A stretch of DNA of 64,000 nt, taken from assembly GCF_031769215.1 (NCBI RefSeq), contig NW_026781952.1:124001-188000 (forward strand). The letters are read 5' to 3'. The position numbers and the translations under genes were made by a program. A model generated the notes under the pieces. The model did no database searches and was not told where the DNA came from. It saw only the letters and a list, made by a program, of their open reading frames with translations. Shown piece by piece: positions 1-64,000 of this stretch; positions within the stretch are counted from its first letter, which is position 1; each line of letters opens with the position of its first letter. Source of the DNA: Ylistrum balloti (Eukaryota).

Positions 1-3000
1 TACGTTTTACATTTTTGGCTGTGGATGCAAAAGTGTTGCCATTGGTAGCTGATATCAATAAATCACAGCCATCTTTATCAGGAATTCTGGGAGGGTTGAC
101 AGAAATAGTTAACACTGTCAACAGCCGACCCTACATGTCAGCACACAAAGCTGAGAGGGCTGTAGAACTTTTGCTTTGTTTTGTGTCTGAACTTGGAACA
201 CTCACAGGTAAACCTTTAAACATTTCTTACTAATTTAACCTCCCCAAAATAACAACTAGAAGTCTTAAGAATTTATTTATTTCCATAATAAACAAACACT
301 CCTAACCAATATTTCCCCCCAAAAATCTGGAAGTTTTAAAGAATTATTTATTTTCTTTATGTGTTTATATCAGCTGTTAGTTCAAATCGAAGGAATTTAA
401 AGAATATATAGTTAAAAATGATAAGTTATGAAGAAATCTATTAATTATGTATATCCATTATAACAGACAAGGATGAATTGTGTGGCATTGTACAGAAAGC
501 ACTAGCAAGTTGTCATGGAGAACTACTATTATTTATACAACAGAGGATGACAGGGGGCTGGAGGGAGGTAAGGATGACTGCATCAGCAGATTATTAACTC
601 TGTTTTCTGAAATATTTTGATACAGAAGACGATTACTTTTCTGGAAAACATGGTCTTATTCTCTTATTCTTATTTTGTCCTAGTTGTATTGAACTTAAGT
701 TTGGATTATGATTATGTAGACATGTTGGTATTTTGTTGTTTCTGTCCTAGTTTTATTGAATCTGAGTTTGGATTATGGTTATGTTGATGTGTTGGTATTT
801 TGTTGTTTCTGTCCTAGTTTTATTGAATCTGAGTTTGGATTATGATTATGTTGATGTGTTGGTATTTTGTTGTTTCTGTCCTAGTTTTATTGAATCTGAG
901 TTTGGATTATGATTATGTTGATGTGTTGGTATTTTGTTGTTTCTGTCCTAGTTTTATTGAATCTGAGTTTGGATTATGATTATGTTGATGTGTTGGTATT
1001 TTGTTTTTCTGTCCTAGTTTTATTGAATCTGAGTTTGGATTATGATTATGTTGATGTGTTGGTATTTTGTTGTTTCTGTCCTAGTTTTATTGAATCTGAG
1101 TTTGGATTATGATTATGTTGATGTGTTGGTATTTTGTTGTTTCTGTCCTAGTTTTATTGAATCTGAGTTTGGATTATGATTATGTTGATGTGTTGGTATT
1201 TTGTTGTTTCTGTCCTAGTTTTATTGAATCTGAGTTTGGATTATGATTATGTAGACATGTTGGTATTTTGTTGTTTCAGTCCTAGTTTTATTGAATCTGA
1301 GTTTGGATTATGATTATGTAGACATGTTGGTATTTTGTTGTTTCTGTCCTAGTTTTATTGAATCTGAGTTTGGATTATGATTATGTTGACATGTTGGTAT
1401 TTTGTTGTTTCTGTCCTAGTTTTATTGAATCTGAGTTTGGATTATGATTATGTTGACATGTTGGTATTTTGTTGTTTCTGTCCTAGTTTTATTGAATCTG
1501 AGTTCGGATTATGATTATGTTGACATGTTGTGATTTTATTGATGTTTTCTCACATCTTTTATCCTAAATTTATAAGAATTCTGCTCTTTTATGCTTCACT
1601 AACTGCATATATTAGTTTTCTATATTAGAATATTATGGAAAACCTGGGTGTAGACAGGTCTTGATGGCATGGCTACTCAGTCTCCGATTCACAAGGACTA
1701 TGGCACTGTAGACTCTGAACTCCAAAGCCAAATCCAGCATTAGCATATCACTACAATACTGATACATTATTTCATTTCAGACTAACGACCTTCCAAGCAT
1801 AGAACTCAGTGAAACAGCTGTTGTTGAGGTGACAAGATGTTTCCATGAAAACAGTTCCGTGAGCTGTATCCATCACCTTGTTACAAACTGTATACTGACT
1901 ATGAATGAAGTGTCTGCCCTGTCCAAGGTAAGTTGTCTTCTCAGAGCTTGAGAATGAAATCAGCTGTATATCTCTTACATGTGACTAGTTGTTAATTAAA
2001 GTCGTAACTGCAGATTATATATATCTGCTCAAATTTAATTAGAATATTTGATATATACAAAAAAAATCTTTAAAAATGTTTGGTATGATTAGTAATTCGT
2101 CAAGAGGCTATCTTTTAAAACTTTAAGGAGTTGATGAGGATCACCTATTCAGCATGTTTGCTTTGAATTGATCTTTGCTCAAATATTTCTAATCTCTCTC
2201 CAGTTCTATCGTAGTCTTCACTGAGAACTGTGTCGACCATATTTGATTAGTCAGTTAGAGGTAGTGGACTATGGGCTGCTTGCAGTACTTAGACACAGAA
2301 AGAAAGAATATCATTGTGTTAGTTTTTTGGGTTTTTTAACTGCCAATTAAGATATTTATTTTTAGTATGTTTCGTCTAATGAGATGTGACAGTCTCTGTA
2401 CTTATAAGTAACGAATCCGACAAACATAATTATATGTCAGAATTTTCCCTATGAAATCATACATCTAATTTCTGCTGTTAAATTTAATGGTGTGCAAGGT
2501 ACTCAATTCTGCTCTGATCTGGAAAATAAATCTTTGCCAATTCACATGTGGACAATTTCCTATCTATATCAAATAACATCCAAATTGGTTTACAATTTTG
2601 ATAAATTGATAAAATTATTTTAGACATTACTGAAACTTAAAGGATCTTAAGGATTTAAAATTTTCACCTACATAAATATTCTGATGAAATGGAACACCAT
2701 GATTCTCAAATTTCTGCATACCCATAGGTGAGTATGGAAGGGCAGATTCAGTTGGTAGGGGCAGGAGCAGTCCTTGGTGCAGTAGCCAGTGTTTACACTG
2801 TCCCTTGGCAAGACCTAACACCACACCAGCAGGCCCTGATAGAAGACATACTCTGTTATACACAGAAAGCTGACATTACAGTCTCTCTCACTCGACCATT
2901 GATGGTAGAGAGGTGGGTAAACAATCTGTAGACTGAGAGAACTGTACTGTAGAAGAATAATCTTAGAGTCGTCAGGATAATAGTGAGCAGTCTGGCTTAA

Positions 3001-6000
3001 TTACTCAACTGATACAATTAACAGGATTTTTTAAACATCATGTGGAGTCATAAAGAGAACTCATATTAATTTCATATTTAATGCACTTGCAAAAATTCAG
3101 TACAGGTTATTTCATGTCCCTGGACAGCAGAGTTTAAAGCCAGGAGTTGTTAGAGGTATTTCATTGTTAAGCCAAGTCTGGAGTTGTTAGAGGTATTTCA
3201 TTGTTAAGCTAAGTCTGGAGTTGTTAGAGGTATTTCATTGTTAAGCTAAGTCTGGAGTTGTTAGAGGTATTTCATTGTTAAGCTAAGTCTGGAGTTGTTA
3301 GAGGTATTTCATTGTTAAGCTAAGTCTGGAGTTGTTAGAGGTATTTCATTGTTAAGCTAAGTCTGGAGTTGTTAGAGGTATTTCATTGTTAAGCTAAGTC
3401 TGGAGTTGTTAGAGGTATTTCATTGTTAAGCTAAGTCTGGAGTTGTTAGAGGTATTTCATTGTTAAGCTAAGTCTGGAGTTGTTAGAGGTATTTCATTGT
3501 TAAGCTAAGTCTGGAGTTGTTAGAGGTATTTCATTGTTAAGCTAAGTCTGGAGTTGTTAGAGGTATTTCATTGTTAAGCTAAGTCTGGAGTTGTTAGAGG
3601 TATTTCATTGTTAAGCTATTCCTTTGTTGCTTTGAAGGCCAATTATTCCAGGGTCATAGTCATAATTTCTGAAAATCTAGAGTGCTATAGAATAATTCCA
3701 ATTGGACTGTGAACAGTTGTTTCAAAGTGCCATAAGTTACATGAAACACCTTAAAAGGATTATTTAAATTATCAGATGTCATGGAGGATCATGATACAGT
3801 GTTGACTAAAATAAGGAATCTCAAGCCCTAGGGCAACAGAACTTGAAGTCTGAGCCTGTAAGAGGAACTACATTTACCAGTCAAGCTGATTTATCATTTC
3901 TTTGAAAACCAAAAAAAGCAAAACCAAAAACCATTTTATTTCCATTACTTCTTGACAGTCAATGCTACCTGTTATATGATAATATGTATATAATTTTGTT
4001 TGTCTGATATTTTCAAATGATCTGTTGGTATTTACTGAAGTCGTGAAGAATGGGGTCGGTTCTCATCCAAGTTCTTGTCATCCCAATGGAGGGTTCAACT
4101 GCTGTACTTGGAACTTGGGCGAACTCTTCACCGCCCTGCTTCCACCTTGTTGGACCTGTGTCTGGAGTGTCTATCCCTAACCAAGGCAGAAACTGTCCTT
4201 GTGGTGCTACAATGTATCAAACTACTCCTGCCTCAGGTGAGTCTGTGTCAATTTATGTCTACCTCTGATGAGTCAAGTAAGCTCTACCTCTGACGAGTCA
4301 TTATCAAGTTAGCTCTACCTCTGATGAGTCAATATCAAGTAAGGTTTACCTCTGATGAGTCAGTATCATGTAAGGTCTATCTCTAATGAGTCAGTGTCAA
4401 GTTAGCTCTACCTCTGGGGAGTCATTATAAAGTAAGCTCCACCTCTGATGAGTCAATATCAAGTAAGGTTTACATCTGATGTGTCAATATCAAGTAAGCT
4501 CCCTCTGTGGGGAGTCGATATCAAGTAAGGTCTACCTCTGTTGAGTCAATAACAAGTTAGCTCCATCTGTGGGGAGTCAATATTAAGTAAGCTTTACCTC
4601 TGGGTAGTCAATATCAAGTTAGCTCCACTTCTAAGGAGTCAATATTGTGTTGTCAACTCATAAGTTTTAATGTTTTAAGATTTAGCTTGAAGTTAGATAA
4701 CACAATATGTCTCCATATTTTGCCACCAATGGCTTCAATTCTCATTTCTAATTAGTAATGATTAGTACTTAATTAAATGTTGATTTCTGATCGTTATCTG
4801 CTTTAACTACAGGTAATAAGTGAGGGATCAATAGCCAAGGTGATAGAAACCCTAGAGTTGGCCTGGGCAATGACCCAGGAGGACACAAGAGGTACTGCTT
4901 ATCTCACAATCATGACTGAATTCATCAACATGGCCTTCCAACCAGCTCTGGTTTCACTCCCAGAGGACTCGCTCATCATCCAGAAGCTTGTACAGGTAAA
5001 AATAGATCTAGTTACAGATGTTTCTTAAATCAGGATAGAATTGTGTGTAAAAAAGAAAAATAGAAAATATGATATGCCAGATATGGGATTCTTATCTGGG
5101 ACTACAGAATACCATAAGGACACCTTGAGTGACTAGATCCTTATAACCAAATATTGAGAAATGGATGTTTACCAATGTCCTTTCACATTGCAGTATGCTG
5201 ATGTATTGTTGGAGCTTGGGGAAGGAAAGATTGGATTGTTCCAACTACTAGCATCTCACCTCTGTAATCTTTGGACAGATGCCAAATTGCTTCCTCACAT
5301 GGCCAAGTTCTACTCCATAATGGTCTCCTGCTGTCTCTATGGCACAATACACAAACGACAAGAAAAGTAGGTCACATGTTGGAAAACAGAAGTGGGTCAC
5401 ATATTTAGATCTCCTGAAATACATTCCTCCATAAAGGTAATTTTAATCTGATATTGAGAGACGTATAACATTAATTTATGTTGCAAAGGGAGGTAATTTC
5501 AAATATATTCAGATACAAAATGGTTACCTATAATTACCTAACTCCAATACACAAACCTGTTTCAAGAGTTACTATAAGTTTGTAATATTCAGTGAGATAT
5601 AGGTTTACTATAGTTTTGGTTATTTATGATAATGCAAAATCAAATATCAGGCAAACATATTTAACAGTTAATTAAAACATCAACTTTCCAAACCACACAA
5701 CCACGAAGTTAAATGGTCATACAGTGATACTTGACATTGTTGAATTAAAATTGAAAGGAAACTATTAGAAATAAGTTATTGATGTTAATTGAATACAAGA
5801 AGTAGATTATTTTTTAATATATCGGACAAGAAATCCATGGGATAACACATGGCAAGTTTTACTTCATTAGGGATTTGGGCTTATTGCAGGTAGTGATCAA
5901 TCATATGTTTTCATTTCTATTAGAACTGCAGCAGATGTGACTAGATTTATTACCAGACATGATTATATTGATGGATAAATAAAATATTAATTCATTCAGA

Positions 6001-9000
6001 TGATGCATGTACCAATTTAAACCCCATAACTCAATATAATATTTATTCGATATTATTATATTTTGTATTTTTTAAAATTTTATTTCATATCATTAATATT
6101 TAATATAATAATATGGCCTGAACTTTCCATGTGAGAGACAGAAACTCCCGAGTGTCGCCCAAATTTCCAACATCTTAATCATGTGAGATATTTTACAGAC
6201 AGACGATGGAGTTAAACGCATACATCCAGGATCTAGGCAGCAGTTGTTCTGTGAACCAAGTCATGAAAAGGTATTGCAATGTTATAATAAAATATCAAAA
6301 TTAATTGTTTTTGAGCTTGTTTAAGATTAGAGATAAATTAAATTAACTTGTATCTGGGGATCAATAAGTTTGTTAAATTGTTCACAAAGTATGCTGTTTT
6401 TTCAATGCATTTGTTTCTTATATAACTGTAGAAAGTAATTACAGAAATGAACATTGGTGTGCTGAGATGTTTCATTGAATTAAATCACAGTGTGAAAATA
6501 TGTAAATAAATCTACACTCAGTCATTTCTGTTGCCAATTCAAAAATGTTACCAGTAGCATTAACATATGGTTTGAATGTAAGTCTCTTTCTTCAGTACCA
6601 CATGAGTGATACCTGTGACCTTTAAACCTGTGACCGTCAAACTCGTGACCTTCAAACTTGTGACCTTCAAACTATCTTTCCACAGCATTCCGACGGATAT
6701 ATCTGTAAGAGGATGGGTAATTTCCTTGTTACTACACTTCCAAACAGATAGCCCCGCCCACACTGCAGTGGTGCAGGGATTGATGGATACAATGATTGAC
6801 AGGTACAAGGAAATGACTTCAGCTCACAAAGGCACTACATTCCCAAATTCCATGGCTCATCGTCAGAAAAACCGTGCTTTCCAATTCTTTGTAATGTTGG
6901 AACCCTTCATTGTGCAGGTAAAATAAGCAATATATTGGGAAGCGGTTAAATATATATTTTAGTTGTTTTATTTGTGTACTTCCTTAGGGATAGAATTAGT
7001 GTCTGTCATTTCTTCTTTTTCATCTATTCTTCATTACTGTCATAAAGGGCATCAGACCATTGTTGGATCAGATCCATGAAATCTACCTCATACATCCTGT
7101 CAATTTTTCTGTATAGCATGTCCTTTTATCATAGCCAGCAAGAGTGATGAGAAGTTGATGAAGTTTGTTGATGAAGTGTTGTAAAATAGATGAAAGTTTT
7201 TAACAAAACTACCAGATTTGTTGTATCAACCTGGTAGGACATTCTGGTGGTCAGATTGAATGGTTTTGATGTTGAAAATAACAGGGATGAAAAACCCATT
7301 CAAAAGGTTTTTGCATTTAGTGACAGCTTTCTGATTTGTCAAAATTTGAATGTAGTTTTGATCGATTTTGTATGAAGACACATAATGATTCATTAAACTC
7401 TATCAACCTTCTGATAGAATCATTTAACTATTTACACACATCATCAGAATTCAGACACCACAGTGTTTTTACAAAACATTATTAACATGTTCTTGTTAAA
7501 ATGATAACTTGTTAATAGTCTTGGTTTCTTGAATATCATATTTTTGGATATAAGTATTCTGAAAAGTGAGTTTGAAGGATAATTATATATTACAGGAAAA
7601 TGTGGATAGGATGTGGAAGATGTGTAGAGATGTAATGGGACAGCCGAACCAGCCTTCCATCCGTAATCTGGTACAGTGGCTGATGCTCCGTCTAATCCTT
7701 AGGTTTGACTACCTTCTGGATAAACTCATCTGTATGTTTGTAGATGTAAGTATTTCATTAATGATTTAAGTTTTATGGTTCTTACAATAAATTGTATCTA
7801 TTTACAAAGTTTGGGTGCAGAGGGTGGAAGTGGGGGGGGGGGGGGGGGGGGGGGGAACAGTGGCAGTGGAATAGTTCCTCTGACTAGGACCTCTGACTGT
7901 CTTTATCACTTGCCCTCCACGTCTGAGTTCAGTCGATGGTTTTTCTTCAGGAACTTGACATTTCCTCCAACACCTAAACCTGCAAATCCTAAAGTGACCC
8001 AGGTGTTAATAGAACCTAAAGCAACAATAAACCAAACCAGCCTTTACATTAGTGACAGTCAGTAAAGCTGAAGAATGTTATATGTAGTGTAGCAAACACC
8101 CGTATCACTAAGACAAATTACAGTTGATATTAATGTCATTCGTATTATTGTCATGTTATTTCAGTTGAATGAGTAATATGTAATGTAGCATACACCCTTA
8201 ACTCTAACATGAATCACAGTTGATATTAATGTTATTCATATTATTGTCGTGTTATTTCAGTTAGATGAGTAATATGTAATGTAGCATACACCCTTGACTC
8301 TAACACGAATCACAGTTGATATTAATGTTATTCCTGTTATTGTCATGTTATTTCAGTTGGATGAGTAATATGTAATGTAGCATACACCCTTAACTCTAAC
8401 ACGAATCACAGTTGATATTAATGTTATTCCTGTTATTGTCATGTTATTTCAGTTGGATGAGTAATATGTAATGTAGCATACACCCTTAACTCTAACACGA
8501 ATCACAGTTGATATTAATGTTATTCCTGTTATTGTCATGTTATTTCAGTTGGATGAGTAATATGTAATGTAGCATACACCCTTAACTCCAACACGAATCA
8601 CAGTTGATATTAATGTTATTCCTTTCATTGTTGTGTTATTTCAGTTGGATGAGAAAAACACAGTAGTAATATGCAGTCTACTTTGTACACTAGCCTTATT
8701 GGGACCACACCTCACAGAGAGCAAACAGGTATGCCAGATCATAGTATGGTATGGTCTCTGTCCACAATAGTTTTAGACAAAATTTTTAAAACTTTTATAT
8801 CACAGAATGATAGTATGTGCCCTATACACAAAAACCAATAAAAGGCAACTCAAGGGATCAAAATAGAAAAGAATTTCAAAAATAACCCTCAAAGAGATGA
8901 ACACTTTGCATGATGAGTAGTCAGCTGTTATGATATATGCTCTGAATCATACACCCTAAGACTTTCGTTAATATCACTTACCCAAAGGTGAAGGTCATAA

Positions 9001-12000
9001 ATCAAATATCGCTTTTATTAAACTATCGCTAAAATGTACGCTACAATGTGGTCCTTTGTATTATTCTTTCCTGCTGCTTTATAGAAGTAGTTCTCTACAA
9101 CAGCTACAATATAAATACTGTGAAGTGTATGTGACATTTTTGTCATTCTCTACATCTGTAGACACAATACTACATGTTGAACTCTCGAATGTTTGTAGAC
9201 ACAATACTACATGTTGAACTCTCGAATGTTTGTAGACACAATACTACATGTTGAACTCTCGAATGTTTGTAGACACAATACTACATGTTGAACTCTTGAA
9301 TGTTTGTAGACACAATACTACATGTTGAACTCTCGAATGTTTGTAGACACAATACTACACCTCAGCAGTGTCAGCAGTACTACCCTGGTGTATGGCACAC
9401 CACTTCAATACAAGGATTCATGCCCAAGTTGCCATGATGAAAATGTGGTCCCAATGTCACACATTAGGTATTAGCCAGGTCCTCACCTCCTTTCCATTCC
9501 TTGACTCAGTTTCACGTTTCATTGAGGAGAGCAAGTAAGGCTTTGTTTATCATGTAATGCACCTATTTAGGTAAAATACTTTTTAAAATACCAGTTTTCA
9601 TGGTTGGGACTAATTTATAGGATTGCAACATTGTACAATGCTGCCTTGTTAAAATTTTGAGACTAAGTAAGAAAACATGTTTATCCAATTTTGTTTATAC
9701 ACAATGTATATATTTACAGGCACTTGTGAATTAAAGAAGATTATAGCTTTAATATTTGCTTGGTATTTTATTGAAAGTTTGGTGTAATTTTAATAAACTA
9801 GAATGAAGTGGAATCATTAAAAAACTATGCTGTGTATTCAAAATAAGGGTCCAGTGATGATGGAAATGGGGCACAAAACCCTTGTGCTGTTCTGCTTCAA
9901 GTTACATATATAAAGGACACAAAAATTAAGCATCATAAATATAGGTGATTTTTTCTGACATTAAAATAAATGAAGCTTGACACTCCTTGATCACTGTTTT
10001 ATCACCAATGTATGCACAATTACTTTTCCATAACAATTAGTGTGGCAAGATATCATGTAACACAGGCTTACAATCAAAGAGTATTTTCATTGAAAGTCTG
10101 TGTAGACTTAACACCATATCAGTCAACAAATTTTGTGGTTATTCTAAATGTCCTGTCATTTTGTTTCCTGTTTTAAAAATTGGTTAACATGAGAAGTCAC
10201 ATGACAGCTGCAGATGCTGTCGGAGCAAGCAGGACATTTACAACAAACTGGCTGCACACTTCAATGTGTCACATAGTGTCTTTTCTTGATTATAGAATCG
10301 GTTCTAGATGAAAAAAGGTGATTCCCAATTTTTGTGCACAGTATAGTTTAATTGACGATATTAAGAATTATAATATAGAATGTTAGATATTTCATTACAT
10401 CATTTAGAATATAGTTAATACAAAGTACTAAATATTCTATTGTGAAGTTTACATACTTGATATTAGATGTTTATTTATAACTTGTTCTGTTTACAGAAAC
10501 TACAATTCTACAAAAAATCTCACCAAACTGACAGAAAACTTTTTCATGAAGGATTTTGACTTTGAACGGGACTTCAGTATCGAGGTAAAAACTCTTTTAT
10601 ATAGCTGAAGATGAACTCCTAGCCATTAAACTTTTTCATTTATGTATTTTAAATCTGTAAATAAATAAATCTGCCCATATTTTGAATTCTTTTGGAAATG
10701 ATGAATATCCTATAAAGTTTGCCCTTAATTAGAATAGTGTTTTGTAAGTTTCTTGTTTCTACTTTCTTTTTTACTTAATGACATCACATCATCTTGGTAA
10801 ATGACAAGATAATCTTCAAATACACTCTGTTTGATGTTCATATTTGTTTTTAATCTATCAACAGTGTTATTTGATGACACACTATATAACATGTGTAACT
10901 TCTCTATGGAAATTGTAGGAAAGTTATAAGGACAATGTCCTTTTAAAAAAAACCTAGATATATGATTTTGATTGTATAAATTGCTGTCTTGTTATGGATT
11001 TGAGGTACCAAGTTAGTAAATGAACACATTTCGTAATGTATACCAGGAAATTTTCACCCTCAAATGTTTGCTGTTTTTTGTCCATGACAGGAAGTGAATT
11101 TAAGATGGAGGCAAGAATTTGTTGCAATTTATAAAACCTTTTGATGTCTTGAATATCCTAAGGTGAAATCAACATGAGGCAAATTCATGCATAATGGTAC
11201 AGGGACAAAAATATCCCCAAACATTTCTCAAAACACACCTGTATACCTGTATTTTGGAACAGATAGTTTCCTTCCTATAAGCCCAGAGTGTGACATACAT
11301 CTTGTTATATATGTTGTTGTAGACTATTTTCCACACTCTACCTCGTCTAGCCTGTCTCATGGATGACGAGTGGATACAACCCCAGACATTCCTGGAGGAC
11401 GGAGCTACAAAGGAAACTAAACCCTGGATACCTGTCCTTAACCCGGCGAACTTGCTGGCAAGCTCTGAGGCTGGCACTTGGAAAATAGCACAAAATAGTA
11501 AGAACTGTGGAAATGTTGTCTAAAAATTGAAATTTGATGGGTAGCTTAAGGTAGGCTTAACAACATGTGTTTACTCAGGAGATATCATGTCATTTATCAA
11601 AATTTGATATAGTGCCTATTGTTTACACTAAAACCTAGATGTATTGTCTATATATTATATCTATAATATGGGACGAACATTCCATGTAATAAATGGAAAA
11701 TGATAGTAAGGGGGCTGTGGTGGCTAAGTGGTTAAGGCATATCACCATCTTTATCACTAGCCCTCCACCTCTGGGTCACAGGTTCAAGGCCTAAGAGGGA
11801 CAGTTGCAAGGTCAGTGGTTTTTTCGAGGAACTCGGGCTTTCCTCCAACACCAGAACTTGGCAAGTCTTTAAATGACCGTAGCTGTTAATAGGACTTAAA
11901 GCAACAATGAACTGTTATATATAATTATAGTTATGTCTAAATGTATTCTTACTATATAGCCATTGAAATCTGCTCCAAATAGTGGCAGACACTAACAAAG

Positions 12001-14257
12001 TTTGACTGTACTAAATGTTGTATCACAGCCAGAGCTCCTGTTTAGCTTGCACTCATTGTTTGATGTATGAATGTTTTGTTACCCTTTTGACATCATCCTT
12101 TTCCACTGTGACAGATACAGCTGCTGGAGAAGAAGAGGATGAGGAAGAGGGCGGAGACTTTCAGAAGAAGATCATGCCATGGCGAATGATGACACCTGAT
12201 GAAGAAGCACAAGAAGAACTTGACTTCTGTAAGAAGCGCCATCAGGCAGGAGGATTAGTCTTGGTTACCTCCCTTATAGAGAAGCTCCCCAACCTTGGAG
12301 GTATGTCAGAGGTCATTAGTGGTGGTTATCACCAATTAAGGTCCTTCCATCTTTACCAGAATGCATTCATTCCTTCAATTATCTTAATGTCATATGCTGT
12401 TGCAGTAGTCATTAAAATCTCATTTTTGCATAATTTGATGTACAGTGGAACTCCAACTCGGATAATGCCATTTAATATACTGTTGAGTATTTCTATGGTC
12501 CAAGCTCAAAATCCTTTTTTATCTTATCAACAAAAGTTTAGAAAATCCAACTCAAAAAACTTGGTTATCCTGAAGTTAAATGTATATATCAGCAGTGCTT
12601 ATCCCACTATATAAAAGTACCTGTTATCCTGCTTATATCACAATGCACAGTCAAGCATAACTTACCTCCACATTTGATACGACAACCTCACTCTGATACT
12701 CTGGCTAATGTTTTCACAGGATCATATATGGCTTTGATATCAATAGAGAAATTAAGAGATTAAATATTGCGGAGTTGTCAAGTGTCACACTTACAGATAT
12801 CTGGCTTTAGGAGTGATGTTTCTTTCTTTTGTGTGAACTGAACTGAAATATCTTCAGCTACATGTCTGGTCTGAAACTGTTTACCACAAGGTCTGTGTTG
12901 ATACACATATTTGATGTAATATGATGGACAAATAAAGAGTTAACTGTTACTATACAATCCTTATGTAATCTTGTTCTGTTTACAGGTCTGTGTCGTACAA
13001 GCGAAATCTTTGGCGTGTCAGAATTTGTTATAGGCAAGATGAAATACCTGGAAGACAAAATGTTTCAGACCCTCAGTGTGACTGCAGAGAAATGGCTGCC
13101 AATCTCTGAGGTAGGAAACTAATAGATAGTCTTTATATTATGTCTCCTGAGAAGATTCTATTGTTTTGTATCAGTCCATTCCATCACGTCGTGTCCCATT
13201 CCGTAGTTGGGAAGGAGGAACATTATTATATGCTTACATGACCATAAAACATCTGAGTGGTATCAATTAAAATACACATTGGTGAGATATCAGAGAAATG
13301 AATAAAAGTGGGTCCGACTGATGATAGAAACCTGGGTGGTCGATGGCACAAATTTCACATTTCTCCAGCAGAAACTGTATAAAGAAATATTAATAACATA
13401 TTGTACAGAATTAAGACATTATATTTACACATTTTATTAGTTTTTATTACATTTGATTGTAGGTTTATAAGACAAAGCTGACAACTTTCCTAGCAGAGAA
13501 GAAGCAGGCAGGTTACACATTAGTAGGAGTGGAACAGACAGCCAATTCAGTCTCCCTAACAGATTTCCAGTTCCCCTTCAAGTCTCTTCTCCTTCTTGGG
13601 TAAGACTGCTTTTTAAAGATGTTTTTAGGGATATTTTCAAATCAGTTAAGATATAGAATTTATAACCTGGCAGGACATACTGTAAACATACTTATTTTGA
13701 TACCATAAAATTATGCAATTTATCACATACTTTTTAGAAAATAAAAACTAGGATGAATTCAAACATCAACAATAATGTTAAATTGCTTTATAAACACATA
13801 CAGAAATAGAGTTAGCGGAGTCATATTTGAAAATTTCATTATGAATAGAGCTGGAAATGATGGGGACAAAATTTATACGTTAACAGTTAGTTAATTGTGT
13901 TGTTCCATCAAAGTCCCTAAAGACACCATGATTTGACCAGTTATTTTAAGACATCCTGAGTATTTTTCAGGTCTCATTCATATGCGAATGTTTTCCCTTG
14001 GTTCACAAACAGGAAATTTGTCGAGCTATTTTTGTATAAATTTCTGTGTAAAGTGACTCTGTAACTGTGTTTTCAGGAATGAGCGTGAAGGTATACCTGT
14101 GGAGCTGATCAATATGTTGGATGTATGTGTGGAGATTCCGCAGCAGGGAATCATCCGCTCACTCAATGTTCATGTCAGTGGAGCGTTACTTGTGTGGGAG
14201 TACCGACGTCAACAATTGGTCAGAGAACAAATTGATTCTCCCGGAGAAGGTCATTGA
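1..14257 (+). CDS. TARBP1: TARBP1/Trm3-like tRNA (guanosine-2'-O)-methyltransferase, SpoU family; 5' end lies upstream of the window; 18 exons seen
   Basis: Phase-consistent GT-AG exons: <1-207, 467-567, 1781-1927, 2728-2912, 4041-4236, 4813-4995, 5194-5366, 6199-6270, 6686-6917, 7596-7745, 8645-8728, 9347-9534, 10497-10584, 11323-11497, 12115-12300, 12986-13110, 13463-13599, 14077-14257 (TGA). C-terminal SpoU domain: [25 protein letters not shown]...[10 protein letters not shown]...LLLLGNEREGIP...[26 protein letters not shown]. Upstream [23 protein letters not shown] and [18 protein letters not shown] match recalled TARBP1 segments. The 5' exons are less certain. Confidence 0.93.
672..1530. 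repeat. Minisatellite, 67-bp unit, about 13 copies (TARBP1 intron)
   Basis: ATGTTGATGT recurs at 781, 848 and 915. Confidence 0.95.
3143..3618. repeat. Minisatellite, 37-bp unit GGAGTTGTTAGAGGTATTTCATTGTTAAGCTAAGTCT, about 13 near-identical copies
   Basis: The unit starts at 3143, 3180 and onward. Confidence 0.97.
4255..4640. repeat. Degenerate minisatellite, about 31-bp unit, starting just after the TARBP1 donor at 4237
   Basis: Variants of AATATCAAGTAAGGTCTACCTCTGATGAGTC recur. Confidence 0.85.
7853..8040 (+). mobile_element. Degenerate second copy of the same SINE family, preceded by a 24-nt poly-G run (7832-7855)
   Basis: It shares TTTATCACT..CCCTCCAC.TCTG, GGTTTT..C..GGAACT, TTCCTCCAACACC and TGTTAATAG.AC.TAAAGCAACAAT with 11710-11912. 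Confidence 0.55.
8090..8653. repeat. 96-bp tandem repeat, about 6 copies, that includes a TARBP1 splice acceptor
   Basis: TTATTTCAG ends at 8164, 8260, 8356, 8452, 8548 and 8644; the last is the real acceptor. Confidence 0.93.
9158..9359. repeat. 37-bp tandem repeat, about 5.5 copies, that includes a TARBP1 splice acceptor and exon start
   Basis: GTAG|ACACAATACTACA recurs with AG ending at 9161, 9198, 9235, 9272, 9309 and 9346. Confidence 0.93.
11710..11912 (+). mobile_element. tRNA-derived SINE with a V-domain-like core
   Basis: A box TGGCTAAGTGG (11721-11731) and B box GGTTCAAGGC (11781-11790), then GGTTTTTTCGAGGAACTCGGGCTTTCCTCC, which resembles the V-SINE core. A related copy lies at about 7853-8040. 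Confidence 0.65.
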
Positions 14258-14258
14258 T

Positions 14259-15880
14259 GGCAGGAGTACTGATAACTCTCTCTCTTTGAATTTGTCTGTT
14301 AAGGCAGGAGTATTGATAACTCTCTCTTTAAATTTGTCTGTTAAGGCAGGAGTACTGATAACTCTCTCTTTGAATTTGTCAGTTAAGGCAGGAGTACTGA
14401 TAACTCTCTCTTTGAATTTGTCAGTTAAGGCAGGAGTACTGATAACTCTCTCTTTGAATTTGTCAGTTAAGGCAGGAGTACTGATAACTCTCTCTTTGAA
14501 TTTGTCAGTTAAGGCAGGAGTACTGATAACTCTCTCTTTGAATTTGTCAGTTAAGGCAGGAGTACTGATAACTCTCTCTTTGAATTTGTCAGTTAAGGCA
14601 GGATAACTGATAACTCTCTCTTTAAATTTGTCAGTTAAGGCAAGAGTATTGATAACTCTCTCTTTGAATTTGTCAGTAAAGGCTGGAGTACTGATTACTC
14701 TCTCTTTGAATTTGTCAGTAAAAGCAGGAGTACTGATAACTCTCTCTTTAAATTCGTCTGTTAAGGCAGGAGTATTGATAACTCTCTCTTTGAATTTGTC
14801 TGTTAAGGCAGGTGTACAGATAACTCTCTTTGAATTTGTCTGTTAAGGCAGGAGTACTGATAACTCTCTCTTTGAATTTGTCAGTTAAGGCAGGAGTACT
14901 GATAACTCTCTCTTTGAATTTGTCTGTTAAGGCAGGAGTATTGATAACTCTCTCTTTGAATTTGTCTGTTAAGGCAAGAGTATTGATAACTCTCTCTTTG
15001 AATTTGTCTGTTAAGGCAGGAGCACTGATAACTCTCTCTTTGAATTTGTCTGTTAAGGCAGGAGTATTGATAACTCTCTCTTTGAATTTGTCTGTTAAGG
15101 CAGGTGTACAGATAACTCTCTTTGAATTTGTCTGTTAAGGCAGGAGTACTGATAACTCTCTCTTTGAATTTGTCAGTTAAGGCAGGAGTACTGATAACTC
15201 TCTCTTTGAATTTGTCAGTTAAGACAGGAGTACTGATAACACTCTCTTTGAATTTGTCAGTTAAGGCAGGAGTACTGATAACTCTCTCTTTGAATTTGTC
15301 TGTTAAGGCAGGTGTACAGATAACTCTCTCTTTGAATTTGTCAGTTAAGGCAGGAGTACTGATAACTCTCTCTTTGAATTTGTCAGTTAAGGCAGGAGTA
15401 CTGATAACTCTCTCTTTGAATTTGTCTGTTAAGGCAGGAGTACCGATAACTCTCTTTGAATTTGTCTGTTAAGGCAGGAGTATTGATAACTCTCTCTTTG
15501 AATTTGTCTGTTAAGGCAAGAGTATTGATAACTCTCTCTTTGAATTGGTCTGTTAAGGCAGGAGTACTGATAACTCTCTCTTTGAATTTGTCTGTTAAGG
15601 AAGGAGTATTGATAACTCTCTTTGAATTTGTCTGTTAAGGCAGGAGTATTGATAACTCTCTCTTTGAATTTGTCTGTTAAGGCAAGAGTATTGATAACTC
15701 TCTCTTTGAATTTGTCTGTTAAGGCAGGAGTATTGATAACTCTCTCTTTGAATTTGTCTGTTAAGGCAAGAGTATTGATAACTCTCTCTTTGAATTTGTC
15801 TGTTAAGGCAGGCGTACAGATAACTCTTTCTCTTTAGACGTCAGTCAGTTAGGGCAGGGGTATTGACAACTCTCTCCCTG
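14259..15880. repeat. Minisatellite, 42-bp unit GGCAGGAGTACTGATAACTCTCTCTTTGAATTTGTCAGTTAA, starting immediately after the TARBP1 stop
   Basis: About 38 copies. The ORF track shows the 14-aa period LITLSLNLSVKAGV, with frameshifts at 40-bp variants. Confidence 0.97.
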
Positions 15881-16459
15881 AGTTGGTCACTTAAGGCTCG
15901 AGTACAACATCAACGACTCACAGGGAAAAGATTAACTCTCCCTGATTTTATCATTGAAGTCATGAGTAGCTTGACATGTATAAATGCTTCCTCCATGTCT
16001 ATGGTGGTCGGAGTGGCATAACAACAAATCATAAACCCTGGGGAACTGACATATCATTACCTCACCCACAGTGTCCGTGTCTTTATAGGGATGAAAAGTC
16101 ATAGATTTGTTTAATAACTTTGGAACTGAAAACATTTCACTCAGTATTGCTAATATAAAAGTGCTCAGGATATTTATTATGTCACATTCTTGACATTTTG
16201 ATAAAGAAGTAAAAATGTCATTAAAATTTGCATATGATATCGTGCAATAAACTTATGTTTGAAAATCTGTGCTGCGTCTTGTGTATTATAGAAAATTTGA
16301 TGCAGATAGATTTTTTTTAGGCCATAGCCAGTCAGAAGAGGTGTGATGAAAAATTGAAAAGATCTTGTTATGAAGAAATGTATGATTAAACCAGTTGTGT
16401 TATTGATTCAAAAGCAGCTGTAACATTTACATAAATACCTGATATAAAACTAAACCTCT

Positions 16460-19185
16460 TACTCAGTGTCAGGCGGGCTTATCACAAGACAAAGGTTAAG
16501 GCCAGCAGGGCAACACATTACCTCTAACTCGGTGTCAGGGGCAGGCTTATCACAAGACAAAGGTTAAGGTCAACAGGACAGCACATTACCTCTAACTCGG
16601 TGTGCTTATCACAAGACAAAGGTTAAGGTCAACAGGACAGCACATTACCTCTAACTCGGTGTCAGGGACCGGTTTATCACAAGACAAAGGTTAAGGTCAA
16701 CAGGACAGCACATTACCTCTAACTCGGTGTCAGGTGTGGGTTTATCACAAGACAAAGGTTAAGGTCAACAGGACAGCACATTACCTCTAACTCGGTGTCA
16801 GGGGCAGGCTTATCACAAGACAAAGGTTAAGGTCAACAGGACAGCACATTACCTCTAACTCGGTGTCAGGGGCAGGCTTAACACAAGACAAAGGTTAAGG
16901 TCAACAGGACAGCACATTACCTCTAACTTGGTGTCAGGGGCTAGTTTATCACAAGACAAAGGTTAAGGCCAGCAGGGCAACACATTACCTCTAACTCAGT
17001 GTTAGGGGTGGTTTTATTACAAGACAAAGTTTTGGGTCAGCAGAACAGCACATTATCTCTAACTCGGTGTCAGGGGCGGGTTTATCACAAGACAAAGGTT
17101 AGGGTCAACAGGACAACACATTACCTCTAACTCGATGTCAGGGGCCGGTTTATCACAAGACAAAGGTTAAGGCCAGCAGGGCAACACATTACCTCTAACT
17201 CAGTGTCAGGGGTGGGTTTATCACAAGACAAAGGTTAAGGTCAGCAGGACAGCACATTACCCCTGACTCAGTGTCAGGGGCAGGTTTATCACAAGACAAA
17301 GGTTAGGTTAAGGCTAGCAGGACAACACATTACCTCTAACTCAGTGTTAGGGGTGGTTTTATCACAAGACAAAGGTTAGGGTCAGCAGAACAGCACTTTA
17401 TCTCTAACTCGGTGTCAGGGGTGGGTTTATCACAAGACAAAGGTTAAGGCCAGCAGGGCAACACATTACCTCTAACTCAGTGCCAGGGGTGGGTTTATCA
17501 CAAGACAAAGGTTAGGGTCAGCAGAACAGCACATTATCTCTAACTCGGTGTCAGGGGCGGGTTTATCACAAGACAAAGGTTAGGGTCAACAGGACAACAC
17601 ATTACTTCTTACTCGGTGTCAGGAGGGCTTATCACAAGACAAAGGTTAGGTTAAGGCCAGCAGGACAACACATTACATCTCAGTGTCAGGGGCAGGCTTA
17701 TCACAAGATAAAGGTTAAGGTCAACAGGACAGCACATTACCTCTAACTCGGTGTCAGGGGCCGGTTTATCACAAGACAAAGGTTAAGGCCAGCAGGGCAA
17801 CACATTACCTCTAACTCAGTGTTAGGGGTGGTTTTATTACAAGACAAAGTTTTGGGTCAGCAGAACAGCACATTATCTCTAACTAAGGGGCGGGTTTATC
17901 ACAAGACAAAGGTTAGGGTCAACAGGACAACACATTACCTCTAACTCGATGTCAGGGGCCGGTTTATCACAAGACAAAGGTTAAGGCCAGCAGGGCAACA
18001 CATTACCTCTAACTCAGTGTCAGGGGTGGGTTTATCACAAGACAAAGGTTAAGGTCAGCAGGACAGCACATTACCCCTGACTCAGTGTCAGGGGCAGGTT
18101 TATCACAAGACAAAGGTTAGGTTAAGGCTAGCAGGACAACACATTACCTCTAACTCAGTGTTAGGGGTGGTTTTATCACAAGACAAAGGTTAGGGTCAGC
18201 AGAACAGCACTTTATCTCTAACTCGGTGTCAGGGGTGGGTTTATCACAAGACAAAGGTTAAGGCCAGCAGGGCAACACATTACCTCTAACTCAGTGCCAG
18301 GGGTGGGTTTATCACAAGACAAAGGTTAGGGTCAGCAGAACAGCACATTATCTCTAACTCAGTGTCAGGGGCAGGTTTATCACAAGACAAAGGTTAGGTT
18401 AAGGCTAGCAGGACAACACATTACCTCTAACTCAGTGTTAGATGTGGTTTTATCACAAAGTTAAGGCCAAAGGCAACACATTACCTCTAACTCAGTGTCA
18501 GGGGTGGGTTTATCACAAGACAAAGGTTAGGGTCAACAGGACAACACATTACCTCTAACTCAGTGTTAGGGGTGGTTTTATTACAAGACAAAGTTTTGGG
18601 TCAGCAGAACAGCACATTAGGTTAGGGTTTATCACAAGACAAAGGTTAGGGTCAACAGGACAACACAGCAAGACAAAGGTTAAGGCCAGCAGGGGTGTCA
18701 GGGGTGGGTTTATCACAAGACAAAGGTTAAGGCAAGACAGCAGGGCAACACATTACCTCTAACTCAGTGCCAGGGGTCAGGGGTGGGTTTATCACAAGAC
18801 AAAGGTTAAGGCCAGCAGGGCAACACATTACCTCTAACTCACAAGACAAAGGTTAGGGTCAGCAGAACAGCACATTATCTCTAACTCGGTGTCAGGGACG
18901 GGTTTATCACAAGACAAAGGTTAGGGTCAACAGGACAACACATTACCTCTTACTCGGTGTCAGGAGGGCTTATCACAAGACAAAGGTTAGGTTAAAGCCA
19001 GCAGGACAACACATTACATCTCAGTGTCAGGGGGTTTATCACAAGACAAAGGTTAAGGTCAGCAGGACAGCACATTACCCCTGACTCAGTGTCAGGGGCA
19101 GGTTTATCACAAGACAAAGGTTAGGTTAAGGCTAGCAGGACAACACATTACCTGTGACTTAGCGTCAGGGGTGGGCTTATCATAA
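16460..19185. repeat. Minisatellite, about 68-bp unit with higher-order structure, between TARBP1 and DMAC2
   Basis: TTATCACAAGACAAAGGTT recurs every 68 bp or so (16742, 16810). The variant unit GTTTTATTACAAGACAAAGTTTTGGG recurs at 17011, 17831 and 18575. Confidence 0.95.
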
Positions 19186-19729
19186 GACATTGGAATAGTA
19201 ATTGGTTGTAATGCTACTACACAACTTAAGATATGGATTGATGTACTTATATTAACATGCATGGGCATAGGGTATTAAATTTAGTCATGAAAATTGTAGT
19301 GGCTACCATACATTGATCCAATCACTTCTTCACAATATTCTGCTACCTAACCACCATTGATACTAAAAGTGGCCCCATATGTTGTCTGTGATTGGAAAAC
19401 CCTTAAGTATCTGATTACGTTGCCTTGGTAACATACTAGCCACTCCTTGATGACTTGCCTTGTAAGGATTCCTATTCAGTAAAATGTTAGACAAATAAAG
19501 CTAAGGCTGTCAATTCCGACTTTCAAATACATACATTGTATGTATATTGAGAGATCTAGTGTGAAGGTTCCTAGAATATAATAATGAAAGAAGGTGTCAA
19601 TAACTGAGATTTTAATAAAATTTATTTACAAAATTATTTTCACAACTGCATCAACATTTCACATGTGTTTGAAAATTAAAAGCAATTAAGATGAAGTCTG
19701 TTTTTTTTTACAGTTATCATTCTTTGTAA

Positions 19730-22700
19730 CTACGTTGTTATATGGTCCCTGTTTGGTGGGGCAGGTTCTATGTCCTCCTGAACTGGTGAAGTCCCAATAA
19801 TCCCCTGGACTTGACAGTTTGGTAACATATCCCTGATTAAATCAATTACAACTTCCGGATCTTCTACACCCTTCAAATCATCCAATCTTAAACACTTCAA
19901 ATTCCTGAAACATGAGATAGGACATTTCATACCATCCTGAAACATGAGATAGGACATTTCATACCATCCTGAAACATGAGATAGGACATTTCATACCATC
20001 CTGAAACATGAGATAGGACATTTCATACCATCCTGAAACATGAGATAGGACATTTCATACCATCCTGAAACATGAGATAGGACATTTCATACCATCCTGA
20101 AACATGAGATAGGACATTTCATCCATCCTGAAACATGAGATAGGACATTTCTACCATCCTGAAACATGAGATAGGACATTTCATACCATCCTGAAACATG
20201 AGATAGGACATTTCATACCATTCTGAAACATGAGATAGGACATTTCTACCATCAAGTTTTTTATTATTCTATATTTTACTACCACCTTCAAAATGCTGTA
20301 CTGTTTCTATTTCATTTTTTATTTAAACATTCATGTCTTCAGAAACATTTTTTCATGACAGGAGTTATCACAATATTTGTGACAACAGGAGCTGTACAGT
20401 ACAGAGAAGATAAGACAATGCAGAGATTGTTGAACAACCAGTAGTGGGACATATCTGCCATATCTGCTTCTTTATGAACAGCTATTCACAGTAGAATAAT
20501 GTCACTTAAAATTCTCACACTTCAAACTATCAATTCTACAGCATGTGAATAACTAGTGCTACCAAGATAAAATAAGGTAAAATATAACACTTTGTTGACT
20601 ACTATTCCTTAACAATTCCACCAGCTCAATGGCACAAGTGGAACTGAAGAAGTTTAAAATATGCATTTCAAGATAGCTGCCATGGCAACAGAAATGACAA
20701 CACTTGGTCAGGACCATCTAAGGATCATTTCATGCAAGATTAAGCTCATTCCCACTAGGGAAACTTGAGAAAAAGTTTGAAATGTCTAAAGTTTCTGCAC
20801 GGCACATGGCAGACAATGATGGCAATAGGTAATCATGATCCTTCAGGTCAGATGACCTAAAGAGTCATATGACTGGCATGACTTAAATCAGAAATAAATT
20901 TAATCTAAGTCAAAAGACAGCTTTTATTGTATATGTATATATACTTTGTTTTCAAATTGTTGTTGTGCTGAAATTTTTAACTTGGCAAGAGTTGCTACTA
21001 TACAATAGATTTTGTCACAGACGCATTTACAGTAAAGAGTTTCATAGTTCACAATTTTACAATTGGTAACATCAAATTGCTATACCAAATTAAATCCAAA
21101 CCAAATAGAATTCATTCTCTATGATTTTGAATAAACTTTCATTCACTGGTGTGAGAATGTTTGTAACATATAGGGTATATATTTGTAACAAGAAATGTTC
21201 TTACTCTAGATGGTGAAGCCACGCCAGTCCCCGCTCTGTCAGTTGGGGACACCTGCTAATATCAAGAAACTCCAGGCTGTCACGAAAAAGTGCAAACTGA
21301 GTCAAACTGAAGTCATCAAAGATGTCATTATCCCAAATACGGATATATCGTACATTCTGTAGGTTTACTGTAATAAAGAAAAACAGTGTCAGGATAGTCA
21401 ATAACACAGTTTGGTAAATTTTCCCATAGTCAAAACATAACCCTGTTCAATTTTTGGCAAATTTTCCAAAAGTCAAAATATACCACTGTACTACTTTTGA
21501 GAAATTTTCCTATTGCCCACACAAATCCATGTACTATTTGCGGAAATTTTCCGAAGGTCAAAACATGCTCCTGTATACTACATTTCACAGAAAATTTTCC
21601 CAAAAAGTCAAAACATGTCCCTGTACTACATTTGGTAGTAATTTTCTAGCTATCTAGTTCTTTCAAAATTATGAACTTGGCCCACTTGCAAGGTCACAAG
21701 GGCCATAATTTGGGCCTCTAGCTTGCTGGAATGAATGACTTAGCTTTGACCTTTTATTTATTAAGAAGAAGCTGTTTGAAGATTTTAACATGTTAGGCCC
21801 TGTGACATTGAAAGTGGGTAAAGGACCTTCAACTGAAAAACACTTGGTAGCCCTTCATCCAAGCATGCTACAGGCCCAAAGTCAGTACCCTAAATTTTTG
21901 GTTATTGAGAAGAAGTTGTTTAAAGATCTTGACACAATTGACTCCCGTGACCTTGAAGGTTGGTCAAGGTCATTCAGTCATTCATTTGAACAAATTTCGT
22001 AGCCTTCATTCAAGCATGCTACAGACCATAAATAAGAACACTGGGCATTTTGGTTATTGAGAGGGAGTTATTTGAACAGAAATTGACACACAATGAACAA
22101 CAGATGAAACCCGATGGCTATAGGTTATCCTTACCCTTCTGGTCAGATGACCTAAAAATTGGCCAGTTCAATTTCAATTATAAATTGGCCTGACAACGTA
22201 ATTACTCAATACTTACCAAAATTCCTGAATGCCTCGAAAACAATAGGTACTCCTGAGAGGTCTAGCCCTTCCACTTTCATGGTTTCTAAGCGACCATCTG
22301 GTTTGAGAAACATTAATGAACTGCCCGACTCTTCTGACAATGGGATCCAGTTCTTAACGCCATCAATTTTTATTTTTCCACCATTGTCAAGAACAAACTG
22401 AGCTGCTGACATATCCGGGCCCAGCGACTCATATCGCTGCATGTCAAAACTGTAGAAACAGAGTTAATGGTACAGTAGTGATGGAGGGTTCAACAATGAC
22501 AACCTCAACCTTTCCTATCTCTAAAATCTAAAAACAAGTATAATACTTCACGCACAAATTTATCTAAAGGGACTACTGATATACAGATTTATCTATAGGG
22601 ACTACGGATATACAGATTTATCTATAGGGACTACTGATATACAGATTTATCTATGGGGACTACGGATATACAGATTTATCTATGGGGACTACTGATATAC

Positions 22701-25700
22701 AGATTTATCTATGGGGACTACGGATATACAGATTTATCTATGGGGACTACTGATATACAGATTTATCTATAGGGACTACTGATATACAGATTTATCTATG
22801 GGGACTACTGATATACAGATTTATCTATAGGGACTACTGATATACAGATTTATCTATGGGGACTACTGATATACAGATTTATCTATAGGGACTACGGATA
22901 TACAGATTTATCTATAGGGACTACTGATATACAGATTTATCTATGGGGACTACTGATATATAGATTTATCCATGGGGACTACTTATATATAGATTTATCT
23001 ATAGGGACTACAGATATGCAGATTTATCTATGGGGACTACTTATATATAGATTTATCTATAGGGACTACAGATATGCAGATTTATCTATGGGGACTACTT
23101 ATATATAGATTTATCCATGGGGACTACTTATATATAGATTTATCTGAAGGGACAACTGATATACAGATTTATCTATAGGGACTACTGATATACAGATTTA
23201 TCTATAGGGACTACGGATATACAGATTTATCTATGGAGCTACAGATATACAGATTTATCTATAGGAACTACTACGGATATACAGATTTATCTATGGGGAC
23301 TACGGATATACAGATTTATCTATAGGGACTACGGATATACAAATTTATCTATGGGGACTACGGATATACAAATTTATCTATAGGGACTACGGATATACAG
23401 ATTTATCTATGGGGACTACTGATATATAGATTTATCTATGATATACAAATTTATCTATAGGGACTACGGATATACAGATTTATCTATGGGGACTACTGAT
23501 ATATAGATTTATCTATGGGGACTACGGATATACAGATTTATCTATGGGGACTACGGATATACAAATTTATCTATGGGGACTACGGATATACAAATTTATC
23601 TATGGGGACTACTGATATATAGATATACTACTTATATATTTATCTATAGGGACTACAGATATATAGATTTATCATGGGGACTACTTATATATAGATATAC
23701 AGATTTATCTATAGGGACTACTGATATACAGATTTATCTATAGGGACTACGGATATACAGATTTATCTATGGGGCTACAGATATACAGATTTATCTATGG
23801 GGCTGCAGATATACAGATTTATCTATGGGGCTACAGATATACAGATTCATCTTTGGGTACTACGGATATACAGAGTTGTCCTTCCAAGCCCAGAATACAC
23901 ACAGGTAGTTCTAGTTTCTGAGATGGCCCTTTATAATTAGCTACAAGGTGTGAACATACTGTATATGTTTGAGTGTCCATTAAACACTCTGAATAAAATA
24001 ATTCAGTATAAAAAGACCATAAAAAAAAGAAGGCAGTTGATTCAATTAGCAAGTAAATATTCTTTTCAACAATAGTGATGTTTGATGGTTTTCAGTCTTT
24101 TCTGTTCTGATGTATGTCACACTCTCACATATAGAAACCAGTAACACTGAAACTACCATATGGATCAGGCAGACAACTCTGTATATCAGTAGATGGACAT
24201 TTAGTAGAGTTCAATCAAAGTGTATTGATTCTGCTTACTCTTGAAAGGATTTAAGGAGTTATAACTGCTTAAATAGTATTGATTGATGTACTATCACAAA
24301 ATACAGACATTGGGACATCAGCTGTAGCACAAGTTTATGGCAATGAATTGAGCTGAATTTACCTTTGTTTTTTAACTTTATTCTGCCATATCTTCTTCTG
24401 TAACATCTCTTGGATAGACTCTAAAGTGAAATCTTGATATGTTGTCCATTTTGTTTCAGGAGTTGGCTTTCTCAAACTTGCACTCCAAAAATCCACTATA
24501 CGATCAAGTCGAGTTTTCTCGCCTGTGTCGTTAGGTGGTGACGGCTCTGAAGCAGGTGACCGGTGTGAAGTAGATTGGTATAGCATTTTTTTAAAAGTAG
24601 TAGACATTCTTTTTAATGAATTACGCTTGAACAGGCATCTCTGGAATAAAAAGAATAAATTTTGTGGTGCTGTAGAAAGATTATTTTCCAACAAGTCCTG
24701 GTAAACAAACTAACATGTCCTAAATTCACCTTGAAACAGATAGAGTGTGCTATTGACAGGCCATTGTCCACACTGTAGGTCAGACTGACTTCAGTCAAAA
24801 CATACTAAGTCAGAAGGTCATTGTCCACACTGTAGGTCAGACTGACTTCAGTCAAAACATACTAAGTCAGAAGGTCATTGTCCACACTGTAGGTCAGACT
24901 GACTTCAGTTAAGTTCAATTAAGTTGTCTCACTTTTTGTATAAATGGCCCAGAGGGCCTGTATTGCCTGCCTGGGTATTTAAGTCAACAATGCAAAACTT
25001 CACATTTCTTTAGAAGAAAAATATTTCCCCTGATGAGCCTTACCCCACAGATGCAGCTTCAAATTCCCTAGGGGTGGGGACAAAGATCAGATGTTAATAT
25101 CTTGATGTCCAGCAATGTTATTAAGTTATGGGATGGTAATCTCAATGGCTTCAAAGACAAATTATCAGTTATGATTGTGTTTATCTCCATGTGCTCAGAT
25201 ATGCTATAGATACTCAGCGGGGATCACTTTAAAGAAATTGATAGATTTTACCTATTGATCCCCGCCCATCTAGCCCCACGGGGCTCAGACCCCCCACCCC
25301 CTCCTTTATACAAAATTGATTTCATATCACCTAAGGATGCTTCAGACCAAATTTGATGAAAATCTGCTCAGTTGTTCATTAATAATTGCAATATATATTA
25401 AAAGTAGACAGATGATGGTCGGACACCAGACGCCACAGTATCCCAGTAAAGCTCACTTGGCTTTCAGCCCAGGTGAGCTGAAAATTATAAAATTTATCAC
25501 CTCCATTGTTTATCATCTGTTTACAGTGTGGATAAAAACAGAACACATGTAAATTCATGTTCGCCTATGACATTGGTGCTGAATGCTGCCACTGGGTATA
25601 CATTGTAGTCAATGGAGAACAAAGCCAGTGATATATATTGTCAATTTAACACAGAGTTTGATAAAAGAAAAGGATATTCCCTATGTAGTTGTATAAATTA

Positions 25701-26328
25701 TCACATTGGTCATATCAAAAAGATGACACCCTTTTTTGTAGCAAATTTTTTAATGAAATTTGTGTTTCTATTTCAGAATGACAATGCATTTGAGTATCTA
25801 ATTGATGATTACTCAAAACAGTAACTATCCCTCAAATGCAGGACTATTTACCGTATGAGAGGTTGCCCAACCTATTAAAACCCATTGAGTATGTAATTAA
25901 TAGCATAACATTCCCGGAAATATGTGCGTGCACCGACCTTGCTTTATGCAGTATTTTGAAAACTAATGATATTCAGCCATGTTGTTTCCGACAGGAATGA
26001 CCGGACCCCTCAAACTGCACGTGCCGAATAATCAACAGTCTAGCATCTTTGCTGATATATAACTGATGTTTTTTAAGCGTGTACCTAGGTATATGTTGAG
26101 GGTTTAGCCAGTCCGAAAAACAACAATCACAAAATTCAAGGTGAACTACCCCTAAAGCTGCGCTTTCATATAAGTATAGAAAAGTAAAGTCTAATCTACG
26201 TTTGTATGAACCCTACGCTACTAATGTTTTAAGTGTTGGAAAATAAAGTAAGAAGATACACTCTGTGAATATGAATGGTAGCTAGCATGCGAAAAAACTT
26301 TACGTACCCGTCCAGTTAAGGAAGCCAT
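19730..26328 (-). CDS. DMAC2: Distal membrane-arm assembly complex protein 2 (ATP5SL), mitochondrial complex I assembly factor with LRR-like fold; 5 coding exons
   Basis: Minus-strand exons 26328-26308 (MASLTGR), 24640-24363, 22449-22217, 21367-21205, 19904-19730 (TAG), intron phases 0,2,1,2. Motifs RYESLGPDMSAAQFVLDNGGKIK, DSLEFLDISRCPQLTERGLAWLHHLENLKCLRLDDLKGV and MLPNCQVQG match recalled DMAC2 ([27 protein letters not shown]...MLPNCEV). Confidence 0.85.
19904..20252. repeat. 32-bp tandem repeat, about 11 copies, that includes the DMAC2 last-exon acceptor
   Basis: CCTGAAACATGAGATAGGACATTTCATACCAT recurs at 19904, 19936 and onward; on the minus strand each unit ends TTTCAG|G. Confidence 0.95.
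21660..22160. mobile_element. Fragments of a dispersed repeat (TGACCTT / CAAGCATGCTACAG / GGTCAGATGACCTAA family)
   Basis: CAAGCATGCTACAG occurs twice internally, and GGTCAGATGACCTAA is shared with about 20826-20840. The class is not determined. Confidence 0.35.
22555..23870. repeat. Minisatellite, 29-bp unit GGGACTACTGATATACAGATTTATCTAT(A/G), in a DMAC2 intron
   Basis: GGGACTAC occurs at 22569, 22598 and onward. Confidence 0.95.
24760..24909. repeat. 57-bp tandem repeat, about 2.6 copies
   Basis: CATTGTCCACACTGTAGGTCAGACTGACTTCAGT occurs at 24762, 24819 and 24876. Confidence 0.9.
24942..25484 (+). mobile_element. Helentron-derived non-autonomous (HINE-like) dispersed repeat
   Basis: It starts with GGCCCAGAGGGCC and ends in the hairpin AGCTCACTTGG-CTTTCAGC-CCAGGTGAGCT followed by AAAA, an end structure recalled from bivalve HINE-type repeats. 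Confidence 0.5.
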
Positions 26329-26564
26329 GCTGGATTTTGCTTATGATGCTTAAAAAATGAGAAAAAACTTTACTTTTTGTTAACAAGAATGTAATAAAAC
26401 ATAGTTTACAAATTGATGAAGTATCATATTGGCATTTTATGTGTTATTACAAAGCATAATTAAATTGATATACAATGATATGTAATTTTAATTTGTGGTA
26501 ACTTGAGCGACGCAGTCTGTAGTTTCACTTTAGTCGCTATAAATAGTTTGAGGGACAGAACTCG
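26329..26564. promoter_or_regulatory. Putative bidirectional promoter between DMAC2 and DMAC2L
   Basis: 236 bp separate the divergent ATGs. A TATAAA lies near 26538-26543 and CTGTAGT (ACTACAG on the minus strand) near 26518. TSS positions are not known. Confidence 0.55.
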
Positions 26565-29500
26565 ATGGCAGCAGTACTTTTCGTCAAGGTATGAAAGGAA
26601 GTATACATGTCCGATAGATCAAATATCTAGCAAATCTGAACTAACACACAGTCCTTGGTTGTAATCATTTACATTTTAATACAGTAGTTGTGCTCGTTCA
26701 TCAGACCTAACCGATGTAAAGATGATATTGTAAAGTTGACAAGACCTTGAGATCCAGGCTAAGCCTATGTGGTTGTGTAATATCATATTACTAATGAACT
26801 GTGGCAAACAATGTTTTTATGTCCATATCTCAGATATAACACTTTATGGAATTTATGATATAAATAACGTGCCTTTACCAAACAATCACGATAACATTAT
26901 TCTAGGTGCTCGTTTTTTCATGTTACGTTTTAGAATTGATACCAATCATGAATCTTCTAACGTTTTTATAGTAGTGGAAATGGAGCAAATTCTTCAAAAT
27001 CGTTCTTCTGTAAGAGTGATTCAATTTTGTTTAAATTTGATCTGAATCATCCTTGGGTGAAGTTATAACATTGCATCTAACATCCTTGGGGAAGAGGGAT
27101 GGGGCCTAAAAAGGGAAATAAGATACAAATGTTTTGAATATTTTCCTTTAGTTTAAATGAATCAGTTTCAGCAAACTGAAACAGATGAGCTATGCAGGCC
27201 CTATGGTCCTATTGTTTTAAGTCTTTGTCCCTGAAGACACACTATTTACAACTCATATCTGGGTATCCCCTTGTCAAGCATTCACCTATTTTAAGCCCTG
27301 ATACAATTGTTGTTATCATTATTTCTGGAGAAGAAGTAGATGGATCTCTTACATGTTTCATACATTACTTTCCTTTGGTCCATAGTTATTTCATGAGACT
27401 GATAAAAAAAACCGAGCAGGATGATAAGTGGCCATATTTGAATTTGACACTGAATAATTGTTATCACTATTTCTTGAGAAATACTGGATGGATCCTTCAT
27501 ATGCAAATCTCCATTGGTTCTTATTTGTGTGTTTTATATTTTGGAACTGACCAGGAAGAAAATGCCTCGTGGGTGGCTATCTGTGATTTGTCATTCAAGT
27601 TATCACAATGTGAAAAGAAAGGAAAAGATCCAATTTTTAAAGAACAGATAAAGATCAAAGAATGGTGAATGCTAAAATCCCTTCAGGAGTATCTTGTTGA
27701 AAGATATTGCATTGACATTGAAATATAACATACAGAAGAAACACTACATTGTATGTGGTAGTAGTGTCACATGTTCACTATAAAAATTGCACTGGTCAAA
27801 GTTCATAATGATTATACAGTACTTTCTGAGTTTCTGAAACAATAAACCCATGTATTAGGTAATTACACACCCATACATCATATATATGCACTGTGTTGTA
27901 GGAGTAATTGGTGAATGCAATCTTTTTTGCCAGTAATAAGCTCTTGTAGCTTTTTAGTGAGGAGAAAAGGTTTCTCCCTCAGGGCTCACAGTATTATGAC
28001 TCTGATGTTATAATGTGAAATACCTGGTAGTCAAAAGAGTAACTTGGTGACATTTTCTTGACTTCAGAATTGCCTAAAAACAGTCACATGTGGCCTGCAG
28101 CAGCGAAGCATCCAAGTTCCTCGAACTAAAACTCTTTACACTAGTTGTCCCAACTTAGCACCAACTGGACTATGGATGAGGCTTTTAAGTGTCATCAACC
28201 AGTAAGTAACAAGATGGAAACACCTACATACCAGAATGTACAGCTAAGGTAGTAGATATACTTATATACCAGAGCTAAGGTAGTAGATACACTTATATAC
28301 CAGAATGTACAGCTAAGGTAGTAGATATACTTACATGTATATACCAGAATGTACAGCTAGGGTAGTAGATATACTTATATACCAGAATGTACAGCTAAGG
28401 TAGTAGATATACTTACATGTATATACCAGAATGTACAGCTAGGGTAGTAGATATACTTATATACCAGAATGTACAGCTAGGGTAGTAGATATACTTATAT
28501 ACCAGAATGTACAGCTAGGGTAGTAGATATACTTATATACCAGAATGTACAGCTAGGGTAGTAGATATACTTATATACCAGAATGTACAGATAAGGTAGT
28601 AGATATACTTATATACCAGAATGTACAGCTAAGGTAGTAGATATACTTACATGTATATACCAGAATGTACAGCTAGGGTAGTAGATATACTTATATACCA
28701 GAATGTACAGCTAGGGTAGTAGATATACTTATATACCAGAGCTAAGATAGTAGATATACTTATATACCAGAATGTACAGCCAGGGTAGTAGGTATATGTT
28801 TGTATTACCAGATAATAGGAACCATTCTCCCTGAATCAGATTAGGTATAATATTCTCATTGACTTTTCCTGACAGTAACAATTTGCCTCCTTGATAACAA
28901 GGATAATGTTATCATAGACTTCCTTTCAATGATGATCTGTCACCATAGAGACAGGTAAAATGTTGTGACAGATTTTTCCTTACAATGACAATCTGTGTCA
29001 CAAGAGACATGCATAATGTGCTCACAGACTTTTCCTTACAGTGACTGTTGTTTTTTCCCTGTTAAGGGTGTATCCTCATCGTATTGAAGAAGTAGGACCT
29101 GACCGAGCCTGTGCAGAGTGGTTAGTGAAAAATGGTGGTGCTGTCCGATGGGTGGGAAACCCACACCAAACAGAAACTGACTACAACTTGCTTCCACAGA
29201 ATGTGACACTGAAAATTGAGGAGATCATTTGTGATGAAGCGGTTGTGCTTTCCAATGGCTTTGGATACTTAGGTAAGCTGCGAGACCCAGCTGACATACT
29301 AACATATAGCTCCTTATCAGATGGTGGGCAGTTCAAATCATCCTTTAATTATGGTCTACTATTTGTTCTAAAACAATTATTTACTATTTCTAGAAAAGCA
29401 CTGGCTGGATCATTTTCAATTTTTAGATCAGCAGAGACAAAGTCTCAGGTTGACCTACTGCAATCCAAAATTGTAAATTATATGGTCCCCAACCCCCAGG

Positions 29501-31347
29501 GGTCTCAGGGGCCAAGTCAAAAAGGGTCAAATTGATTGAAACTTCAAAAATCTTCTTCTCAAATCCCAGATATGGTAGAATCAAGTACTCTTCATGGATG
29601 GAAAGGCCTTCAGATGCTTTACCAAAATTGTAAATTTCATGACCTCAGGGTCTCACATTTCCCCCCTGGGGATGAGGTGAAGTTTACTCTGGTTTATAGG
29701 AAAATTACATTTTTGAACATTATTTATTTTCTTTTTGAAACAGTTCAAAACTGGTTAGAATTATTAGTTTAGGATGACAGTTTAATTAGATGCACATACT
29801 GACCTCGACTGACCCCAAGAGACTGTTTTGCGAGGCCAAAACTGGGTCAAATTGACTGAAATTACAAAGATGTTCTACTGTTCCTGGATGGAAGATTCTA
29901 TATAGGAAAATTCAAATCTTGAGACTAATTTCTATTGGTTGAAACTTCTTTAGAAGCCTTAGCGTGGGACAGCAGTTAATATATACACAATTTACTTTTG
30001 TTTTATGTGTACACTGCAGTTAAAGTTATATTGCTTTTTTGAACAAAATCATTTCTATGACATGTTACAAAAAGCACTGTGACTCAAGTGACCATTAAGG
30101 CCCCTTGGGCCTCTTGTTCTGTTTAGTTCCCCTTGGTCCTTAAGTTTGCACTGTTCATTTAAGGACTGATTGTGGAATTGGGAAAATAAAAATGGCTGAC
30201 AGGTGGCCATTTTGTATATTTATAGTATTAGTTAGTCTTTGTCTAAGTTTAAATATAGAAATATATTTCACTATCAACATTACCAAAACTTATAAGTTAC
30301 ACGTGATCTTCATCAAATGCTGTTGTGAACATTTGATTTCTTTTGTATATATTTATCATTTTAACGGTGATACCCCCAGTACTTATCCTTTTCTGATACA
30401 TGCTATTAATAGTCTCCTATATAAATATATGTGTATAATGTTTCAGAAGAAATGATACTGATCTACTAGGCAATTATTTATGAAATTGTACTCAATATTT
30501 TGTTTGTGTAGATTTCTAGCTAATGGTAACAATTTTATAGCAATTTGTCATCTTTTGTTTTGATTGCAATGAGTGCTGTTATTACCAACTAGCTTTAACT
30601 ACTGGTTTTCATTGAATTAATACATTGTTTACCACTGGCAAATTAAGGATTCTAAAGATTTTTTTTTAAACAGGTGGACTCAAGCATGTAAAGCGGTTTA
30701 CTCTACATAATTGTAAATTTGCGTCGGATAGGATGGTCTCCTCATTGTTTTATTTAAGAGACTCCCTGGAACACCTCCAGATCAGCAGCTGTAGGCATGT
30801 CACACAGGACGGCTTAAACAGTCTGGAAGATCTCAGGTATGTTGATGCAATATTACTCTTATGTAACTTATGTTACCTACCCAATAGTTGTATTTAACAC
30901 CTGTCCACAAAAATCACACATCCTAAAGGAATTGATAACACACTTGGTTCATATATATCCCGTAGTAATATAACATCAAGTTCTACAATGTAATAGAAGG
31001 TAAAGGTTAAAAGGGTCAAAGGTCACATTTGACAACTTCTTCAAATGTCATTAAACTATAACAACTACATAAGTGGAAGTGCAGGTATATATATATACAT
31101 ATCCTTACACCGGTAAGTGGATTTTCATCCCAGATGTAAGATGTTTGATTGTACCTGTTCAGTATCATAGTTTTTGGGTTTTTTTTTCAGGAAGTTACAA
31201 TACCTCTTACTGTTTGATTTGGAAAGTATCCGTGACAAAGCTAAATGTATTGAACAACTGAAAGAGAGGCTGCCACCTGACTGTCTCATTGAATTCCCAG
31301 ATACTCCAGTGCCTGGAACCAACAGAAAGTTAAAATCTGGCTCATGA
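26565..31347 (+). CDS. DMAC2L: ATP synthase subunit s / coupling factor B (ATP5S); 5 coding exons
   Basis: Exons 26565-26588 (MAAVLFVK), 28068-28201, 29067-29272, 30674-30836, 31191-31347 (TGA), phases 0,2,1,2. RIEEVGPDRACAEWLVKNGGAVRW matches the recalled factor B motif RIRDVGPDRAASEWLLRCGA. GLKHVKRFTLHNC, SLEHLQISSCRHVT and KLQYLLLFDL match its LRR-like C-terminus. Confidence 0.88.
28225..28800. repeat. Minisatellite, 38-bp unit (44-bp variants) ATATACCAGAATGTACAGCTAGGGTAGTAGATATACTT, just after the DMAC2L exon 2 donor
   Basis: Direct periodicity is visible across 28250-28790. Confidence 0.93.
29380..30118 (-). mobile_element. HINE-like dispersed repeat in DMAC2L intron 3
   Basis: On the minus strand it begins AACAAGAGGCCCAAGGGGCC, like the starts at 24942 and about 27215. 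The left boundary is approximate. Confidence 0.4.
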
Positions 31348-33839
31348 CAATGTTTGTGTATAGTGTGACATTTAGTGGCTTATAACATTCAGTCAGTGTA
31401 TCAGATCCACAAACTGCACCAACAGAGAGCTAAAATCTGGATCCTGAGAGTGGTTATAATATTTTGAATAAACAAGTATTTTCTTGATATAACTGACAAT
31501 TATTGCAATCAAGACGATCCCTGTAGCTTTTTAGTGTAAGTATTGACTGTAGCTTATAATGTTTTAATTGGAAAAGAGTTGACATTTTACAGAATTTGAA
31601 ATAAACTGATGTTTAATCTATTACAGTGATTCCCTTTTTTATTTTTGCTTGCGGTAAATCATATATCAAACATGATATTAACTTGCTCAATTAAAATGAA
31701 CCAGGGTCTTTTATTTTAATAAATATCATCATCATCATCATCATACCACCTTGATATCAACATTATAATGACCTTCCCAATCACATTATTATGAAGAATT
31801 TTATGAAATATTTCCACCTTGGGATACATGTATCAAGAAAGCTCTAGGTCATTTATTTGTTAAATAAACTTAACCATATTTCATCCTTGTGAAATGCTTT
31901 TTGACTTTGATTACTCTGAAGATTTCTGTTTGATTAAATACTTTCTGAAAAAGGCTCAGAGGCCAAGCTGAACATGTAATATAGATTGTAATAATCACAG
32001 AATACTTATTTTGGGTTTGGGCTGGTTTTGAATAACAAAGGGACCACATTGATCAAATTCAGCCTTACGGAAATATGCAACAGTGAATACATCATCACAA
32101 AATAAAGCAAGTTATTGCCAAATCATCCTAATTTATTTCCATCATTTGCTCCCCCCTCCTCCTCTACTGCACACAGGGCCCCCCTGCCTTCCCCCACCCC
32201 CACCTCTACTTCACACAGAGGGCAAGCCCCCACGCCCTACTTCACACAGAGGGCAAGCCCCCCCGCCCCTTCCCCAAATTCATTCCCTTTTTCGAATACA
32301 GTAAAATCACTTGTCTACATGCCTGCTTATACAATGTATAAAGTTATCATATCGTTTTCTGGTACTTCATTGCAAACGTTTCAGAAAATCTGATCATCTG
32401 ATCAAGAGAAGAAGCTCAGGACTTTTAGGGCGTTTAAAGATATTTCTTATACATGTTTGCTAACCAAAGGTTCATCTCATATACATTTATTTACCTTCAC
32501 AGATATAGCAATATTCAAATAATTGTACCTGTGCTTTTCAGGCATCCATTCAAATCAAGGCTTACATCTAGGCTTGATAACTGAGGTAAACAGTGATGGT
32601 GGTGCATGGACAATGACAGTATACAAGATGAACCCTTGGTTAGTGAAGAATTAGGATGCTGACACTTACACACTACAACTTGCTGTCTCCACAAGATGTT
32701 ACTTAAAACAAGAATATTTGGAACCAGAAGAACCAGTATTTGATCATCCTATTTCTTTTCTAAAGGAGACCTTATTTGGAAAATAAACAATAATACACAA
32801 ACATCACAATTTGGTTTTAGAATTAAAATTTCTTTTATTTGATATAACTAAATTTATAACCAAAGCATCAATAATATGAAAACCCATTATGGCACATAAC
32901 TATGTCATACAAAGAACACTATGACATTGAAGCAACATGTTCCAGTAGTTGGGTGGTATAATACTTGAAACTATGGCTGGGTGATTCATCAATCACCTTT
33001 AAGGCCAAAACTGTACAACTATACAGGTATTTTCCATGTTATATCCCACAATGAGAACAGTAAACACTGTCATCCCGCTAAAAACAGAAATTATATAGTT
33101 ACCATAACTTTGTTTTGATAATATTTTGTTCATTAAAGTTATAAAATAATGGTCTTTTAAGACAAAAACAATCAACAAGCTGACATAACAGTAGAACTAT
33201 TTCTTCAGTTCTTCAGAGAGAATCATGCGAAATAAACAAAGAAGGTGTTTTTTTTAATAAAAGGGAAACAAAAACAAAAGAATAATTTATAAGCATAAAT
33301 AACATACAAGATAATTACATTACCTACATTTTAAAAAATCCTATATTTAATATCATACATTATTTCATATCAACTATTTAAATTTTCTTTTCTATAGAAA
33401 ATTTCTGATATTACTTAATCATTTTAAATGCAAATGTAATACATACCCTCTACATTTTATCATATTTATAAAGTATCAAGTAAAGTAATAAAATATATAC
33501 TTTTTAGAATATAAATGTACACTTGTAAACTATTCAGCTGTAATAGACAATTAATACAACTATAGCTCCATACTGTTAATCTTATACATACACTATTACA
33601 GTACCACGAGACCAGAATCAGTACATCCAAACCTGTGGGTTTATACGTCAATCATAAGTACAGTAATAAAGATCAGAAACTTTATAAAATCATTTGTATC
33701 TGTTTAGTGTCATCTACCCTGGGAGTCCATCGAAACATCATTTATTGTATAACTTCTAATTCCATCTGTCGCAGAATCCATCACTTGTTAGTGAGGAAAT
33801 CCATAATACACTATTCTAAGGATGGAATAAGATCGCAGG

Positions 33840-35375
33840 CATCAGATACCTTGACAACAGATACCTTCATGACAGATACCTTGACAACAGATACCTTCAT
33901 GACAGATACCTTGACAACAGATACCTTCATGACAGATACTTGACAACAGATAGCTTGCCAACAGATACCTTGACAACAGATACCTTGAAAACAGATAGCT
34001 TGCCAACAGATACCTTGACAACAGATACCTAGACAATAACTACCTTGACAACAGATACTTTGCCAATAGATATCTTGGCAATAACTACTTTGACAGTAGA
34101 CAACAGATACTTTGACAATAGATATCTTGGCAATAACTGCTTTGACAGTAGAGATACCTTGACAACAGATACTTTGACAATAGATACTTTGACAACAGAT
34201 ACTTTGACAATAGATATCTTGGCAATAACTACTTTGACAGTAGAGATACCTTGACAACAAGATACCCTAATGGCAGATACCTTGACAACAGTAACCTAGA
34301 CAATAAACACTTTGAAAATAGATACTTTGACAATAGATATATGGACAATAATTATCTTGACAACAGATACCTTGACAACAGATACTTTGACAATAGATAA
34401 CTTGACATCAGATACCTTCATGACAGATACCTAGACAATAGATACCTTGACAACAGATACCTTGACAACAGATACTTTGACAATAGATAACTTGACATCA
34501 GATACCTTCATGACAGATACCTAGACAATAGATACCTTGACAACAGATACTTTGACAATAGATACCTGTACAACAGATACCTTGACAGTAGTTACCTAGA
34601 CAACAGATACCTTGACAATAACTACTTTGACAATAGATAACTTGACATCAGATACCTTCATGACAGATACCTAGACAATAGATACCTTGACAACAGATAC
34701 CTTGACAATAGATACCTGGACAACAGATACCTTGACAATAGATACCTTGACAACAGATACTTTGACAATAGATACCTGTACAACAGATACCTTGACAGTA
34801 GTTACCTAGACAACAGATACCTTGACAATAACTACTTTGACAATAGATAACTTGACATCAGATACCTTGACAACAGATACCTTGACAATAACTACTTTGA
34901 CAATAGATACCTTGACAACAGATACATTGACAATAGATACCTTGACAACAGATACCTTGACAATAGATACCTGGACAACAGATACCTTGACAGTAGTTAC
35001 CTAGACAACAGATACCTTGACAATAACTACTTTGACAGTAGAGATACCTTGACAACAGATACAGAGACAACAAGATACCTTGACAACAGATACCTTGACA
35101 GTAGAGATACCTTGACAACAGATACCTTGACAGTAGAGATACCTTGAAAACAAGATACCCTAACGGCAGATACCTTGACAACAGATACCTTAACAACAAG
35201 ATACCTTGACAACAGATACCTTGACAGTAGAGATACCTTGACAACAAGATACCCTAACGGCAGATATCTTGACAACAGTTACCTAGACAATAAATACTTT
35301 GACAACAGATACCTTGACAGTAAAGATACCTTGGTAAGAAGTCATCTTGACAATAACACCAATGAACATAATTAT
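33840..35375. repeat. Degenerate compound minisatellite, about 15-bp unit ACAGATACCTTGACA
   Basis: About 100 short units with variants; many frameshifting repeat ORFs appear on both strands. Confidence 0.92.
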
Positions 35376-37401
35376 ACTGTAATTGTCTATTCACTTCAGC
35401 AAGAAAAAAAAACAACTTTGCTTCAAACTTAATCCTATTAGTCCATCTATAAACTGGATGTTTGTTAGGTAAGATAATTGTAAGACCAATTTTTATAAAA
35501 TCTATATAATCACACAACAAATCTATTCCCTTTATTTCTTCAATTTGATCCTAACTCCAGAAGTTGAAATCCATGAATAAAAATACAGTTCAGCAATCTA
35601 GAATGTAATTAACAAATATAATAACTTCAAGAATAATTATATTAAATATCTTGAAAATATAACATGTCAAAGAAATGCAAGGAAAAAATCCCTCCCTCTG
35701 TAAATGATCTATCGAATACTCCATTTTTACCTTGAAAACATCAAGCTGTTGCAACAATTTTATACCTTAAGGGAAAATAGGATGAAAAGATGTATGTTCT
35801 GGAACACTCTTAAAACTGGAGCAAAATGAAAAAGAACAAAAATTAACAACAGAAAATATATAATTGTATGGTAATTGTACCTTCTGTCAGTTTTATCTTT
35901 CTCAAACCAAAAAATTGTATTCAGTGTAAATAGTTCTGATAAGCTTAAAAAGAGGTATATTATCATGAGTTTTAGAATTAGCTACAAACCATTAAAATAT
36001 GTGAAAACCTGCAGCATTACAATTTACTAACAAATTATAGTCATTGAACACACATAAACTAATACTTGTTCTGATGATGGATGGCCTAGCCATATGAAAC
36101 ATATCAACATTAATCTCAAAAACCACGGAATCCTTGGTGCTCCATTCTACTTTTAGAATATTACTGTTTCACAGATCAAAGCAAGTCGCATGGCAGTCTA
36201 CGTTAAAGTAAACTAGACAGGCTTCTACAAAACATTTAAATCACCTCCAAGTTTGAGATTCTATATTGACAGTTTACATAATATTCAGTGTAAATTTTCA
36301 AGCTCATATTATGCAAGAAAAGTTTGAGAATTCTTAGAAGTGAACATCATAATGGTATAATTTAATACTTAACACATTGATGTACTTGACTATATAACTT
36401 GTGGAGAATTATCAATGTTATTTCTTTATAAGATACATAAGTACAAAACCATGCACAGAAATGTACCCTATTTATCTAACTAGCTCACCCATGACTATAG
36501 ATGTTCATTACAATAACAACCAATGTACATCCATTGTCCTGTTTCCAAGTCCCTGACTTCTGAGTTAAACACGGTCACTGCCAACATAATGAATTCTAGG
36601 CGAACTTTCAATTTTTCCACATAAACAGGCATTGCTCTAAAAACTTTACTCCTGTTTTCTTAGTTTCCAGCTTGACGAGGAAACACTTTCTGAAAAACGT
36701 GTGATCTCCAGCTTTATTTAGAACAGTGCCCATTTGTATCAAAAATGTCAACAAAGGGAAGAGTGTGCAAAATTGTGGAGCATTAGTAGTAACACGGTGA
36801 GTTTGATTGAATTTCATTGTAAATATCAAAAACATAATGGGATAAAAAGGCTAAATATAGCTGCCTCATTCACATCTAGTCAGTCTGACCAATTTGATTG
36901 AATGAAGAATTCATGCACTTAAAGGCAATTCTCAGAAATCTTGGGAATATAGTATTCAATTACAAACATAACTATTTTTAATTCCAAAGAAAAATGAACA
37001 CTTTCTTCAGCATTCTAAAACTAGAATTAAATATTTCTAAAACTAGAATTAACTATTTCAAAAACCTCAATTGCTTCTTGTTAAACTATTTCCAGTAAGT
37101 TGGAATGAACACATATCTAATAAAACTTATTTTGACACTGGTAACCATCACCAAATTTCCTTCCCTCTAGGGGAATGTTTCGGTGGTACATGTAATCAGA
37201 AAATGAGAGGCCCCATCACTGTCAGTGATTATACAACACCTATTTTGATAGCAGCCTCTGATTCTTTTCTTCAGTATACTTGGCCTTCCTCTATTCAAGC
37301 TTGTTGTAAATGTTTCAGAGACCATCCTGTAACTTCTTGTATCAGATGTTTTGCTCTCTGTAATCAACATCTACTGAATGCTGTTCATGTTTTGCTGATG
37401 T

Positions 37402-40400
37402 CTACAATACTACTGGTGTCTGATGTCCAACCCTCTGAAGTAAACGCTGTCTCTCTCGATTCATGCTTGTTGTAAATGTTTCTTGTTGATGATACCGGAA
37501 CACTTTCAAAAAGGCAAAAATTGTCAATAACAGCCAGCAAATCCATAACATCCAACCACCAAACTGGAAAAAATACACAAAAAGAGATGGTTATTAATTA
37601 CATCATCAAGTTGTTGATCATTTCGTCTAATTATCAAGCTTTGATGAAAATAAACTCAGATGCCATTGTTTGGTTAAGGCATCATTAGAACCAGAACTAT
37701 TCCCAAAAATTATTAAATATCCAGACATCAGTAAAGATGGTTTACTGAGTTTACAGAGTTGGAGGTCCCCCGCCCACCACATCAGAACACTGGCGTTTGC
37801 TGCCGAGACAACCTTTAGCTATATGAAGAGTCACAGAGACAGAAAATCTGTAATTTATCAATTAAACATTGCTTGTGTCTTGATCCTACCTGGTATTACC
37901 TTCGTCAGTGAAAATAAAAGTATCACTGGTAAATCATATACTGGTAGATTATTATCAGGTTTGTGTGTTACCATGTCCCATTACAATGTGTGAAATACAT
38001 ATAACTACCTGTGCCAGAGTCATTTCTGTGTAAAAATTTCGTGTATCCACTTGTGTACTTTTGTCTGTAAACTGGATGTAATCTCCAAACTCGCACCTGC
38101 AGAAAAAATTAAAGTAATTTAGACTACTAAGATTGATTACTGTCTTTTCACCCAGAAGCTGTATCACCAACCATTAAGAATCATGGTCCAATGAGCCTGC
38201 ATTGATCAGCTGATATTCAATATGCTATTCACAAATAGATTAACATTTCACATCATTGACATTCAAATCTCAGTTAATGAGAAAAAGTCATCTTCATTCT
38301 TTAACAAATTTGACCTCTGTGAATTGAGATATATGAGCCAAGGTCATTTCTTTTTGTGAACCATGTTGGGCTTCATGTCAAGAACCTTACAGCCAAATGC
38401 GATAAATCTAGGGCATCTGGTTACTGAATAGAGCTCACTTCAAGTTTTTCACAAATTTGACTTCTGTGACCTCAAATACCGGTCAAAGTCAATTTTTCTC
38501 ACAAAATTTTTCTGACTTCATCCCAGGAACTTATTTGCCAAATATAATGATTATAGGTTTGGTTATTGAAAAGAAGTTGTTTGGGCCAGGTGAACTAAAA
38601 TTGTTCAGGATGACAAATCAAACAGGTAAAGGCAGGTGTTAATAAACTCTCTCCTGCCCTTCTATATATATATATATACCCATCATCACAGGTTATTATC
38701 CATTTCTGGTTTTTTTTGGCTGACAACTGGAAGTCAGTTATTAAATTTCAGATGTCAAATAGACAAAATTTCAGCTGTCATCCGTATAAAGTTGGCAGTA
38801 ACACATTGGACAGACAGACAGATGTCAAGTAGATAGAAAATTTCAGTTGTCGTCCGTATAAAGTTGGCAGTAACACGTTGGACAGACAGACAGATGTCAA
38901 GTAGATAGAAAATTTCATCATTATAAACATGGCAGTAACACTTCAGACAGAAAGATAGACTTTGTACATAAATGCATGCAGACATTGGACAAATATATAA
39001 AATCATATATATCATATGTTTTCAAGGAGTTCAATTTTAGCGGTTTTTCAAAAGATTGCTTTTTCATAGGAACTTGATTTTGTGGAAAAATATAGCTCCA
39101 TAAATGTATGTATGCTTATCTTAACTTTTTGATACTATGACTTCATGAACTGAGAGTAACAATGAAGTCAATGCCGAATAAAAAAAAATCCACAAAAATT
39201 TTACATTAAAGAGTTTGTATAAATTGACAATCTTTGTACAGATAGACATTGAACAGGTAAACAGTGTTGTCACTGTGAGCTGGGGGAATTATAATATCGG
39301 TGGTGAAATGGTACAGCCTGCCACAAACAACCCATCAGCCACGTTTTTTTTTTTTCCATCAACTAACTTTATTAACCTCAATAGAAAAGAGTTCCAAAAT
39401 TGGAGTTGCGTCCCCTGGACCCGTGGGTCATGCCAACTTACCTACCCAACACCCCAATACACAACATGCCCCCCCCTCAAAAATAAAAATTGGCACAATT
39501 TTTACATGGGTAGGAAGTGACATGAAATACAGGATCCAGGTTCGAACAAAAATTTACATAATATTTTATTTTCAAAAGAGTGGTTCAGGAAATGAACTGA
39601 GACATGACACCCGGAAGTCCTCAAGTACATATGAGTATTAAAGATTCATCGACTACCAAATATGCATCACCAACATAATTTCCATCACATTCACACACAC
39701 TAACATTTTCCATGGTACCAATTGGAACTTTCTTACACTCTAACTTACAGGAAATAATGTTAATGAGGGCTAATGTAAGCAAACTGCTAGGTTTTTTTTT
39801 TTTTTTTTTTTAAAAAAAGATTAGAAAATGTATAGGAAATCCAGATATCATGGCAAAGTACAAACAGAAGTCAATTTATATTTGATAATTGAAAAGTAAT
39901 AACACTTTTTAACAAAGCAACTGTTCTAAACATGGAAATATTACATTGAATAATGAATGTATATCATGAAGTTGTAAATCACAAGTAAACATGCAAGGCA
40001 TATGGGCACTATACTTGATTAATATCAGCCAATCATATGAGCATATGTAAATTCTTATATCATTCAAATGATGAAAATACAGTCTATCAAGCTCGCTGTG
40101 GCTATATTCAATTAATCACAAACTTAGCAAACACTTGCAGTTATATGACTTAAATTGTAACTTCAGACATTTCATAATTTCACATTAATTCAGCAAGGCC
40201 TTGACCTCAAACAATGTCAAAACATTGAGTTATATCAATCAATACAAGCTTATAAGCAAAGTTTAGGTAAGTTACGAGACTCGAAAATTGTATCCATGTG
40301 TTTTTCATCCATGAATTCCATCACACATTACAGTTATTGAAATTTGAATAATTCAATCAATGAAAATTATTCCATAACAGAAGGAATGAATATAAAGCAT

Positions 40401-43400
40401 TTTATGTACAAATATTTCATACTGTCTCAGGTAATTATTGAAAAATCAAACCTGACACAAGAAAGACAAGCAAGTAAAGTCAAGAAAAAGAATAATACCC
40501 AGGTAATTATTTGATAACCAAATGTTATCTGTACTGTAAATTGAAATTTGATGAAACAATTTTGAATCATGAATTTGAAACTTATAATACATTATATTTT
40601 ACATATTACATAGGCATGTAATCTCAAAAGGCAAATTTGACATTAAAAAAACAAGAAACAACTATTTTAAGGATCACCACTCAAAATACTAAATGACTAT
40701 ATATCTTTAAGGATAACCAACTAAAAAAAATAAATTTTAAGGATACCTGACCCATGATTCTATGTGTATTGAATCCTAAATTTTAAGGATGAATCACCCA
40801 GTCATAAGAGTTACCAAGAAATTAGGGCTTATCAAAATATAGTCATACTGAACATCATAAAACATCTTAATAAAGTATGATACATAGCAAAGCAAATTGA
40901 CTGTAGGAAAATCAACAAGTATATGTTATACACACTGAAGAAAACTAGCAAAATGTTAATTATGTCTCTAAATATATGCTAGTCAGTTTGACATGTGCAT
41001 TTGTGGTATCTAGCGAATAACTGGAGGTGGTTTACACTCAATATTACGCTTGGTTTTGATATCCATTTTGTGTAGAGGAACCCAGATGGAGTGCTGAGCA
41101 GGCTCACCGACAAGGTGGACAAGATACTTTCCATCAGAGACCCTCTGTGCCAACACTCTCTTGACCTTTACATGTCCTTGGTCATCTGAGGAGAGAGAGC
41201 TAGAGATTGAAGAATTAACTTGGTGTGGGTCAACATGATCTGAATCACGGTATCGTAGAGGTAATTTCCGAACACGTTGAGGACGCGTAGGTAAAGGTGC
41301 ATTATCCACATTGTCACTTGTAAGAGCTGTCTCTGCCTCGTTTTCAGAATGACTGGTGTCCAACCCAGGGTCCTCGAGTGACACTGGTTCATGTACAGAA
41401 GCACATGCGTGTGACGTAGTAACTTCATCCAGAAAAAAAAAATGAGGGTTTGGTCTACGGACATGGGCCATTTTCAGGCGATCCAGATGAATGGCACCAC
41501 GGAGAGACTTTCCAGACGAAGGGTCCTCAAGAATGGCAAGATGGGGACTTGAAACAGGTCGTTGAGTAGCTTGTTGACCCATAAAATGATGATCACCTGG
41601 CATAGAATAACCAGTCCTATCAAGGGTCGTGTACGCTTCATCACCACCTCTATCCCGGAGGGAATGTAAATCGTCCATGGATGTAGGACCCAACAAGACA
41701 CGATCGCGATGAAACGGGGTACTAGAACAGTTTGGAGTAGGGTTCTGGGGCAAATTACGACCTGGAATGTTCATTCTGAGTGTCCCTTAGATTCCCATGA
41801 AAATGTCACAAAAAATAAATGGCGACATTGAGTGATGGGGCTGTCTGATCACGTGACTGGTATGGCTCGAAATAGGTCGGCGTGGCGCAGTTTGTCAAAG
41901 GCTCAAAGTTCATTTGATACAGATAAATACAACACTTCATGCATATATTCACGCTTATCGATTGAGAAAACATTCTGGTAAATTAGGATTCTCCACCATG
42001 TTGTCGCTGTGAGCTGGGGGAATTATAATATCGGTGGTGAAATGGTACAGCCTGCCACAAACAACCCATCAGCCACGTTTTTTTCCCATCAACTAACTTT
42101 ATTAACCTCAATAGAAAAGAGTTCCAAAATTGGAGTTGCGTCCCCTGGACCCGTGGGTCATGCCAACTTACCTACCCAACACCCCAATACACAACAACAG
42201 TCTCTGCACAAATAGACAGCTTTGGACAGACAGACAAGCATTGGACAGAAATTGGACACATAGACAGACTTTGGATATTTCTGCCTTAGATTTATACTTA
42301 CTGGAGAATGTCTGATGGTGGCGTAGTCAGTAACGTACACCAGATGTTAAATCCAACACTAAGTGTGAGAGAGGAGGCAAACAACATCAGAAAAATCACC
42401 AATGACAAGATCGCAGTCACAAAGGCATCCAGCCATGAACTGAAACACATCAATATTCACTTGTTTGGTAACAAAATCAAATAGGCTTGAATCCTTCACA
42501 TTTTTAGCTGCTTTATGTACAAACTGCATCAAATGGATAAAGTTTTGAGATCCGATGAGCATGGTTTAAAGCTCCTTGTGGCAGATTATTTTTCTCAGGA
42601 AACTGAGTAGTCCAAATTATTCTGACATTCTATCAATGTATATATATATATATCAGCTTTGAGTGAACTCAAAGCCAATATATCAAAGTTGACAGGATGT
42701 CAGAATAATTCAGATTAGAAGCTAAGAAATGGACCAGTTTGTACTGACTTGGTTGTTTCTTGTACAAGACACTAACCTTGACTGCATTGGAAGGCATGTG
42801 ATGGTCCTCCCCCCTGTTATTCATTGTAGTAGCAACAGGCCTTAAAATTACCTTGACCGTTCACAAAACACAAGTTTTTCATAGCAGACAGATTAAATCA
42901 GAAACCTCTCAATGGTTTCATATTATGCATCAATGAAATATCATGTCATTTTTCTATATCTAATTCAGCCTTTTTCTTGTCTACTTCATCTGCTCAGCTG
43001 ACAAGTAGACTAGATTGTGTGGGAACATGTTTAGTATGTTACAACTTCGAAAATGAAAGTAGAAAAAGGAATCGAACATTTTCAGTAGACAAGGAAAATA
43101 AATACGTTTCAAAATAAACCGTTACCTGTCGGTGTCTTTAATCAGATACGCAGATTCCCATACAGTGTAGAACATAGATATCAACATGACAACAACACCC
43201 ATGAAGATGTTGAAGCCACATGCACTGGAGGGACCCCAGACGACATTTTCCAGCTCCATTTGAGACGAATTGATTCTGCTCACCCATTTTCCTTCGGCGT
43301 AAAGAAGACAATGTCCATCAAATTCGTTTACATTAACAGCTACAGGTATGAATAACACAAACGCCACTATGAACGAAACAAAATAAGTCGTCACTTGAGA

Positions 43401-43427
43401 CAGAACAAGAATATTACCGAGGCCCAT
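37402..43427 (-). CDS. TMEM179: Transmembrane protein 179 family; 4 coding exons
   Basis: Minus-strand exons 43427-43126, 42439-42302, 38096-38009, 37563-37402 (TAG), phase-consistent. Motifs FDGHCLLYAEGKW, WGPSSACGF, SVGFNIWC, NFYTEMTLAQFGGWMLWICW and AFLKVFRYHQQE match the recalled TMEM179 pattern, with four hydrophobic segments. Confidence 0.9.
38745..38945. repeat. 72-bp tandem repeat, about 2.5 copies
   Basis: AAAATTTCAG..GTC.TCCGTATAAAGTTGGCAGTAACAC occurs at 38765 and 38837, with a partial third copy. Confidence 0.85.
39265..42196 (-). mobile_element. Non-autonomous (internally deleted) Ty3/Gypsy-type LTR retrotransposon in TMEM179 intron 2
   Basis: Direct repeats 39265-39466 (202 bp) and 41999-42196 (198 bp), TGTTGT...ACAACA, differing by one substitution and a poly-T length change. 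TSD ACAG at 39261-39264 and 42197-42200. PBS TGGTGGAGAAT directly after the 5' LTR on the minus strand. PPT GAGGGGGGG just before the 3' LTR. Internal ORF resembles an integrase C-terminus. Confidence 0.92.
41010..41774 (-). CDS. LTR-element ORF (254 aa): Gypsy integrase C-terminal region with a degenerate chromodomain
   Basis: ATG-started open frame with SPHLAILEDPSSGKSLRGAIHLDRLKMAHVR (GPY/F-region tail), RPQRVRKLPLRYRD and a chromo-like end VKRVLAQRVSDGKYLVHLVGEPAQHSIWVP. No RT, RNase H or integrase core is present in the element. Confidence 0.72.
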   Translation of the reverse strand: MNIPGRNLPQNPTPNCSSTPFHRDRVLLGPTSMDDLHSLRDRGGDEAYTTLDRTGYSMPGDHHFMGQQATQRPVSSPHLAILEDPSSGKSLRGAIHLDRLKMAHVRRPNPHFFFLDEVTTSHACASVHEPVSLEDPGLDTSHSENEAETALTSDNVDNAPLPTRPQRVRKLPLRYRDSDHVDPHQVNSSISSSLSSDDQGHVKVKRVLAQRVSDGKYLVHLVGEPAQHSIWVPLHKMDIKTKRNIECKPPPVIR

Positions 43428-43530
43428 GTCGAAATCGTTATAGAACCCTCCCTAGCACATGACTTGTTTACTTCCGGATTTCCCAGAATGCATTGAAATA
43501 TTGATGTGACAAAGTTGGAAGTAGGACGAA
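43428..43530. promoter_or_regulatory. Compact bidirectional promoter between TMEM179 and PRPF39
   Basis: Only 103 bp separate the two ATGs. It contains an E/M-box CACATGAC (43456-43463), an ETS site ACTTCCGG (43470-43477) and a Staf/ZNF143-type site TTCCCAGAATGCATTG (43480-43495). Confidence 0.7.
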
Positions 43531-46500
43531 ATGGCAGACGTGAAAGACAATCAAGGTAATCCTATTGTAATCTTATCGTTGGAAATATACATCAAACGCT
43601 CTTTTTATTTTCCCAGTGTCATATTTTCATGCCAGATAGTAATTTTCTCACATGCATTAATTATATGCGTTTATTTTCTTCTAATCAGCAGTCTGGAAAG
43701 GGTAGCGTTATGGAACCTCTTGTTAAACATTGGGCATAGATTATATTAAAAGTTTTCTCGTTGTATTCGTTTTGACAAGATAAAAGGACTGCTCCTTAAG
43801 GTAATATACATAATTCCATCAAATATAAGAAATGCCATTTCGTTTTGAGTTTGTTTATGCAATGCAAAACTGATGTTTTTACACGTAGCATGACCTGTTT
43901 TGACGAATTCTGATAAATGTTTGTGCATTTAACAACTCGGTTTTCATTATGACAGAAGTTACAGACAAACAGGAAACTGAAGAAGATGCTCCAAATGCAG
44001 AAGAACCTGCCAAAGAGACGCCTGTCGAAGTTGCTGCCATGAACACTGAGCTTGAAAAATACTGGAAAGCTGTGAGGGACAATTCATCAGATTTCACAGG
44101 ATGGACTTACCTTCTTCAATATGTAGAACAAGAGGTGGATACAGTTTTTTTCAGAAATAAACTTGTATATATTAATTTACATTTCAAGTCATGTGAATTC
44201 TGAGAATTTTCATTTTATTTTCAGAAAAGTTTAAGAAATTTCATGATCGAAATGGAAATCAATTTGATATCCTTTTTAACAAGAGATTAATTCATTCAGC
44301 AAAATGGTAGAAACATGCTAAAAGATCAGGGAGGGGTAATAAAAAATACCCTGTTCCCATTGCTACTACAGTTTTAACTAACAACCCATTGGTCTGGTTT
44401 GACTGATGAGAAATTTCCCAAATTCTTTATCAAACCAAGAAGTTGCAAAACAGCAGTAACAAAAACATGCACAATATAACTAGTAAATATGATCAGAAAA
44501 TGTTATCTCATGACATGTCTTCCAATACTTGTTTTTGTAATATTTAGAAAGTAAACACTTTGATAATGGAGTTCAAAACATTTGTGCCATACAAAATATG
44601 TGTGTGTAATAAATACTTTGTTTGGTATAAATAGTGATTGTTTACACATCTATCAGCTCTTGTTCAAGCACTGTATTTTTGAAAAGAATCAATTATTTAT
44701 TAATTGATTACAACATAACAAAAATGTTATATACAATAAGAAATGTAACATTAGGTCAGAAGAGCTATTGTTGTCAAAAATTACTTGTATAGATAATGTA
44801 TTATTTATTTAGAAAATTGTTGCAGCCGTACTTATAAATCAAATTCATGTTTAAGGTTAGCTGAGCAGGTTCTCTAATATTGTGCTGCAATCAGCTAGTT
44901 GTGGAATAAAATGAAAAGCAAAATTGTACTTTTATCATTTCAGAATCAAATTGAGGCAGCAAGAGAGGCATATGATGCATTTTTTGATCACTATCCGTAC
45001 TGTTATGGGTATTGGAAAAAGTATGCGGACATGGAAAAGAGACATGGTAATGTCGAAAAAGCAACAGAGGTACAGTTCAATGTTTCAGTTGTAAAACATT
45101 TCAATGGAAAAGATCACTGTAAATCACTTTTGTTGTGCAAGATTTTTCACTTCAATTATTTATGAGATGTGAAAGATAATTTCATTTACTTTGGAAATGT
45201 TCCATTAACCATATAAGCAACATATTGATTGGTGCTCTTTTTCGTGATTTCATAGTCTTGAATTCAAGGCACACTTGCCACAAGGAAGTGATTTTCAGTT
45301 TTCTTTAAGCACTGAAATAGACCAATTTTTCTATTTAAAAAAATATTAATGAGGTGCAAGGACTCTCTCAGTACTATATTGTAATCTATTTTTATTGTTT
45401 GAAGTAAAGGGAAACTGCATTTATCTCTCTGTCTGTGGAAATTGCTCTGGTGAAAAGAACAAAGCCATGTGGATAAGCCTTCTTTGGCTAAACATATATT
45501 TAACCTTTTTTCATTTTGTTTTGTTTTATTTTTTTTATCATTTTGAAATAAATACAGAAATGATTTTTAAAAAAGACTGATCAGAGAAACAGGACTGTTT
45601 TCAAAACAGAAGCTGGTCATATTCCAGATCCCTGTTTATTGAGTGTGTGACAGTTTTGAAATTTTATTGCCTTGTGTTTTCTAATTTCCATTTCATGCAA
45701 TCTAATGACCCAGCAGCTGGGTTGGAATGAATTATGTTTTAATCTTAAGTTTGACAAGGAGGTGTAAAATTATTATGAAAATCAAATGTGATTATGATTT
45801 TTCACTGTCTGGATTATCAAAACGTGAAAAAAATCTGCTTTCATGTGTGGCGTGTTCAGGAACCAGTGTTCATATTTTGTATCCTCAAATTTTGAAAATT
45901 TGTGAATGACTGCTTGTCATGGAGTAAGTATATTGGATACAGAGTCATTTGCCATGCATGTGATACCAGCCAAATGAAGCTTGAAATATATATATTTTAT
46001 AGAATACTTTAAGATGGGGCCATGTTGGGAAAGTGGTCTTCTTTCTATTTTAAGTTGTATATATCATGACTCATCAACATTATAGAGTAAATGATGGTTC
46101 ATATTTTAGTTACATTTGTTCCTGATATTAACAGGTAAGACCATCTCTTTATTTACAGCCAAGTCATGTGACCTCTCAGCAGAGTTCTAATATATATTGA
46201 TTGATACGGCCATTGTAAAACTGATGGAATGTAGGATGTATTCATATACAGCTTGTATATCATTGTTGGTGCTTAACTGATGTGCATAACTTTTTTTCAT
46301 AAACAATTTTGGAGATTTGGAGGAAAATTACATCTTGTCATTTTGATATCTTGTCTTCTAGCACTTGTTCAAATACATCTTTTACACTTCTGTAAATTCA
46401 GATTTTAAAAATAAACAGAAAAAAATATTACCTTTTCAAAAAATATTTTGCTATGAAATGATTGATTAGGTATATTTACAACAGAGATATAAGTGATTGA

Positions 46501-49500
46501 CTTCATGATTGTATTCAAAGGGTCAGAAACTGAAGGCAAGGTATTAAAATCAAGATTGTTTGGGCTATAAAAGGAAACCTTTGTCAGTGATAAAATGTTT
46601 TTCTTTGCAGAAATTGAGTAACCTTGACTTTGTCTCTAATGTCTAAGCTGATGGGAAATGATTGCTTAAATTTTCCCAAATGTTCTTGGCCCTTTGTTCA
46701 TGAGGGATCTTACAATCTCTTCCTAGTTGCTCATCCCAAGCTAGGAACCCAAGACATCACCTAGAAGGGGACACATGGTCAGCACAGCAGAAGAGAAACA
46801 CAAAAGTTTGTACATCGCGTTGACTTGCACAGGAATTTTTTTCCGATGGTAATGCCGCGAATCACTGTTGGTCTTGTATATTTGATGTTGAATGTGATGC
46901 CGGATTAGATTTGGATTTAAAACAAGGGGAGTAATCATGTACTAATTTTCCACCCTTTTTCCTCGGCAGGTGTTTGACAAAGGTGTTGAAGCAATCCCAC
47001 TGAGTATAGAATTGTGGCTACATTATATCAACTTTTACATAGGAGAATACACCAGCACAGAACAGGGTGAATCTGACATTAGGAAGTGAGTTCCAATTGA
47101 AACAAGTTTAAATTAAATTTAGTTGTAAGAAGTGAAGTAAGTCAAGTGTTACATCGGCGTTAACTTCCACCACAAATTTCGAAAGTTTACAGTTTAATCT
47201 GTTTTTCAGAAATGCAAATAATTTGGTTACATTCAAAACTAAAATAGAGTTTTGAATAACTATGTCGGATTTCTAATTTAAAAAAAAAAAACATAAAAAT
47301 TTTAATGGAATTTTAGAATTCAGAAGAACCCCTTCAAAAAATATCAAATTGACTTTTGTCACCTCTTCATGAATAGTGTTACTGAATACGTTAAACAGAT
47401 TTTTTTGCCACTGTAAATTTTTTTAAAAGTCAAAGTGGGACAGAATTAGAAATTTGGATCTGTTTAATGTAAGAGATCATGATGGTATATGCTAACAAAG
47501 TCTGTGTTTTTCTTTTAAGAATTTCATTGCCTTTTTAAGTACAGGTGGTAAATAGTAAGAAAAGAAAGACCTATTTTTCAGCCTGTTTTCATTAATATTT
47601 GTCCATTCTAGGTTATATGAGAGAGCCATACAAGCAGCAGGCCATGACTTTCGGTCAGACAAGCTGTGGGATTCGTACATTTCCTGGGAGAAGGATCTAG
47701 AGCGTGTGACAAAGCTGTACATGCGATTACTGGCTATACCCACACAACTCTACAGTCATCACTTTGACAAGTAGGTTCTCCTGGCTACAACCTCTCTTCT
47801 ATGATAAACAGTTTCTACAATCTTCTTTGCAACCAATGATTTCTTTTATGTAGTAGAATTATCAGGGAATAATAAAATCTCTCTTGTTGATATAATGATG
47901 ACAGTGAAATTTCAACCTGAGGAGAGTATATAGTTAACGCTTTGTCCAGACTACCTATTCTTAGAGGGGAAATCTTTGAAAATGATAGAAAAAATACAGT
48001 GCATGTTAGTAGAACTTTCTATAATCCATAGGCTCATACTGCTCAATTGTATTTGATTTTTATCATTCTTTTTCACAACAGTGTTCGAAACATTTGGATT
48101 GATAAAGAGACTATTTTGAAGATCTGCATTTGATGTGAACACCAAAAGAATGGGACGGAAAAAATGCATTCCACTTGAATCAGAGATCATTTTACATAAT
48201 ATATTCTTTACTTCACATTCCAGCTTCAAACAGCATATTTACATGCATAATCCTAAAGAAATTTTGAGCCTTGATGACTTCCTGAAGCTCCGACAAGATG
48301 TTGTTGCCAAGTCTGCATCCCCTGATGAGGAAGATGAAGATAATATATCTCCTGGAGATGTAGCCCCTCCTGGGGAAGAGGATGTGCCCCCGGGTATGGA
48401 GACGGTAGGAGGAAAGGTAAAAATATTCTAAAGTAACAAGCTATACTATCTCTTCAATGATAGTTGTACAGTTGTAGCCTTAATTGTAGTAAAAATCTTT
48501 TTTGTCCTGCCTTTTTTCTTTTGTTTAAACTTAAGGCATCTGTTAATACTTTCATTGGATGCCTCCTAGCAATGAAGATCATTCTTTTGTCTAAAGTTTT
48601 CATGATTTGTCTATAGCCTTGAAAATTTCACAAGTTACTACTGCAACAACAGAAACAATGTTGAATGAAGCAACACTATCAAATATATTATGTTTTAATT
48701 TTCATTAGGGAGATGAAGCAGAAATCAACAAGATAAAGGAGAGAATCATACAGATTCAAGAGGAAACATTCAAGAAGACGGAAGAAGAAGTCAGCAAGCG
48801 CTGGAATTATGAGGAAGCAGTAAGTGTTAAGGGGAAAATCTTAATAGTCCTTCTTGGTGTTGGTACTCTTACAAAGATAGCAAACCTAAACTCTACAGAC
48901 AGGTATATAATCCATACTGTTGGGAAAAGTAGTAATAAGTTGTTAGTCCAAACATTTGTTTTTAAATTCTTTAGATCATCACAATTATCACTGAACTGGA
49001 GAAATTTTCTCTCTACCTAAAGTAAGTAAATGAATGATAATCATTCTAAAAAGGGGAGGTGGGGGGTTGTTAATTGAAAAAAAGTCAAAAGTCATTCTTT
49101 ACAAATTTATTGTAGTAAAGTGTAAAATATTTGTTTTCAGGATTCTTGGTTTTATTTTCTAAACACTACCATCTGTAATTGGAACATTTTATTGTGTATT
49201 TTATATATTACTACAGAAATCATAATATGTGATGTGATGCAACATTTATGTTTATTTGCAGATAAAAAGACCATACTTCCATGTAAAACCATTAGAGCGT
49301 TCTCAGTTGAAAAACTGGAGGGAGTATTTGGATTATGAAATGCAGAATGGGGATTACAAGAGGGTTGTGACATTATTTGAACGTTGCATGATTGCAAGTG
49401 CTCTCTACGAAGATTTCTGGATGAAGGTATTCAAAAGTTTTCTTTAGCCCCCTATCATCAGAATTGTTAAGATCACCCTTAAACAATAGAGTTTCATATT

Positions 49501-52500
49501 TGCAACACAATATTATTATATCAAGTTCTACACATGATCAAATTTTGGGAGGCATTGAAGCAGGGCATTTATATCTTAAAGAGATTTTCTGGATATTTAC
49601 TAAAATAAATACAAATATTTCCCTAGTATGCGAAGTACATGGAGGACCATGGAGCAAATGGTGTGCGCAATGTCTACACAAGAGCCTGTAAAATACACCT
49701 ACCAAAGAAGCCTTACATCCACCTTGCTTGGGCAGCATTTGAAGAGCGACAAGGTAAGCAGTCTAGGAATAAATATGTGTATAAATTAAATGACAGCCTT
49801 CAGGATCATATTAGAAGGATACATATGGTATTGTTTATGACTATCCAGAAAGGGGATAACTTTTTGAAGATTTTTCATATATATAGGGGTAATACCTGTA
49901 TGAAGACCCATCAGAAAAGTATTTAGAGGGAGATTTATCACATACATATTTATATATATGAGATTTTCTTTTTTTACCTGCAGAGAAATATCCATTATTG
50001 TTGATTTTTTCTGCTTTACTTGCAGGGATGTGTCCATTATTGTTGAATTTTTCGTGTTAACCTGCAGAGAAGTGTCCTTAATTTAATGATGTAGATGTAT
50101 CAACAGCACTCGGTCTGATAATATTTACTAACATAACATAGGTTTTATCTTTCACTTAATATAGAAAACCACTCTGCTGCCTGGGAGATTCTAGCTAATC
50201 TAGACAAAGCTGTGCCTGGCCTAGTGATGGTTTCTATGAGAAGGATCAGTCTAGAGAGGAGAACTGGAAGTAAGGAAGATGCTGAGGCTCTGTTCCGTGA
50301 ATACATAGAGAATGCTTCACAGCCAGAAATAGGCTCCTACTTCTCAATAAAGTATGCTCGTTATCTCTTCAAGGTAAGAATTTTTAAAGTGCCTTTCTTA
50401 AAAACAAATGTTAATTATATGCAGAACATGGAGAAAATTTTCAGACTTTGAATATCTCATACAGTAGCACCTCTCAAAATTTGTTACATAAGGTTTTATC
50501 CCATGGCTAAAATCTGTAATTTCTGAAGTAGGTATGATTTCTTTTAGACTTCAGTACCCATGACAAATCAGACTTGTTTCAAATTGTTAATGTTCCGAAT
50601 TGTATGTATAAACTTGATTAATATGTTGATATGCATGGTAACGTTGGTTACATGTTAACAATGCAGAGTATGTTGATAATACAATATGTTGTACCTGCAA
50701 CTGATAGGGGATAAACAATAGCCCTACTTAAGGGATAAACAATAGCCCTACTTGTATATATATATCTTGGGGACCAAACCATAAATTTCTCAAAAATGTT
50801 TGGAATTAACTTGTTAAGATTTACGAAAAACTAGATAGGAAATAGTTTGTCATGATGTTTGAGTCTTCACTTTGTCAGTAATATTGTCTTATATTTACTA
50901 GAGCTTTTGTTTTGTTGAACTTGGGTTACAACAATATCTAATATTTAAACTTATTGACATGAAAACTATCTGTTAAATCAGATTTGTGGAGAGCGAGAAC
51001 AAGCCAGGAAAGTACTATCTGATGCCCTAGAGAAAGACAAGGTAAGTTTACAAGAAACATTGAATTACTTGTCAGCACAAATTTTTATTTATTTTTGATA
51101 ACAAATATATGAGTGGTTTATAGCAGTATGTGACAACCTGTGAGGGTAGTGAATGTATGGAAAGAGTGATATAGTGAGGATATCAGTTCCTGAGTATTGG
51201 ATGTGGTTTAATTGTAGGGATTGGTCAGAGTACCTCTCTATAGAAACACAAACGTGTATAAATTGTTGGTTTCAAAAATTCTTAAGTAATTTTATCCATA
51301 ATAATTACATTCATTTTTTCTCTGATGGAAAGTGTTCATTTTGAAATTGTGATAAAAATTGTAAATTCAACTGGATGTTTTGCTATACAGGGTAACCTAA
51401 AGTTGTACCTCCAACTTATTGATCTGGAGTACCAGAGCTATCCAGTTGAGGAGGAGAAGATCACAGAAGTGTTTTCTATGATCCTAGAGTGTGAAAATTT
51501 TCCCTTAGAAACCAAAGTTAAGATGTCACAGAGGAAGCTAGAGTTCCTGGAAGATTTTGGAGGAACCATTTCAAAGTAAATATTAATTGTTATCTACACA
51601 AAAAAGGGTCACTTGTTCAACCATTTGGGCTTTCTTTATTGCTGTTTTCCACCTTCAATGGGACCCCAAGCATCCTTCTATCTGAGATATATATGTCTAT
51701 ATATATATATGTAAATAAAAATGATTTTTGACAAAAGAAGAAAGACGTTACATTTTGCACTAGCGTTTTCACTGTATTAGATCTTCAGGTGCATAGTAAC
51801 TGTACATAATGGTGTGGCGTCAGCCAAAAAATTTGAAAAAATATCTAGCACGTGCATCATTTTCATCAGAAACAAAGTTACCGGAAGTCAATACTTGTCG
51901 AGAAAAGAGATGTGGAACGTGTCAACATATCATAACAGGGAATTCCTTACAATTAAAAAGTGGAAAGAAGTGGGAAGTTAAAAGCAGTATGAACTGTAAA
52001 TCAAAAAACGTGATTTACTTAATCCTTTGTCCAAAATGTGGAAGTTTCTATATAGGACAAACAGAAAACCTCCACAAACGCGTAACATTACATCGCAAAC
52101 AAATATCCCACGAAAGATACAGACATCTACCAATCAGCCGACACGTAGCAGGATGCAACGACGGCTTTTTCCAAATCTTCCCCCGTATACTTTTTCATCT
52201 GAAACCAATCAAATACAAAGAGAAGCCAAGGAGTCAGAAATTATAAACATTTTAAAACCAGACTTGAATATTAATGTTTAACCGCATTGTAAAGTTTGCA
52301 AAATATAATTATGCCCCTTTTATATTATGATGTCATCAACAGAATACATGTTGTGACGCCACACCATTATGTACAGTTATTATGCACCTGAAGATCTAAT
52401 ACAGTGAAAGCGCTAGTGCAAAATGTAACGTCTTTCTTCTTTTGTCAAAAATCATTTTTATTTATAATTTACTCGCATCTCGTCAAATCAAGTTTTTTCT

Positions 52501-53991
52501 ATATATATCTATATATATATAGAATAGTAATATAGACAGTATGGTCCAATATTGATAGTGGATCTTAACCAACAAATCTTTGAATGTGTATTACTGGGAT
52601 AGATATATGATATGTCTTCTTATGCAAGTTTATATTGTTGACAACCAGCTATAGAAGAAAGAATATACTGTTTAGAAACCTGGAATTGCTCCTCTTCACT
52701 ATATTTTAGTAAGCTTATATTACTTTACAGCTTGAGGATGTTCCCTCTTCAATGTCACATCATCTGATATCAGACCTGAACAGCTGTACTTATTTAAACA
52801 CTGTAAAACCCTTTACAATGTAATATTGATAGATAGTTAGAGTTTATGATTATTCACATACACATGATTCCTGATGAATTAAAATTTTAATTGAAGTCAC
52901 TTATTTCAATATTTATATAAACCACTTGTTGATTTCAGATTAAAGGAAGCCTATGATGAACACCAGAAACTAATGAAAGATTTACATGCTGAGCGCAAAA
53001 AGAGGCCACTTGAGCAGTCAGGTCATTCACAGTCAGTATTCTAATTTTTCACTGAATATCATCCAATCATATTTCATATACATCAACCGTATAGAGAAAA
53101 TATTGACAACAAACATTTGAATCTAAAGGACACACTATGTGAGTATGTATCTGCTAAGAGTGATTTTGAATATATCAAATAAGCTGAAACATTTGTTTCT
53201 TGAGTGATGTATACACAGTCTAATTCCACCTTTATTTTGTAATTCACGTTTCAGTGAAGAGCCAGCAGAGAAGAGAAGTAAGAATGAGACGGTGCAGAAC
53301 GGTGCTGGTGACATGAGCGTGCCACCTCCGGACAGCGGTCACGCAAACTACCCCTATCACTGGGGGGGATATCAGGTATACAGGGGGAGACAACTATGTA
53401 ATTTGTTAGTCTGGGAAGAATTCTTCGTCTCTTCATGTATATAAAATCGGAAAAAATGTAAAATTGTGTTTATCACTTTTAGAAATCTTCAAAACACACA
53501 AAAAAATGTAATGTATGTTATTTCACCTATAACAGATCAGCACGGTTATCAATACATTTATTTTCTAATGATAAGTTTTTGAAATCTGGAAATGATGGAT
53601 TCCATTTTCTTAAATTTACACAATTGAGTTGTACAAAGAAGAAGAGAAGAATATGATTCTGAAAGCACATCTTTGGCTTCAGCTCAATTAACACTGAAAA
53701 CTTAATCTTGTGAAACTACAATTTTGTAAGGGCAGAGAGAGGAAGCTGACATACATGTTGAGTTTATATTGGGTGAAAGACTTAAATTTGATGTTAATAT
53801 AAGCGAGTGCTGCCCCTTGCGATATATTTCAGATTTTAAAAGACTGGAGAGATAGAAGGTAAAACTTTCTTCATGAGAATTCCACTTGAGAATGTTATTT
53901 TGTGTTTCAGAACTCTGGATACAATTACGGCCCTCAGTGGGGAGGACACTATGGTGCTGGTTATCATCATGGATATCACCACCAGTCCTGA
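43531..53991 (+). CDS. PRPF39: Pre-mRNA-processing factor 39 (U1 snRNP-associated HAT-repeat protein); 15 coding exons
   Basis: Exons 43531-43555, 43956-44134, 44944-45069, 46970-47085, 47612-47770, 48224-48416, 48709-48819, 49262-49426, 49627-49753, 50165-50373, 50982-51041, 51391-51575, 52939-53031 (donor uncertain), 53255-53375, 53911-53991 (TGA). Diagnostic motifs [55 protein letters not shown] and [10 protein letters not shown]. Confidence 0.95.
51756..51793 (-). ncRNA. Second hammerhead motif copy in the inverted arm; helix III carries a mismatch
   Basis: The reverse complement reads TGCACCTGAAGATCTAATACAGTGAAAACGCTAGTGCA. GAAAACGCTA replaces GAAAGCGCTA and breaks one helix III pair. 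Confidence 0.6.
52383..52420 (+). ncRNA. Minimal type I hammerhead ribozyme motif (Penelope pLTR type)
   Basis: TGCAC-CTGAAGA-TCTAATACAGT-GAAA-GCGC-TA-GTGCA. Stem I is TGCAC/GTGCA, the core is CUGANGA...GAAA, helix III is the palindromic AGCGCT, and cleavage is predicted after CUA (52415). Confidence 0.75.
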
Positions 53992-56498
53992 CAAACAGCA
54001 CTACAAACATACAGCTAGCCCGACAAGGGCATTCATAACTCTAGTAGTCCATACAAACTTTAGTTACTGAGGGAAAATTTAATGTGAAGAAGAAAATGGA
54101 CTTGGATGATTTAGTGTAATTTGTGGCAAACGGAAAGTGTTAGGAAAGTAATGCTACAAAACTGAAGGTCGTTGAGGTTGTTTAATCATGCAAATGTATG
54201 GAGACGATGCAATATTCCGGTGAACTTCTGAAATTTGTTATCTAGTACTGATTGAAGGGATTAACTTAGAGGATGAATTATTTCAATTCTTTTGTTATGA
54301 TGACAGATAGGAATTTCTACAGAACTCTTGGATTGTACACACTATTTGTGTGGGGTATTATCTTCTATATTGTCGCCCACAGTTGCCAAATTTGTCCTTG
54401 GTTGACAGAGTGCTGTTTACATAAATCAGGTGATTTTTCTTAATATGAACATAGTTATCACCCTTTGTTCATAGTCATTTAACAGTGCCCCTATTTTTTC
54501 ACCAAAAGGAGGAAACAACTGAACTGTAATATCTTTGAATGTTTTGAATTATCACTTACAGTACCACATACTGGCATTGGACTAATGAGTTGCCCTAATC
54601 CTATATACAGAACACCACCAATGTCATCTGACAGTACCTTTTGTAATGAAGAAAAATATTATGTAAGCATTGCTAACAAATCCTAATAATTGCTAATTAA
54701 TCCTTGATCAATTATCTGAATCTGCTCAACATATATCTTTAGGTTATGATTATCACAGATGCATTCTATAGTTGGAAAATCATAATTTCTCACCGTTTCT
54801 TGCATATATATTGCTCAATTGTGCCTAGTTTTGTAAAAACAATGAAGTGGCACAATCAATTTATGTAATAAAGTATTATCAGACATAAGATCATCAAAAT
54901 CAATTTGTGCCATTTAGTTTGCCAATGTAGCTTATTTTTTTATTCTTTTTTTTTTTTCATCTTGCACTTAACATTTGAGACTTTATGTTTACAATACAAA
55001 GGAGTCTTTATGTATTCAGAACAAGATTTCTTTTTGCATCCCCGTCCTAAAATGTTAATGTACAAGACTTGTCTTCACCCATAATTAAACTACAGTCAGA
55101 GGTATTGAATTTTTTTATGCTCTTTACTATCATTTGACTGTTCATGCTACCTTTCATCCATTGTCAGATGTCTTTCCTTTAATATCAAATATATCAATTA
55201 CTCTTGTGGAGTATTGACCTTTTGTAAATACAACTTAAATCAGAAGAAAAATGTTATGTAGAGTAGGTAAAACAATATTATGAGAAATAGACTTTAAATA
55301 CTGCAATGCAATAGATGTTTGATAAAAAATATATCAGCAGCAGTTATATATTGTTTACATCTCACATCAAACAGATATCAACAGATGAAGGTAAAGTATT
55401 AAGTATTTACAAGCTGGGAATGCTTCCAAATCTCATTATCTTCATAGCCATGCTAAACAGTACTTTTTCAAGAAAAGTGTAAGAGATGAAAACTTGGTGA
55501 AAGAAAGACATTCTTAAGTGCAGGGCATCCAACTACAGTATTGATTACGTCCGTAAATATTGATGGCTTAGTTTTATATTGATCCAGGATAATGAATTAC
55601 TGGTCCATGATTAAGATATCTCGTCAGTCTTTAATGAAATTAGTTTTCGTGTGTATGGTTTGGGGATCAGAATTTATAATGTTACGTTGTACAAGTACAA
55701 CAATTTGTTGATGTTACTGAAAGAGTTGGATTTTGATTATTGTACTAAATATTGAATAAATTCAACTAATTTAATGTAATTGTCGAGTTTTCAATATTGC
55801 TCAGCATTTACTGGAAAATCATTTGTTTTTGTTGGTTTGAAAAAAATTATTTTAGCATATACCTGATTTCTTAGACATATAGAGGTTCAATAAATATATT
55901 TGTACCAAGTTCTAATAGTTTGTGGACATGTCAGGGAATCAATGAAAATTAATCGCCCACTGAAATAAATGATTTTACTGTACGGTCGGTTTCTCCACCA
56001 AAGAATCTGAGTAGGCAATACTTCGGCAGTGAACAAGGATTTGAACAACAGAAAAATGCTGACAGAAAATTTTTGCTTTATTATACTTCTATATAACTAA
56101 CTTTATTACACAAACTATTTGGATTACTACTACATGCATCTATCTTGGTTTCCTTAAAAGCAAGTTACTGTAGAATTTTTATTGACAGAAGTTTAAGACA
56201 GTAATGATATAAAATGTGTCTGACTTTATTATCAGAAATACATACAACTAGAACATCAGAGGCGAGAACTTGCAGACAATTTCTTCAAAGTGATATTTTG
56301 ATATTACAAAAATAAAATCAAAAATCTTATCTTCTCGCCAAGAAATTTCATTGACAACTAGTACATCTCACAATGAACCACGTTTTCCTCCTTATTTTTA
56401 AATCTTCTGCAGTAGATGTGACTTTATCATTGGTAAGATCTTCACGGATGGTGTTAGGTAAATCAATCCTTTCACTCAATCTAGTAATGTCCTTTGAT

Positions 56499-59400
56499 TT
56501 AATCATAAATTCCCGATATTGCTACTGAGATGTTTTCTTCATCCCCGTACGGTAGATAAAGGACGTCATACAGAACATCTGTCATTGTCACGGAAACTGA
56601 AACAGAGAAAATATAAGTACACAAGGTTCATAAGACCAGAAGATAGACTAATTATTTGGACTTTACCTAGAAATCATTCAATAGAAGAGAGCTCTAGACT
56701 TAACAGCATGATCCCTACAAATCTCATATCATGACACAATGCCAGTCTGATAATCATTTTGTGAATTTGTTTTGATATTTACGTACTATATTGAACCAGC
56801 AATATCCTGTAGTCAATCTATTTATATGTCTCTCTTAGTTTTGTAAACTAATAACTTGGCATTGTTCCACTTGCTGCATTTGTATTGGAGAAAAAAATCT
56901 AAGACTCAAGGTCTTATTCCAGAGTAATCAAGGAATTTGTAAAACCTCTATGGGCCTGACCTTTTGAAGTTTCATTAAATTTTGTACACATACGTATCTG
57001 TCCCTCGGCGACAACTGCTGTTAGTGATTTACACTGCGTCTCACACAACTTGTCAGGTACGATGTGTACCTCCACTTCACCCTTCAGTTGGATCAGAATC
57101 AGTAGCTGCTTGTGGATAGGTATCTGTTAAGGAAGGTCAAAGGTCATGATATATTCATAGGTACATAGTGTAGAACACTTGACACTCCTCATTGAGACAT
57201 TGTATAGTAATAGGACGAATGAAGGAGACAACATCCTGTACCCAACCAACAAACCAAGGTGTAACAGGCCCGATCACAAAGGTCTGCACCATACAATGTA
57301 CATGTATACAACAAACCAAGGTATAACAGGCCTGATCACAAAGGTCAGCACCAGACAATGTACATGTTTACAACAAACCACAGTATAACAGGCCTGATCA
57401 CAAAGGTCTGCACCAGACAATGTACATGTTTACAACAAACCAAGGTATAACAGGCCTGATCACAAAGGTCTGCACCAGACAATGTACATGTTTACAACAA
57501 ACCAAGGTATAACAGGCCTGATCACAAAGGTCTGCACCAGACAATGTACATGTTTACAACAAACCACAGTATAACAGGTCTGATCACAAAGGTCTGCACC
57601 GGACAATGTACAAGTTTACAACAAACCAAGGTATAACAGGCCTGATCACTCTGCACCAGACAATGTACATGTTTACAACAAACCAAGTTATAACAGGCCT
57701 GATCACAAAGGTCTGCACCAGACAATGTACATGTTTACAACAAACCAAGGTATAACAGGCCTGATCACTCTGCACCAGACAATGTACATGTTTACAACAA
57801 ACCAAGGTATAACAGGCCTGATCACAAAGGTTTGCACCAGACAATGTACATGTTTACAACAAACCAAGGTATAACAGGCCTGATCACAAAGGTCTGCACC
57901 AGACAATGTACATGTTTACAACAAACCAAGGTATAACAGGCCTGATCACTCTGCACCAGACAATGTACATGTTTACAACAAACCACAGTATAACAGGTCT
58001 GATCACTCTGCACCAGACAATGTACATGTTTACAACAAACCAAGGTATAACAGGCCTGATCACTCTGCACCAGACAATGTACATGTTTACAACAAACCAA
58101 GGTATAACAGGCCTGATCACAAAGGTCTGCACCAGACAATGTACATGTTTACAACAAACCAAGGTATAACAGGCCTGATCACTCTGCACCAGACAATGTA
58201 CATGTTTACAACAAACCAAGGTATAACAGGCCTGATCACAAAGGTCTGCACCAGACAATGTACATGTTTACAACAAACCAAGGTATAACAGGCCTGATCA
58301 CTCTGCACCAGACAATGTACATGTTTACAACAAACCAAGTTATAACAGGCCTGATCACTCTGCACCAGACAATGTACATGTTTACAACAAACCAAGGTAT
58401 AACAGGCCTGATCACAAAGGTCTGCACCAGACAATGTACATGTTTACAACAAACCAAGGTATAACAGGCCTGATCACTCTGCACCAGACAATGTACATGT
58501 TTACAACAAACCAAGGTATAACAGGCCTGATCACAAAGGTCTGCACCAGACAATGTACATGTTTACAACAAACCAAGGTATAACAGGCCTGATCACAAAG
58601 GTCTGCACCAGACAATGTACATGTTTACAACAAACCAAGGTATAACAGGCCTGATCACTCTGCACCAGACAATGTACATGTTTACAACAAACCACAGTAT
58701 AACAGGTCTGATCACTCTGCACCAGACAATGTACATGTTTACAACAAACCACAGTATAACAGGCCTGATCACTCTGCACCAGACAATGTACATGTTTACA
58801 ACAAACCAAGGTATAACAGGCCTGATCACAAAGGTCTGCACCAGACAATGTACATGTTTACAACAAACCAAGGTATAACAGGCCTGATCACTCTGCACCA
58901 GACAATGTACATGTTTACAACAAACCAAGGTATAACAGGCCTGATCACAAAGGTCTGCAACAGACAATGTACATGTTTACAACAAACCAAGGTATAACAG
59001 GCCTGATCACAAAGGTCTGCACCAGACAATGTACATGTTTACAACAAACCAAGGTATAACAGGCCTGATCACTCTGCACCAGACAATGTACATGTTTACA
59101 ACAAACCAAGGTATAACAGGCCTGATCACTCTGCACCAGACAATGTACATGTTTACAACAAACCAAGGTATAACAGGTCTGCACTAGACAATGTACATGT
59201 TTACAACAAACCACAGTATAACAGGTCTGATCACTCTGCACCAGACAATGTACATGTTTACAACAAACCACAGTATAACAGGTCTGATCACTCTGCACCA
59301 GACAATGTACATGTTTACAACAAACCACAGTATAACAGGTCTGATCACTCTGCACCAGACAATGTACATGTTTACAACAAACCAAGGTATAACAGGCCTG

Positions 59401-62400
59401 ATCACTCTGCACCAGACAATGTACATGTTTACAACAAACCACAGTATAACAGGTCTGATCACTCTGCACCAGACAATGTACATGTTTACAACAAACCAAG
59501 GTATAACAGGCCTGATCACTCTGCACCAGACAATGTACATGTTTACAACAAACCAAGGTATAACAGGTCTGCACTAGACAATGTACATGTTTACAACAAA
59601 CCACAGTATAACAGGTCTGCACTAGACAATGTACATGTTTACAACAAACCAAGTTATAACAGGCCTGATCACAAAGGTCTGCACCAGACAATGTACATGT
59701 TTACAACAAACCAAGGTATAACAGGCCTGATCACTCTGCACCAGACAATGTACATGTTTACAACAAACCAAGTTATAACAGGCCTGATCACAAAGGTCTG
59801 CACCAGACAATGTACATGTTTACAACAAACCAAGGTATAACAGGCCTGATCACTCTGCACCAGACAATGTACATGTTTACAACAAACCAAGGTATAACAG
59901 GCCTGATCACAAAGGTCTGCACCAGACAATGTACATGTTTACAACAAACCACAGTATAACAGGTCTGATCACAAAGGTCTGCACCAGACAATGTACATGT
60001 TTACAACAAACCAAGGTATAACAGGCCTGATCACAAAGGTCTGCACCAGACAATGTACATGTTTACAACCAATTTTGAGAAGGACAGAATATAGTTAAAA
60101 TAAAACCTAAAATTACATGATAGATGATTTACAAATCACCTGAAGATAAGTACAAAAGTTTACTTGCATTTTCTGGAATACAAGTCTATGATCAGACATG
60201 TTTCAAAAACAGGCCCAAAGAATCTAATCTTAATTAAATACAGTTTTCCAGACTGCTCAGAGCACAGAAGCTCATTTCTATTGATAAGTTTTATATAATA
60301 TTCCAGGCCAGCATCAGAGATAATCTACTACAGAAATGAGGCCCTGTCTTTTACCATTTATCTAACATGCATTAGTCAAACCTCCATTAATTCATAACTC
60401 ATACATATCTCTATATTAGATTCTTAATAATATCTCAATTAGTTCCTTAAAATCTCCATTAGTCTCTTAACAATATCACTGTAAGGCTTAGGCTTATTAC
60501 TGGATAAATACAGTAATTGATTTTCTATTCTGGACGATGATTCTGGCATAAAATATTTAGAGATTACTATATGACAATTTTGATATCACATCCCCTTCCA
60601 GCTCGAAAGTCCTGATATCAGTCAAGGGCTTTTTATATTTTTTTTCTCTTGAACTCATTCAACTCAAAAATTCTTGCTGCAAATTCTTTTGAAATTGTTG
60701 TTTACATTTACAGATGACAGCTGTAGTTTTATCACCAATAGAGGAAACCAATCTGGAAATGGCACTGTGCGGAAATTTGAGTGGGATTAATTTTTCCTAA
60801 GAAAAAAAGAATGCATTATTTCCTCCATGCCTACAATATTTATGTTCAAATCAGGCAGTGATAAGAGGAAGCAGCAAAATATGAAAAATCTGAAAGGGTG
60901 AGTGGCATCACTTTCTAAGGGAGAGTGGCATCACTTTCTAAGGGAGAGTGGCATCACTTTCTAAGGGGGTGTGTTATCACTTTAGGGGATGTGTTATCAC
61001 TTTAGGGGGTGTGTTATCACTTCAGGGGATGTGTTATCACTTTAGGGGGTGTGTTATCACTTTAGGGGATGTGTTATCACTTCAGGGGATGTGTTATCAC
61101 TTTAGGGGGTGTGTTATCACTTTAGGAGATGTGTTATCACTTTAGGGGGTGAGTTATCACTTCAGGGGGTGTGTTATCACATTAGGGTGTGTGTTATCAC
61201 TTCAGGGGTTTTGATATCACTTCAGGGGGTGTGTTATCACTTTCAAGGGGGTGTATTATCACTTTGGGGGGGTGTGTCAACACTTTCAAGGGGGTGAGAT
61301 ATTACTTCAGGGGTTTTGATATCACCTAGGCTGATATCAACTTGTGGAAATTTCAGACTTATCACGCATACGAAAATGGTGTCATCAGTAGTAAACATAG
61401 TATAAATACCAGTACTGGTTGAGCCTCTGATTTTGGTTTCCCACGGGACATCAACAGCCAGTTACTTGTATCAACTTCTACCATCTGAGGCATAAAGTAC
61501 GGTCGACGGTAGAACTCTGATCGGAACATCTTTCCTGCTTTCGGCTGACAATTCTCCCTACAAAACATGCAGATCTATCAGTTGATCACCCTCCCTTCAA
61601 AATGTTAATAATACTTAATATTCTATCAGCAGATGAAAGTGTTCGAGGGATCTTACTCTGGAAGGAAAACAAGGTCGGCCAGTGACCCCAATACCGTTCA
61701 TGCCTGCTTGGGGAATCAAACCCCAGACATCTAGGTAAAAGCCAAGCGTGTTACTACTGCACCACCAAATAACCTGTTCAATATTCCACCAGTTGTTAAC
61801 CTCCCTTCAACAAATGTAAATTTTGCCACACTGCACCACCAAATAACCTGTTCAATATTCCACCAGTTGTCAACCTCCCTTCAACAAATGTAAATGTTCC
61901 TTTCAGCAAGTGATCATATCTCATGTGTAATGTTGATACTCACTTTTTCTCTTGGTCACACACTAACATATGTTTATTTGATGCCACTTCAGCATTCAGA
62001 ATGTGGAGAAGCCAAGTGGTGTTTCCCTTGGTGAATATGGTGTACAGATATTTAACAGGAACATGTCTGATGAGAGCCTAATGAGAACAATCTACAATTA
62101 TCTACACTTCACCACTAAAAGCAATGGGTTCCACAATGTAAAATTTCAATATTTCCAGAAGTTCTAGGAGTCCCATCCTAGTTCTATGTATACAGGACTC
62201 TGGACTTGTATGTAGATCTATCTTGGAGACGATAAGTACTAGGAACAGTGTTAGATGTGTGGTTCATATGTTTTGAAAGTTTTAGAAAAATATTTCACCA
62301 TTACAGAAGTATAACTAAAGCTTGGCATGCTAGAAAATCCTAGGACATAAAAAACTCTGCAGATCAATGAATGTTTATGTTCTATTTTCCTTCCTATCAG

Positions 62401-62596
62401 ATGTAAGAAATGGAAATTAAATGACAGAAAATCTGTGATATAGCCAGCACACTCACCACTGCAGAAAGAATTTCTGGTTTCTCATCTCGTCGAGCACTTT
62501 TCTGTGGATAGGATGATATTTGTCTTTCTTGACTGTGATACTGCTCGTCATGTTACACACAGAGTGTTGAGCCATAACCTTGTTCTCTTCATACAG
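56499..62596 (-). CDS. Uncharacterised JmjC/cupin-like protein, 3' portion; upstream exons lie beyond the window
   Basis: Phase-consistent minus-strand exons 62596-62457, 61557-61410, 57123-56994, 56596-56499 (TAA) read LYEENK...FFLQW-ENCQPKAGKMFRSEFYRRPYFMPQMVEVDTSNWLLMSRGKPKSEAQPVL-IPIHKQLLILIQLKGEVEVHIVPDKLCETQCKSLTAVVAEGQI-LSVTMTDVLYDVLYLPYGDEENISVAISGIYD*. The W-x-NC...YxRPYFxP...NW...Q-x-x-G...C-x-x-x-C pattern recalls an invertebrate cupin-like family. The gene model is firm; the family call is less so. Confidence 0.7.
57230..60070. repeat. Minisatellite with 62-, 57- and 48-bp unit variants (core TGCACCAGACAATGTACATGTTTACAACAAACC), in an intron of the minus-strand gene
   Basis: The period is 62 at 57361/57423. 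The 57-bp variant lacks AAAGG, and 48-bp variants lie near 59160 and 59550-59620. Confidence 0.97.
60897..61325. repeat. 20-bp tandem repeat GTGTTATCACTTTAGGGG(G/A)T, degenerate at both ends
   Basis: Direct periodicity is visible across 60970-61200. Confidence 0.92.
61660..61766 (-). mobile_element. tRNA-derived SINE head fragment
   Basis: The minus strand reads GGTGGTGCAGTAGTAACACGCTTGGCTTTTACC...GGGTTTGATTCCCC, a tRNA-like A box/B box layout without an intact cloverleaf. Confidence 0.5.
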
Positions 62597-63427
62597 CTAC
62601 AAACAGAACACATCTCTCATTAAAGTTTTGAAAAATGCTTTGCTGTGGTGAAGGTTCTTGCAAACTGGAATGTATTGTAAGGTATTGTAGAGAAGTGGAA
62701 ATTACAATAGTATTTTACATATCACTGGTTGTCTTAATAATCATAAACGTGGTCTTTCTGTCTTGCTCACAAACAATGGGCAAGAATCTGGTTCCTGGAT
62801 AGAAGTGATTGATTTGGAGTCCTGGAGTAGATGTCTTACTGAAATATCCCTTATTCTTATATTATGTTATTTTTTAATTGTTGATTATTTCATGTACTTA
62901 TTCAAATGAATACTTTTTCAAACATTCTGGTGATGTTGTAATACTGAAAGAAAATCAATTTCTTTGTTTAAAATAAATTGGAATATGTTACATCTATGAT
63001 ATATTAAGTATTTAGTTCTCAAAAAAAAAAAGCTCTGTTTTTCTCAAAGTTTACATATAAATACTGAACTGTCATTGAAAAAAACAACATAATTTGTTAA
63101 TCCTAAGGAAATCATTGTTCATATGTAATCACCCTGCAAACTATAAGGTATCCATACCTAGATGACAAATCCAATACACCACTACAAAGATGAAGCAAGG
63201 TGTTGCCCCCCCACCCACCCACCCCCTCCCCTCCCCACTTTTCTGGATTGTTCTTAGGTAACTTGAGCCCCTGCATCTATCCAGATCTGCTATACACAGA
63301 GTCCTACATTAAGATCACTTATGCTGCACCTCAACCATGTCTACCACCACCAATATAGTATGTATTACAAGCTTTTTCTTCAACAAGTGTCAACAAAAAC
63401 ATCACACAATTAACGCACAGTCCGCTA

Positions 63428-64000
63428 CTTCAGATCAGTCAGACGCCTACAATTCAGTTTTAATGATACACATACCTGTACCCAGTTCCACACTTCAGAT
63501 CAGTCAGACGCCTACAGATTCAGTTTTAATGATACACATACCTGTACCCAGTTCCACACTTCAGATCAGCCAGACGCCTACAGATTCAGTTTTAATGATA
63601 CACATACCTGCACCCAGTTCCACAATTCAGATCAGTCAGATGCCTACAGATTCAGTTTTAATGATACACATACCTGTACCCAGTTCCACAATTCAGATCA
63701 GTCAGACGCCTACAGATTCAGTTTTAATGATACACATACCTGTACCCAGTTCCACAATTCAGATCAGTCAGACGCCCACAGATTCAGTTTTAATGATACA
63801 CATACCTGTACCCAGTTCCACAATTCAGATCAGTCAGACGCCTACAGATTCAGTTTTAATGATACACATACCTGTACCCAGTTCCACAATTCAGATCAGT
63901 CAGACGCCTACAGATTCAGTTTTAATGATACACATACCTGTACCCAGTTCCACAATTCAGATCAGTCAGACACCTACAGATTCAGTTTTAATGATACACA
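63428..64000. repeat. 66-bp tandem repeat running off the window end
   Basis: ATGATACACATACCTG occurs at 63661, 63727 and onward. Confidence 0.95.

What the first reader, a model, noticed from the sequence alone, without database searches (positions are those of the whole stretch)
19730..31347. Paralogues DMAC2 and DMAC2L (ATP synthase factor B) lie head-to-head 236 bp apart with identical intron positions
Seen in sequence: two related LRR-like mitochondrial genes diverge from ATGs at 26328 and 26565. Both have a tiny first coding exon (21 and 24 nt) and intron phases 0,2,1,2 at aligned positions: S|FDMQRYESLGPD vs Q|VYPHRIEEVGPD, FRNF-V|NLQNV vs FGYL-G|GLKHV, and LHHL-E|NLKCL vs LEDL-R|KLQYL. 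Established knowledge: DMAC2 is a complex I assembly factor, DMAC2L is complex V factor B, and the human genes are on different chromosomes. Inference: this could be the relic of the inverted duplication that founded the family, with one promoter co-regulating a complex I and a complex V factor.
Basis: partly seen in the sequence, partly recalled or inferred. Interest (0 to 1): 0.75.

Follow-up and report, generated by a model that had tools for sequence, protein, structure and literature searches.

The report
Divergent DMAC2 / factor B gene pair
In this scallop genome the genes for a complex I assembly factor (DMAC2) and its ancient paralogue, ATP synthase factor B (DMAC2L), start 236 bp apart on opposite strands; another scallop, an ark clam and a snail share this layout, so it is at least as old as the bivalve-gastropod ancestor and may preserve the duplication that made the family.

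Summary
The window is Ylistrum balloti (scallop). The + gene (26565-31347, 5 exons, 227 aa) is identical to NCBI's 'ATP synthase subunit s, mitochondrial-like'. The - gene (26328-19730, 5 exons, about 289 aa) is NCBI's 'DMAC2-like', plus a 21-nt first exon that the Ylistrum model omits but the Pecten and Argopecten models include. The ATGs are 236 bp apart. Introns 2-4 fall in identical alignment columns with phases 2,1,2, both here and in 13 genes of both families from six phyla.

A maximum-likelihood tree puts the two genes in separate multi-phylum clades (100/100). AU tests reject a scallop-specific duplication (p 0.002) and a mollusc-specific one (p about 0).

The head-to-head pair is also present in Pecten maximus (251 bp), Physella acuta (520 bp) and Tegillarca granosa. 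It is absent within 10 kb in Mercenaria, Lingula, Lineus, Amphiura, Centruroides and Brachionus.

The pair is therefore ancient in molluscs. Whether it is the founding inverted duplication or a stem-mollusc juxtaposition is unresolved. One 61-nt promoter block is conserved with Pecten. I found no paper and no earlier scan note on this arrangement.

The parts
26565..26588 (+). DMAC2L (factor B) exon 1, 24 nt, MAAVLFVK, followed by a phase-0 intron
   Evidence: Read from the sequence. P0001 maps exactly.
28068..28201 (+). DMAC2L exon 2 (134 nt): the rest of a basic, acid-free presequence. Followed by a phase-2 intron.
29067..29272 (+). DMAC2L exon 3 (206 nt), with the VGPDRACAEW motif. Followed by a phase-1 intron.
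   Evidence: Bovine factor B 3dze E 5e-8. 79.2 bits against the factor B profile and 28.5 against the DMAC2 profile.
30674..30836 (+). DMAC2L exon 4 (163 nt), CC-type leucine-rich repeats. Followed by a phase-2 intron.
31191..31347 (+). DMAC2L exon 5, ending in the TGA stop
26308..26328 (-). DMAC2 exon 1, 21 nt, MASLTGR, followed by a phase-0 intron. Not in NCBI's Ylistrum model.
   Evidence: Read from the sequence. Conserved with Pecten exon 1 and with the Argopecten N-terminus.
24363..24640 (-). DMAC2 exon 2 (278 nt): basic presequence plus a family-specific N-terminal extension. A second in-frame acceptor is possible at 24697. Followed by a phase-2 intron.
   Evidence: P0152 maps from 24607.
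22217..22449 (-). DMAC2 exon 3 (233 nt), with the LGPDMSAAQF motif. Followed by a phase-1 intron.
   Evidence: 65.7 bits against the non-mollusc DMAC2 profile and 16.4 against the factor B profile
21205..21367 (-). DMAC2 exon 4 (163 nt), CC-type leucine-rich repeats. Followed by a phase-2 intron.
19730..19904 (-). DMAC2 exon 5, ending in the TAG stop
26329..26564 (.). 236-bp AT-rich region between the two ATGs (about 33% G+C, no CpG island): the presumed shared, bidirectional promoter
   Evidence: The same layout has 251 bp in Pecten and 520 bp in Physella.
26491..26551 (+). The only conserved sequence in the locus that is neither coding nor a repeat: 80% identity over 61 nt with Pecten maximus. 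It ends 14 nt before the DMAC2L ATG and holds TAGTTTCACTTT and CTATAAATAG (TATA-like or MEF2-like).
   Evidence: blastn E 2e-9, alignment A3, motif scans

Best explanation
These are the scallop orthologues of two ancient paralogues: DMAC2 (ATP5SL), an assembly factor for the distal membrane arm of complex I, and DMAC2L (ATP5S), factor B of ATP synthase. Both are small mitochondrial proteins with CC-type leucine-rich repeats.

Shown here:
- The family arose by a DNA-level duplication, not a retrocopy, because both families keep the same introns.
- That duplication predates the divergence of the protostome phyla sampled on both sides of the tree.
- The two genes lie divergently with about 240 bp between their ATGs, and this layout goes back at least to the common ancestor of bivalves and gastropods.

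Inferred:
- The short spacer works as one bidirectional promoter region, so the complex I factor and the complex V factor are transcribed from the same open chromatin. The conserved 61-nt block next to the DMAC2L start would be part of it.
- The adjacency is most simply a leftover of an inverted tandem duplication that was broken up in other lineages.
For: - Gene models.
- Identity to NCBI proteins of Ylistrum balloti.
- Homology of the whole LRR domain: the DMAC2 profile hits bovine factor B at E 1.8e-30.
- Tree: 100/100 split into two multi-phylum clades. The quick tree of 83 proteins gives the same split.
- AU tests reject a pectinid-only clade (dlnL 55.8, p 0.0019) and a mollusc-only clade (dlnL 102.5, p about 0).
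- Profiles built without any mollusc sequence classify the - gene as DMAC2 (183.7 against 95.4 bits) and the + gene as DMAC2L (197.1 against 105.7).
- Introns 2-4 lie in identical columns and phases in 13 genes of both families.
- Head-to-head pair: Pecten maximus, Physella acuta, Tegillarca granosa.
- Conserved promoter block.
- PRPF39 lies next to DMAC2L in scallop, Physella and Lingula, so the DMAC2L side of the locus is a stable anchor.
Against: - No partner gene was found within 10 kb in Lineus, Mercenaria, Lingula, Amphiura and Centruroides or Brachionus. Sepia is inconclusive because its introns exceed 10 kb. On a simple count of events, one gain in stem molluscs is cheaper than many losses.
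- No vertebrate DMAC2 sequence was in hand, so the name of the DMAC2 clade rests on NCBI annotation.
- There are no transcript data. The TATA-like element lies only 27 nt before the DMAC2L ATG, which sits oddly with a TATA-driven start upstream of that ATG.
- The CTAWWWWTAG motif is not enriched in the window (3 found, 2.35 expected).
Confidence: 0.6

Rival explanations
1. Secondary juxtaposition. The two ancient paralogues were already apart, and a rearrangement in the mollusc stem lineage placed DMAC2 head-to-head next to DMAC2L. The adjacency is then old, but it is not the founding duplication.
For: The pair was seen only in molluscs and is absent in six other lineages. In Lingula, PRPF39 abuts DMAC2L directly, whereas in Physella DMAC2 lies between them. 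That difference fits an insertion as well as it fits a loss.
Against: Bringing two specific paralogues into exact divergent adjacency by chance is very unlikely, while breaking up an old pair is common. In Lineus both genes are on records of identical length (29,083,594 bp), so almost surely on one chromosome. That fits former linkage.
Confidence: 0.3
2. Recent lineage-specific duplication. Both scallop genes are copies of one gene, made in scallops or in molluscs.
For: The genes are adjacent, have identical intron positions and both have a 163-nt exon 4.
Against: The two genes fall in different 100/100 clades that each hold several phyla. AU tests reject both constrained trees. The paralogues are only 32-37% identical in their best-aligned exon segments. 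The shared gene structure is found across the whole family.
Confidence: 0.01
3. Neighbours without shared control. The genes are back-to-back, but each has its own core promoter and its own regulation. The layout would then persist by inertia in slowly rearranging mollusc genomes, not by constraint.
For: The spacer varies between species (236, 251 and 520 bp). The conserved block lies on the DMAC2L side only. Mercenaria lost the layout without losing DMAC2L.
Against: The adjacency has persisted since at least the bivalve-gastropod ancestor, while the flanking gene order changed: PRPF39 is downstream in scallop and upstream in Physella. Starts less than 1 kb apart usually share a nucleosome-free region (established knowledge on bidirectional promoters).
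Confidence: 0.3

Closest known systems
Bovine/human factor B (ATP5S, DMAC2L; PDB 3DZE, 3E2J, 3E4G)
   Same: The + gene product aligns over the GPDRA motif and the LRR domain. It groups with fish, echinoderm and arthropod factor B. It has the 5-exon structure found in the other factor B genes mapped.
   Different: It is about 41-47% identical to arthropod and echinoderm orthologues. From my own recollection, untested: the mammalian vicinal Cys pair (LCKCH) reads LHNCK here, so only one Cys is kept. Coupling activity is untested in any mollusc.
DMAC2 (ATP5SL), assembly factor of the complex I PD-a module (PMC10910544 table; bioRxiv 10.1101/697185)
   Same: The - gene product groups with proteins named DMAC2 in Lineus, Tachypleus, Centruroides and Sepia. 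It has the longer N-terminal region and the LGP(D/E)L..A..F and DD(W/F)CL motifs of that clade.
   Different: Orthology to vertebrate DMAC2 was not tested directly. No solved DMAC2 structure exists to compare with. Its role in complex I assembly is inferred only.
Head-to-head paralogue pairs with a shared promoter, e.g. COL4A1/COL4A2; and the mitochondrial HSPD1/HSPE1 pair (own knowledge)
   Same: Divergent orientation, a spacer of a few hundred bp, and conservation over very long times.
   Different: The collagen IV paralogues assemble into one molecule, and HSP60/HSP10 work as one machine. Here the two paralogues serve two different OXPHOS complexes. The spacer is AT-rich with no CpG island.

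Membership tests
DMAC2L / ATP synthase factor B (ATP5S) | Sequence homology to biochemically defined bovine factor B | tested here: met
   Exon 3 against 3dze_A, E 5e-8. P0001 scores 197.1 bits against the non-mollusc factor B profile and 105.7 against the DMAC2 profile.
DMAC2L / ATP synthase factor B (ATP5S) | Falls in the clade that holds vertebrate factor B, apart from DMAC2 | tested here: met
   24-row clade at 100/100 that includes Gadus, echinoderms and arthropods
DMAC2L / ATP synthase factor B (ATP5S) | Mitochondrial matrix targeting and binding to the Fo sector | not testable with these tools
   The N-terminal 53 residues have six Lys/Arg and no Asp/Glu. This fits a presequence, but no predictor or experiment was available.
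DMAC2 (ATP5SL) | Groups with DMAC2 of other phyla, not with factor B | tested here: met
   14-row clade at 100/100. Names from NCBI. P0152 scores 183.7 bits against the DMAC2 profile and 95.4 against the factor B profile.
DMAC2 (ATP5SL) | Orthology to vertebrate DMAC2, the protein shown to assemble complex I | not tested
DMAC2 (ATP5SL) | Association with the PD-a assembly intermediate of complex I | not testable with these tools
   Known for the human protein (bioRxiv 10.1101/697185; PMC10910544). No mollusc data.
Bidirectional-promoter gene pair | Opposite strands, with starts less than 1 kb apart | tested here: met
   236 bp from ATG to ATG. 251 bp in Pecten and 520 bp in Physella.
Bidirectional-promoter gene pair | Mapped transcription starts inside the spacer, and correlated expression | not testable with these tools
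Bidirectional-promoter gene pair | Arrangement conserved between distant species | tested here: met
   Pecten, Tegillarca and Physella. Not present in six other lineages.

The most novel reading that the evidence does not exclude
The mollusc locus preserves the original inverted tandem duplication that created the DMAC2/DMAC2L family before bilaterians diverged. It has been held together since at least the bivalve-gastropod ancestor because one short bidirectional promoter ties the supply of a complex I assembly factor to that of a complex V factor. All other animals sampled, vertebrates included, have lost this coupling.
Probability: 0.35. Interest if true: 0.6.

Novelty: new member of a known kind. 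Interest (0 to 1): 0.42.

Why it matters
DMAC2 and factor B are poorly understood LRR proteins that serve two different OXPHOS complexes. A locus where they are still physically coupled gives a concrete picture of how the family arose: a DNA-level inverted duplication that kept all the introns. It also offers a natural system for asking whether biogenesis of complex I and complex V is co-ordinated at the level of transcription. In addition, it marks a tight microsynteny block (PRPF39-DMAC2-DMAC2L) that could be useful for lophotrochozoan comparative genomics. It is a tidy evolutionary observation, not a new mechanism.

Tried and rejected
- Pfam on single exons and on the full proteins gave no family.
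Transcription starts, the exon 1-exon 2 joints and co-expression remain untested.
- Two contig look-ups failed because the proteins were minor isoforms (Bacillus and Gadus).
- Sepia: introns exceed 10 kb, so the result is inconclusive.
- Tegillarca: DMAC2 exons 1-2 could not be located, so the ATG spacing there is unknown.
- TATA/MEF2-like motif: not enriched in the window, so only its position and its conservation are notable. The TAGTTTCACTTT core occurs only in Pecten among the fetched loci.
- Rfam: nothing in 18-33 kb. The bacterial-type promoter scan is uninformative here.
Full-length work used the database proteins P0001 and P0152, which map exactly onto the window.
- No human contig was fetched or compared.
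- Rejected readings: a recent duplication and an assembly artefact (the same layout appears in four independent assemblies).
Full report
**Observation.** Reading the junctions gives two five-exon genes.

- The + gene has exons 26565-26588, 28068-28201, 29067-29272, 30674-30836 and 31191-31347 (227 codons).
- The - gene has exons 26328-26308, 24640-24363, 22449-22217, 21367-21205 and 19904-19730 (about 289 codons).
- All introns have GT-AG ends, and the phases are 0,2,1,2 in both genes.
- There are 236 bases between the two ATGs.
- The paralogues match beyond chance in exon 3 (37% over 27 residues, E 3e-7) and exon 4 (32% over 50 residues, E 7e-8). They do not match in exon 5.

- Exon 3 of the + gene hits bovine ATP synthase subunit s (factor B, 3dze) at E 5e-8. 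Both exons 4 look like CC-type LRRs of the FBXL2 kind.
- A profile of the two exon-3 peptides, searched against 1.84 billion representatives, returned P0001. This 227-aa protein is letter for letter my + model, and NCBI names it 'ATP synthase subunit s, mitochondrial-like [Ylistrum balloti]'.
- The same search returned P0002, which led to P0152, 'distal membrane-arm assembly complex protein 2-like [Ylistrum balloti]'.
- Both proteins sit on a 647,582-bp contig, so the window is from the scallop Ylistrum balloti.
- An exact spliced mapping places P0001 on my five + exons, and P0152 on - exons 2-5 from an internal Met at 24607.
- The 21-nt first exon of the - gene is missing from that NCBI model. 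It is present in the Pecten maximus model (21 nt, MATLTGQ), matches the Argopecten N-terminus (MANLTGP), and is conserved at nucleotide level with its donor site.
- Both N-termini are rich in Lys/Arg and free of acidic residues, as mitochondrial presequences are. This is read from the sequence; no predictor was run.

**Old or recent duplication.**

- A profile of the DMAC2-like proteins matches bovine factor B over the whole LRR domain (E 1.8e-30). The two families are therefore homologous throughout. The PDB holds no DMAC2 structure.
- A quick tree of all 83 retrieved proteins of 170-400 aa and a careful tree of 38 named or full-length rows both separate two clades. The careful tree used LG+C20+F+G4 on 260 columns and left out fragments, most unnamed Logan contigs and redundant crustaceans. 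Gadus was trimmed to residues 1-103 because the rest of that isoform looks out of frame.
- The careful tree supports both clades at 100/100. The DMAC2 clade holds the four scallops, Sepia, Lineus, Tachypleus, Centruroides and Brachionus. The factor B clade holds the scallops, other bivalves, gastropods, Lingula, Lineus, rotifers, arthropods, echinoderms and a fish.
- AU tests reject a tree with all scallop sequences together (dlnL 55.8, p 0.0019) and one with all mollusc sequences together (dlnL 102.5, p about 0). The second penalty also reflects the non-monophyly of mollusc factor B in the free tree.
- Profiles built only from non-mollusc sequences give the same assignment.
- Caveat: no vertebrate DMAC2 sequence was obtained, so the label of that clade rests on NCBI names.

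**Intron positions.** I mapped 13 database proteins onto their own loci and placed the introns on one alignment.

- Introns 2, 3 and 4 fall in the same three columns with phases 2, 1, 2 in every gene of both families: scallops, ark clam, hard clam, snail, cuttlefish, brachiopod, nemertean, brittle star, scorpion and rotifer.
- Exon 4 is 163 nt in 11 of the 13 genes.
- Most genes have a very short phase-0 first exon (15-36 nt).
It shows a DNA-level duplication of an already five-exon gene, and it says nothing about the age of this locus.

**Is the layout conserved?**

| Species | Result |
|---|---|
| Pecten maximus | 285-aa DMAC2 gene and DMAC2L diverge, 251 bp between ATGs |
| Physella acuta (snail) | 342-aa gene on the opposite strand starts 520 bp from DMAC2L; its exons score as DMAC2 (78.1 against 26.3 bits for exon 3) |
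| Tegillarca granosa (ark clam) | uncalled DMAC2-type exons 3 and 4 on the opposite strand upstream of DMAC2L (82.5 against 19.9 bits) |
| Mizuhopecten | both genes share a 2.82-Mb scaffold; adjacency not checked |
| Mercenaria | no partner within 10 kb; a DIS3-like gene lies upstream |
| Lingula | no partner within 10 kb; PRPF39 abuts DMAC2L |
| Lineus | no partner within 10 kb; NEPRO is the divergent neighbour; DMAC2 is on a record of the same length, so probably the same chromosome |
| Amphiura, Centruroides | no partner within 10 kb |
| Brachionus | no partner within 10 kb |
| Sepia | inconclusive; introns exceed the 10-kb flank |

From established knowledge, not tested here, human DMAC2 and DMAC2L are on chromosomes 19 and 14. 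The pair therefore dates at least to the bivalve-gastropod ancestor. It has been lost at least once within bivalves and has not been seen outside molluscs.

**The spacer.** It is AT-rich with no CpG island. Against the Pecten locus, blastn finds only the ten exons, two interspersed repeats and one non-coding block, 26491-26551 (80% over 61 nt, E 2e-9). The block ends 14 nt before the DMAC2L ATG. It contains TAGTTTCACTTT and CTATAAATAG (CTAAAAATAG in Pecten), which fits both a TATA box and the MEF2 consensus. That motif is not enriched in the window, and its distance to the ATG is short for a TATA-driven start, so I read no more into it than 'conserved promoter-proximal element'. Transcription starts and co-expression are therefore untested.

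**Interpretation.**

- Shown: the gene models, the assignment of the two genes to different ancient clades, the family-wide gene structure, the conservation of the pair in four mollusc genomes, and one conserved spacer block.
- Inferred: a shared bidirectional promoter, and retention from an inverted tandem duplication.
- The main rival is a single juxtaposition in stem molluscs. It needs fewer events on the species sampled, but it requires an a priori very unlikely rearrangement.
- PRPF39 is next to DMAC2L in scallop (43.9 kb onward), Physella and Lingula. From memory, it lies in the same human band, 14q21.3. The DMAC2L side thus looks like the stable anchor and DMAC2 like the mobile partner, whichever way it moved.

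**Prior work.** I found no paper on this arrangement and no earlier scan note. The literature confirms DMAC2/ATP5SL as a factor of the PD module of complex I (bioRxiv 10.1101/697185, PMC10910544) and lists ATP5S as not identified outside opisthokonts (PMC7050145).

**Verdict.** The conserved divergent pairing is new as far as I can tell. It is of moderate interest, and its two most interesting claims (founding relic, co-regulation) remain open.

Noticed in passing
window 19903-20253: A 32-bp tandem repeat (11 copies, 97% alike) abuts the acceptor of DMAC2 exon 5. Every copy carries the same TTTCAG|GA acceptor and also a GGTATGA donor-like site, so the real acceptor is simply the last repeat unit. 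Use of an upstream copy would shift the frame (32 is not a multiple of 3). The repeat was not found in the Pecten locus.
   Followed up: partly
window 43900-50450 (+ strand): PRPF39 exons, with Pfam hits to HAT_PRP39_N and HAT_PRP39_C. PRPF39 is also the direct neighbour of DMAC2L in Lingula (L006) and of the DMAC2/DMAC2L pair in Physella (L007). This is a lophotrochozoan microsynteny block. From memory, both genes lie in human 14q21.3.
   Followed up: partly
L001 (Lineus longissimus OU342994.1, 28.02-28.05 Mb): DMAC2L is flanked by Dicer, an ALKBH-like gene, NEPRO, LIN52 and an aldehyde dehydrogenase. From memory, several of these have human chromosome 14 orthologues, which suggests DMAC2L sits in a conserved ancestral linkage group.
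   Followed up: no
window 22554-23874 and 28228-28796: Large minisatellites lie inside intron 2 of each gene: a 29-bp unit with 46 copies in DMAC2, and 38/82-bp units in DMAC2L. Further arrays lie at 14.1-15.8, 17.5-19.2, 33.8-35.4, 57.1-60.0 and 63.3-64.0 kb. The window is unusually rich in tandem repeats.
   Followed up: no
window 21775-22033 and 25225-25484: Two interspersed repeats in DMAC2 introns match several places in the Pecten maximus locus at 65-77% identity. They are likely old pectinid SINE- or MITE-like elements.
   Followed up: no
window 1-12611 (+ strand): Open frames of an unidentified upstream gene, for example 12015-12611 with an acidic stretch. No Pfam or PDB match.
   Followed up: partly
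L007 9472-9479 (Physella acuta): A perfect CRE palindrome, TGACGTCA, overlaps the DMAC2 start codon in the snail's spacer. It has no counterpart in the scallops.
   Followed up: no
window 24607-24697: NCBI's Ylistrum DMAC2 model starts at an internal Met (24607) and so lacks exon 1. A second in-frame acceptor at 24697 could add 19 codons. Either way the annotation is probably short at the 5' end.
   Followed up: partly

What the first reader, a model, noticed from the sequence alone, without database searches (positions are those of the whole stretch)
39265..42196. Young 2.9-kb non-autonomous LTR element whose only ORF is an integrase tail plus chromodomain
Seen in sequence: all cis hallmarks are intact, namely roughly 200-bp LTRs differing by one substitution plus a homopolymer change, a 4-bp ACAG TSD, PBS TGGTGGAGAAT and a G-rich PPT. 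There is no gag core, RT, RNase H or integrase core, yet a stop-free 254-aa ATG ORF remains, ending in a chromo-like domain followed by about 1.5 kb of non-coding sequence. Established knowledge: the PBS matches the 3' end of tRNA-Ala(AGC) (…ATTCTCCACCA), and chromodomain integrases direct chromovirus targeting. Inference: this may be a TRIM/LARD-like family mobilised in trans that makes a stand-alone chromodomain protein. The domain seems to lack aromatic-cage residues (no leading Y/F; HL where KW is typical), as in group II chromodomains.
Basis: partly seen in the sequence, partly recalled or inferred. Interest (0 to 1): 0.72.

Follow-up and report, generated by a model that had tools for sequence, protein, structure and literature searches.

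The report
One-off deleted scallop Ty3/gypsy copy
This is a very young, internally deleted copy of an 8.4-kb chromodomain-carrying Ty3/gypsy retrotransposon in a scallop genome; its 254-codon reading frame is an accidental fusion of the start of gag to the integrase tail, so it is an ordinary defective copy, not a new kind of mobile-element family.

Summary
The element lies on the minus strand and has two ~200-bp LTRs, a 4-bp ACAG duplication and a G8 polypurine tract. Its 13-nt primer-binding site matches this genome's own tRNA-Ala(AGC). A stop-free 254-codon ORF is followed by 1.5 kb of AT-rich non-coding DNA.

The element is not a TRIM/LARD-like family. An 8,359-bp sibling on contig C1249 shows that the window copy lacks exactly 5,434 bp, from the gag core to the integrase GPY motif. 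This junction occurs once in the 648-Mb assembly. Four other copies carry different deletions.

ORF254 consists of gag residues 1-74 joined in frame to the last 180 residues of pol. The tail is a genuine but divergent chromodomain:
- 9 of 16 paralogous tails hit Pfam Chromo.
- Their profile hits CBX5 at 3e-5.
- The AlphaFold model matches only chromodomains.
- All three aromatic-cage positions are replaced (V/L/E).

One unexpected detail is that a T-run inside the ORF is T10 here and T9 in the three sibling copies. Only T10 keeps the chromodomain in the frame conserved in related families. The ORF has no private substitution, so its intactness says nothing about selection. This is a new member of a known kind, of modest interest.

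The parts
39261..39264 (.). Target-site duplication ACAG, left copy
   Evidence: the same 4 bases directly flank both LTRs.
39265..39466 (-). 3' LTR, 202 bp. It carries the copy's private substitution and a lengthened A-run.
39469..39476 (-). Polypurine tract: a G8 run on the element strand, 2 nt from the 3' LTR
   Evidence: The run is G8 in C698 as in the window, G11 in C1249 and longer still in the C202 mini copy; C240 gave no reading.
39477..41009 (-). AT-rich 3' non-coding internal region, about 1.5 kb, present at over 99% identity in all sibling copies
   Evidence: No env-sized ORF lies downstream of pol here or in 12 paralogous loci.
41013..41177 (-). Divergent chromodomain (ORF residues about 200-254): three strands plus a C-terminal helix. 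The aromatic-cage positions are V, L and E.
41013..41550 (-). Integrase C-terminal tail (ORF residues 75-254): the post-GPY segment, an acidic/Ser-rich linker, the RPxRxxKPxRYRD motif and the chromodomain
   Evidence: it aligns collinearly with the in-frame pol C-termini of related families.
41433..41442 (-). T10 homopolymer inside the ORF (Phe-Phe-Phe). It is T9 in the three sibling copies, where the tail falls out of the pol frame.
41550..41551 (-). Deletion junction. 5,434 bp of the full-length element (its positions 646-6079) are missing between these two bases. Microhomology is 1 nt, and there is no GT..AG.
41551..41774 (-). gag start codon and gag residues 1-74, identical to gag in the C1249 and C1024 copies
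41775..41985 (-). 5' untranslated leader between the PBS and the gag ATG
41986..41998 (-). Primer-binding site TGGTGGAGAATCC, 13 nt complementary to the tRNA-Ala(AGC) 3' end plus CCA
41999..42196 (-). 5' LTR, 198 bp
42197..42200 (.). Target-site duplication ACAG, right copy

Best explanation
Window 39265-42196 (minus strand) is a single, very recent insertion of a defective copy of an 8.36-kb Ty3/gypsy (Metaviridae) retrotransposon. The family is primed by tRNA-Ala(AGC), and its integrase normally ends in a cage-less chromodomain.

The copy lacks one 5,434-bp block that runs from gag codon 75 to just after the integrase GPY motif. By chance the deletion joined the gag frame to the pol frame. 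The native gag ATG therefore opens a 254-codon fusion: gag 1-74, then the integrase tail, then the chromodomain.

Shown:
- the deletion and its exact borders;
- that this junction is unique in the assembly;
- the fusion structure of the ORF;
- the chromodomain homology and fold;
- the tRNA match.

Inferred, at about 55-60%: the deletion arose during reverse transcription by template switching inside a particle supplied by a then-competent family member, and the short cDNA was then integrated normally. This would explain the perfect LTRs and the 4-bp duplication.

The ORF is best read as a neutral by-product, not an evolved stand-alone protein.
For: 1. The sibling at G000:C1249 (L017:1079-9437, minus) is 8,359 bp with its own ATAT duplication. 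It has gag (Retrotrans_gag / Ty3_capsid) and pol with a protease DSG motif, RVT_1, RNase H, Integrase_H2C2 and rve.
2. The window copy aligns to it at 98.9-99.5% over positions 1-645 and 6080-8359, with nothing in between.
3. All 11 candidate places in the genome were scored, and only the window holds this junction. A second search with flanks found no other copy, no empty allele and no full-length allele.
4. The other defective copies have different borders: C240 lacks 533-5616, C698 lacks 391-5889, the C1024 fragment lacks 1500-6654, and the 567-bp C202 mini copy lacks nearly everything internal. Where both flanks can be read they have their own duplications (GTCG, CTCG).
5. The copies differ by only 0.22-0.44% in substitutions, almost all private to one copy. 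The ORF has no private substitution.
6. The tail matches 62 places in this genome. In many it ends open frames of 1,640-1,955 codons.
7. It aligns collinearly across the T-run with four related families.
8. Chromodomain evidence:
   - Pfam Chromo hits 9 of 16 paralogous tails, best E 7e-7.
   - Their profile hits CBX5 at 3.2e-5, and then CDYL, CBX2 and HP1.
   - The AF2 model has a block-mean pLDDT of 91-95 over residues 31-85, with three strands and a helix.
   - The top 50 Foldseek hits are all chromodomains, with probability 0.9-1.0 for most and TM by target 0.5-0.7 for most.
   - VIA-align gives Z 5.4-6.5 and rmsd 1.5-2.9 Å over about 50 residues.
   - ESM Atlas neighbours are Chromo and SH3_Tf2-1 integrase tails.
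9. tRNA: 18 tRNA-Ala(AGC) genes have the matching 3' end, and the PBS match is 13 nt.
10. For an origin at the reverse-transcription stage: the C202 mini copy reads as LTR, then an 18-nt stretch identical to tRNA-Ala positions 59-76, then an inverted LTR piece, the PPT and the second LTR. This fits a plus-strand strong-stop DNA end that misprimed on 4-nt microhomology.
Against: - The Pfam Chromo model does not hit the window tail itself, even at E up to 10.
- Foldseek E-values are only about 0.02, and Z of about 6 is modest for a 50-residue domain.
- Nothing here separates a deletion before integration from one after it. Junction microhomologies are 0-2 nt, which suits either.
- In the C202 copy only one base is uniquely tRNA-derived. 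The other four are shared with the inverted LTR piece, so the reverse-transcription signature is suggestive, not proven.
- One assembly cannot exclude further copies of this junction in unassembled or collapsed sequence, or in other individuals.
- Transcription and translation were not testable.
Confidence: 0.85

Rival explanations
1. Post-integration deletion. A full-length element inserted here, and host illegitimate recombination or end-joining later removed 5.4 kb from its interior.
For: Junction microhomology of 0-2 nt is typical of end-joining. Nothing in the sequence dates the deletion relative to integration. Internal deletions of LTR elements by illegitimate recombination are well documented in plants (established knowledge).
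Against: Five of the six LTR-bearing copies (four with an LTR at each end, plus C240 with a truncated 5' LTR), or five of seven once the LTR-less C1024 fragment is counted, carry large and different internal deletions, although the four copies that could be compared over the shared 3' region differ by under 0.5% in substitutions. That would need an unusually high and element-centred genomic deletion rate. The mini copy on C202 carries an inverted LTR piece joined at the end of an 18-nt tRNA-identical stretch, which points to errors during reverse transcription in this family.
Confidence: 0.33
2. This is a TRIM/LARD-like non-autonomous family that is repeatedly mobilised in trans and has retained an ORF because a stand-alone chromodomain protein is useful to it or to the host.
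For: All cis signals are intact, and the ORF starts at the native gag ATG. The chromodomain is real. The window copy is the only one in which the tail is in frame.
Against: There is one copy of this junction in 648 Mb. The other defective copies have different borders and do not encode this protein. The ORF has no private substitution, so there is no test of constraint. No similar protein of 140-445 aa was found. At 2.9 kb the element fits neither the TRIM size (<1 kb, PMC6934838) nor the LARD size.
Confidence: 0.05
3. Assembly artefact. The deletion, or the T10 run, is a collapse or homopolymer error in the contig, not a feature of the genome.
For: Four of five homopolymers of 7 nt or more in the shared region differ in length among the four copies. 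That is the pattern expected from long-read homopolymer errors as well as from real slippage.
Against: The junction lies in unique, non-repetitive coding sequence, with a clean in-register alignment on both sides. Flanks and the target duplication are intact. Four other loci show independent deletions. For the deletion itself an artefact is unlikely. For the T-run it stays open.
Confidence: 0.03

Closest known systems
Chromoviruses: Ty3/gypsy elements with a chromodomain at the integrase C-terminus (e.g. Tf1, MAGGY, sushi, Tekay, Reina)
   Same: Gene order is gag, then pol with PR-RT-RH-IN, then an integrase GPY module, a linker and a C-terminal chromodomain (full-length sibling). The fold is a chromodomain.
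   Different: All three aromatic-cage positions (Y/W/Y-F in HP1) are replaced: V/L/E in this family. Across 16 related scallop tails, the first position is Y in 6 of 16, the second is never W, and the third is an invariant E within a GEP motif. Group I keeps Y-W-Y. Group II lacks the first and third and had been reported only from plants (PMC3605345). Placement in the chromovirus clade by RT phylogeny was not tested.
Chromodomain-carrying Ty3/gypsy ('ancient errantivirus') clade of Cnidaria, Mollusca and Annelida (eLife 2026, PMC13524379)
   Same: The host phylum is the same, and a chromodomain lies C-terminal to the integrase, recognised there too only by sensitive profile search and AlphaFold.
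   Different: Those elements were collected because they carry env. This family has 1.5 kb of AT-rich sequence with no ORF after pol, and none of 12 related loci shows an env-sized ORF within 1.5 kb. Whether it belongs to that clade was not tested.
Defective proviruses and LTR elements made by internal deletion (retroviral template-switch deletions; non-autonomous derivatives such as BARE-2 or Dasheng)
   Same: LTRs, PBS and PPT are kept, the coding interior is lost, microhomology at the junction is short, and the copy depends on proteins made elsewhere.
   Different: BARE-2 and Dasheng are amplified lineages with many copies of the same structure. Here every deleted copy is unique.
TRIM elements of bivalves (biv-TRIM, PMC6934838)
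   Same: It is a non-autonomous LTR element in a bivalve, and the 567-bp C202 copy of this family is TRIM-sized.
   Different: biv-TRIM is under 1 kb, is found in 11 species, and has no canonical PBS and no known autonomous partner. The window element is 2.9 kb and single-copy, has a textbook PBS, and its parent element is identified.

Membership tests
Ty3/gypsy (Metaviridae) LTR retrotransposon | Direct LTRs with TG...CA ends, flanked by a short target-site duplication | tested here: met
   LTRs of 198 and 202 bp, TGTTGT...ACAACA ends, 4-bp ACAG duplication.
Ty3/gypsy (Metaviridae) LTR retrotransposon | PBS complementary to a host tRNA 3' end next to the 5' LTR, and a PPT next to the 3' LTR | tested here: met
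   13-nt match to this genome's tRNA-Ala(AGC) plus CCA. G8 run 2 nt from the 3' LTR.
Ty3/gypsy (Metaviridae) LTR retrotransposon | pol domain order PR-RT-RNase H-IN (RT before IN) | tested here: met
   Met in the full-length sibling only: DSG protease motif, RVT_1 at 455-613, RNase H at 676-805, IN zinc finger at 1184-1241, rve at 1257-1349. In the window copy these regions are deleted.
Chromovirus-type integrase | Chromodomain at the integrase C-terminus, recognised by sequence | tested here: inconclusive
   The window tail does not hit Pfam Chromo. However, 9 of 16 paralogous tails do (best E 7e-7), and their joint profile hits CBX5 at 3.2e-5.
Chromovirus-type integrase | Chromodomain fold: a three-stranded sheet plus a C-terminal helix | tested here: met
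   AF2 block-mean pLDDT of 91-95 over residues 31-85. All top Foldseek and VIA-align matches are chromodomains, with Z 5.4-6.5 and rmsd 1.5-2.9 Å.
Chromovirus-type integrase | Aromatic cage: group I has Y-W-Y; group II lacks the first and third positions (the second is understood to be kept) | tested here: not met
   The positions aligned to CBX5 Y20/W41/F44 are V/L/E in the window. The third is an invariant E in all 16 tails, and none has W at the second (definitions from PMC3605345).
Chromovirus-type integrase | Placement inside the chromovirus clade in an RT/IN phylogeny | not tested
   No reference chromovirus RT set was at hand in the tools.
TRIM / LARD non-autonomous LTR families | No RT or integrase coding capacity, with intact LTR, PBS and PPT | tested here: met
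TRIM / LARD non-autonomous LTR families | A family: several insertions that share the same internal structure | tested here: not met
   The junction is unique in the assembly, and the other defective copies have different borders.
TRIM / LARD non-autonomous LTR families | Size class (TRIM under 1 kb; LARD several kb of non-coding interior) | tested here: not met
   The element is 2,932 bp, with a 765-bp ORF and a 1.5-kb non-coding interior. The TRIM definition is from PMC6934838; the LARD size is from general knowledge.

The most novel reading that the evidence does not exclude
The T-run inside pol may be a real T9 in the family's source copies. In that case it could act as a slippage site for the polymerase or the ribosome, so that the family makes integrase both with and without its chromodomain. 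The window copy would then have fixed the 'with' state in DNA.

This would be a new way for an LTR element to dose its chromatin-targeting module. A related possibility is that the gag(1-74)::tail protein of the window copy competes with the family's integrase for its chromatin tether.
Probability: 0.07. Interest if true: 0.6.

Novelty: new member of a known kind. Interest (0 to 1): 0.3.

Why it matters
The main value is as a clean worked example. One scallop genome holds a parent element and five independently shortened offspring that are under 0.5% diverged. This shows how often this family produces defective copies, and how a TRIM-sized element (567 bp) can arise directly from an 8.4-kb parent.

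It also documents a mollusc clade of integrase chromodomains with no aromatic cage and an invariant GEP motif. That makes it a candidate for a targeting mode that does not read methyl-lysine in the usual way.

For annotation, the lesson is practical. A long, stop-free ORF in a young deleted element can be a chance in-frame fusion and should not be read as a gene.

Tried and rejected
- **Pfam on ORF254.** The only match was a sub-threshold ThsB_TIR hit (13.4 bits, cut-off 21.2), treated as chance.
- **Word-index protein search with ORF254.** Nothing scored at E up to 0.001 among proteins of 140-445 aa. This says nothing about longer relatives.
- **tRNA search, first attempts.** One pattern required a canonical GTTCRA T-loop. 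Another required a fully Watson-Crick acceptor stem (GGAGAAT...ATTCTCCA). Neither found a tRNA. The match appeared once the G3:U70 pair typical of tRNA-Ala was allowed.
- **Splicing as the origin of the deletion.** Rejected, because no junction of the four copies examined has GT..AG borders.
- **Allelic relationship with the full-length copy.** Rejected, because the flanks and target duplications differ and the window's flanks match nowhere else.
- **Decayed env in the 1.5-kb 3' region.** There is no ORF here or downstream of pol in 12 related loci. Absence of a very decayed remnant cannot be shown.
- **Rfam on 37000-44500.** No family reached threshold.
Not computable: the ORF has no private substitution, and the sibling copies differ from one another by only 5-10 substitutions.
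- **Polarising T9 versus T10 by parsimony.** Abandoned, because 4 of 5 long homopolymers vary among the copies.
- **An early reading of the C202 copy.** I first took the 18-nt PBS there as proof of tRNA copying. I withdrew that to 'suggestive', because 4 of the 5 extra bases are shared with the adjoining inverted LTR piece.
- **Not run.** The exhaustive protein-representative search was skipped because it is costly and no claim here rests on absence of relatives. Complex prediction was skipped because no binding claim is made.


Full report
**1. What is at the coordinates**

The element lies on the minus strand of the window.

- Two direct repeats, 39265-39466 (202 bp) and 41999-42196 (198 bp), are the 3' and 5' LTRs.
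- They begin TGTTGT and end ACAACA.
- They differ by one substitution and by a run that reads GGG-A7 in one and GG-A12 in the other.
- Both differences are private changes of the 3' LTR relative to all sibling copies.
- ACAG flanks both ends.
- Directly inside the 5' LTR lies TGGTGGAGAATCC. Directly inside the 3' LTR lies a G8 run.

The PBS partner was found in this genome itself. Eighteen tRNA genes end ...CCCGGATTCTCCA; 14 of them are identical in sequence. ARAGORN folds the sequence as tRNA-Ala(agc) with the G3:U70 pair. With CCA added, it matches the PBS over 13 contiguous bases.

**2. What the element is**

A search of the whole 648.5-Mb assembly with the element found an 8,359-bp sibling on contig C1249. 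The sibling has the following features.

- Its own ATAT target duplication.
- A gag ORF that hits Retrotrans_gag and Ty3_capsid, both below Pfam's cut-offs (22-23 bits, E 1e-4).
- A pol frame that overlaps gag in the -1 frame.
- A DSG protease motif, RVT_1, RNase H, the integrase zinc finger and the rve core, in that order.

The window copy matches sibling positions 1-645 and 6080-8359 at about 99% and lacks the 5,434 bp in between. The missing block runs from gag codon 75 to just past the integrase GPY motif. The window element is therefore an internally deleted Ty3/gypsy copy.

**3. The ORF is a chance fusion**

The ORF (41010-41774) starts at the native gag ATG. Its first 74 residues are identical to gag of the C1249 and C1024 copies. 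The deletion joins the gag frame to the pol frame (and frame arithmetic). The remaining 180 residues are the integrase tail.

The ORF carries no substitution private to this copy. The four copies compared over the shared 3' region (window, C1249, C240, C698) differ from one another by only 0.22-0.44%. A stop-free frame is therefore expected by default and is no evidence of constraint.

**4. Family or one-off**

All 11 candidate places found with the element were scored, and only the window has this junction. A second search that included the flanks found no further copy, no empty allele and no full-length allele.

The family in this assembly consists of the following copies.

| Copy | Structure | Target duplication |
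|---|---|---|
| C1249 | full length, 8,359 bp | ATAT |
| Window (C95) | lacks 646-6079 | ACAG |
| C240 | lacks 533-5616; 5' LTR truncated | not readable |
| C698 | lacks 391-5889 | GTCG |
| C1024 | fragment without LTRs; lacks 1500-6654 | none |
| C202 | 567-bp mini copy | CTCG |
| C570 | solo LTR | ATCT |

Every defective copy has different borders. Microhomology at the junctions is 0-2 nt, and none has GT..AG borders. It is not an amplified TRIM/LARD-like lineage.

**5. When the deletion happened**

The sequence does not settle this. I favour an error during reverse transcription, at about 55-60%, for two reasons.

- Five of the seven copies carry large and different internal deletions, although the four that could be compared over the shared 3' region differ by under 0.5% in substitutions.
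- The C202 mini copy reads as LTR, then 18 nt identical to tRNA-Ala positions 59-76, then an inverted 80-nt LTR piece, then the last 60 nt of the interior with an expanded G-run, then the second LTR.

Positions 59-76 are exactly the stretch a plus-strand strong-stop DNA copies before the modified A58 (established retroviral and Ty knowledge).

This second point needs care. Thirteen of the 18 nt are the family PBS. Four (GGTA) are shared with the inverted LTR piece. Only one base is uniquely tRNA-like. The arrangement fits a strong-stop end mispriming on 4-nt microhomology, but it is suggestive, not proof. Deletion by the host after integration remains a serious rival, at about one third.

**6. 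The chromodomain**

The window tail does not hit Pfam Chromo, even at E up to 10. Several other lines of evidence support it.

- A six-frame search of the genome with the tail found 62 matches at 29-58% identity, apart from the four copies of this family (99-100%). Many lie at the end of open frames of 1,640-1,955 codons, so the tail is the normal C-terminus of pol in a group of related families.
- Of 16 such tails, 9 hit Pfam Chromo on their own, best E 7e-7.
- Their profile hits human CBX5 at 3.2e-5, followed by CDYL, CBX2 and HP1.
- The AlphaFold2 model built on that alignment has block-mean pLDDT of 91-95 over residues 31-85, with three strands and a C-terminal helix.
- The best 50 Foldseek matches in the PDB are all chromodomains, most with probability 0.9-1.0 and TM by target of 0.5-0.7 for most; E is only about 0.02.
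- VIA-align gives Z 5.4-6.5 and rmsd 1.5-2.9 Å over about 50 residues.
- ESM Atlas neighbours, by features and by shape, are Chromo and SH3_Tf2-1 integrase tails.

In the alignment to CBX5, the cage residues Y20, W41 and F44 correspond to V, L and E in the window. Across the 16 tails the first position is Y in six. The second is F, L, I or R, with one tail gapped there, and is never W. The third is an invariant E within a GEP motif.

The label 'group II' is loose, because group II lacks only the first and third aromatic residues (PMC3605345).

**7. The T-run**

Inside the ORF, at 41433-41442, the window has T10. The C1249, C240 and C698 copies have T9.

Only with T10 does the reading frame run from the post-GPY segment into the linker and chromodomain. 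That frame is the conserved one: window residues 75-254 align collinearly across the run with the in-frame pol C-termini of four related families. In the three T9 copies, pol runs on for about 90 codons with no recognised similarity and stops, and the tail sits in a separate 147-codon open frame.

T10 is private to the window copy, and almost all the other differences are private to one copy. But four of the five homopolymers of 7 nt or more vary among the four copies. The ancestral state therefore cannot be called, and assembly error is a live explanation.

As assembled, the only full-length copy also has a premature in-frame stop in gag ahead of its second and third zinc knuckles. The C1024 fragment has a sense codon at that position. 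No intact autonomous copy of this family is therefore visible in the assembly. These are descriptions of the copies only.

**8. Surroundings**

I did not test this.

- The element sits in a patch of short tandem repeats rich in GACAGACAG: a 72-bp unit at 38749-38917 and a 19-bp unit at 42214-42249. The duplicated ACAG is part of that motif.
- The C698 copy also lies in a tandem repeat.
- The first recognisable PRPF39 exons lie on the plus strand at 44054-44158, 44941-45072, 46967-47089 and 47610-47771, with a C-terminal HAT exon at 49639-49926.
- The element is therefore about 1.9 kb upstream of the first detected PRPF39 coding exon, in antisense orientation.
- No Rfam family matches in 37000-44500.

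**9. Comparison with what is known, and verdict**

Chromodomain-bearing Ty3/gypsy elements are classical in fungi, plants and vertebrates. A clade carrying chromodomains in Cnidaria, Mollusca and Annelida was reported in 2026 (PMC13524379). TRIMs are known in bivalves (PMC6934838).

The window element works like any defective LTR copy. It passes the structural tests for Ty3/gypsy and for a chromodomain-type integrase tail. It fails the cage test and the 'family' test for TRIM/LARD.

It is a new member of a known kind. Interest is modest, at 0.3. What interest there is comes from three things: the set of independent deletion derivatives, the cage-less GEP chromodomain clade, and the T-run that decides whether the chromodomain is in frame.

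Noticed in passing
L021:2684-3250 (G000:C202:402183-402749): A 567-bp mini copy of the same family with a CTCG duplication. It reads as LTR, then 18 nt identical to tRNA-Ala(AGC) positions 59-76, then an inverted 80-nt LTR piece, then the last ~60 nt of the interior with a greatly expanded G-run, then the second LTR. It looks like an aberrant strand-transfer product, and it shows that a TRIM-sized element can arise directly from an 8.4-kb parent.
   Followed up: partly
L017:1079-9437 (G000:C1249), minus strand: The only full-length copy of the family is not intact as assembled. It has a premature in-frame stop in gag ahead of zinc knuckles 2 and 3; the C1024 fragment has a sense codon there. 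Its T-run leaves the chromodomain tail out of the pol frame. gag and pol overlap by about 90 nt in the -1 frame.
   Followed up: partly
L017, pol residues 806-1183 of the full-length copy: A spacer of about 380 residues between RNase H and the integrase zinc finger. It is acidic, Ser-rich and low in complexity, with SESESKALP-like repeats, and has no Pfam match.
   Followed up: no
window 38300-38583: A piece of an abundant satellite with a period of about 145 bp. The 283-bp query matched arrays on dozens of contigs at 65-79% identity (910 first-look candidates, of which only 40 were scored).
   Followed up: no
window 38749-38917 and 42214-42249; also L019 flanks (C698): The window copy and the C698 copy both sit inside short tandem-repeat arrays. 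That is two of seven copies, which is too few to claim repeat- or heterochromatin-directed targeting by the chromodomain.
   Followed up: no
window 44054-47771 and 49639-49926 (+): PRPF39 exons (HAT_PRP39_N and HAT_PRP39_C). The LTR element lies about 1.9 kb upstream of the first detected exon, in antisense orientation.
   Followed up: partly
window 33811-34260 and 34858-35247 (-): Two Cys-rich open frames hit the low-complexity Keratin_B2_2 model (E 3e-10 and 5e-5). This is probably a Cys-repeat protein or a compositional match.
   Followed up: no
G000: C1305, C999, C172, C267, C86, C53, C440 and others: At least 62 places in the genome encode the same GEP-type chromodomain tail. Several lie at the end of open frames of 1,640-1,955 codons, so a diverse group of related Ty3/gypsy families with this tail is present in the scallop.
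   Followed up: partly
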